Source: an uncultured Muribaculaceae bacterium | Lineage (GTDB): Bacteria; Pseudomonadota; Alphaproteobacteria; Rs-D84 | Reading direction: 5' to 3' | DNA length: 32,000 bases | NCBI GenBank assembly: GCA_965231035.1 | Contig: OZ246409.1 | Location: forward strand, 271,101-303,100 | Shown here: positions 1 through 32,000 of the stretch, piece after piece | How positions within the stretch are numbered: position 1 is the stretch's first letter | How the letters are laid out: every line of letters starts with the position of its first letter | Notes under the pieces: model-generated | What the model was told of the DNA's origin: nothing | Databases searched by the model: none | What the model saw: the letters and a program-made list of their open reading frames with translations, nothing else | Made by a program: the position numbers and the translations under genes

Positions 1-310
1 GAGCATCAGCCATCATTTTGTCCATATTATCACGAACATAGCTGCGAACCATTTTGGAACTTTCCATATTTTTCTGTTCCTGCATACCTGTTGCCATTTC
101 TTGCAAGATAGCTGGGTTTACAGATGTCAGATAGTATGGAGTCCACAGACGGCATACAGAACCAGCAATTAATATAATCGCCAGAATTTTTGTTGAGTTT
201 TTAACAAGATCCATTCTGGAATCCTGAGCTTTGCTATTTTGTTTGATCAGTTTGCCACCGAACAAATAAAGAGCTATACCCAAAACCAGAACCAGTATTG
301 TCCAAGTCAT
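1..310 (-). CDS. hypothetical membrane protein, N-terminal part only (gene runs off the left edge)
   Basis: ATG at 310..308. My translation is MTWTILVLVLGIALYLFGGKLIKQNSKAQDSRMDLVKNSTKILAIILIAGSVCRLW.... It has two hydrophobic stretches and stays open to position 1. It is absent from the ORF track because it is truncated. Confidence 0.45.
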   Translation of the reverse strand, partial: MTWTILVLVLGIALYLFGGKLIKQNSKAQDSRMDLVKNSTKILAIILIAGSVCRLWTPYYLTSVNPAILQEMATGMQEQKNMESSKMVRSYVRDNMDKMMADA

Positions 311-397
311 AGTTTTTCTCCTTTTAAGTTGAACGAAAGGAATCCTAGCAAATTTTCACGAAATCGCAAGAGAAAATATTTTATATATTTTTGTCAA

Positions 398-1060
398 CTA
401 TATCTTTAAGGTATTTCTGGACGTAGGCAGAATTCCGCAGTGGTGTTCATAAATTTTCAAAAGAAATTTTTTCATAACTTCCAGATCCAAAGGCAGTCTA
501 AAAAGTTTATCTAAATATGGTTTTGCACATTCATCACACACTGCACGACCCGTGCGGGGGGACAAATAATTCAAATTTTCTGTTTTATGGCAATTTGAAC
601 ATTTGGTTAAATCCAAAGCATATCCCAATTCTTGCAATAAATTCACTTCCCAAGACAAATAAATATTTTTTATTTCATCTTTACCTTCTGTCATTGAAAG
701 TTTTTTTAACATTTCATCTGTGTGAATAAACAAATCAGAATATGTTTCGCGCTCTGGCAACAAAGTTGCTATTAATGAAAAAGCAGAATTCATACAGCTT
801 AATTTAATTGGATTCATCATTAAAATCGCACCCAGATTTTTTTCTGATTCCCAATGAAAAACTCCCAGCTGGGAATCCACACGCGCATTCCAAGATGAAT
901 TTCCAATTTGCCCAACCAGTGCCCTATTCTTTTTTGCAACTTGGGCTCCACGAATCATTCCACACAGCAAACCAAAATCACGTGTAAAAATCCGCGCAAC
1001 ACTATCGCGTTCCCCAAATGGTCGAAGTTCAATTAAAATTCCAACAGATTCCATTTTCAT
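398..1060 (-). CDS. recO: DNA repair protein RecO
   Basis: 220-aa ORF with a RecO-like N-terminal OB-fold region (ILIELRPFGERDSVARIFTRDFG). The C-terminal zinc motif is CSNCHK...CDEC. Confidence 0.8.
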   Translation of the reverse strand: MKMESVGILIELRPFGERDSVARIFTRDFGLLCGMIRGAQVAKKNRALVGQIGNSSWNARVDSQLGVFHWESEKNLGAILMMNPIKLSCMNSAFSLIATLLPERETYSDLFIHTDEMLKKLSMTEGKDEIKNIYLSWEVNLLQELGYALDLTKCSNCHKTENLNYLSPRTGRAVCDECAKPYLDKLFRLPLDLEVMKKFLLKIYEHHCGILPTSRNTLKI

Positions 1061-1096
1061 GGTTTGATTATAAAATTAAAAATATATAAAAAGAAT

Positions 1097-1120
1097 AAAA
1101 AAATCCGCCATTCGGCGGAT
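1097..1120 (-). terminator. rho-independent terminator after rplI
   Basis: Stem ATCCGCC / GGCGGAT (1103..1109 / 1114..1120) with a 4-nt loop. On the minus strand it is followed by TTTTTTATT. Confidence 0.7.
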
Positions 1121-1125
1121 AATTT

Positions 1126-1791
1126 TTATTCTGCAACTTCAGCTTTTTTTGCCCTTGGCTTTCTGGCTGGTTTTTCAGATTTTTCTTCTTCTGATTTTTC
1201 AGCCTTGGCAGCCTTGGCAGTTTTTGCCGGCTTTTCAGATTTTTCTACAACTTCTTCTGTTGTTGATTTTTCTTCTTCGACTTCTTCAACTTTTTTGGTT
1301 CCAAAAGTCAAAACTTTACCAGCAACCAAAGCATCAATTTCATCTTGGGTCTGTGCGACATAAACTTTGACAGGAACAATTACATCTGCATGTAATGCTA
1401 CTTTGGTATCAAAGCTGCCAACTGTTTTGATTGGTGTGCCCAACATAACTTGTGCTGAATCAACGCGTACACCTGCAACACCTGCCAACATACGTGCAAT
1501 ATCGCGACTGGATACAGAACCATACAATTGACCTGTATCACCTGCCTGACGAATCATATGCAATTTTGCATTCTTGACTGCATCAACATAACCTTCAGCA
1601 GTTTTCTTGGCTGCTTCTTGTCTGGCGTGCAATTCTGCTTTCTTGGATTCAAATATTGCAATGTTTGCTGCAGACCAGCGCATAGCTTTGGCATTTGGCA
1701 ACAAATAGTTTCTGGCAAATCCTGTTTTAACTTCGACTGTATCGCCGATGTTTCCAAGTTTGTTTATTTTTTCTGTTAAAATTATTTTCAT
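1126..1791 (-). CDS. rplI: 50S ribosomal protein L9 with long acidic/lysine-rich C-terminal tail
   Basis: N-terminus MKIILTEKINKLGNIGDTVEVKTGFARNYLLP is canonical L9. It lies downstream of rpsF-rpsR. The tail is an E/K/A low-complexity region. Confidence 0.9.
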   Translation of the reverse strand: MKIILTEKINKLGNIGDTVEVKTGFARNYLLPNAKAMRWSAANIAIFESKKAELHARQEAAKKTAEGYVDAVKNAKLHMIRQAGDTGQLYGSVSSRDIARMLAGVAGVRVDSAQVMLGTPIKTVGSFDTKVALHADVIVPVKVYVAQTQDEIDALVAGKVLTFGTKKVEEVEEEKSTTEEVVEKSEKPAKTAKAAKAEKSEEEKSEKPARKPRAKKAEVAE

Positions 1792-1955
1792 TTTATCTGT
1801 CCTTTTTTATAAGTTAGGGATAATCCCAAATATTTAGTTTTTAAATTTATTAGAAATTAAATTATGTGAGATGATTGTAAGCGTCTCATCAGACCCGACG
1901 TGTACAAGTGCTACACGAGGGTCTGTGAACGCAACAAGCGTCCACAGAATTTAAT

Positions 1956-2183
1956 TTAACCCAGGTTGTTTCTTACGAATGGTACTAATCCCAAATGACG
2001 TGCACGTTTAATAGCCTGAGCCAATAAACGTTGATCTTTCTGAGAGGCACCACTGATACGAGATGGAACGATTTTACCACGTTCTGTAATATAGTGTCCC
2101 AACATCTTGGTATCTTTATAATCAATAACCTTGCCCTTTAAAGGGTTTGATTTTTTACGATAAATTGCTGCACGAACTGCCAT
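1956..2183 (-). CDS. rpsR: 30S ribosomal protein S18
   Basis: 75-aa ORF with the motif [25 protein letters not shown]...[16 protein letters not shown]. The start overlaps the rpsF stop by 1 nt. Confidence 0.95.
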
Positions 2184-2521
2184 TATTCTACCTCTTCGCT
2201 ATTTTTCTTCATCATAATAGATGGACCTTTTGCCAATTCTTCAACACGAACGTTCAAGAAACGGATAACGTCTTCGTCGATTCTGGAACGGCGTTCCAAT
2301 TCTGCAATTTGTGCACCTGGCAATTCTATATTCAACAAAACATAGTGAGCCTTGCGATTTTTGCGGATGATATAGGCCAAGTTCTTCAACCCCCAGAATT
2401 CTGTGGATTTAACAGAACCACCCAGTTCTTTAACGATACTTTCGAATTTTGTCGCTTTTTCTTTAACCTGCGACTCAGTCAGGTCCTGGCGGAATACCAA
2501 GACACTTTCATAATAAGCCAT
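2183..2521 (-). CDS. rpsF: 30S ribosomal protein S6
   Basis: [14 protein letters not shown]...[23 protein letters not shown] is typical of S6. The RBS AAAGGA lies upstream. Confidence 0.9.
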
Positions 2522-2689
2522 TTTATTTCCTTTGGTTTAGTCAGCCGATGTTAATATAACACCAGCAGGAACACCCTTATTCTAGACAAATATTTGATAA
2601 AATCAAGCAAATAATCCCTATTGACTTATCGATTGTATTTTTACTATCATTTACAAAAGGCAGAGAGACTTAAAAAACGAGAGATTTTA

Positions 2690-3481
2690 ATGAGTAACCA
2701 GTTTCACAGATATCTTAACCGTATGGCATTGTTTGCAGCCTTGGTCACAGTTGGTGCTATTTTGTTTTATGATCAATTTTTGAAAATAGCCGTCACAAAC
2801 GTTTGGCTGAACGGTATAATTATTGGTACAACTATTTTTGGAATTGGGCTTTGTTTTACTGATATTTTCAAATTGTTGCCAGAATACAGATGGATGAAAA
2901 AATACTTTGGTGAAAACAAAAATGCGGATTTACCACCAAGATTGCTACGCCCGGTTGCCATGATTTTGCAACGCAGCGAACAGACCAAGGGTCCAATTTC
3001 TACCAATACCATCAGCAGCTTTTTGGATATAATTATCGGCCGTTTCGAAGATCAACGTGAATCCGTCAGATATATAACCAATACTTTGATATTTTTGGGA
3101 TTGTTGGGAACATTCTGGGGATTAATTCATACAGTTGGCGGGTTTGCAGCATTGGTTGGGAATTTGAATTTTGGTGATGAAAATATTATGAATACTTTGC
3201 AATCTGGAATTGCCAAACCGCTTGCTGGAATGGGAACAGCATTTACATGTTCTTTGTTCGGATTGGCAGGCAGCTTGGTTGTTGGATTTTTGGGATTACA
3301 AGTACAATTGGCCCAAAATTCAATATTTCGTGATTTGGAAGAAAACTTGTCTTCGCGTGCCAGAATGTTTGAATTGGATGAGGTAAAGGCTTTTGATGCT
3401 CTTCCCCAGATTAACTTGGCAACACGCGAATTATCACTAGCAGTTCAAAAACTGGAAAAATCAGTTTCAAAACTGACATAA
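2690..3481 (+). CDS. MotA/TolQ/ExbB-family proton-channel protein (non-flagellar context)
   Basis: I prefer the ATG at 2690 (MSNQFHRY, preceded by CGAGAGA) over the track TTG at 2621. There are multiple TM segments. The C-terminal motifs LGLLGTFWGLIHT and AKPLAGMGTAFTCSLFGLAGSLVVGF resemble the MotA/ExbB channel core. Confidence 0.7.
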   Translation: MSNQFHRYLNRMALFAALVTVGAILFYDQFLKIAVTNVWLNGIIIGTTIFGIGLCFTDIFKLLPEYRWMKKYFGENKNADLPPRLLRPVAMILQRSEQTKGPISTNTISSFLDIIIGRFEDQRESVRYITNTLIFLGLLGTFWGLIHTVGGFAALVGNLNFGDENIMNTLQSGIAKPLAGMGTAFTCSLFGLAGSLVVGFLGLQVQLAQNSIFRDLEENLSSRARMFELDEVKAFDALPQINLATRELSLAVQKLEKSVSKLT

Positions 3482-3507
3482 AAATATACGAGAGAGAGGA
3501 ATAAAAA

Positions 3508-4725
3508 ATGCTGCATTTTCGTTTTCGTGAAAAAACTAATACTTGGCCCGGGTTCGTGGATTTATTTTCCAACCTGGTTATTATTCTTATTTTCTTGCTG
3601 ATTGTTTTTGTATTCTTGTGGACAACCACCAGTGTTTTTAACAAAAGTAGTGGATTGAAAACTGTTTCTGAATTAAGAAAAACAAACGAAGAACAAAGTC
3701 AGTCTTTGGCACAAATGTCAGCCGATGAACAAGAAGCCAAACGTCTGTTGGTTATGGCACGCAGTGAACTGGAAACTTTACAACAAAGCAAAACTGAATT
3801 AGAAGATAAGACAAACGATCTTCAGTCCAAGGCTTCTGATTTGCAAGAAAAAGCTGCTGACCTTGAAAGTGAAAAAGCAGATTTGCAGGATAAAATTAAT
3901 CAACTGAACTCTGAAATACAAAAAAGAGATACCGGCACACAAGAACTGGTTACGGCTTATGAAAGCAAGGTTTCAGATATGCAAGATTCTGAAAACAAAT
4001 TGCAAGATATGATTAATCAATTAAATACTCAACTGAACCAGGCAACTGTGGATAAACAAAAAACAGCCGAGCTGGAACAGCAACGTCGTGCACTGCAATC
4101 CGATTTAGAAGCTCAACGTATGGCATTATCTGATCAATTGTCAAAACTGCAGGCATCGTTGGACGCAGCCGAAGCAAAGTCACAAACCCAAGAAGTTCAA
4201 TATACTGAATTGTCGAATCGTTTAAACAAAGCATTGGCTGACAAGGTTGCAGAACTAAGCAAGGTTGGACAATACCAATCAGATTTTTATAAGGCTATCA
4301 AGTTGGCACTGGGCGACAGAACAACAATTAAACAAGAAGGTGACCGCTTTATAATTTCCAGTGATATTTTATTTTCCAGCGGCGAATATAATCTGTCACC
4401 AGAAGGTAAAAATCAATTGCGTCTGATTGCAAACGTAATCAAAGATATGGAAAATAAAATTCCAACAGATGTAAATTGGATTGTTCGTGTTGATGGTCAC
4501 ACAGATAAAACACCTGTAAATCCTGGAAATCATGCCTTTAAGAATAACACCCAACTTTCATTATTACGCGCAATTGCAGTTTCTGGTGAATTGGAAAAAG
4601 CAGGCGTTTCAAAACGCAGATTGGTTCCCAGTGGATTTGGCGAAATGTATCCAGTTGAATTGGGCACAGATGCAACCAGCCTGCAAAAGAATCGCAGAAT
4701 CGAACTGCGTTTAACCAACAGATAA
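3508..4725 (+). CDS. MotB/OmpA-family peptidoglycan-binding protein with ~200-aa central coiled coil
   Basis: The N-terminus WPGFVDLFSNLVIILIFLL is a MotB-like TM segment with a conserved Asp. The C-terminus RVDGHTDKTP...NTQLSLLRAIAVSGELEKAGV...NRRIELRL is OmpA-like. A strong RBS GAGAGAGAGGA lies upstream, 26 nt after the upstream gene. Confidence 0.8.
   Translation: MLHFRFREKTNTWPGFVDLFSNLVIILIFLLIVFVFLWTTTSVFNKSSGLKTVSELRKTNEEQSQSLAQMSADEQEAKRLLVMARSELETLQQSKTELEDKTNDLQSKASDLQEKAADLESEKADLQDKINQLNSEIQKRDTGTQELVTAYESKVSDMQDSENKLQDMINQLNTQLNQATVDKQKTAELEQQRRALQSDLEAQRMALSDQLSKLQASLDAAEAKSQTQEVQYTELSNRLNKALADKVAELSKVGQYQSDFYKAIKLALGDRTTIKQEGDRFIISSDILFSSGEYNLSPEGKNQLRLIANVIKDMENKIPTDVNWIVRVDGHTDKTPVNPGNHAFKNNTQLSLLRAIAVSGELEKAGVSKRRLVPSGFGEMYPVELGTDATSLQKNRRIELRLTNR
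3817..3921 (+). repeat. five tandem 21-nt (7-aa) repeats inside the MotB-like gene
   Basis: The peptide reads DLQSKAS DLQEKAA DLESEKA DLQDKIN QLNSEIQ. I verified that the GAT at 3817 encodes the first Asp. Confidence 0.75.
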
Positions 4726-4728
4726 AAA

Positions 4729-4751
4729 ATCCGGCAACGCCGGATTTTTTT
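4729..4751 (+). terminator. rho-independent terminator after the MotB-like gene
   Basis: Stem ATCCGGC / GCCGGAT with loop AAC, followed by TTTTTT. Confidence 0.8.
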
Positions 4752-4832
4752 ATTGAAATATAAAATTTAAAGTTTAACAATTTATCTGTACGAGAATGCA
4801 GGAGATACTTTTTTAAATAAAAGGATAATACC

Positions 4833-5708
4833 GTGAAACAATATTTAGACCACATTGAACATATTCTCGAAAATGGCGTTGTTAAAAAAGATCGCACAGG
4901 AACAGGAACCAAAGATTGTTTTGGTTACCAAAATAGATATGATTTATCAAAAGGTTTTCCCCTTTTGACAACAAAAAAACTTCATTTAAAATCAATAATT
5001 TTTGAACTTCTGTGGTTTATACGTGGCGATACAAATATAAAATATCTAAATGATAATGGTGTAACCATATGGAACGAATGGGCAAATGAAAATGGTGAAT
5101 TAGGACCTGTTTATGGTCGTCAATGGCGCTCTTGGCCGGCACCTGATGGTCGCAAAATTGACCAACTTGGAAATGTCATAAAATCAATTAAAGGTAACCC
5201 TGATTCACGTAGACATATAATAAGTGCTTGGAACGTTGGTGAAATTGATTATATGGCTTTACCACCATGTCATCTTTTGTTTCAGTTTGATGTAACAAAC
5301 GGAAAACTTAGTTGTCAATTATATCAACGTAGCGCAGATGTATTTTTGGGAGTTCCATTTAATATAGCTTCATATGCTTTATTCACACAAATGATGGCTC
5401 AAGTATGTGGTTTACAACCAGGTGAATTTATACATAGTTTCGGCAGTAATCACCTGTATTTAAATCATATTGAACAATCAAAAATACAAGTTCAAAGAAA
5501 GCCTTACCCTTTGCCAATAGTCAAGTTGAATCCAAATATAAAAAATATTGAAGATTTTAAATTTGAAGACTTTAAATTAACTTATTCAGAAGAAACTATT
5601 GAGATATTTAAAAGAGATTATTCTGATGATCCGAATTGGAAAAAATATCTTGAAACAAAAAATAGCTATGTATGTCATCCCCATATAAAAGCTAAAGTAT
5701 CTAAGTAA
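4833..5708 (+). CDS. thyA: thymidylate synthase ThyA (GTG start) with a C-proximal insertion
   Basis: [44 protein letters not shown] and [21 protein letters not shown] are canonical ThyA motifs. Confidence 0.95.
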
Positions 5709-5713
5709 TATAA

Positions 5714-5735
5714 ATCCGGCACCGCCGGATTTTTT
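5714..5735. terminator. terminator hairpin between convergent thyA and helicase genes
   Basis: Stem ATCCGGC / GCCGGAT with loop ACC, then TTTTT on plus. An A/T-rich run on the other side could also serve the minus-strand helicase gene. Confidence 0.75.
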
Positions 5736-5736
5736 G

Positions 5737-6936
5737 TTATTTTTTCTTAAATGAACGACGACGATTTCGTGGTCTTTTATTTCTGTTTCCATTATTTTTT
5801 TTGTTACCAGATTCTTTTTTTAAGCCCATTTTCACATCTTCTGGTAATCCTGATGGAATCTTTAATAATTTGCAAATATCAATCCATTTTGAATAATCAT
5901 TCTTGGTCAGTAAATTAATTGCAACACCAGATGCTCCGGCTCGTGCGGTACGACCTATTCTGTGAATATAATCTTCGGGAGCCTGGGGCAAATCATAATT
6001 TATAACAGTTCCAATGTGTGAAATATCTAAACCACGTGCTGCAATGTCTGTTGCAACCATAATATTACATTTTTTACTGCGAAATTCGGCTGTCATTCTG
6101 ACACGCTTATTCTGATTCATATCACCATGTAATGCACATACTGAAAATTTTGCCATATGCAATTTTTTCATCAAACGTTCAGTTCCGTATTTAGTCTTGA
6201 CAAAAATCAAAACAGATTCTGGCTGTTTATCCAACAATTCTGTTAAAACCGAATATTTTAACTCATCCGTTGTATGAATTAATTCTTGAGTTAAATTATC
6301 TGTTGCAACATTTTGTTCACCAGCTGATATTCGAACAGGATCTTTTAAATACTTACCAGCCAATTCCATAATATTTTTTGGAAAAGTTGCCGACAACATT
6401 AATGTTTGGTGCGGTATTGGTAATTCAGCAATTATTGTTTCCAGCTGTTTACCAAATCCCATATCCAACATACGATCCGTTTCATCAATTATTAGCATAC
6501 CGGTTCGACCCAGTCTTAACTTTCGTTGACGTAAATGATCATTTATACGACCTGGTGTTCCGACAATCAAACGTGCACCCATTTTTAACTGACGCAATTG
6601 TTTATCCATTGAATCACCACCAATCAGCAATGCTGTTGGAATTTTGATTAACTTTCCCATAATTTTTGTTGATTCAACCAAAACCTGGCTGGCTAACTCA
6701 CGCGTTGGTAATAAAATTAAAACAATATCGGTATCGTTCTTTAAAAGATGTGCAATTGCTGGAATTGCAAAAGCAGCTGTTTTTCCAGTACCAGTTTGTG
6801 CATTACCCAAGACATCTTTACCCTCTAATGCCACTGGTATAACTTGTTCTTGGATTGGTGTTGGATTAATATATTTTGATTCGGCCAGAACAGACAAAAT
6901 CTTTTTGGGAATTCCCAAATTATCAAAAGTTTTCAT
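5737..6936 (-). CDS. DEAD-box ATP-dependent RNA helicase (RhlE-like) with basic C-terminal tail
   Basis: Motifs found: Q-motif region PTPIQ, AQTGTGKT, PTRELA, DETD (motif II variant), SAT, ARGLD and HRIGRTAR. The tail is KKNNGNRNKRPRNRRRSFKKK. Confidence 0.9.
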   Translation of the reverse strand: MKTFDNLGIPKKILSVLAESKYINPTPIQEQVIPVALEGKDVLGNAQTGTGKTAAFAIPAIAHLLKNDTDIVLILLPTRELASQVLVESTKIMGKLIKIPTALLIGGDSMDKQLRQLKMGARLIVGTPGRINDHLRQRKLRLGRTGMLIIDETDRMLDMGFGKQLETIIAELPIPHQTLMLSATFPKNIMELAGKYLKDPVRISAGEQNVATDNLTQELIHTTDELKYSVLTELLDKQPESVLIFVKTKYGTERLMKKLHMAKFSVCALHGDMNQNKRVRMTAEFRSKKCNIMVATDIAARGLDISHIGTVINYDLPQAPEDYIHRIGRTARAGASGVAINLLTKNDYSKWIDICKLLKIPSGLPEDVKMGLKKESGNKKNNGNRNKRPRNRRRSFKKK

Positions 6937-7083
6937 TATTTTTCTTATGGTTGATTTACGGGGTATCTTTGAAACCCAAAAAACAAATTTATGTAAAATG
7001 AATAAAGAATTTCAAGGCAAGTGTATATTTAAAAACCTAAAAATCAAGTTTTTAATTATTATGCCATGATAATCAATTTCATT

Positions 7084-9585
7084 TTACATAACGATATCTT
7101 CACATTTTGCTTCGGATGTTTCAGTCTTACAGCTGGTGTTTCTATTGTTATGGAACCAGCTTTTGCTGCCTGTTGTTTTGCAACTTTCTGTGATTGTTGT
7201 TGTGCAAATATGACAATTTCTGGTTTCACGACTGAATATTGCACTGACCTGTTTTGTCATTCCACCGCCACTTAATTTTGCACCACCCAAATATCCACCA
7301 TTGCTGAATGTCACACCACCAGCATGCATTACACCAGCCCCGCCTTTCATCAAATCTTCGGTTGTTAAACCAGATCCGACTTCGTAACTGATTGCATATG
7401 GTGGAGTCAAAGGAGTGCTGGCATTAACATCACCCAAACCACCTGCCCCACCGTTTTCTGCAATCTTTTGACACATGTATTGTGCCAAATCTGCAGAAGC
7501 ATTTTTGGTTGCAGATGATATTTCTTTATTCAATTTTGTATTATAATTATCTTGAGCTTTACGCAATGCAGCAACAGCAATTTGCATTTTAACCTGGTTC
7601 AGCAATTTTGGAAAACGTGCTGTGGTGACAGAACCGTCCTTACCATTTATCTGTGACAAATCACGTCCACTGACACAATATTGAATCTTAGGATCTTGTT
7701 CTATCATTTCAATCGTGCGATTAATAGTGCCAGAAATATTATTCAGTTCTTCTTCAACAGAAGACATTATTCCAGCAGCGTTTGGAATACTTGTATTATT
7801 TGATTTAACTTTTACCAAATAATCTTGGATACCAATTTGTCCAGGTTCTAACTTTGTTCCATCATCCAAAGTTTTACCACTGGAATCACCCATTTGTATA
7901 CTGCCAAATGAAATCATTCCTGTTACACGATATACATCACCATCTTTTTGAGAACGAATTGAACCCGTTCCAATTGTGTCATCGGCTGCGAATTTATTAC
8001 AATCTGTGGTGCTGCCACAAACCTCGGTCATTTTTTCATCAACCAGATTCTCGCAATTTTCCAATTCAGCATTATCAATATTCAAATACAATCCCATCAA
8101 CATTGAATCCAAATCATCCATTGAAAATGCTGGATTATTTGCTTTGCAAACAACCAATTTATCCAATGGGCAAATATCTTTTATGTAATTGTAATCCATA
8201 CCGATACAATTGCTGAAATCTTTGCCGCATCTTTCATCGGATGTAAAGCAATCTTTGACTTCTTGGGTACAAGCATCTACACGCATAGCAGCCAACTTGT
8301 CAGTTACATATCCCCATATCATTGGTTCCATTCTTTCACAAGTATCAATTTGAACCTTGCAGAAACTGCGTGCCATATCTGGTCTGGACAAGCAAGAATC
8401 CATTGTTGCTGTCCCTTTACCAACTATATCGTCTTTACATGCTTTTTGAATACAGCTGGAAATATCAGTTAAACAAGATTGACGCATTTTTGATTCTGCA
8501 TTTTGCTCGGCAAGTTTTATTGTTGGTGCGGCTTCACGTAAAAAATCGGGCCAAACATTGTCACGCACAACAACACATTGATCCAAAACTTTTTCACAAA
8601 TATTGCGTTTTGCTTCCAAAATTTCCATCGTAGAATCAGTTATGTCAAATTTAGATATAACATCTACTTTGGTACCAGCAGTACTGACGGCCTTGTTATT
8701 CTGCATATTTTCCGAAGCAATCGTAGAAACGCAATTTGCCCAATCTTTGCCACATGCGTCATCAGATTGCATACATTTTTTAAATTCAACCATACATGTT
8801 CCACGATCATACTTGTTTGCGGAATCAAAACTGCTTTTTAACGCCGCACGAACATCAGATTGTGCACTGGTCAAAATTTTGTCTGCATCAGCCTTTTTTG
8901 ATGCAACATCATTTGCAAATGCATTACAGTCAGAAACAATTTGTCTTGAATACATTTGTTGCAAGAACACAACATCTTTTGTACAAGAATCCGGCATCTT
9001 GGAAAGACAAAGATCATTCGCACCGGTATAAAGAGAGTTTCCAGTTTTATTGGCCAAATTATCAACTTCTTCTTCGAAAACATCTTGATCATCAGTTGAA
9101 GAATTAGATTCAAAAATAGCCATCAAATCTTTTTTCTTCTTTTCCTTGGTCTGTTCTGTTGATAATTCATCTACTGATATAACATTACCTTTTTCATCAT
9201 ATTCACGGGCACCATTAAAGATAATATCAGCCTGTGCCCCAGCCTTGATTTTTTCAACTTGAACTGTTTTCAAATTATCTGCATTTTCCAATTGCTTTTT
9301 TATATCAGCCAATTGTTTTTCATATTTTGCATTTTCATCACTGCACGAACAAGTTCCACCATTAGTATTATCAACATTACAAAACTGATCCATACATCCG
9401 TAATAAGTATCGTAACATTCTTGTGAATATAAACCAGTCGCCGCAACCTTAGCACGAACACTTGTTCCGCTTTGTATGACAGATTGCCCTTTGCTGGAAC
9501 GTGTTGCCACAGCAGATTCAGCTGTAAAATGCACCAAGCAAAACACAGATGTCAACAATCCAAAGCTTATAATTTTACGCATCAT
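7084..9585 (-). CDS. large secreted cysteine-rich protein, family member A (833 aa)
   Basis: Signal peptide MMRKIISFGLLTSVFCLVHFTA. Head motif ECYDTYYGCMDQFCNVDNTNGGTCSCS at 9340..9417. There are ~36 Cys in the mature part. RBS GGAGAGAG lies upstream, 23 bp after member B. It is clearly alignable to member B. Confidence 0.85.
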   Translation of the reverse strand: MMRKIISFGLLTSVFCLVHFTAESAVATRSSKGQSVIQSGTSVRAKVAATGLYSQECYDTYYGCMDQFCNVDNTNGGTCSCSDENAKYEKQLADIKKQLENADNLKTVQVEKIKAGAQADIIFNGAREYDEKGNVISVDELSTEQTKEKKKKDLMAIFESNSSTDDQDVFEEEVDNLANKTGNSLYTGANDLCLSKMPDSCTKDVVFLQQMYSRQIVSDCNAFANDVASKKADADKILTSAQSDVRAALKSSFDSANKYDRGTCMVEFKKCMQSDDACGKDWANCVSTIASENMQNNKAVSTAGTKVDVISKFDITDSTMEILEAKRNICEKVLDQCVVVRDNVWPDFLREAAPTIKLAEQNAESKMRQSCLTDISSCIQKACKDDIVGKGTATMDSCLSRPDMARSFCKVQIDTCERMEPMIWGYVTDKLAAMRVDACTQEVKDCFTSDERCGKDFSNCIGMDYNYIKDICPLDKLVVCKANNPAFSMDDLDSMLMGLYLNIDNAELENCENLVDEKMTEVCGSTTDCNKFAADDTIGTGSIRSQKDGDVYRVTGMISFGSIQMGDSSGKTLDDGTKLEPGQIGIQDYLVKVKSNNTSIPNAAGIMSSVEEELNNISGTINRTIEMIEQDPKIQYCVSGRDLSQINGKDGSVTTARFPKLLNQVKMQIAVAALRKAQDNYNTKLNKEISSATKNASADLAQYMCQKIAENGGAGGLGDVNASTPLTPPYAISYEVGSGLTTEDLMKGGAGVMHAGGVTFSNGGYLGGAKLSGGGMTKQVSAIFSRETRNCHICTTTITESCKTTGSKSWFHNNRNTSCKTETSEAKCEDIVM

Positions 9586-9608
9586 AATCTCTCTCCACCA
9601 AAGTGTTA

Positions 9609-11750
9609 TTACATATTAACGTCTTCACAAGAATCAACTTCTTGGCAAAATTCTTGAGTACCGCCAGATGCACGACCGCCAAAGAATCCACCAATCGCAC
9701 CGACTGCACCACCAATTGCTGTTCCCCACCCAGGCATAACCATTGTACCAGCCGCAGCACCAGCTGCCAATCCACCCCCAGCAGCCTTTAATCCAGATGT
9801 ATTTTTACTTTCGCCACCTTTTTCACAAACTTGTTGTGTGCGACATACATGACAATTTCTTAAAGACGGTTCAAAAGATACACTTTTTATATAACTGTAA
9901 TTTTTCTTTTTTTCGTCTGGCGTTTCTACCTTATAAGTCGAGGTACAATTTTTTTCTGCTTCTTCTAGGCTTTGAGCACGAGATAATTCTGCAATTTTTG
10001 ATTCCAATTGTTTCACAGCTCTGTTTTCTGCACCAATTTCAGCAATTAACTTTGCGGTACTGAACACAGTATCACCCATTGATTTACGACCAGTTGGCTT
10101 TTTACCGTCTTTGCAAGCAGTAACATTTTTATCATTTTCAAAATCAGTAAAGAAATTTTTAACTGCTGCATCCGCATTATCTATAACTTGCTGACGCAAG
10201 GCAACCATACCTTCTTCGGTATCTGGAACAGCATTCAATGCTGTTATTCTTGCATCATTTGGCAAACAGGACATATCTGTTCCACAAACCTTACCAAGTT
10301 TTTCTGCAAAATAATTTGTACAACTTTGCAACATTTGATAATCCATCTGCAACATAGCCGCCTGGAGAATTATATTAAATTGTGTTTCTTTCTTACATGA
10401 TGGGAACATAGACTGTGGACACAGCGCAGAAATTTCCGAAGATTTTTTACCTAAACATTCAGGAGCATCATAATTTTTACCACATCTATCCTGTAAACAT
10501 TTATCTATATCGTTTTCACAAAATTGAGTTTGTAAAAATCCAAGCTTATCACTGACAGAATTTTTTATACCCGGAATTATATCATTACATTCATCAATTA
10601 TTGGACATACGCCCGCAGCAACATTAATATCTGTCAAACAGGCAGAATCAGTGCCTGTTGAACAACCATCTTCCAGACAAGCCTGAATTTTTGCAAAACA
10701 AGTTGCACGGCGATTTTTATCCGCATATTTTGCAGCATCCTCTAAAACAGTCTTTGATTCAGCAGTCCAGTCTTGTATAACATAATCTTTGACCGCTGTG
10801 CATTGGTCCAAAACATTTTCACAAGCATTAGCACGACGAGCCAATAATTCTTCGTCCAGACAATTTTCAAAATCAGACCCGCATCCGCCCTTGTCTGATA
10901 TACAAGATTTATAAGCCAGCAAACATTCGCCACGATTATATTTGTTTGTTGTATCCAACATTTCCAATCTTGCCTTGCGGACAGCAGCCTCGGCAGTTGT
11001 TTTATTCGCACTGGCATCACGTTTTTGATCTGTCAGATAATTATTAAAATTTTTACAATCTTGAACAATTACACGCGAATAAAGCGTTTCTTCCATCCCA
11101 GCAGAATCACCGCAAGCCGCTAATTTTGAAGCACAATTATCAGTTGCAATTGCATATAAATTGTTACCAATATCATAATCTGAATTCAAAGCATCAGTGT
11201 CATCACTTGTTGTGCCAGAACTAATCCAATCCGCAAGACTTAAACCAGAAGCACGTGATGAACTTTTAGCCTTGTCACTTTCACCAAATACTAATTTTGC
11301 CTTGGCACCAAGTTTTTCGCGTTCAACACCTTCGGTATACATTTTTTCCGCGTCATTTTGTATTTTTTGAATTTCTTGTATTATCGGTTTTGCCTGATTT
11401 ATATTGTCAGAACAAGCACAACGGCTGCCTTCGGATTCATCTAATAAACAAAATTCATCCATACATTGACGATAATTATCTCGACAACTGTTTGCAGAAG
11501 AAGATGTTGTTGTCACACTTGTTTTTGTGTCTGATGATTTGCTGACAGTTGTTGTTACAGGTTCTGTAACAGTCGTTTGTGTATCTGAATCTGTAGTATT
11601 TTCAACAGATGTCGAAGCCCTGGTCATAACCTGAGATCGGGCCGCCGCCTGGGAAATACGATTAACCCCAACCCTTGCATCACTTCTATCTGCAGCAAAA
11701 ACAACACTTGGCAGAAAACAAACTGCGGTTAAAAATATTTTTAATTTCAT
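9609..11750 (-). CDS. large secreted cysteine-rich protein, family member B (713 aa from ATG 11750)
   Basis: I prefer ATG 11750 (MKLKIFLTAVCFLPSVVFA signal peptide) over the track TTG at 11810, which falls inside a predicted -35 box. An S/T-rich linker precedes the head motif SCRDNYRQCMDEFCLLDESEGSRCACS (11409..11486). A C-terminal glycine-zipper segment is present. Confidence 0.85.
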   Translation of the reverse strand: MKLKIFLTAVCFLPSVVFAADRSDARVGVNRISQAAARSQVMTRASTSVENTTDSDTQTTVTEPVTTTVSKSSDTKTSVTTTSSSANSCRDNYRQCMDEFCLLDESEGSRCACSDNINQAKPIIQEIQKIQNDAEKMYTEGVEREKLGAKAKLVFGESDKAKSSSRASGLSLADWISSGTTSDDTDALNSDYDIGNNLYAIATDNCASKLAACGDSAGMEETLYSRVIVQDCKNFNNYLTDQKRDASANKTTAEAAVRKARLEMLDTTNKYNRGECLLAYKSCISDKGGCGSDFENCLDEELLARRANACENVLDQCTAVKDYVIQDWTAESKTVLEDAAKYADKNRRATCFAKIQACLEDGCSTGTDSACLTDINVAAGVCPIIDECNDIIPGIKNSVSDKLGFLQTQFCENDIDKCLQDRCGKNYDAPECLGKKSSEISALCPQSMFPSCKKETQFNIILQAAMLQMDYQMLQSCTNYFAEKLGKVCGTDMSCLPNDARITALNAVPDTEEGMVALRQQVIDNADAAVKNFFTDFENDKNVTACKDGKKPTGRKSMGDTVFSTAKLIAEIGAENRAVKQLESKIAELSRAQSLEEAEKNCTSTYKVETPDEKKKNYSYIKSVSFEPSLRNCHVCRTQQVCEKGGESKNTSGLKAAGGGLAAGAAAGTMVMPGWGTAIGGAVGAIGGFFGGRASGGTQEFCQEVDSCEDVNM

Positions 11751-11781
11751 CAGACACCACCCTACATAGTCGTTGTATGTA

Positions 11782-11810
11782 ATTTTATCAAATGCTGGCT
11801 TCCCACGCAA
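11782..11810 (-). promoter_or_regulatory. candidate sigma70-type promoter for the B-A cysteine-rich operon
   Basis: The minus strand reads TTGCGT, a 17-nt spacer ending in TGA, then TAAAAT (extended -10 like). It lies ~30 nt upstream of ATG 11750. Confidence 0.45.
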
Positions 11811-11895
11811 GCAGATAAACGTATAAAAATACCTTGCTTTTTCAATTCATAGCTAATATCATCAAACTAGTATTTTGTTTACAAAAAGGTTATTT

Positions 11896-12144
11896 ATGGC
11901 AAAAGATGATGTAATTGTATTAAATGGTACAGTTGAAGATAAATTGCCGAACACGATGTTCCGCATAAAATTAGAAAATGGACACGATGTTCTGGCAACT
12001 GTTTGTGGAAAAATGCGTAAAGCACGCATTTGGGTTAACGTTGGTGAAAAGGTCCGTGTTGAAATGACCCCTTATGACTTAGACAAGGGTCGTATTACAT
12101 TTGTAGAAAGAACTGCAAAACCTGCCCCAACTGCACAACAATAA
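11896..12144 (+). CDS. infA: translation initiation factor IF-1
   Basis: [42 protein letters not shown]...[11 protein letters not shown] is canonical IF-1. I prefer ATG 11896 over the track TTG at 11875. Confidence 0.95.
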
Positions 12145-12148
12145 ATTT

Positions 12149-12173
12149 ATCCCGCGAACCGCGGGATTTTTTT
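12149..12173 (+). terminator. rho-independent terminator after infA
   Basis: 8-bp stem ATCCCGCG / CGCGGGAT with loop AAC, followed by TTTTTT. Confidence 0.85.
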
Positions 12174-12233
12174 GAAATTACAAATTATTTTCCTTGCCCT
12201 GATTTTCATATTTTTGCTAATATTTTACAGAGA

Positions 12234-14972
12234 ATGAAAAAGATTTGGTCTTTTGCTTTATGTTGCATTATCAGCATCAGTTTTGCTGACGCTTCGCAAC
12301 GCACAGAAACTTCTATAAATCGTGAACCAGTTTCAACTTCACAACGTACCGCAACTGTTCAAAAAGAATCTGCAAAAGTTAATTCCAGAACTGGTTCTGT
12401 ACGTGAGGTTTCGGTCAGAAACAGTTCTAATACATTGTCACGATCAGCTGTTACAACCCCCAGAAAAAACACTACAATTTCTGCAAGGTCGGCAACAACC
12501 ACAACAAAAGCAAGAACAACTGTTACCAGAAACGTCCCGGTTACAAAAAACAATCTGATATCCCGAACAACCACAACAACATCAGATTCAAAAACCTTTG
12601 GCAGTGGATATAACGCTTGCAGGGACTCTTATTTCACCTGTATGGATCAATTTTGTGCAAAACAAGATGAAACATATCAACGCTGTGCTTGTTCATCCAG
12701 ATTGGAAGAAATAAAAAGCAAAGAACGCGCACTTTCACAAACCAAGCAGCAATTACAAGATTTCAAGGATTTAAATATTGATTCAATATCCAAGACCAGG
12801 AACGAGGTCAAGGCTATGGTGAATGCCAGTGCTGGTGAATCCGCAACTGATAAATCAACTGATACTTCCAGCAGTTCGGAAAAATTATCAGGTATCAGTT
12901 CTGTATTAAGCAAGACAAAATCCGAATCTTTATCCACCCAAGGTAAATTAGATATTGCCGGTAATATAAATGCTATTTGGTCAACCACAGATTTGACTGC
13001 TGGTGCAGATATAATGAATTTAACCGGGGAAAAACTTTACAATGCTGTTCACGCCCAATGCGTTTCTTTTGCATCTGATTCTTGTGATTCTAAATCAACA
13101 TTAAATATGGTTGTTACTGCCTATGGAATGTATATTGAAAATGATTGCACAACACTTTCTAATTCTTTGGCAAAACAAACTACTAACGCATCCGGAAGTA
13201 TACGTGAAACAGAACAAGCAATGAACCAAGCCAGATTAGAAAATTATGATTCACATAATTCTACATCTATTAATGACTGTATATCAAACGTTCGCAAAGA
13301 TATAACTGCTGACTCTGCTTGTGGTAAAGATTATATTCACTGTTTGGACATAACTGGAAAATATCTTAACAGCGATACAGGAGAGCCTATATACAGCTCG
13401 GACTTTTATCAGTTAGAATTACAAACATCTTTATCAGGGGATATTTTAACAAACCAGACAAATAGGTTGCTTGTAAATGAGTTAAATAAAAAGAAAGAGT
13501 TCGTAACAAACGATTTATCCAAGTGTAGCGATTTGTCATCTGATGTGTGGGATGAATTTATGCGTCAAGCAATTACCGAAATATATCAAGGCCAGCAAGA
13601 AAGAATCCGAGAAGTTAAAAACGAATGTATTGATGTTGTTAACGATTGCTATGACACACAAAGCAAATCTTTGAAAGATTTTAGTAATGTAAAAGAACAG
13701 CTTTTGTTGGGATCAAGATTAGAATTATCTGAAGAAATGTGCAAAGAAAAACTTAATGCATGCAGCAATCTTTACGGTGGTGGTGAACCAGGACTAGAAG
13801 AACTTGTTACAACCATGCATAATATTACAGATCAGAAAATTGCTAAAGATTGCAAAACAACACTGGAAGATTATGCAAAAAGTATTTGTGCTGTACCATC
13901 CAGCGACATTGTCCATGGATACCCTTTTGCATGTCGCACATACGCACCAGGCGAACAAAAGTATGCCTCTATTTCGTCGTGTAATCTTGTATTTTCGACC
14001 GGAACTTTGAATGTTATTGATACCGGGTATACTGCTGGTGTTGATAATGGAACTGGAACTGTTAATTTCATTTGCAGAGATAACACAATTTATACAAATT
14101 GCAGTTATGGATATTACATGGCTTATTTAACCAATGGTTTTTACATTTATGACGGAACTCCAAAACCTGGTAATAAATGTCTAAAATGTCCTACACTTGC
14201 ATCTAATGGAACATCAGCGGTTAGTTACAATTGTAATGGTGGAACAGAAGCTCCTGCACAGATAACAAATGAAAATACAAGTAATGTTACATGTGGTGAT
14301 GATTATGTAGGAAGTTTGTATCAAAAAATTGTTAGATATGCATTACAGACCTGCACCAGACCTTCGGATTCTACAGAAGTTTTACCTTATGCAATTTTAG
14401 CCGATGTGAATGTTGTTATGGATTCAATAAAATCAGCAATGGGCACGCAGTTGTCCGATGAATGTGAACGTCTTGGTGGTATTTGGGTTAATACTCCAGG
14501 AAATAATGTATCTTCTGATAAAATATTAACATCATTTTATACCGAGACCAGTTCTAATAAAAAATGGGGGTATTGTTCTGTTACACCAGCCATAGTATGC
14601 CCAAAATTTTCCACTTCGGATTCCAGTTGTGTATCTACTGATTCATCGGGTGTATCTGGTGGTTGTGCAATAGCAAAATGCAGATGTGTTTCCGGAACAT
14701 ATTCAAATGGGTCTGGAGGATGTACGCCGGGTACATACAGTTGCCAAGGAGCCTGTGGTACCCAAAGAACGACATTTACTGCAAGTTCACAAACACCTGT
14801 TACAACAGCATGGACGGGCGGTGATAATTATAAGATACGTAGAAAATATAGTGTATTATGTTCCAATTGGATAACTGTAAGTGGGGGTACTTGCACTTCT
14901 GCTAATTTCACAGCTTATTACACTTCGTGTTTAAACGATAATAATTTCACTACGCTAGTAACTTGCGATTAG
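12234..14972 (+). CDS. large secreted cysteine-rich protein, family member C (912 aa)
   Basis: Signal peptide MKKIWSFALCCIISISFADA. A ~105-aa S/T/R-rich linker precedes the head motif ACRDSYFTCMDQFCAKQDETYQRCACS (12618..12698). About 40 Cys in total. The C-terminal third differs from members A and B. Confidence 0.85.
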   Translation: MKKIWSFALCCIISISFADASQRTETSINREPVSTSQRTATVQKESAKVNSRTGSVREVSVRNSSNTLSRSAVTTPRKNTTISARSATTTTKARTTVTRNVPVTKNNLISRTTTTTSDSKTFGSGYNACRDSYFTCMDQFCAKQDETYQRCACSSRLEEIKSKERALSQTKQQLQDFKDLNIDSISKTRNEVKAMVNASAGESATDKSTDTSSSSEKLSGISSVLSKTKSESLSTQGKLDIAGNINAIWSTTDLTAGADIMNLTGEKLYNAVHAQCVSFASDSCDSKSTLNMVVTAYGMYIENDCTTLSNSLAKQTTNASGSIRETEQAMNQARLENYDSHNSTSINDCISNVRKDITADSACGKDYIHCLDITGKYLNSDTGEPIYSSDFYQLELQTSLSGDILTNQTNRLLVNELNKKKEFVTNDLSKCSDLSSDVWDEFMRQAITEIYQGQQERIREVKNECIDVVNDCYDTQSKSLKDFSNVKEQLLLGSRLELSEEMCKEKLNACSNLYGGGEPGLEELVTTMHNITDQKIAKDCKTTLEDYAKSICAVPSSDIVHGYPFACRTYAPGEQKYASISSCNLVFSTGTLNVIDTGYTAGVDNGTGTVNFICRDNTIYTNCSYGYYMAYLTNGFYIYDGTPKPGNKCLKCPTLASNGTSAVSYNCNGGTEAPAQITNENTSNVTCGDDYVGSLYQKIVRYALQTCTRPSDSTEVLPYAILADVNVVMDSIKSAMGTQLSDECERLGGIWVNTPGNNVSSDKILTSFYTETSSNKKWGYCSVTPAIVCPKFSTSDSSCVSTDSSGVSGGCAIAKCRCVSGTYSNGSGGCTPGTYSCQGACGTQRTTFTASSQTPVTTAWTGGDNYKIRRKYSVLCSNWITVSGGTCTSANFTAYYTSCLNDNNFTTLVTCD

Positions 14973-15011
14973 TACAAAAATTTGATAGAATACAAAAAAC
15001 AGGTATAAATC

Positions 15012-15743
15012 ATGAAAAAATTATTTTATGCACCTTTATTTTCGCTAATTTTTTCTGCACACGCGGGTGCTTTATCTGCCCCAAGTGCAACCCCTTGGTG
15101 GCTGCAACCAACTATTTGTAAACCTAATACTACAAATTGTTATTCAAATATGGGCGCCGGGTATGATTCTGGTATGTGGGATGCAACAAGCAATTGCTGG
15201 GGATTGAAAAAAATTTGTGCCGAAGCTACAACTTCTACATCAGATGAAGATTATGTCGAAATGGGACGTGTTACAATTGCAAATGGTACAGGTATAAATT
15301 CTGACTTTGATACTACTGTTTTAAATGGTGATTGTTTTGGTGCAAGAAAAACAACTGCCAGCGGAACACTTGCTTCGGTTAGTGGAAGTTATGTTAATGT
15401 TTGGTGTAATGGGATTTTGGACAACCCAGGGGATACCGTTTCAAATGGTGAAATTCAAATTGGAACCCAACCAACATGCAAAGATTTGGCGGCAAATGGT
15501 TGGGTTGCTGTTTTGAATCAACGCTGTTATGGGAAATATTATGATCCTGAAAAATACTATATTGAGTGTGAAGGAACAAATCTGTTACCAAAAAGGATTA
15601 TTGTTCTGAATGGATCACAAAAGTTTACTGGAACTGGTTCTGCACCAAGTGCAAATTATCCTGTTGATGCAAATGCGGCGGATACTTTATTTGATAAAAT
15701 GTTTAATGTTTCAAATAATAAAAAATCAGACCATTTTAAGTAA
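15012..15743 (+). CDS. secreted cysteine-containing protein (243 aa), partner of member C
   Basis: Signal peptide MKKLFYAPLFSLIFSAHA and 9 Cys. It starts 39 bp after member C and is followed by a strong terminator. Confidence 0.7.
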   Translation: MKKLFYAPLFSLIFSAHAGALSAPSATPWWLQPTICKPNTTNCYSNMGAGYDSGMWDATSNCWGLKKICAEATTSTSDEDYVEMGRVTIANGTGINSDFDTTVLNGDCFGARKTTASGTLASVSGSYVNVWCNGILDNPGDTVSNGEIQIGTQPTCKDLAANGWVAVLNQRCYGKYYDPEKYYIECEGTNLLPKRIIVLNGSQKFTGTGSAPSANYPVDANAADTLFDKMFNVSNNKKSDHFK

Positions 15744-15750
15744 TACAAAT

Positions 15751-15781
15751 AAAAAACCGGAATTCTGATTCCGGTTTTTTT
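15751..15781. terminator. bidirectional terminator between the 15012..15743 ORF and clpX
   Basis: 9-bp stem AACCGGAAT / ATTCCGGTT with loop TCTG. It is flanked by an A-run and a T-run. Confidence 0.85.
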
Positions 15782-15791
15782 CTTTCAATTT

Positions 15792-17063
15792 CTATGCAGC
15801 CTTTTTGGAACCTTCCAGTATTTCAACTGGCGGCTTTTTATCCTGAACCACTTCAGCATCAATTACAATCTCTTTCAAATCTTCTTTGTCTGGTGCATCA
15901 AACATAGGTTTTAACAATATTTTTTCCAAAATACTACGTAATCCACGCGCACCAGTTTTGCGAACCGATGCAACTTTGGCGATTTCAGATAACCCATCTT
16001 CGGTTATATTAAGCTTTACACCATCCATTTCCAGCATTGCTGTAAACTGTTTTACTATTGCATTTTTTGGCTCGGTTAATATTCTGACCAAAGATTTTTC
16101 ATCCAGATTATCCAGAACTGTTATCACAGGCAAACGACCGACCAATTCTGGGATAATTCCAAATTTTACCAAATCTTCTGGTTGAACTTGGAATAAATTA
16201 TTTTTTTCGTCACGATCTTTCTTGGATTGAACGTTTGCACCAAAACCAATCGCAGCACGGTCAGCAGTACGATGACCAATTATTTTATTTAATCCATCAA
16301 ATGCACCACCACAAATAAATAATATTTTGCTGGTATCAACTTGGACTGTTGTTTCACCAGGGTGTTTGCGTCCTCCGCCACTGGCGGGAACATTAGCAAC
16401 TGTCCCTTCGACCAATTTCAACAGCGCCTGCTGAACACCTTCTCCAGAAACATCACGTGTCAAAGAAGGATTTTCGGATTTTCTGGAAATTTTATCAATT
16501 TCATCAATATAAATTATCCCCTTCTGTGCACGATCAACATCAAAATTTGCATTTTGTAATAAACGAGTCAGAACACTTTCAACGTCATCACCAACGTATC
16601 CAGCCTCGGTAAGTGTTGTTGCATCTGCAATCGCAAAAGGAACATCTAAAATTTTTGCCAAAGTTTGTGCGAAAAGCGTCTTACCAGTTCCAGTTGGTCC
16701 AATCATTAATATGTTTGATTTTTGAATTTCAACATTAGAAGTCACGCCTGCACTATGACGTTTATAGTGATTATAAACAGCCACGGACAAAGTACGTTTT
16801 GCTTCATCTTGGCCAATTACATAATCATTAAGATATTTATAAATCTTTGAAGGAGTCGGCAGTTTTGATGCGTCTTTATTGATTTCTGTACGCATATCAT
16901 CTGCCATAATATCGTTACAAAGATTTATACATTCATCACAAATGCAAACATTTTTGCCGGAAACCAGCTTTTTTACTTCATACACGGCCTTGCCGCAAAA
17001 GCTGCAAACCTGTTGCGGGTCGTGTTGGTGTGTTTCTTGTGATTTTACTTTATCTTCGCTCAT
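15792..17063 (-). CDS. clpX: ATP-dependent Clp protease ATP-binding subunit ClpX
   Basis: N-terminal zinc finger CSFCGK...CICDEC, Walker A GPTGTGKT, and [10 protein letters not shown]. Confidence 0.95.
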
Positions 17064-17098
17064 CTTGATCCCTCTTAACTTTTTTATACAGTCAGAGT

Positions 17099-17680
17099 TT
17101 ATTTTTTAACTAAAATTTCATCAACCAGTCCAAAGCTTTTTGCTTCTTCAGCAGTCATCCAGTTATCGCGTTCCATGGCATCAAAAACTTCTTTCTCTTT
17201 GCGACCTGTGAATTCAGCCATTTGTTTAGTTAATTTTTTCTTATTCTTTTGAAATTGATTTATTTGAATTTCCATGTCAGTAACCTGACCCTGAGCCCCA
17301 GCGTGTGGCTGATGAATCATTACCTGAGTATTCGGTAAAAGAAATCTTTTACCTCTTTCACCTGCTCCTAAAATAACGGAACCGGCAGAAGCAACTAGAC
17401 CTACACCAATTGTAGAAACTGGTGACTTGATGTATTGCATAGTATCCATAATCGCCCAGCATGCGGACAAATCCCCACCAGGACTGTTTATATACAAAGA
17501 AATATCAGCATTTGGATTTTCTGACTCTAAAAACAATAATTGTGCAACAATTGTATTTGCCATACGTGTTTCAAATTCACCCTGAAGCATAATAATTCTG
17601 TCGCGCAGCAAACGTGAATAAATATCAAAACTGCGTTCACCACGTGGAGATTCTTCTATAACCATTGGAATTAAAGACAT
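17099..17680 (-). CDS. clpP: ATP-dependent Clp protease proteolytic subunit ClpP
   Basis: [18 protein letters not shown], the active-site region [11 protein letters not shown], and IHQP. It lies directly upstream of clpX. Confidence 0.95.
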
Positions 17681-17745
17681 TTTTTCGTCCTTTTTAATTT
17701 ATTATAAACTATACCATACAAAAATCCGATTCGCGAATTTATCAT

Positions 17746-17778
17746 ATACATAGGCAGTTTCGAACAAAATTCAAGGGG
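17746..17778 (-). promoter_or_regulatory. candidate sigma32 (heat-shock)-like promoter for clpP-clpX
   Basis: The minus strand reads CCCCTTGAA, a 15-nt spacer, then CCTATGTAT. This resembles the E. coli-type consensus CCCTTGAA-N13-17-CCCCATNT. It lies ~65 nt upstream of the clpP ATG. Confidence 0.35.
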
Positions 17779-17830
17779 ATGAACTTATATTTGTGGCGGA
17801 TTTTCAAAGAAAATGTTGTTAATGTATACA

Positions 17831-17863
17831 ATTAATTGACAAAGCTTATATTTGTATTACTAT
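17831..17863 (+). promoter_or_regulatory. conserved promoter cassette copy 1 (ATTAATTGACAA-N8-TTTGTATTA)
   Basis: TTGACA at 17836..17841, a 16-nt spacer, then TACTAT at 17858..17863. It is near-identical to the cassettes at 26701 and 27098. Confidence 0.6.
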
Positions 17864-17913
17864 TTTGTACATAAACACTGTTTTAATAAACAGGTAATTT
17901 AAAAGATAAATCT

Positions 17914-18231
17914 TTGACGAACTCTAATAAAACCTTTTCAAAAAATAATCTGATAACGTCTGTAGAATTACATGATAAAGACATCGGTTTTCAAATATAT
18001 TGCGATAGTTGTGTGAAGAACAAAAATTGCCCAAGAAAAACTATACCTGACTGCAATTTTATTGATTCTTTGGAAATAATTATCGATAAGCAAGATATTG
18101 TCGAAAAACCACATATTGAAGAAAATAATTCTGGTAAGCATATTTTTATACAAACCAAAAATGGCGTAATTGAAAAACAAGAAGAACAAATTAAAAAATT
18201 GATTAATTTTTATAAGATAAAGACAAAATAA
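17914..18231 (+). CDS. hypothetical small protein (105 aa, TTG start, no internal Met)
   Basis: The ORF lies between promoter cassette copy 1 and a terminator hairpin. It contains CDSC...C...C. No ATG start is available, so coding status is uncertain. Confidence 0.45.
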   Translation: MTNSNKTFSKNNLITSVELHDKDIGFQIYCDSCVKNKNCPRKTIPDCNFIDSLEIIIDKQDIVEKPHIEENNSGKHIFIQTKNGVIEKQEEQIKKLINFYKIKTK

Positions 18232-18253
18232 AAAACCGCCAAATGGCGGTTTT
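18229..18253. terminator. bidirectional terminator shared by the 17914..18231 ORF and pgk
   Basis: Stem AACCGCC / GGCGGTT with loop AAAT. The minus strand follows it with TTTTTTATTTT. The pgk stop codon overlaps the flank. Confidence 0.8.
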
Positions 18254-19418
18254 AAATTTCCAATGCTTTTATACCCGGTAATTCCAGACCTTCGATAAAT
18301 TCCAAGAATGCACCACCACCAGTTGAAACATAAGTAATATCATCTTTGACACCAATTTGTTCCAGCGCAGTTACAGTGTCACCACCGCCGACAATACTTT
18401 CCAATTTTCCACTACGCGTTTGTTCTGCAATTTTTTGTGCAATTTCAAAGGTTGAATAACCCCAAACTTTACCCCACTCTGCCATACCAAGTGTTCCATT
18501 CCAAACAACAGTTTTTACACTTTCTATTACTTCTATATTTCTTTTTGTGGTTTGAATTCCAGAATCCATAATAACATCGCTGGCAACCATTTCAGAAAAT
18601 GTTTTATTTATCCGAACAGCACTTTGTGAAAATTCTTTTCCAACTCCTTTGTCCAATGGGATATAAAGTTCGCAATCGTTTTGTTTTGCGAATTCAGTTA
18701 AATCTGATGCTGCTTTTAGTATTTCAGGCTCGCACTTAAAATCACCAGTATTAGCACCAGTTGCAGCAATAAAGGTTGTACCAATCATTCCATCTACAAT
18801 AACTTTGTCTGACAATTTAATCAATGATTTCAAAACACCTATTTTTGTAGAAAGCTTGCTGCCCCCGACAATAGATAATAATGGACGCTTTGGGTTTTGC
18901 ATTAACTTATTCAGATTTGCAATTTCAGACAAAAGCAAGTCGCCCGCATAAGACGGTAAAAATTTTGTAACACCAACTGTGCTGGCATGTGCACGGTGGC
19001 TGACTGCAAATGCATCATTTATAAATAAATCAAAACCATCCGCCAACCTTTTTGCAAATTCTGGATTGTTTTCTTCTTCGTCCGCATAAAAACGAACATT
19101 TTCTAACAAAACAACTTCACCGTCTTTCATATCCCCCATAAAATCCTTATCTAAACAATCTGGAATTAATTTAATCTTCATATATTCAGCAACTGGTGCC
19201 AAAGTATATTTCATATCACGCGTACCCTTTGGGCGACCAAGGTGTGCACAGATTACAATTTTCGCACCCGCTGACTGCAATTTACGAATTGTTGGCATGC
19301 TTTGTTCAATTCTGAAACCGTCTGTGATTTTTCCGTCAATTATTTGAACATTGAAATCATCGCGCAGCAAAACAAATTTACCTTTTAATTCAAGATTTTC
19401 AAAAGTTTTTAATTTCAT
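18252..19418 (-). CDS. pgk: phosphoglycerate kinase
   Basis: RDDFNV, HLGRPKG and a C-terminal STGGGAFLEF motif. Confidence 0.95.
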   Translation of the reverse strand: MKLKTFENLELKGKFVLLRDDFNVQIIDGKITDGFRIEQSMPTIRKLQSAGAKIVICAHLGRPKGTRDMKYTLAPVAEYMKIKLIPDCLDKDFMGDMKDGEVVLLENVRFYADEEENNPEFAKRLADGFDLFINDAFAVSHRAHASTVGVTKFLPSYAGDLLLSEIANLNKLMQNPKRPLLSIVGGSKLSTKIGVLKSLIKLSDKVIVDGMIGTTFIAATGANTGDFKCEPEILKAASDLTEFAKQNDCELYIPLDKGVGKEFSQSAVRINKTFSEMVASDVIMDSGIQTTKRNIEVIESVKTVVWNGTLGMAEWGKVWGYSTFEIAQKIAEQTRSGKLESIVGGGDTVTALEQIGVKDDITYVSTGGGAFLEFIEGLELPGIKALEI

Positions 19419-20026
19419 AATAAATCCTTTACCGGTTTGAAAGTTTTTCTGTAATGCTGATTTATACCATATTTCTTGATTGCTTGCAAATGTGCTGCTG
19501 TTGGATAACCTGCATTTTTATTCCATCCGTATTGCGGGAATTCAACTGCCAATTCGCACATAATTTTATCGCGTGTTTCCTTTGCAATAATTGATGCCGC
19601 AGCAATTGATATTGATTTTGAATCACCTTTTATAATTGCGCGTCCGATTAAATCTTTTGGTGTTCTGTTTCCATCAAACAGACAAAATTCAGGTTTTTTG
19701 GACAAAGATTCGACTGCACGTTTCATAGCCAACATAGAGGCCCATAAAATATTCAATTCATCGATTTCATTTGGTGAACAAGATCCAACCGCCCAAATTG
19801 TATTTTTTATAATCCAATCATATGCGGCTGCACGCAATTTATGATTCATCTGTTTTGAATCAGTTATTAAAACTGGTATTTCTATATTTTTTTTTGGAAA
19901 AATAACTGCAGCTGCAACTACAGGCCCACAAAGAGGACCACGCCCAGCTTCGTCACATCCGGCAACAAAATCAAAACCACTTTCTTGTTCAAAACAAAAA
20001 TCAGGAAAACTTTTCATACCGCGCAT
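19415..20026 (-). CDS. rnhB: ribonuclease HII
   Basis: [21 protein letters not shown] is the canonical RNase HII motif. There is a 4-nt overlap with the pgk start. The start codon is ambiguous: ATG at 20026 or 20017, or the track TTG at 20035. Confidence 0.9.
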
Positions 20027-20065
20027 TTTACACAAATAATATAATAAAATAAAATCATTTAATAT

Positions 20066-20093
20066 TTGACATTAATAATATTTTGTCTAAAAT
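20066..20093 (+). promoter_or_regulatory. candidate sigma70-type promoter for the 20115 ORF
   Basis: TTGACA, a 16-nt spacer, then TAAAAT. It lies ~20 nt upstream of the RBS AAGGAAAAG. Confidence 0.5.
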
Positions 20094-20114
20094 ATTTTTA
20101 AAGGAAAAGAAAAT

Positions 20115-20450
20115 ATGCCAGATAAAAGAAACTGCATTACAAAAATTTTGCTGACAAAAAAAGATAATAAACCTATTAAAGGTACTGGTGGTATAACCAT
20201 TTCTAAAAACGAACATTATTGCTTTAAATCTAAAGAATTAGATTCTTGCCCCGTTTTGACTGGTGCTAAAAATATAAAAGTATGCAGTTGCGAAGAAGAA
20301 TTTTGTATTGCTGTTCCAGAAGGCTGTGATATTAATAAAACACTCGCTGGCTTATATTCAGAAAAATTAATTAATCCCGAAGTTTTTTTTGCAAAATCAA
20401 TGATTGAAAGAATGATACGTTTAGGCAGAAAAAGAAATAAACATAAATAA
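20115..20450 (+). CDS. hypothetical small cysteine-rich basic protein (111 aa, no signal peptide)
   Basis: ATG start with a good RBS and promoter. It has 7 Cys, including CSCEEEFC, and a basic tail RLGRKRNKHK. Confidence 0.55.
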   Translation: MPDKRNCITKILLTKKDNKPIKGTGGITISKNEHYCFKSKELDSCPVLTGAKNIKVCSCEEEFCIAVPEGCDINKTLAGLYSEKLINPEVFFAKSMIERMIRLGRKRNKHK

Positions 20451-20464
20451 TAATATTATTATTT

Positions 20465-22186
20465 TTATATTGCCATTCTGTCAGCAATCTGTTTTTGAAC
20501 ATACTCATCTTGGCTACTGTACAGTGGCCATTTACCCTCGGCCAGGTCTTCCATGGATGTCAAAGGTTGATCCAGTCTTGCACGATATAACCACAGGTTT
20601 GACATAACACGTTTAATGTAACAACGTGTTTCATACGCAGGGAAACTTTCAATATATAACAACGGATCTGACGTATCAAAATTTCTTTGGAATCTTATCA
20701 TCATCCCCATACCAGCATTATAAGCAATCAACATTTTTATTATATTGTTCTTGATACTGGGGTGTGCTAATAAATCAACAATATGCTGTTGCCCCAAGAA
20801 CATATTATGTTCCGGATTTGACATATCCAATTGTGACATTTTAATTTTATTTTGACGCGCAACCAATCTGGCTGTACCAGGCATCAGTTGCATTAACCCC
20901 TTGGCACCTGCTGTTGATTTTGCACCAGTTTTAAAGCCGCTTTCTTGTCTGGTAATTGCAAATAACAAAGCACGATCAATTGACCATCCACCCATTGGTT
21001 CCCAGTCCGGTAACGGATATTGCGCGGAATAAATAATATCTTGGTCAATTTCCAAAATTCCACGATCTTTGATAACATCAGCAACCTGCATCGAAGTGCG
21101 AGGCAACGCGTACGCGGTTGAAACAGAATTTACAGCATGCAAAGTTTTATCTGATGCTTTTGCAGTTATTAATAATTTCATATATTGTTCTGCTCTGTCA
21201 TTTTGCCCAATTTGTATCAAGGCCAAAGCTTCTTTACCATAATTACTGTTTTTTAATTCTTCAATATCTTCGTCCGTAGAATCTTGTTCAAAGAATTCAT
21301 AGCTTGGCAAATCACCCATCATTGTTGCTGACAAAGCACCATAAAAAGACATTGGATGTTCAGCTGCAATTTTCCAATATGTTTTTGCACTACTTCTGTC
21401 ATCGTTTGCTTCTGCAGCACGACCAGCCCAGAATGCAGCCTCGGTCTTTCGGGCATTATTTATCTGACTCAATTTTAAAATTTCGCTGAAATATTTTTCG
21501 CTTTCTGCGTATTTTTCTTCTTTGAAATATAACAATCCCATAGTCCACAAACCATATTCTGATTTTTCATCAGATGCAACAAAGCCCCATTTTTTTGCCA
21601 ATTCAAATTCACCGTTTGTATAATAAACAAATGATAAACGACCAGCTAGACGTCCATAGTCGGATTCCGTCAATCTGCGTTTGAATAAATTATCTTCCAG
21701 TATATTTTTGGCATTCTTTGTGCTGCCACTGCGGATTGACCTTTTGAATCTGGTAATTCTGGTCGCAGTATCACCATGATATTTTTTCTGGGTCCAGTTT
21801 TCTGACATTGCTGTTTCATTAGATTTACCTTCTATCATCTTTGGTAATCTGGGCGGACGCACAGCAGTTTTCTTTATGTGTGCCAAATTATACATACGAT
21901 CGGAGCCTGGCATATTATAGTATTTATACATCCAGTCAGAAATTTCTTTGCCACGTGTATGATATGTTTTTGAAGTATATCTTTGATACAAAACTTCGTT
22001 CATCAGCAAAGGATCGGTTATTTTCTTTTCCAATTTCATTGCTGCGTCGATTTTCTCCCGTGATTGCAAATCAAAGATTTCTTTGTAAGTTTGGGCATCT
22101 TCTGGTGTTAATATCATCGGCAAATCAGCCGCAAATACTGCAACAGGTAAAACGAGCATAAATATAACTGTTAAAAATTTTTTCAT
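20465..22186 (-). CDS. slt: soluble lytic murein transglycosylase (Slt70-like)
   Basis: Signal peptide MKKFLTVIFMLVLPVAVFA and a superhelical N-terminal region. The C-terminal SLT motifs are TRQESGF, GLMQLMP and AYNAG. Confidence 0.85.
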   Translation of the reverse strand: MKKFLTVIFMLVLPVAVFAADLPMILTPEDAQTYKEIFDLQSREKIDAAMKLEKKITDPLLMNEVLYQRYTSKTYHTRGKEISDWMYKYYNMPGSDRMYNLAHIKKTAVRPPRLPKMIEGKSNETAMSENWTQKKYHGDTATRITRFKRSIRSGSTKNAKNILEDNLFKRRLTESDYGRLAGRLSFVYYTNGEFELAKKWGFVASDEKSEYGLWTMGLLYFKEEKYAESEKYFSEILKLSQINNARKTEAAFWAGRAAEANDDRSSAKTYWKIAAEHPMSFYGALSATMMGDLPSYEFFEQDSTDEDIEELKNSNYGKEALALIQIGQNDRAEQYMKLLITAKASDKTLHAVNSVSTAYALPRTSMQVADVIKDRGILEIDQDIIYSAQYPLPDWEPMGGWSIDRALLFAITRQESGFKTGAKSTAGAKGLMQLMPGTARLVARQNKIKMSQLDMSNPEHNMFLGQQHIVDLLAHPSIKNNIIKMLIAYNAGMGMMIRFQRNFDTSDPLLYIESFPAYETRCYIKRVMSNLWLYRARLDQPLTSMEDLAEGKWPLYSSQDEYVQKQIADRMAI

Positions 22187-22188
22187 AT

Positions 22189-22698
22189 CTAAAATAATGA
22201 TGTTTTAGGCAGGTTACAGGCCTCGGCGCCTTCTTCTGCCTCGGGAATTTGACTGATAATTTTCTTAAAGTCCGAAATCTTGGAAAATTTTCTGTAAACC
22301 GATACAAATCGCACAAAAGCAATTTGATCCAGGTTCAATAATGAATCAGAAACCATTTTTCCAACCATTTCACTTGTAACAGAATCATCAGCGTTTTCAG
22401 TTTCCAGTCGGCGGTGAATCGAAGTAACAACTTTTTCGATTTGTTCATCACTGACATCGCGGTTACGGCAAGCAATTTTAATACTGCGTTTTAATTTTTC
22501 ACGATCAAATGGTTCCAGCTTGCCACTGTTTTTATGAACCAACAAATCACGCATTTGTACGCGTTCAACAGTCGTGAATTTCGCACCACATTGTTCACAA
22601 ACACGGCGGCGGCGAATAATCGCGTCTTCTATATCAGGACGGGAATCCTTTACCTGACTTTCAGTAGAGTTACAGTACGGGCATCTCATAACCACCAT
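22189..22698 (-). CDS. nrdR: transcriptional repressor NrdR
   Basis: MRCPYCNS...CEQCGAKFTTVE zinc ribbon plus an ATP-cone. The start is either ATG 22698 or ATG 22689, the latter giving the canonical MRCPYC N-terminus. Confidence 0.9.
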   Translation of the reverse strand: MVVMRCPYCNSTESQVKDSRPDIEDAIIRRRRVCEQCGAKFTTVERVQMRDLLVHKNSGKLEPFDREKLKRSIKIACRNRDVSDEQIEKVVTSIHRRLETENADDSVTSEMVGKMVSDSLLNLDQIAFVRFVSVYRKFSKISDFKKIISQIPEAEEGAEACNLPKTSLF

Positions 22699-22875
22699 AA
22701 ATTAGCAATCTTGAAGCAAAGAGTAAAGCATAAAGTTTAAAAAATAGTGGTTAAAAAATACGTATTTTTATAAAAATCAAGCTATTTATTTTGCAGATGA
22801 ACAGCCGCTGGAGCTTTTTTAGGGGTCAAAAATATGGTAAAATAAGAGATATGACCAGGGTATTCAAAAGAGAGA

Positions 22876-23976
22876 ATGAAAAAATATCTGAACAAGATTT
22901 TTGTTGGCGACTGTATTGAACAAATGCGCGGACTGCCTGACAGCAGCGTAGATGCCGTTTTTGCCGACTCTCCTTATAACTTACAACTGGGCGAAAAAAC
23001 ACTTTACAGACCCGAAGATCAAACCGCCGCACGTGCAGTTCGTGATTCTTGGGATTATTTTGAGTCAAATGCTGAATATGATAAATTTACACGTGAATGG
23101 ATGACCGAGTGTAAACGCGTATTAAAGCCAGATGGTGCAATGTGGGTTATTGGCAGTTATCATAATATTTTCAGGGTTGGCAGCATTTTGCAAGATTTGG
23201 GATTCTGGATTTTGAACGATATTGTTTGGGTTAAAAATAATCCTATGCCCAACTTTCGCGGGACTCGTTTCACAAACGCCCATGAAACTTTGATTTGGGC
23301 AACCCCGCACAAGACTGGAAAATATACTTTTAATTATGAAACCATGAAAAAACTGAATGGTGGTAAACAGATGCGTTCTGATTGGGATATAAATATTTGC
23401 TTGGGCGAAGAACGTGTCAAAGATGAAACCGGTAAAAGCCTGCACAACACCCAAAAACCCGAAGATTTATTAAAACGCGTAATTTTGTCTTCCACAAAAC
23501 CTGGGGATATTATTTTGGATCCATTTATGGGCAGTGGAACAACCGCAGCAGTTGCCAAAGAATTGGGTAGAAACTTTATTGGATTTGAACGCGAAGAATC
23601 TTATGTCACAGCTGCGCGTGAACGCGTTGATGCAGTTAAACCAATTGATTTGTCTGAAATAGAAGTATCCGCCCCAAAGCGTGATGAAATCCGTGTAGCC
23701 TTTAATGAATTAATTGAAGGTGGATTGCTGTATGTCGGTCAAACACTGGTCAGTCCACGTGGTGAACGTGTAATGATAACACGTGACGGACAATTGACAC
23801 ACAGTCTGTATGGCAAAGCATCAATTCACGTTATGGCAGCCAAAATACAGCGCAGTGCCAGCTTTAACGGATGGGATTATTGGAGTGCGATTAAAAAAGA
23901 CGGAACACTTGTCGCGATTGACGAACTTCGTAAATATATCCGCAACATAAAACGCGACATCAAAAAAGTTGCATAA
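22876..23976 (+). CDS. ccrM: CcrM-type N6-adenine DNA methyltransferase (GANTC family)
   Basis: FADSPYNLQL, WVIGSYHNIFRVGSILQDLGFWILNDIVWVKNNPMPNFRGTRFTNAHETLIWA and DPFMGSGTT. It also has the CcrM-specific C-terminal ~80-aa domain. Confidence 0.9.
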   Translation: MKKYLNKIFVGDCIEQMRGLPDSSVDAVFADSPYNLQLGEKTLYRPEDQTAARAVRDSWDYFESNAEYDKFTREWMTECKRVLKPDGAMWVIGSYHNIFRVGSILQDLGFWILNDIVWVKNNPMPNFRGTRFTNAHETLIWATPHKTGKYTFNYETMKKLNGGKQMRSDWDINICLGEERVKDETGKSLHNTQKPEDLLKRVILSSTKPGDIILDPFMGSGTTAAVAKELGRNFIGFEREESYVTAARERVDAVKPIDLSEIEVSAPKRDEIRVAFNELIEGGLLYVGQTLVSPRGERVMITRDGQLTHSLYGKASIHVMAAKIQRSASFNGWDYWSAIKKDGTLVAIDELRKYIRNIKRDIKKVA

Positions 23977-24002
23977 AAAAGCGGGTTAAAACCCGCTTTT
24001 TT
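23977..24002. terminator. bidirectional terminator between ccrM and the ppiD-like gene
   Basis: Stem GCGGGT / ACCCGC with loop TAAA. It is flanked by AAAAAA and TTTTTT. Confidence 0.8.
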
Positions 24003-25428
24003 ATTGTTGCTGTTGCTTGTTACCAAAATATTTGTCGAATGCTTTTTGGTTCAGCTTTACTGGATATTCACGTATCAAGAATGAATTATAATCAGACATA
24101 ACTGAACGTGATTTCATACCTTGCAGTTCTTTCTTTAATGCTGCAAATTTTGCGTTATCCATCTTTGGCGCAATTGATTTTCCAACATGCAGAACCCAGA
24201 AAGAATTTTTACCTGGGACTATTAAATTTTTGCCTTCACCATTTGAAAATGCTGAAACTAATAATTCTACTGGCGCACCATTTGCACGGGAAACAGTTAC
24301 AGATTTTTTGCCTGCCAAAGATTTATCCTTGTTAAGATTTATCAACAATTGATTTGCGTGCAGATAAGCCTGCTTTTTTTGTTCTTCGGTTTTCCAACCA
24401 GCAATCAAATTGCTTTTTACAGAATCAAAATTAGCAGCGGCTTCTTTGTTAATTTTTTCAACACGGATAATTGCAAAACCCTGTTTTGTTTCCATAATTT
24501 CACTTTCCAGACCCTGCTCCATTGCAAAGATTTTTGCAACAACTTGGTCGGTCAGCAATTGATCAACAGGTCTTTTGTTTTTCTGGAATGCTGGCAGCAA
24601 AATATATTTTGCATTAACTTTTTTGGCGGCAACCGACATAGAATCACCAGAAATTATTGAATCTTCCATTTTTTGTGCACGTGTGTAACCTGCATCATAG
24701 CTGTCCGGTTTATCCATCTGTGCAGAAACCAAAACATAAGATACCACACGTGATTCTGGAATCATTTTTGGGTTTTGTTTATAGAATTCACGCAACTGTG
24801 AATCTGTTGGATTTGCAACCTTGAAATCACCAAAGTTCACAGCTGTGTAATCAATCTGTCTTTGACCGTATCTGGTGTTGTAAACAGCCTTGACCTCGAA
24901 ATCAGGAACTTTGACTGGAACAGACATAGAACCTAAAACCATTCCTCGCAAAATTTGGCTGCGCAGATATTCTGCAAATTGTTCTTCGGAAAATCCTGAA
25001 TTATTCAGAATTCTGTCAAACTTCATAGGTGAAAAAGTACCACGATCCTGGAATTCTGGAAAGTTGCGAATTTCACGTGCAATACGTCTGTCTGTTACTA
25101 TAAATTTTAAATCATTGGCACGATTTTGAATCAAAGCACTGTTTGTCAAATCGCCCATAACTTTATTTAAAAAAGCACTTGATGCCGCAGGATCGGTATA
25201 AATTTGTTTCTGCTGAGGTTTGGACAATCTTTCCAGTTCCCTAGTTTTTTCATTACTGAATTGTCCCGGGGTTATTTTAATATCACCAACCCTTAACAAA
25301 GCGCTTTCGCGGTTCGCATTATTCAAAACCCATTCAGCCACGCCCCAACCAACGAATGAAAACATTAATATTCCAATCAGAACTTTGGCGATTGGCTTGT
25401 TCGACATGTCACGTAAATATTCTAGCAT
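24001..25428 (-). CDS. ppiD: periplasmic chaperone / peptidyl-prolyl isomerase PpiD-like
   Basis: The N-terminus MLEYLRDMSNKPIAKVLIGILMFSFVGWGV is a typical PpiD membrane anchor. The rest is a SurA-N-like body, 475 aa in total. Confidence 0.7.
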   Translation of the reverse strand: MLEYLRDMSNKPIAKVLIGILMFSFVGWGVAEWVLNNANRESALLRVGDIKITPGQFSNEKTRELERLSKPQQKQIYTDPAASSAFLNKVMGDLTNSALIQNRANDLKFIVTDRRIAREIRNFPEFQDRGTFSPMKFDRILNNSGFSEEQFAEYLRSQILRGMVLGSMSVPVKVPDFEVKAVYNTRYGQRQIDYTAVNFGDFKVANPTDSQLREFYKQNPKMIPESRVVSYVLVSAQMDKPDSYDAGYTRAQKMEDSIISGDSMSVAAKKVNAKYILLPAFQKNKRPVDQLLTDQVVAKIFAMEQGLESEIMETKQGFAIIRVEKINKEAAANFDSVKSNLIAGWKTEEQKKQAYLHANQLLINLNKDKSLAGKKSVTVSRANGAPVELLVSAFSNGEGKNLIVPGKNSFWVLHVGKSIAPKMDNAKFAALKKELQGMKSRSVMSDYNSFLIREYPVKLNQKAFDKYFGNKQQQQ

Positions 25429-25476
25429 TTATAATCCTTTTGGAGTATCCTAGCAAAACACAAAGGAGAAAATCAA

Positions 25477-26154
25477 TTGAAAATAATCGCAGGAAATTGG
25501 AAAATGAATGGATCCTCAGCAGAACTGGAAACTATGATTTCCAGGTTGGAATCCGTTAAGACAAATAACCAAGTTATACTTTGCGTTCCTTTTACAATGT
25601 TGAATCATAAATCAAAAAAAATTGCTATTGGTGCCCAAGATGTCAGTCAACACGAACGTGGGGCATATACTGGCGAAGTATCTGCACAAATGATTGCCGA
25701 AATCGGCACAAAATACGTAATAGTCGGTCACAGTGAACGCCGCCAATATCATAATGAAACAAGTGAACAGGTTCGCCAAAAAGCCGATAGGGTTATTGAA
25801 GCCGGAATGATTCCAATTGTTTGTGTTGGGGAAACTTTGGAACAAAAAAATACTGGAAAAACCTTTGAAATTATTGAAAAACAAATCCAAGAATCAACCA
25901 AGGATTTGGGAAAATATATTATCGCATACGAACCCGTTTGGGCAATTGGTACTGGATTAACGCCAACAACAGAAGAAATCACAACAGTTCATACACATAT
26001 TAGAAAACTGACAGGTGCCAGCCTGCTCTATGGTGGATCTGTAAAAGCCAGCAATGCAGTTGAAATTATGTTGATACCAAACGTGGATGGTGTTTTAGTT
26101 GGTGGTGCATCCTTGAAACCGGACGATTTTATACCTATAATAGAAAGCGTATAA
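25477..26154 (+). CDS. tpiA: triosephosphate isomerase (TTG start)
   Basis: IAGNWKMNG, VGHSERR, YEPVWAIGTG and GGASLKP. RBS AAAGGAG lies 8 nt upstream. Confidence 0.95.
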   Translation: MKIIAGNWKMNGSSAELETMISRLESVKTNNQVILCVPFTMLNHKSKKIAIGAQDVSQHERGAYTGEVSAQMIAEIGTKYVIVGHSERRQYHNETSEQVRQKADRVIEAGMIPIVCVGETLEQKNTGKTFEIIEKQIQESTKDLGKYIIAYEPVWAIGTGLTPTTEEITTVHTHIRKLTGASLLYGGSVKASNAVEIMLIPNVDGVLVGGASLKPDDFIPIIESV

Positions 26155-26174
26155 AAATAAAATTGGTGTAAATT

Positions 26175-26693
26175 ATGGAAGAAAAAGAAATACTAGAAAA
26201 CCAAACGAACGAAGAAAACGTTCAAACAGAATCGGAAAAAAATTCCGAAGTTGAATCCTTGCTTACCCAGATTGCTGGACTGAATGATAAATATCTTCGT
26301 CTGGCCGCAGAGCTGGAAAATACCCGCCGTCGTGCTGCGCTGGATGCTGAATCGACTGCCCGCAATCGTGCCTTGGCAATAATGCAAAGCTTTTTACCAG
26401 TTATGGATGCGGTTGACGCCGCTGTATCGCACGAGCCAAATGATGCCGGAATTATTTCTATTTCTAAAACACTGGTATCAGCATTGGCAAAAATCGGAAT
26501 TACAAAAATTGAAACTGTTGGGCAAGTGCTGAATCCGCAATTTCATAATGTTTTACAGGTTGTTGAAAAACAATTATCTGATTGCCCATGTTCTGCCAAG
26601 CCAATTCCAAATGAAATTGTTGGAGAATTGCAGTCCGGGTATATGTTCGGTGATACTGTTTTACGTCCAGCATCGGTTGTTGTGCAAAAATAA
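26175..26693 (+). CDS. grpE: nucleotide exchange factor GrpE
   Basis: RLAAELENTRRRAALD is the GrpE signature. A C-terminal beta domain is present. Confidence 0.9.
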   Translation: MEEKEILENQTNEENVQTESEKNSEVESLLTQIAGLNDKYLRLAAELENTRRRAALDAESTARNRALAIMQSFLPVMDAVDAAVSHEPNDAGIISISKTLVSALAKIGITKIETVGQVLNPQFHNVLQVVEKQLSDCPCSAKPIPNEIVGELQSGYMFGDTVLRPASVVVQK

Positions 26694-26700
26694 TCATTTT

Positions 26701-26733
26701 ATTAATTGACAAGTTACATATTTGTATTAATGT
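26701..26733 (+). promoter_or_regulatory. conserved promoter cassette copy 2
   Basis: ATTAATTGACAAGTTACATATTTGTATTAATGT. TTGACA at 26706..26711, a 16-nt spacer, then TAATGT at 26728..26733. Confidence 0.6.
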
Positions 26734-26734
26734 T

Positions 26735-27094
26735 GTGCTTGTAAAAACGAGCAAAGATTTGCCATACGAAAAAAATGAAATTATTGAAAAAATAGATGAA
26801 AACGGTGTAATAACATACAACATATACGATTGTAATTTACTGAAGAAAACCGTTTCTAAAATAAAAAATCCAAAAGAAGCCGAAAAAAAGTTTTTTGGGA
26901 TCCAATATAATTATTCTATTGATAATACGCCAAAAATTATAGAAATGACCTTTGAAGTCGCCGAAAGGAATTGGTTTTATTATCAATTGGAAAACCATGT
27001 AAAAAATGAAATAGTAAAGAAAAATAATAAAAATTCCTCAAAAAACACCGTTAAAAACTATTTTGCGAGCATACTACAAAAAATAAGAAATTGA
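26735..27094 (+). CDS. hypothetical small protein, paralog of the 27153 ORF
   Basis: The track GTG start at 26735 lies only 2 nt after the predicted -10. The real start is therefore probably downstream (for example TTG 26759), or the mRNA is leaderless. It shares FxGIQ, AE(R/K)xW and a C-terminal F..IL motif with the next ORF. Confidence 0.5.
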   Translation: MLVKTSKDLPYEKNEIIEKIDENGVITYNIYDCNLLKKTVSKIKNPKEAEKKFFGIQYNYSIDNTPKIIEMTFEVAERNWFYYQLENHVKNEIVKKNNKNSSKNTVKNYFASILQKIRN

Positions 27095-27097
27095 AAT

Positions 27098-27131
27098 TAT
27101 TAATTGACAAATTATATGTTTGTATTAATAT
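27098..27131 (+). promoter_or_regulatory. conserved promoter cassette copy 3
   Basis: ATTAATTGACAAATTATATGTTTGTATTAATAT. TTGACA at 27104..27109, a 16-nt spacer, then TAATAT at 27126..27131. Confidence 0.6.
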
Positions 27132-27152
27132 ACAATGCATAAGGTTTTTAAA

Positions 27153-27494
27153 ATGACAGAATTAAAAAAAGAAAATTATCAAAAAGACGGATTGTATAAA
27201 TTGCTTGAAAAAAATTCCGAAACTTTTGAGTTGTATAATTATGATTTCCTTGCAATGGTTATTAAAAGAAATTCTAACGGATCTTTCCACGGAATACAGA
27301 ACAGCAGAACATGTGGATTAATTCCAATGTTACCCAAAGATGCTGAAAAGCGTTGGTATGAATGTGAAAAAGAACTTCAAAATACAAAAAATAATGTTAA
27401 AATTATCAACATTTCAAAAAAAGAGACTGTTGGTAGATTTCAGAATATTTTAAATTCTGTTTTAAATCTTCTAAAACCATGTAATGCAAAATAA
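27153..27494 (+). CDS. hypothetical small protein, paralog of the 26735 ORF
   Basis: I prefer ATG 27153 (MTELKK, RBS AAGG 8-9 nt upstream). The track ATG at 27135 would lie upstream of the predicted transcription start. A terminator follows. Confidence 0.6.
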   Translation: MTELKKENYQKDGLYKLLEKNSETFELYNYDFLAMVIKRNSNGSFHGIQNSRTCGLIPMLPKDAEKRWYECEKELQNTKNNVKIINISKKETVGRFQNILNSVLNLLKPCNAK

Positions 27495-27496
27495 AA

Positions 27497-27522
27497 AATC
27501 TCGACAATGCCGAGATTTTTTA
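27497..27522. terminator. bidirectional terminator between the small ORF and the autotransporter gene
   Basis: Stem AATCTCG / CGAGATT, flanked by AAAAAA and TTTTTTATTTTTTT. Confidence 0.8.
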
Positions 27523-27527
27523 TTTTT

Positions 27528-30500
27528 TTATATTCCCAACTTATGTGTCAGTTTTAACATAAATATGGATTCATTTCCAAATTCACTGATATTGTTTGGA
27601 TTGATGCGATAAATCATCCCCAGCGCACCATCTGTAAATGCCCCCAGCTTTACACGATAGCTTCCTGTGAATCTTAATTCTCGCTTTTCTGGTGACAGAC
27701 CCAAATCAGAAATATGGGTATCCCTTACAACCAGATCATATGTTCCATCTGAATTTTCAACAACATCATAATCTGCATAAGCATATTTCATATCACCCGA
27801 AGTAATTGCCAAAGGCATTGCGGCCGAGAATGAAAAATTATTTACATCTGCCCCAACTGAGAATGAATTTGATTTAATATCCGACAATCCCAATATGAAA
27901 TCACCATTTGGATTTGCACGTGTTTGTGCAAAAGTCGAACGAACTGAAAAATCAATATCCTTGGTCGGGCTGTATCTTGCAACAGTATCAACATATGTTG
28001 TATCACCCTGACCCAGTCCTAACAATCCGCCCGTTTGTGCACCCAATACTGTATTTGTTTCATGTGCAGTTCCGATTGCTGATGTAATTGCAAACTTTCC
28101 ATTACCCCATGTAACGTTTGTTTCACCACCCTGGATTAATCCCAGGTTTGCTGGCTGGTACTGACTGGTAACAGTTGGGTCATTTTGCAAAATAGATTCA
28201 TCTGTAATATTTCCCGAAAACGTACGTGCACCAAAAGACCAATTTCCTGATTTGTACTCGGCACCAGTTGAAACTATATTCGAAGCCAAAGATAAAACAG
28301 GATTCGCAGTACCGTCAAATCTGGAAACACCATCAGTAAAGTGACGCTGATAACCGGCGCTGAAATTAAAGTTACCGACACCATATCCAAATTGTAAATT
28401 ATCCAAACCACCCATATTATCAACATAAGCTTTTTCGGATACAGCCATTTGGAATGTTACATTACCCGATTTGAATTGTTTTGGATTTTCTTTGGTTGTT
28501 TGGAAACTTCCCAATACATCACCCATATAAAGCCCACGAACATCAGATGTACCCAGCGCAAATTCATTTTCCCAAACACGTGGCAATGACAACGTTCCAT
28601 CAGAACTTGTCAGAACATCATAAAATGGTGCACTTATTGATGCGGCACGTGGATTAAACACTGCAGATGATCTGAACAAAGTATTTGTTGCCGCACGCCA
28701 ATAACCATTTCCACTTGTTGATACTATTGAATCCCCATCATAGTAATAAACATTAGCTGTTGGTTTTGTTGCACGTTCAATATTAACCAATCCGTAACCA
28801 AACACTTCTTTGAAAACTTTCAAATAGTCTTCGCCACCTGAGTCAACACGATACTGGTATTCTGTTGGCAATTGATACATAGCCTGCAAATAAGTTTTCA
28901 ATGCCGAAACTGTCATAGCAGTCCCGGTTGTAGTTGTTGCCAAATAAGGACCATCAGCAGTCAAAGCCAACAAAGCAAACAATTGTTTGTTATTCAAATA
29001 ATCAAATGCGGATTTCACAGCACCAACCGCCCCAGCCATACTGGATACAGCCAATTCGTCTGTCAATCCTGCCGCAGAAAAACACCATGGATCAATTCCA
29101 TTTGCACCACTGCCCGCAATCCCACAAGCGCGTGATTTATAGTTTTTATCATCTAATGGATCAATTGTTCCCTGGGTATCGGTCCAAGTTGATAACGCAA
29201 TCTTGCCAGAAGGAACATAACCAGAAACGCTTGTTTGACCATTTGTGCCGGTACCATTCAATCCAACTGCAACAACCGACATAAATAAATGTTCCAAATT
29301 ACTGAAAACCAATGGTGCAGAATTTTCAAATGTCGCCGTTAATGTTTGTCCTGAATATGAGCTGTCTGTTTCTGCTGCACCAGTCGAGAATATTACCAAT
29401 GGTGCCCAATCGCGAAGCCCGTAGTTGTAAAAGAAATCAAAAAAGAGGCTAGCATCTGCACTTGGTAATACTGAGGTTCCATCATTCTCATAATACAAAT
29501 CAACATAATCAAAAAACTTATCCTTATAGTTAGTCGGGGTAGGAGTAACAGATAAAATATCACCAACTGTTTTTGCATCACGATCATGCAGTGGTGAAAT
29601 CACAGAAGCATTTGCAATAATATCCACTTTTGAACGACCTGTGCTTTCTTCTGGGTCAACTAATCCCGTTAAACCAATGGCATTCAACAATGCCTTGTAA
29701 TTCTTATAATCTATATTTCCCAGTTCTTTTGTCAAAGCCAAATCATTATCAGATTCAATCGTATAGGCCTTATCAACAGTACCATCGTCATCGCTGTCAA
29801 TGTATAATAAACCATCCAGACCCTTGTATCCTTTATAAGTATGTGTTCCGTCAGTTGCAGTAAATCCCAACCCAGATGAATCTTTTGCCACTGTCAAAGT
29901 ATAAGAAAACAGTGTCAAAGTATCACTGGATGACCAGCCACTGGTGCTGTTATCAGTATACACACCAGAAACTGTGCCTGCTGCGGCTTTCATACCTTTG
30001 CCACCACCAGTTCTGAAAATTGTCATCTGGCCATTTGGCATAAATCCAATATAGTCAGCAGATGAATAACCAGAATCCTTACCACCGACAACCTTGGCTA
30101 ATAAATCGTCTATATCTCTTGAAAAAGAATTATTTATAACCGTTCCATATCCAGCCAAGTCGAACGAATTTAGTGCTGCTGAACTTGAATCTTCTTCGGT
30201 CGAATCGTCCAATATTGAATCAGACTCTGACCCACGATTTATTTTATTATTATAATATTTGCTGGACATCATATTATTACTTGCAGATATCACGGCATTA
30301 TTATTTGTTTTGCTCCATAATAATAATCTATCTTCAAGTGAAGTATCTTGTTTCGCATTTATACCATTCTTTGTTATTATCGCAACATTTGTTGGGCGAC
30401 CACCCATAACAGAACCACCAGTCAAAGAACGACCTGAAAAACTTAGCGGTGCTTTTGATTCTGTGTTTCGCAATGTTCGCATACCCATATAACCACGTGC

Positions 30501-31265
30501 CAGCGCAGAATATCCATGCATCATCAATAAATAATTTTGTTTATACACATGATTTGTCGTATCCGTACTGGTACCGGTCATCAATGCGAAATTATCTTTT
30601 AAAATACCTGCGGTTGATGGGCTGTAATAATTCAAATTGTTTGTGTAATTCGCGGTTTCCGATGTCGCATTAGGCATAGCGGGACTGTAAGGTAATTGAA
30701 AAGACGCAGTTCCACCACCAGGCGTAACATTTGTACAATCACATGTGCCATCTGCTTTACATATTCCAACACTGGTAATTGAACAACGACATTGTTCACC
30801 CGAAACACATTTTGTATTATCTGTGCTGGTGGTATTACTATTTCCAGCAGATACAACATCCGTTAACATAAACAGTCCGCCAACAACAACGGCGGCCCCT
30901 GCCGCCGCCAACGCTATGCTTTGGGCAGAAGACAGCCCGCTGAACAATCCACCAGATTCTTCTTTTGGTAATTTGTTTTTATATTTTTTAATCTGATAAT
31001 CACACTTCGAAGCGTCTGCACCGTACATTTGTAAAATCTGTGCGGCACGAATATCATTATTCATCAATGCTGTGCAAACAACCGACAAGCCAGTATTATC
31101 AACATAGTTTATATCCGCACCATTATTAACCAGTGCTTGAACCTGCTGAACATCACCATTCTTTGCTGCGGCCAGCAACTGAGCTGCAACCTTGAAATTA
31201 TCCACTGCAAAAGCGGAAAATGGAACAAAAATCAAAGAAAACAACAATAATCTTATGTACTTCAT
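27528..31265 (-). CDS. ankyrin-repeat / subtilase-like autotransporter-type outer-membrane protein (1245 aa from ATG 31265)
   Basis: Signal peptide MKYIRLLLFSLIFVPFSAFA; the track start at 31298 adds 11 aa. Ankyrin-like repeats at 31008..31187. Subtilase-like end motifs are SSMAGAVGAV and FGYGLVNIERA (verified at 28800). The C-terminal ~300 aa shows an alternating beta-strand pattern (NFNFSAGYQ..., SFSVGADVNNFSFSAA...). Confidence 0.75.
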   Translation of the reverse strand: MKYIRLLLFSLIFVPFSAFAVDNFKVAAQLLAAAKNGDVQQVQALVNNGADINYVDNTGLSVVCTALMNNDIRAAQILQMYGADASKCDYQIKKYKNKLPKEESGGLFSGLSSAQSIALAAAGAAVVVGGLFMLTDVVSAGNSNTTSTDNTKCVSGEQCRCSITSVGICKADGTCDCTNVTPGGGTASFQLPYSPAMPNATSETANYTNNLNYYSPSTAGILKDNFALMTGTSTDTTNHVYKQNYLLMMHGYSALARGYMGMRTLRNTESKAPLSFSGRSLTGGSVMGGRPTNVAIITKNGINAKQDTSLEDRLLLWSKTNNNAVISASNNMMSSKYYNNKINRGSESDSILDDSTEEDSSSAALNSFDLAGYGTVINNSFSRDIDDLLAKVVGGKDSGYSSADYIGFMPNGQMTIFRTGGGKGMKAAAGTVSGVYTDNSTSGWSSSDTLTLFSYTLTVAKDSSGLGFTATDGTHTYKGYKGLDGLLYIDSDDDGTVDKAYTIESDNDLALTKELGNIDYKNYKALLNAIGLTGLVDPEESTGRSKVDIIANASVISPLHDRDAKTVGDILSVTPTPTNYKDKFFDYVDLYYENDGTSVLPSADASLFFDFFYNYGLRDWAPLVIFSTGAAETDSSYSGQTLTATFENSAPLVFSNLEHLFMSVVAVGLNGTGTNGQTSVSGYVPSGKIALSTWTDTQGTIDPLDDKNYKSRACGIAGSGANGIDPWCFSAAGLTDELAVSSMAGAVGAVKSAFDYLNNKQLFALLALTADGPYLATTTTGTAMTVSALKTYLQAMYQLPTEYQYRVDSGGEDYLKVFKEVFGYGLVNIERATKPTANVYYYDGDSIVSTSGNGYWRAATNTLFRSSAVFNPRAASISAPFYDVLTSSDGTLSLPRVWENEFALGTSDVRGLYMGDVLGSFQTTKENPKQFKSGNVTFQMAVSEKAYVDNMGGLDNLQFGYGVGNFNFSAGYQRHFTDGVSRFDGTANPVLSLASNIVSTGAEYKSGNWSFGARTFSGNITDESILQNDPTVTSQYQPANLGLIQGGETNVTWGNGKFAITSAIGTAHETNTVLGAQTGGLLGLGQGDTTYVDTVARYSPTKDIDFSVRSTFAQTRANPNGDFILGLSDIKSNSFSVGADVNNFSFSAAMPLAITSGDMKYAYADYDVVENSDGTYDLVVRDTHISDLGLSPEKRELRFTGSYRVKLGAFTDGALGMIYRINPNNISEFGNESIFMLKLTHKLGI

Positions 31266-31330
31266 GAAAACTCTCTCTGCTAGAGAAAATTTTAACATAA
31301 AAATGTCAAATCTGTCCAGCGGAAAAAATG

Positions 31331-31603
31331 TTATCTTGTATTAAGTTTTTCAGATTGCAATTTTTTCAATATAATATCATCTGTGGTTTTATCCATATCA
31401 AAACCATCAAGCTTTTTTTCAAACTCTTGTTTTCCAAAATTTTTAATTTTATTTTTATCTTCCAACGACTTGTTAAGCAAATCTATTTTTGTTTTACTTA
31501 AATTTTCATCCAAGGCTTGCTTGACATTTAACAAAACAGATAATGCAAACAGAACCACAAAAGAATATTTACCAAAAGTTTTCAATTTCTTTTTATTATA
31601 CAT
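31331..31603 (-). CDS. hypothetical small signal-anchored protein (90 aa)
   Basis: MYNKKKLKTFGKYSFVVLFALSVLLNV is a hydrophobic N-terminus, followed by a K/D/E-rich helical region. It ends 65 nt upstream of the autotransporter ATG, so the two may be co-transcribed. Confidence 0.45.
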   Translation of the reverse strand: MYNKKKLKTFGKYSFVVLFALSVLLNVKQALDENLSKTKIDLLNKSLEDKNKIKNFGKQEFEKKLDGFDMDKTTDDIILKKLQSEKLNTR

Positions 31604-31751
31604 AAGACTCTTCCTTTGATTACTCTGCTATGTATAATAGACAAACACTATAACCGTCAAGCGTTTTTTCAATTTCAAGTCATTTTAAATATATTTTTGT
31701 TTTTCTCTTTTCTGGTGGGGTGTTTTTTGATACAATTAACAAACGAGAGAA

Positions 31752-32000
31752 ATGAATAAAAGTTTTGCCTTTTTCATATTTGCATTCAGCTTTGTATTTG
31801 CTGGTTTTTCTGCCGCAAGTGCTTCTTCGTGCTCGATTATGGATTTGAACAGATGTTTGGATTCAGCTTGCGGAATTAATATCAGCTTAAACCCCGGGGC
31901 ACGTTGTCAGCTTTGTGGAACTGCTCAGGCTGGTGCCGCTGATACAAAAGGATTCAAAAGTTTATCTGTTGGTGCATCAAACCGAAACACATTATCTGCA
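31752..32000 (+). CDS. secreted cysteine-rich protein, possible fourth family member (N-terminal 83 aa only, runs off the right edge)
   Basis: ATG 31752 is preceded by ACGAGAGAA. Signal peptide MNKSFAFFIFAFSFVFAGFSAASA. A relaxed head motif follows: CSIMDLNRCLDSACGINISLNPGARCQLC. The frame stays open to 32000. Confidence 0.6.
   Translation, partial: MNKSFAFFIFAFSFVFAGFSAASASSCSIMDLNRCLDSACGINISLNPGARCQLCGTAQAGAADTKGFKSLSVGASNRNTLSA

Follow-up and report, generated by a model that had tools for sequence, protein, structure and literature searches.

The window analyzed here, a stretch of 32,000 nucleotides, carries a block in which four genes for putatively exported, cysteine-rich proteins, designated A to D, surround the housekeeping gene infA (Table 1), the product of which matched TIGR00008 (E 1e-24) in a Pfam/NCBIfam scan. 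The positions of the A–D open reading frames (ORFs) are matched by two public gene calls, and the coordinates given in an earlier note on this DNA, together with gaps of 23 bp for A/B and 39 bp for C/D, were reproduced. A longer reading of B from a TTG at 11810 was dropped in favor of ATG 11750, which is supported by the canonical leader described below and is taken by both public gene calls. Both gene pairs had been thought to diverge from infA; this holds for B-A, but not for C-D, a separate unit that follows infA on the same strand, infA having a strong terminator of its own. The proposal that B-A and C-D are two operons is supported and probably correct. The B/infA intergenic region contains several blocks with at least 80% conservation across 73 species, including GCAAG (11807–11811) with CTTGC (11833–11837) and TTTGATAAAAT upstream of B. 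A promoter consensus scan performed no better than on shuffled sequences, and the window yielded no match to Rfam and no tRNA.

Table 1. Features of the A–D block and its surroundings in the window
Feature	Position	Strand	Description
DsbA-like gene, first 103 codons	2..310	(-)	membrane-anchored DsbA-like thiol-disulfide oxidoreductase; 274 aa complete
Gene A	7084..9585	(-)	833 aa; signal peptide first, C-terminus CEDIVM
Gene B	9609..11750	(-)	713 aa; paralog of A, C-terminus CEDVNM
B/infA divergent control region	11751..11896	.	alignment of 73 intergenic regions
infA (translation initiation factor IF-1)	11897..12144	(+)	housekeeping gene inside the block
Intrinsic terminator-like hairpin separating infA from C	12149..12167	(+)	8 bp, 6 GC, then seven T
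Gene C	12234..14972	(+)	912 aa; signal peptide and family helical core
Gene D	15012..15743	(+)	243 aa; separate family, this lineage only
Bidirectional terminator-like hairpin between D and convergent clpX	15751..15780	.	
Gene for Cys-rich secreted relative, 5' part	31752..32000	(+)	288 aa complete, 6.9% Cys

The leaders of all four proteins have, by inspection, a K/R n-region, a hydrophobic core, and an AXA-type site, with putative cleavage (marked by a slash) at AVA/T in A, VFA/A in B, SFA/D in C, and AHA/G in D. The Sec signal peptides predicted earlier were thus borne out, and by the same inspection A–D have the features of substrates of Sec and signal peptidase I. The leaders contain no recognizable lipobox and their cysteines are poorly conserved in the orthologue alignments (4% to 62%), which rules out A–D as lipoproteins.

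A, B, and C are true paralogs. Composition-adjusted BLASTP gave E 3e-57 for A/B (29% identity over 475 aa), 2e-21 for A/C, and 9e-18 for B/C, and in the test that the earlier note had set for their relatedness, Smith–Waterman alignments stood far above 100 shuffles (z of 70, 33, and 29, respectively). The partial ORF at 31752 proved to be a genuine relative; its gene is the first of another group, located past the window, that encodes orphan secreted proteins. The genome encodes many more orphan secreted cysteine-rich proteins.

Protein A consists of a mainly alpha-helical core (residues ~55–530), a helical middle part, a Gly-rich segment (712–780), and a small Cys-containing beta tail, the C-E-D-I-x-M ending being invariant across orthologs. 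Its AlphaFold2 model is mostly helical, with helices of 50 to 58 residues, and weak (pLDDT 59, pTM 0.30). In B, a variable Thr/Ser-rich linker (~40–88) precedes the Cys-rich helical core common to A, and a hydrophobic, Gly-zipper-like segment near the C-terminus (~655–690) is rich in GxxxG by eye; A and B share the ending CED(I/V)xM. Several neighboring orphan proteins also carry GxxxG-rich hydrophobic segments. Protein C has an Arg/Ser/Thr-rich N-terminal region with conserved arginines (21–128), the family helical core (129 to ~580), a variable insert (581–680), a conserved region (681–781), and a lineage-specific Cys-rich tail (782–912); it is variable only in parts, namely 21–120, the insert, and the tail. 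A and B, whose cores reach majority fractions of 0.8 to 0.96, hold no hypervariable regions.

D is a small protein, predicted to be beta-rich, with a core (45–165, pLDDT 85–96) that holds 9 invariant cysteines and is followed by a C-terminal helix. The idea that it is a diverged fragment of the A/B/C family was ruled out, since its Smith–Waterman z against A, B, and C is 1.6 to 2.2 (100 shuffles) and, in profile–profile comparisons with the A and C families, the signal peptides alone align. Some loci hold second D copies.

By sequence comparison, A–D fall into two protein families described in no database. Pfam and NCBIfam yielded no domain below E 0.1 for A–D and nothing significant for A–D, 33 family members, and 8 neighboring orphan proteins; the best matches, to MG280 (E 0.0037, 5 of the 33 members) and DUF2664 (E 0.11), lay far below curated cut-offs and were dismissed as noise. 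The Gly-zipper segment of B had no significant Pfam match, the hits being weak and sub-threshold (Bacteriocin_IIc, E 0.4 for B; Gly-zipper_YMGG, E 0.032 for a 682-aa paralog). No PDB sequence was matched by the A/B/C profile at E ≤ 1. Foldseek against the PDB returned nothing below E 1 for the low-confidence A model and no credible match for D (best E 2), and against BFVD the best match of D, an adenovirus fiber (E 0.08, TM 0.12), was not credible. Among ten distant cluster representatives, all named ones but one were hypothetical proteins of Proteobacteria metagenome-assembled genomes (MAGs); the exception was a cluster with a 52-aa fragment labeled excinuclease ABC subunit B. Literature searches on Enterousia, Rs-D84, and CX6C turned up no account of the A–D proteins. 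The earlier suggestion that these are undescribed, exported proteins with an exceptional cysteine content is supported.

Homologs number more than 1,500 for A, 831 for C, and 241 for D, all named ones hypothetical. The A/B/C profile retrieved 873 clusters at 50% identity and 522 loci in GTDB representative genomes, of which the best 80 all belong to Rs-D84/Enterousia-type MAGs; a protein identical to one of the block occurs in a digester-derived (anaerobic) Alphaproteobacteria MAG. Across Rs-D84, an uncultured alphaproteobacterial order that comprises Candidatus Enterousia and relatives, ~70 species-level genomes share the gene order D-C-infA-B-A, and the positions of clpX, the OmpA-like gene, thyA, and the DEAD-box helicase gene vary between loci. 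The GC content of the block (0.35 to 0.39) lies within the range of the window (0.31 to 0.41), and its base composition is like that of the flanks. The description of the block as an island therefore has to be abandoned: base composition and synteny rule out horizontal acquisition, and the D-C-infA-B-A block is part of the ancestral, conserved core genome.

The lineage is reported to have genomes under 1 Mb, to lack respiration, and to encode many hypothetical membrane proteins that may mediate cell–cell interaction, and it has been suggested to live as an obligate symbiont or parasite, drawing metabolites from other cells (PMC12306168). Such a lifestyle would suit secreted effectors or adhesins directed at a partner or host cell, released or displayed on the surface to bind a host structure, in which disulfides would just stabilize the proteins outside the cell, and the variable segments and lineage-specific Cys-rich tail of C, the many further orphan secreted Cys-rich proteins, and the model of D, a compact Cys-knotted beta domain of a size typical of binding modules, all fit this explanation. 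We nevertheless regard it as unlikely. A and B are single-copy orthologs that are 58% to 81% identical over ~80 species, like housekeeping envelope proteins (51% to 77% for the OmpA-like neighbor), and lack the hypervariability that host-facing effectors usually display; the gene order around infA is ancient and does not change; and no dedicated secretion system is encoded beside A–D. On the same grounds of copy number, identity, and conserved cores, a variable adhesin family, as the earlier note had it, fails for A and B.

Cysteines account for 37 residues of A (4.4%), 37 of B (5.2%), 43 of C (4.7%), and 9 of D (3.7%), 36, 36, 41, and 9 of them in the mature proteins, versus 53 of 5,243 residues (1.0%) in the 18 other ORFs of the window; the cysteine richness noted earlier for A, B, and C is thus real. 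In the mature proteins, 36/36 cysteine columns of A (scored over 81 orthologs), 36/36 of B, 9/9 of D, and 29 of C are 98% to 100% conserved; the non-cysteine columns of A–D in the same alignments are 46% to 64% identical. The count is even in 76 of 81 A and 71 of 78 B orthologs, odd in 65 of 70 C and 64 of 67 D orthologs, and in C it spans 27 to 41, stepping by two. We read the invariant cysteines and this parity pattern, with C changing by twos, as a disulfide signature, with even counts pointing to mainly intramolecular disulfides in A and B. The unpaired cysteine in each of C and D may be linked intermolecularly; in 3 loci where D does not adjoin C, however, the C count is still odd, which weakens the idea of a C–D disulfide unless D is encoded elsewhere.

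The spacing of the cysteines is also regular, with a head motif C-x6-C-x4-C-x9-C-x-C in 140 and a C-x6-C-x6-C-x6-C module in 113 of 150 family representatives. A and B each contain one CxxC and share C-H-(I/V)-C near the C-terminus, the next residue being T or R. The CxxCH haem motif is absent from A–D, which rules out haem proteins and multihaem c-type cytochromes. More broadly, A–D could be metal-binding or redox-active periplasmic proteins (zinc, iron, iron–sulfur, or haem, or a thiol/metal store or buffer) devoid of disulfides, given that metal sites, too, typically have invariant cysteines, that an anoxic, reducing habitat disfavors disulfides, and that the C-H-(I/V)-C motif occurs in both A and B. 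This seems distinctly improbable to us: beyond the missing CxxCH and the solitary CxxC of A and of B, the helical C-x6-C spacing suits pinning between helices rather than chelation, the cysteines of C come and go in twos as disulfide pairs would, no Pfam metal-binding or cytochrome family was matched, and a DsbA-type oxidase has been retained in a genome under 1 Mb.

The gene for this DsbA-like protein, whose CPYC site lies just beyond the window edge, has stayed close to the block (within ~10 kb) in at least 28 related loci, and its product is the likely oxidant of A–D. The conservation and parity of the cysteines, together with a DsbA-like gene nearby, mark A–D as candidate disulfide proteins and DsbA substrates, and the same three lines of evidence make a disulfide-based role in the envelope or at the surface, which the earlier note had put forward, the most reasonable reading. 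As a counterpoint, these bacteria live in anoxic, reducing habitats, in which exposed disulfides might not survive.

On balance, we think it probable, by a modest measure, that A–D are structural components of the envelope or surface, exported through Sec and stapled by disulfides, with A and B as the core and C and D as a variable distal part. In an uncultured anaerobe of reduced genome, thought to depend on a partner, a periplasmic DsbA-type oxidoreductase would staple the exported proteins with many disulfides, ~18 each in A and B, 4 in D, and ~14 within the conserved portion of C. In A, B, and C, the core would consist of long alpha-helices bundled together and pinned at regular intervals by cysteines, namely those of the head motif and of the repeated C-x6-C-x6-C-x6-C modules, folded as helix–loop–helix units. 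A and B, which are probably co-transcribed, equally conserved, and alike in their CED(I/V)xM ending, would form the conserved base of the assembly, B being held in a membrane through its Gly-zipper segment. C and D, probably also co-transcribed, would make up a more exposed, faster-evolving part, possibly joined by one intermolecular disulfide.

Several known systems resemble parts of this arrangement. The chlamydial outer membrane complex is built of Sec-exported, Cys-rich envelope proteins in a host-dependent bacterium with a reduced genome, and the cysteines of its OmcB and OmcA are thought to give mechanical stability. By analogy, A–D could form a redox-switchable lattice of intermolecular disulfides, stiff when cells leave the anoxic gut and loosened on return: they, too, are Cys-rich and apparently Sec-exported, in a reduced-genome bacterium that is probably host-dependent, and one conserved cysteine is left unpaired in each of C and D. 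We give this version little credence, as the even counts of A and B suggest that cysteines are consumed within each molecule, and as neither A–D nor the 33 family members resemble OmcA or OmcB by sequence or profile (Pfam, NCBIfam, and PDB). A, B, and C are, moreover, predicted to be mainly alpha-helical, and the lineage, unlike Chlamydia in this comparison, keeps peptidoglycan genes, with an SLT lytic transglycosylase and an OmpA-domain protein encoded in the window and RodA, MreB, and MrdA reported for the order (PMC12306168).

Two helical designs are also comparable to the disulfide-stapled proteins envisaged here. Helicobacter Hcp proteins (Sel1-like repeats) are likewise secreted and helical, with regularly spaced Cys pairs bridging helices, but their spacing differs from C-x6-C, A, B, and C are far larger (713 to 912 aa) and not simple 36-residue repeats, and no Sel1/TPR-type match was found in the 33 A/B/C-family members at E ≤ 1. 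The twin-Cx9C (CHCH) and twin-Cx3C proteins of the mitochondrial intermembrane space, oxidized outside the cytoplasm, have the same helix–loop–helix design with two disulfides between cysteines set at a fixed interval along the helices; in A, B, and C the spacing is x6, several modules would occur per very large protein, with a presumed pairing, and no CHCH Pfam match was found in A–D or the 33 members. Giardia VSPs share high cysteine content and export, but are CXXC-rich, multi-copy, and subject to antigenic variation, whereas A and B are conserved, single-copy, and have one CxxC each. Gly-zipper outer-membrane proteins (the Rickettsia 17-kDa antigen and YMGG-type) may be comparable, in that the GxxxG-rich segments of B and of several neighboring orphan proteins might be membrane-inserting; such segments are a small part of B and of the orphan proteins.

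Members of Rs-D84 occur widely in digesters and in the guts of humans, livestock, birds, and termites, have never been cultured, and have genomes under 1 Mb, ~1% of which is taken up by the A–D block; this share, together with its retention in all species sampled, makes it likely that the block is central to building the cell or attaching to a partner. Both families would be good targets for new family models and structure determination. The block also offers a test case for how disulfides are formed and maintained outside the cytoplasm, and DsbA re-oxidized, in an anaerobe without a respiratory chain and hence presumably without quinones of the kind that DsbB uses. A bolder reading, which we consider rather unlikely, is that A–D are the core of an unseen envelope or attachment structure that defines Rs-D84, with two new folds and dozens of disulfides in a strict anaerobe lacking a respiratory chain. 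If so, such a cell would need an unknown drive for oxidative protein folding, and the structure might also switch with its surroundings, being rigid and oxidized outside the gut but relaxed and reduced within it.

The 4 genes for cysteine-rich secreted proteins, A to D, lie around infA exactly where the earlier note had placed them, and for each the open reading frame (ORF) agrees with 2 independent public gene calls. Spacing is 23 bp between A and B and 39 bp between C and D. The hairpins after infA and after D delimit 3 predicted transcription units, namely B-A, infA alone, and C-D. Both pairs had been described as diverging from infA, which holds for B-A, whereas C-D lies downstream on the same strand as infA, behind a terminator-like hairpin. 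In intergenic regions from 73 species, the infA-B divergent region (11751-11896) includes blocks at least 80% conserved, among them the inverted pair GCAAG (11807-11811) and CTTGC (11833-11837) and TTTGATAAAAT upstream of B; these blocks may represent a shared regulatory site.

Features of the infA region (window positions)
Feature	Position	Strand	Description
A	7084-9585	-	833 residues
B	9609-11750	-	713 residues
infA	11897-12144	+	
Terminator-like hairpin, strong	12149-12167		3' of infA
C	12234-14972	+	912 residues
D	15012-15743	+	243 residues
Terminator-like hairpin	15751-15780		3' of D

The order D-C-infA-B-A is unbroken in approximately 70 of the 80 related loci compared (the best 80 of 522 profile-matched GTDB loci), among which clpX, the OmpA-like gene, thyA, and the DEAD-box helicase gene shift position, and the GC content of the block (0.35-0.39) is in line with the rest of the window. 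Gene order and composition thus assign the block to the core genome rather than to an island, as it had been termed. D is not beside C in 3 related loci (L074, L079, and L080), and 4 others (L037, L051, L056, and L063) carry a second, diverged D copy (38%-39% identical) approximately 10 kb away. Across related genomes, identity to the window protein is 60%-81% for A, 54%-71% for B, and approximately 50% for both C and D, compared with 77%-87% for ClpX and 51%-77% for the OmpA-like neighbor. The cores of A and B are tightly conserved, and for these two proteins the proposed variable-adhesin reading, with its Giardia VSP analogy, fails; C is variable at residues 21-120, 581-680, and 782-912.

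By inspection, all 4 N-termini combine a basic n-region, a hydrophobic core, and an AXA-type site (predicted cleavage at AVA/T in A, VFA/A in B, SFA/D in C, and AHA/G in D), as expected of the Sec-type signal peptides originally proposed, with no lipobox seen in the leaders. Cysteine accounts for 4.4%, 5.2%, 4.7%, and 3.7% of A, B, C, and D, respectively, versus 1.0% in the 18 other window ORFs, bearing out the richness noted for A, B, and C. In alignments of 67-81 orthologues, every mature cysteine of A (36/36), B (36/36), and D (9/9) is 98%-100% conserved, against a mean identity of 64%, 62%, and 47% in the respective non-cysteine columns. Residues 129-781 of C hold 29 cysteines, each at least 93% conserved, and the 12 in its tail (782-912) are lineage-specific. 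Mature cysteine counts are even in A (76/81 orthologues) and B (71/78) and odd in C (65/70) and D (64/67); since the count in C is odd although it ranges from 27 to 41, cysteines of the variable parts appear to be gained and lost pairwise. Disulfide pairing would give just such a parity and would leave C and D with a single unpaired cysteine each. At the window edge is the gene for a DsbA-like protein that has a membrane anchor and a CPYC site; in at least 28 loci this gene stays no farther than approximately 10 kb from the block. Binding of metal by these cysteines, or their use in a chlamydia-like intermolecular lattice, fits fewer of the observations than disulfide-stapled structural proteins do.

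A, B, and C are paralogues by sequence comparison: composition-adjusted BLASTP gave E values of 3e-57 (A/B), 2e-21 (A/C), and 9e-18 (B/C), and Smith-Waterman scores exceeded those of composition-matched shuffles by 70, 33, and 29 standard deviations, so the alignability reported earlier stands. D is unrelated, its profile-profile alignment with A, B, and C being confined to signal peptides. The A/B/C core comprises a head motif, C-x6-C-x4-C-x9-C-x-C, and 1-2 C-x6-C-x6-C-x6-C modules, in which the sequence typically runs ...C-G-x-D-(F/W/Y)-x-x-C. Orthologues of A (80/81; window 7084-7101) and B (77/78; 9609-9626) end in C-E-D-(I/V)-x-M-COOH, preceded immediately in B by a Gly-zipper-like hydrophobic segment; a C-terminal Met occurs in 36 of 150 family representatives (24%). 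To our knowledge, this ending matches no known sorting signal. Residues 21-128 of C (window 12300-12620) are Ser/Thr/Arg-rich and low-complexity in appearance, with fixed-position arginines (R23, R30, R111, and others) invariant or almost so in 46 orthologues; comparable Arg-containing stretches directly follow the signal peptide in A, B, and a 520-aa paralogue.

AlphaFold2 gave only a modest model for A (pLDDT 59, pTM 0.30); it is predominantly helical, its helices being 50-58 residues long, and has a small beta unit at the C-terminus. D has a confident beta-rich core (residues 45-165, pLDDT 85-96). Neither model had a credible structural neighbor in PDB, nor did that of D in BFVD, and the A/B/C profile matched no PDB sequence.

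Proteins identical to A-D are encoded in metagenomes of anaerobic digesters and in GCA_035352695.1, an Alphaproteobacteria MAG. Relatives sharing 60%-81% identity with A are found in MAGs that bear the labels Candidatus Enterousia, Alphaproteobacteria, or "Rickettsiales," from sources including chicken, ruminant, roe-deer, horse, and rabbit; their carriers belong to the uncultured order Rs-D84, for which genomes below 1 Mb, no respiratory chain, and probable dependence on a partner organism have been described (PMC12306168). Partner-directed adhesins or effectors fit fewer observations than structural envelope proteins. The A/B/C profile matches 873 clusters at 50% identity (1.8 billion representatives searched) and 522 loci among GTDB species representatives; matches bearing a name are called "hypothetical protein."

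Elsewhere in the window, the gene at 2621-3481(+) has a weak MotA/ExbB-type match (E 0.0025), and the one at 3508-4725(+) codes for 405 aa, with a membrane segment at the N-terminus and a peptidoglycan-binding domain of the OmpA type. The two resemble a stator pair of the MotA/MotB type, in a lineage that reportedly has no flagella; the OmpA-like gene adjoins A in many related loci. The 1,256-aa exported product of 27528-31298(-), whose Pfam match is to Ank only, has one ankyrin repeat pair near its N-terminus, a long unannotated body, and a final approximately 300 residues resembling, by eye, an autotransporter-like outer-membrane beta-barrel. The DNA methyltransferase encoded at 22876-23976(+) is of the N6/N4 type and has a RAMA domain; it seems to have no adjacent restriction partner and resembles the alphaproteobacterial cell-cycle methylase CcrM.

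Just past the window, the same genome encodes further orphan cysteine-rich secreted proteins (288, 520, 682, and 925 aa), as do related genomes, and the block therefore belongs to a larger uncharacterized exported repertoire. In the continuing sequence (L083, 1-9547), a second orphan secreted cluster includes an operon of 288, 520, 198, and 455 aa; the 682-aa protein has 3.2% cysteine and Gly-zipper segments, the 925-aa protein is an A paralogue (39% identical over 493 aa), and none of the cluster's proteins has a Pfam domain.

Cysteine-rich exported envelope proteins are already known as a general kind; the A/B/C and D families, their motifs, which the earlier note had not recognized as a named domain, and their predicted folds are absent from Pfam, NCBIfam, and PDB, and our literature searches found no mention of either family. 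As the best-supported interpretation, we infer that A-D are exported structural proteins, stapled by disulfides, that belong to the envelope or the cell surface; A and B would make up a conserved base, and C and D, perhaps joined via their odd cysteines, a part that varies more and is probably more exposed.

Follow-up and report, generated by a model that had tools for sequence, protein, structure and literature searches.

Background

Antiparallel α-helices joined through regularly placed cysteine pairs are known from the CHCH (twin-Cx9C) proteins of the mitochondrial intermembrane space and from the small Tim (twin-Cx3C) proteins, small single hairpins closed by two disulfides, one between the outer and one between the inner cysteines. 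Helicobacter Hcp proteins, built from Sel1-like repeats, are secreted bacterial helical-repeat proteins with disulfides across helix pairs, while chlamydial OmcA and OmcB are cysteine-rich envelope proteins, located outside the cytoplasm, of a bacterium that has a reduced genome and depends on a host.

Bacteria of the Rs-D84/Enterousia lineage occur widely in human, livestock and termite guts, have genomes below 1 Mb and, as published, have undergone genome reduction and probably depend on a partner (PMC12306168). The lineage has also been reported to be without respiratory chains. Here we describe a secreted protein family encoded in the 32,000-nucleotide stretch analyzed (the window). The family is unannotated and without a match in Pfam, NCBIfam and PDB, and no paper discussing these proteins was found in the literature on Enterousia and Rs-D84.

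Gene organization of the locus

Four genes, named A to D, form two divergent pairs on either side of infA:

7084..9585, minus strand: gene A, predicted secreted protein of 833 aa, mostly α-helical, 36 cysteines in the mature chain (ORF and translation)
9340..9417, minus strand: head motif of A, residues 57-82, CYDTYYGCMDQFCNVDNTNGGTCSCS (translation and regex)
9609..11750, minus strand: gene B, 713 aa from the ATG at 11750, 36 mature cysteines (ORF and homologue length)
11409..11486, minus strand: head motif of B, CRDNYRQCMDEFCLLDESEGSRCACS (translation and regex)
11875..12144, plus strand: infA, translation initiation factor IF-1 (Pfam eIF-1a, E 5e-22)
12149..12167, plus strand: terminator-like hairpin 3' of infA (consensus scan only)
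12234..14972, plus strand: gene C, predicted secreted protein of 912 aa, 41 mature cysteines, an odd number (ORF and translation)
12618..12695, plus strand: head motif of C, CRDSYFTCMDQFCAKQDETYQRCACS (translation and regex)
15012..15743, plus strand: gene D, predicted secreted protein of 243 aa, 9 cysteines (odd), without the head motif
15751..15780, plus strand: terminator-like hairpin 3' of D (consensus scan only)
Predicted B→A operon, minus strand: B first, A second, 23-nt gap
Predicted C→D operon, plus strand: C first, D second

The TTG listed as the start of B at 11810 is probably too far upstream; the closest homologue of B (P0001, 98% identical) has 713 aa. Some 40 residues near the C-terminus of B form a hydrophobic, glycine-rich segment that is conserved. 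It matched only Bacteriocin_IIc (E 0.42, B residues 665-708) and was modelled with low confidence, and its likeness to a glycine-zipper membrane anchor (Gly-zipper / Rick_17kDa_Anti type) was judged by eye. C is the most divergent paralogue, with a different and cysteine-rich C-terminal half. D, a candidate covalent partner of C, follows the C gene in the loci examined and adjoins it also in two distant loci (L022 and L081).

The infA gene between the two operons has the same position in L001-L003 and is matched in all Enterousia-type loci; it is a conserved landmark that lies outside the A-D system. The terminator-like hairpin that follows it suggests that C has its own promoter, and the hairpin 3' of D is the probable end of the C-D operon. 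Elsewhere, the window encodes an ankyrin-repeat protein and, at its left edge, a DsbA-like protein whose L001 orthologue has a CPYC motif. No secretion system adjoining the cluster was found in the neighbourhoods of the window and related loci. A cysteine-rich neighbour of 684/687 aa in distant loci was considered as a motif-less homologue of B and rejected (hhalign probability 1.5%). In L022 and L023 an A-like gene is found 3' of rplQ.

The head motif as a family signature

A six-frame regex scan of the window found the 26-residue motif C-x-D-x-Y-x2-C-M-D-x-F-C-x9-C-x-C-S and its core CMDxFC three times each, once in each of the large ORFs A, B and C. The sequence-only reading had quoted the actual translations, with coordinates that agree for A and B; its motif in C started correctly at 12618 and was carried to 12698, one codon beyond the true end. 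The strict pattern is expected by chance 1.3e-11 times in the six-frame window and 6e-12 times given the composition of the A, B and C proteins. With chance expectations of about 1e-11, the threefold motif can be taken to reflect homology. Full-length identity equals 30% between A and B and 21% between A and C, with many cysteines aligned.

The proposal that the motif defines a family was borne out: no other 26-residue window of the family alignment is conserved as strongly (2.91 bits here, mean 1.53). Its cysteine skeleton, C-x6-C-x4-C-x9-C-x-C, occurs in 141 of 150 representatives, once in each, in line with the single copy per protein noted in the window. As a search pattern, however, the strict form proved too narrow, as it fits only 47 of the 150. 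A relaxed pattern, C-x3-[YFW]-x2-C-[ML]-D-x-[FM]-C-x8-R-C-x-C-[SND], fits 129. Two residues once regarded as invariant vary across the family: position 3 is Asp in 67, Glu in 24 and Asn in 14 of the 141 sequences, and position 5 may be Tyr, Phe or Trp. Conversely, Arg22 is almost invariant and was absent from the earlier pattern because A carries Thr there. The x9 loop accepts twelve-residue insertions.

As a working definition, a family member has a signal peptide, a low-complexity linker and one head motif of the relaxed pattern and, after it, 400 aa or more of helical sequence in which cysteines are conserved at A193, 201, 220, 264, 278, 285, 337, 378 and 409 (numbering of protein A). A, B and C show this architecture and all of the conserved cysteines; the Thr at position 22 is the only deviation in A. 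The refined motif offers a specific metagenome marker for these organisms and proteins.

Family size, distribution and conservation

An HMM search assigned at least 829 clusters at 50% identity to the family, 386 of them with E ≤ 1e-30, and B has more than 1000 homologues. A word-index protein search with a 74-aa head profile gave just 28 candidates and 4 short fragments and was uninformative. Homologues, on whose existence the sequence-only reading had made the choice between a conserved system and a recent expansion depend, are thus plentiful, and the three genes are therefore not a recent three-gene expansion. All named members are called 'hypothetical protein' and come from metagenome-assembled genomes of gut Alphaproteobacteria (Ca. 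Enterousia / order Rs-D84), so that the family appears so far confined to tiny-genome gut Alphaproteobacteria.

Both gene pairs, B→A and C→D, are found again in 18 GTDB species loci and in many of the 72 loci from metagenomes. All 18 species-level genomes and many metagenome contigs contain separate orthologues of A, B and C, each paralogue with a motif variant of its own. Among these loci the identity of A and of B ranges from 53% to 76%, comparable to that of PGK and RecO there. By gene order and sequence identity, B→A and C→D read as conserved operons that encode proteins about as slow-evolving as housekeeping enzymes.

None of A, B, C and D matched Pfam-A or NCBIfam above cutoff (best E-values 0.056-0.5), and no Pfam family was common to 22 diverse head regions. 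PDB sequence searches with D, C and family profiles gave nothing credible.

Export signals and predicted structure

The N-termini have a hydrophobic signal-like segment without a twin-arginine motif, and family members look Sec-exported on this basis. Between this segment and the motif lies a Ser/Thr/Arg-rich low-complexity linker of low confidence in the AlphaFold models, in which the motif is the first ordered element, as had been proposed. For A, an AlphaFold2 model from an 83-sequence alignment (mean pLDDT 75, pTM 0.51) places helix 55-69, loop 70-78 and helix 79-115 in the head (pLDDT about 80-85) and packs this region into a helical bundle. The B model, from a shallow alignment of B orthologues, reached a pLDDT of 60, which is too weak to lean on, and has a post-motif helix at 113-153. 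The earlier reading had predicted a coiled coil right after the motif, and both models do place a long helix there; in A, its heptad-like 3-4 hydrophobic spacing runs through 88, 91/92, 95, 98 and 105, about 2.5 heptads. The models are mostly helical, with only three strands predicted.

Foldseek gave no match for the A model (lowest E-values 0.4 for PDB and 0.085 for BFVD, with TM never above 0.2) and nothing for the B model. Very weak elongated-helix hits to A, among them Exo70 and Sec6, stayed at TM ≤ 0.2 and were rejected as analogues. Within A, a single internal duplication is weakly detectable, between the A264 and A439 units (hhalign probability 56%). The head motif was also considered as a diverged copy of an internal C-x6-C-x6-C-G-x-D-x3-C unit and rejected (probability at most 5%). 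The ending ...C-E-D-[IV]-x-M/F, considered as an outer-membrane β-signal, is not always C-terminal among representatives.

Cysteine content and pairing

An even number of cysteines is present in 205 of 221 A-like proteins and in 127 of 129 B-like ones (93-98%). Nearly all species loci have 36 mature cysteines in A and B; among Enterousia-type loci, the 18 that encode a full-length A orthologue show this number in it. The counts are odd for C in 19 of 20 loci and for D in 18 of 19, and broader C-like representatives, some of which may be fragments, include 21 even and 7 odd. Gaps between cysteines are mostly of six residues, with some of 4, 7, 9 and 11, and most cysteines are heptad-spaced on helices.

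Cysteines also disappear in pairs. In the one natural variant behind the A57-A201 pairing (P0233), the first head cysteine (A57) and A201, about 140 residues downstream, are both lost, and the count of 32 is still even. A371 and A416 are lost together in five or six representatives, perhaps in one evolutionary event, as these sequences may form one clade. In the C lineage, A271 and A330 are missing together, as are A383 and A398.

Even counts and pairwise loss favour disulfides over metal sites. Of the earlier suggestion of a small disulfide-locked or metal-binding module, the disulfide part thus gains support, whereas a small self-contained module looks unlikely: the head has five cysteines, an odd number, and the co-loss in P0233 involves a residue outside it, which argues for half of a larger domain. 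Since whole mature chains are almost always even, the fifth head cysteine would pair within the chain.

Interpretation of the family

The reading we prefer, at a probability of roughly 55%, is a disulfide-stapled family of secreted helical proteins with a hairpin head, which contribute to an extracytoplasmic assembly. Members would be Sec-exported, mostly α-helical proteins of about 700-1100 aa with some 36 cysteines, encoded by genome-reduced gut Alphaproteobacteria (Rs-D84 / Ca. Enterousia and relatives). Motif residues 1-13 (C-x3-[YFW]-x2-C-M-D-x-F-C) would form an amphipathic helix with Cys1, Tyr5, Cys8 and Phe12 on one face, followed by a variable, insertion-tolerant nine-residue loop with Arg at its end, and C-x-C-S would cap the start of the long heptad-patterned helix. 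The head cysteines would form disulfides and bind no metal, with Cys1 bonded to A201 and then, if the helices run antiparallel, Cys8 to A193. Disulfides would thus tie the head helix to another helix some 130-140 residues further along the chain, closing a long helical hairpin with a disordered acidic insert. The remaining head cysteines (A69, A79 and A81) together with A220 would complete a four-disulfide domain. The motif resembles half of a helical hairpin held by disulfide staples, within an eight-cysteine N-terminal domain. The same principle may continue along the chain, where helices with heptad-spaced Cx6C pairs would run antiparallel (A371-A416 and A378-A409, for instance). In the weakest step of the proposal, A, B and C-D would jointly build a rigid, disulfide-stapled assembly of the cell envelope, with C and D perhaps linked by one intermolecular disulfide; a structural or partner-contact role outside the cytoplasm is our best guess.

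The 26 residues could instead be a small, self-contained disulfide knot acting as an oligomerisation head, and the helix that follows could form an intermolecular coiled coil. The long helix with 3-4 spacing does begin at C-x-C-S, no segment of the family is better conserved than the motif, and an unpaired fifth cysteine could bond between chains. We consider this unlikely, given that mature chains are almost always even despite five motif cysteines, that P0233 lost Cys1 along with A201 outside the motif, that the heptad stretch is short, and that the monomer model packs the region as a bundle at a pLDDT of about 80. Still less probable is a metal site (for instance Zn or an Fe-S cluster) with the five cysteines, Asp and perhaps Met as ligands. 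Invariant cysteines accompanied by invariant Asp and Met, the C-x-C element and the C-H-x-C conserved towards the C-terminal end of A and B would suit such a site, a case we consider very improbable: Tat export is the usual route for folded cofactor proteins and these N-termini are Sec-like, cysteine numbers are even, losses come in twos and not as sets of four, most cysteines follow a heptad spacing along helices and are not arranged as CxxC knuckles, and no metal-binding family was matched.

At the level of function, A, B and C might together make up a helical toxin or pore of several components, secreted and directed against a host or partner cell, with a logic like that of tripartite α-pore-forming toxins. 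Three paralogous long helical proteins encoded together, the glycine-rich segment of B, a lineage thought to depend on partners for metabolites, an ankyrin-repeat protein in the window and a weak Bacillus_HBL match in one of 22 head regions (E 0.035) can all be cited for it. That match is below threshold and restricted to the one sequence, however, and Foldseek found no fold match to ClyA, Hbl, Nhe-type or other PDB structures (none with E < 0.4). Moreover, α-pore-forming toxins are not known to carry anything like 36 disulfide-forming cysteines, conservation resembles that of housekeeping enzymes rather than fast-evolving effectors, and no secretion system adjoins the cluster; this leaves the toxin or pore distinctly unlikely, slightly more so than an oligomerisation head. 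A recent lineage-specific expansion without a conserved system would agree with named members from only one group of uncultured Alphaproteobacteria, yet deserves almost no credence in view of paralogue identities of just 21-30%, the separate orthologues and motif variants in all 18 species-level genomes and many metagenome contigs, and the number of clusters in the family.

In a bolder form of the disulfide-stapled reading, which is tentative and on the whole doubtful, A, B and C-D would be an unprecedented extracytoplasmic machine or exoskeleton, whose helical rods, stapled by disulfides, would have a fold that PDB does not contain. For gut Alphaproteobacteria with sub-megabase genomes and an obligate need for a partner it would be indispensable, for instance in attaching to or tapping a partner cell, and its producer would be an anaerobe that lacks a respiratory chain. 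If true, this would imply an unconventional route of oxidative protein folding. How a non-respiring gut anaerobe would form about 18 disulfides per chain is a biochemical question in any case, and one that weighs against the disulfide reading: so many bonds would need an oxidant in an anaerobic gut, and the host lineage is reported without respiratory chains.

Genes A-D span about 8 kb, close to 1% of the genome, and encode four conserved secreted proteins without detectable relatives, three of which are ancient paralogues evolving about like glycolytic enzymes. Such an investment by a tiny genome, together with slow evolution and the lack of relatives, points to a central part in the surface of these cells or in how they live. 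Pfam has no model for the family, and the searched PDB and BFVD libraries gave no match, although lineage-specific cysteine-rich 'hypothetical' families are not in themselves rare.

Comparison with known systems

Two Pfam families gave weak local matches over the motif and the next helix. DUF2664 (PF10867) matched C with 12.5 bits (E 0.21; gathering score 22) and one of 22 heads (E 0.24), while MG280 (PF23067) matched A with 12.2 bits and, as the only one of the 22 heads, that of an A orthologue with 19.8 bits (gathering score 27.4). Both were rejected as probably composition or coiled-coil noise.

The Hcp proteins share with the present family secretion, a helical build and, as predicted here, disulfides across helix pairs. 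Sel1 had no match in A-D at E ≤ 1 and no other repeat family was detected; unlike Hcp, A has only the one weakly detectable duplication, and the head resembles no internal unit. The likeness to OmcA and OmcB lies in cysteine-rich extracytoplasmic proteins of a genome-reduced, dependent bacterium, and a disulfide-cross-linked envelope role is conceivable here as well. However, no sequence match to them was found, the proteins described here are predicted to be helical, and even cysteine parity suggests intramolecular rather than network disulfides in A and B.

The comparison with CHCH and small Tim proteins is one of analogy and not of homology, and the CHCH Pfam family had no match in the A-D proteins or the 22 heads. 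In contrast to those small single hairpins, the present proteins are multi-hairpin bacterial secreted proteins of 700-1100 aa, and their spacing is x6 (i, i+7) rather than x9 or x3. What they would have in common is the arrangement of regular cysteine pairs on antiparallel helices: A371-x6-A378 is predicted to face A409-x6-A416, and the joint loss of A371 and A416 fits the outer-outer and inner-inner geometry of the CHCH hairpin.

Motif content of the window

The 26-residue Cys signature, in its strict form C-x-D-x-Y-x2-C-M-D-x-F-C-x9-C-x-C-S, is a real and non-random feature of the window. A six-frame regular-expression scan with the strict pattern and its core CMDxFC returned three matches only, each in a separate large ORF; by chance, 1.3e-11 matches to the strict pattern are expected in the window and about 3e-7 in a library of 2.4e11 residues, the latter being a calculation at generic amino-acid frequencies and not a scan. 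The three motif strings of the sequence-only reading were reproduced exactly by translation, although its third range overshot the true motif end at 12695 by one codon. The three copies are present because their carriers, A, B and C, are paralogues, with identities of 30% (A/B) and 21% (A/C) and about 20 Cys aligned outside the motif.

Genes of the cluster
7084-9585, minus strand: gene A, 833 aa, one motif copy
9609-11810, minus strand: gene B, ORF as listed, one motif copy
11875-12144, plus strand: infA (IF-1), the only gene separating the two divergent operons, B->A and C->D
12149-12167: terminator-like hairpin of infA
12234-14972, plus strand: gene C, 912 aa, one motif copy
15012-15743, plus strand: gene D, 243 aa, directly after C

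The true start of B is almost certainly the ATG at 11750, which gives 713 aa, the length of its 98%-identical homologue P0001.

Motif variation across the family

The exact skeleton C-x6-C-x4-C-x9-C-x-C occurs once in each of 141 of the 150 best representatives, the remaining nine being truncated at the N-terminus or variant, with a longer x9 loop (12 inserted residues) among the variants. The five cysteines, which in the 141 are fixed by the definition of the skeleton, had been proposed as invariant, and in an alignment of 388 sequences each is absent from at most one full-length sequence. Among the other positions called invariant, Met9, Asp10 and Phe12 are nearly so (137, 140 and 135 of the 141, respectively), but Tyr5 is frequently replaced (Y 105, F 31, W 4) and Asp3 is variable (D 67, E 24, N 14). 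Arg22 (134/141) and Ser26 (128/141) are also highly conserved. The strict pattern fits only 47 of the 150 representatives and is thus too narrow to search for the family, whereas the signature C-x3-[YFW]-x2-C-[ML]-D-x-[FM]-C-x8-R-C-x-C-[SND] is usable, with 129 fits. In the family-wide alignment, A57-82 (the motif in protein A) is the most informative 26-residue window, at 2.91 bits per column compared to a protein mean of 1.53 and 2.47 for the runner-up; the motif is therefore indeed the hallmark of the family.

Each paralogue lineage keeps its own flavor of the motif: CY.xY[YF]GCMDQFC..DN..GG.C.CS in A, CR.xYR.CMD[EQ]FCLLDE[ST]EG.RCACS in B and CR.xYFTCMDQFCA.....Y[RQ]RC.CS in C. One subgroup among the lineages with tandem A-like paralogues has CMD[AN]GC, with Gly in place of Phe12. 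The x9 loop can accommodate insertions and is therefore probably exposed: one A sub-lineage carries 12 additional residues there, e.g. GDSAVLNIPGEAITLDGG (proteins P0130 and P0136; loci L056 5731-8352 and L057 4006-6636).

Protein architecture

A hydrophobic, signal-like segment lacking a twin-arginine motif opens A, B, C and D; next comes a linker of low complexity, rich in Ser/Thr/Arg and about 30-110 residues long. In A, B and C the motif is, as first described, the first ordered element after the linker. AlphaFold2 gave a weak model for B (pLDDT 60; 44 input sequences, mostly orthologous) and a better one for A (pLDDT 75, pTM 0.51, 221 residues at 90 or above; 83 diverse family members). 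In the A model, a short helix (42-49) runs into a head helix (55-69) bearing Cys57, Cys64 and Cys69 at pLDDT 80-85, a loop of lower confidence spans 70-78, and a long helix (79-115) begins at Cys79 and Cys81. An acidic stretch (127-171) is disordered, and the chain is otherwise mostly helical up to about residue 711, ending in a disordered Gly-rich segment and a small three-stranded sheet. Directly after the motif, where the sequence-only reading predicted a coiled coil, a long amphipathic helix is borne out by the 3-4 spacing of conserved hydrophobic positions (A 88, 91/92, 95, 98 and 105). The predicted C-terminal sheet carries a conserved R-N-C-H-[IV]-C (A 791-794; B 653-656 in 733-aa numbering), the sole CxxC-type element in A and B; it includes a His and could be a redox-active or metal site.

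Family size and distribution

A profile covering the motif-to-core region, used in an exhaustive HMM search, collected 829 clusters (50% identity; E <= 1e-3), 386 of them at E <= 1e-30, and B has more than 1000 homologues. All named members are hypothetical proteins from MAGs labelled Alphaproteobacteria, Rickettsiales, Pseudomonadota, Proteobacteria or Candidatus Enterousia. Three of the 18 species-level genomes retrieved are named Ca. Enterousia species, a genus placed in order Rs-D84 and described as gut bacteria with genomes below 1 Mb, without a respiratory chain and with a probably partner-dependent lifestyle (PMC12306168). A metagenome scan with the back-translated pattern gave 227 matches in 241 million records; 73 of these matches code for relatives and fall into 72 loci. 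Human gut or activated sludge is given as the source in some contig names, and other accession prefixes suggest rumen and termite-gut samples as well.

No Pfam or NCBIfam model matched A-D at cutoff, 22 diverse head regions had no family in common, and PDB sequence searches with the family profiles were empty. The best Foldseek hits of the A model had E values of 0.4 (PDB) and 0.085 (BFVD), every TM score being at most 0.2.

Gene organization

The cluster order is D<-C<-infA / B->A (A<-B / infA->C->D in window orientation), with gaps of 23 nt between B and A and 39 nt between C and D and terminator-like hairpins after infA and D. This order of the three motif genes is seen in each of the 18 GTDB species loci, nearly all of which also match D and infA, and it is kept even with different flanking genes. 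All three motif genes were found in 33 of the 72 metagenome loci. More distant lineages retain B->A (L025, L033, L056, L074) and C->D (L022, L081) as units apart from each other, and in others two or three tandem A-like genes replace the set (L058 1320-7861; L062 187-5297).

All Enterousia-type loci match infA, which lies between the two operons in L001-L003. In the distant relatives L022 and L023, an A-like gene is found downstream of rpoA-rplQ and not at infA; a family gene thus adjoins highly expressed translation genes in both settings. Two genes further downstream in these loci, past an oppositely oriented ORF of 339-351 aa, lies a gene for another secreted Cys-rich protein (L022 14047-16101 and L023 14111-16174, both plus strand; 684-687 aa, 22-29 Cys) with two glycine-zipper-like hydrophobic segments and a B-like N-terminal tail (...GRVG...ARMPTMP...). 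It was rejected as a B homologue, having no head motif and an hhalign probability of 1.5%.

Probable disulfide bonding and a proposed head domain

The motif had been read as either a disulfide-locked or a metal-binding module. Three lines of evidence from the sequences point to disulfides for the head and chain cysteines, and nothing in the data favors a metal site in the head. Counted from the motif on, the Cys number is even in 205 of 221 A-like and 127 of 129 B-like proteins, and mature A and B have exactly 36 Cys in nearly all species loci. Cysteines are also lost in pairs: five or six representatives lack both A371 and A416 but retain A378 and A409, the C lineage lacks A271 with A330 and A383 with A398, and protein P0233 lacks head Cys1 (A57) together with A201, its count remaining even. 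Finally, most cysteines follow an i, i+7 spacing along predicted helices, and the chains start with Sec-like N-termini. The odd counts of C (19/20) and D (nine Cys; 18/19) in Enterousia-type loci suggest one intermolecular C-D disulfide, which stays tentative because odd parity is not upheld among broader C-like representatives.

With five motif Cys in chains of even count, at least one head Cys must bond beyond the 26 residues. A pairing scheme based on one variant and geometry would make the motif one half of an eight-Cys N-terminal domain. Cys1 would pair with A201, as P0233 indicates, which together with antiparallel geometry predicts a Cys8-A193 bond; A69, A79, A81 and A220 would form two further bonds. 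The head helix would then be fastened to a helix some 130-140 residues further along the chain, and the long post-motif helix and the variable acidic loop would form the hairpin closed in this way. Tyr5, Met9 and Phe12 would lie on or beside the Cys1/Cys8 face, probably as its small hydrophobic core.

The window opens with the N-terminal part of a gene for a membrane-anchored DsbA-family thioredoxin (1 to about 310, minus strand), which starts near 310 and exits the left edge. The complete orthologue in L001 (19920-20747) shows CPYC at its active site, and the protein could plausibly oxidize the roughly 120 cysteines of A-D. The respiratory chain for DsbA reoxidation is reported absent in the host lineage (PMC12306168).

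Constraint and possible role

Across species at the same loci, A and B are 53-76% identical, compared with 56-73% for PGK, 56-71% for RecO and 81-87% for ClpX. By this comparison their constraint is at the housekeeping level, unlike typical fast-evolving antigens or effectors. We infer, as the best reading, that A-D would form an assembly outside the cytoplasm, rigidified by disulfides and serving as a structure or for contact with a partner. A live rival is that A, B and C constitute a multi-component toxin or pore. Three helical paralogues, the glycine-rich hydrophobic segment of B and the partner-dependent lifestyle of the host speak for it; the slow evolution and the lack of any fold or profile match speak against it.

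Other genes of the window

A gene pair encodes a multi-TM protein with weak MotA/ExbB/ZorA similarity (2621-3481, plus strand; Pfam MotA_ExbB E 0.0025; NCBIfam ZorA E 1e-6, far under cutoff) and a MotB-like protein of 405 aa (3508-4725, plus strand), in which a TM segment at the N-terminus and a long coiled coil are joined by an OmpA peptidoglycan-binding domain (PRK09039-type); the host lineage is reported to be without flagella. In 12 of the 18 species loci, both genes have homologues no more than about 8 kb away from A/B. A 1256-aa protein (27528-31298, minus strand) has N-terminal ankyrin repeats (Ank_4, E 3e-6), frequently a sign, in a bacterium, of interaction with eukaryotic hosts, and no other recognizable domain. 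A 111-aa ORF with 7 Cys and no family match (20115-20450, plus strand) may be real, since a 121-aa gene without a Pfam hit is called at the equivalent position of L001 (1989-2354). The CcrM-like N6/N4 DNA methyltransferase with a C-terminal RAMA domain (22876-23976, plus strand), a type typical of Alphaproteobacteria, fits the taxonomic placement.

Comparison with known systems

We regard the motif-marked family as sizeable and as new at the level of a protein family, since the PDB, BFVD, Pfam and NCBIfam libraries searched gave it neither a curated family nor a match by sequence or fold. Uncharacterized Cys-rich secreted families are common in uncultured bacteria; the reasons to pursue this one are the biology of the host lineage and the puzzle of oxidative folding. 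Disulfide-stapled helical hairpins are themselves a known structural principle. The outer-with-outer loss of A371 and A416 is what would be expected for two antiparallel helices stapled by two disulfides, and by analogy the same principle is seen in twin-CxnC hairpins, in which antiparallel helices are held in this way.
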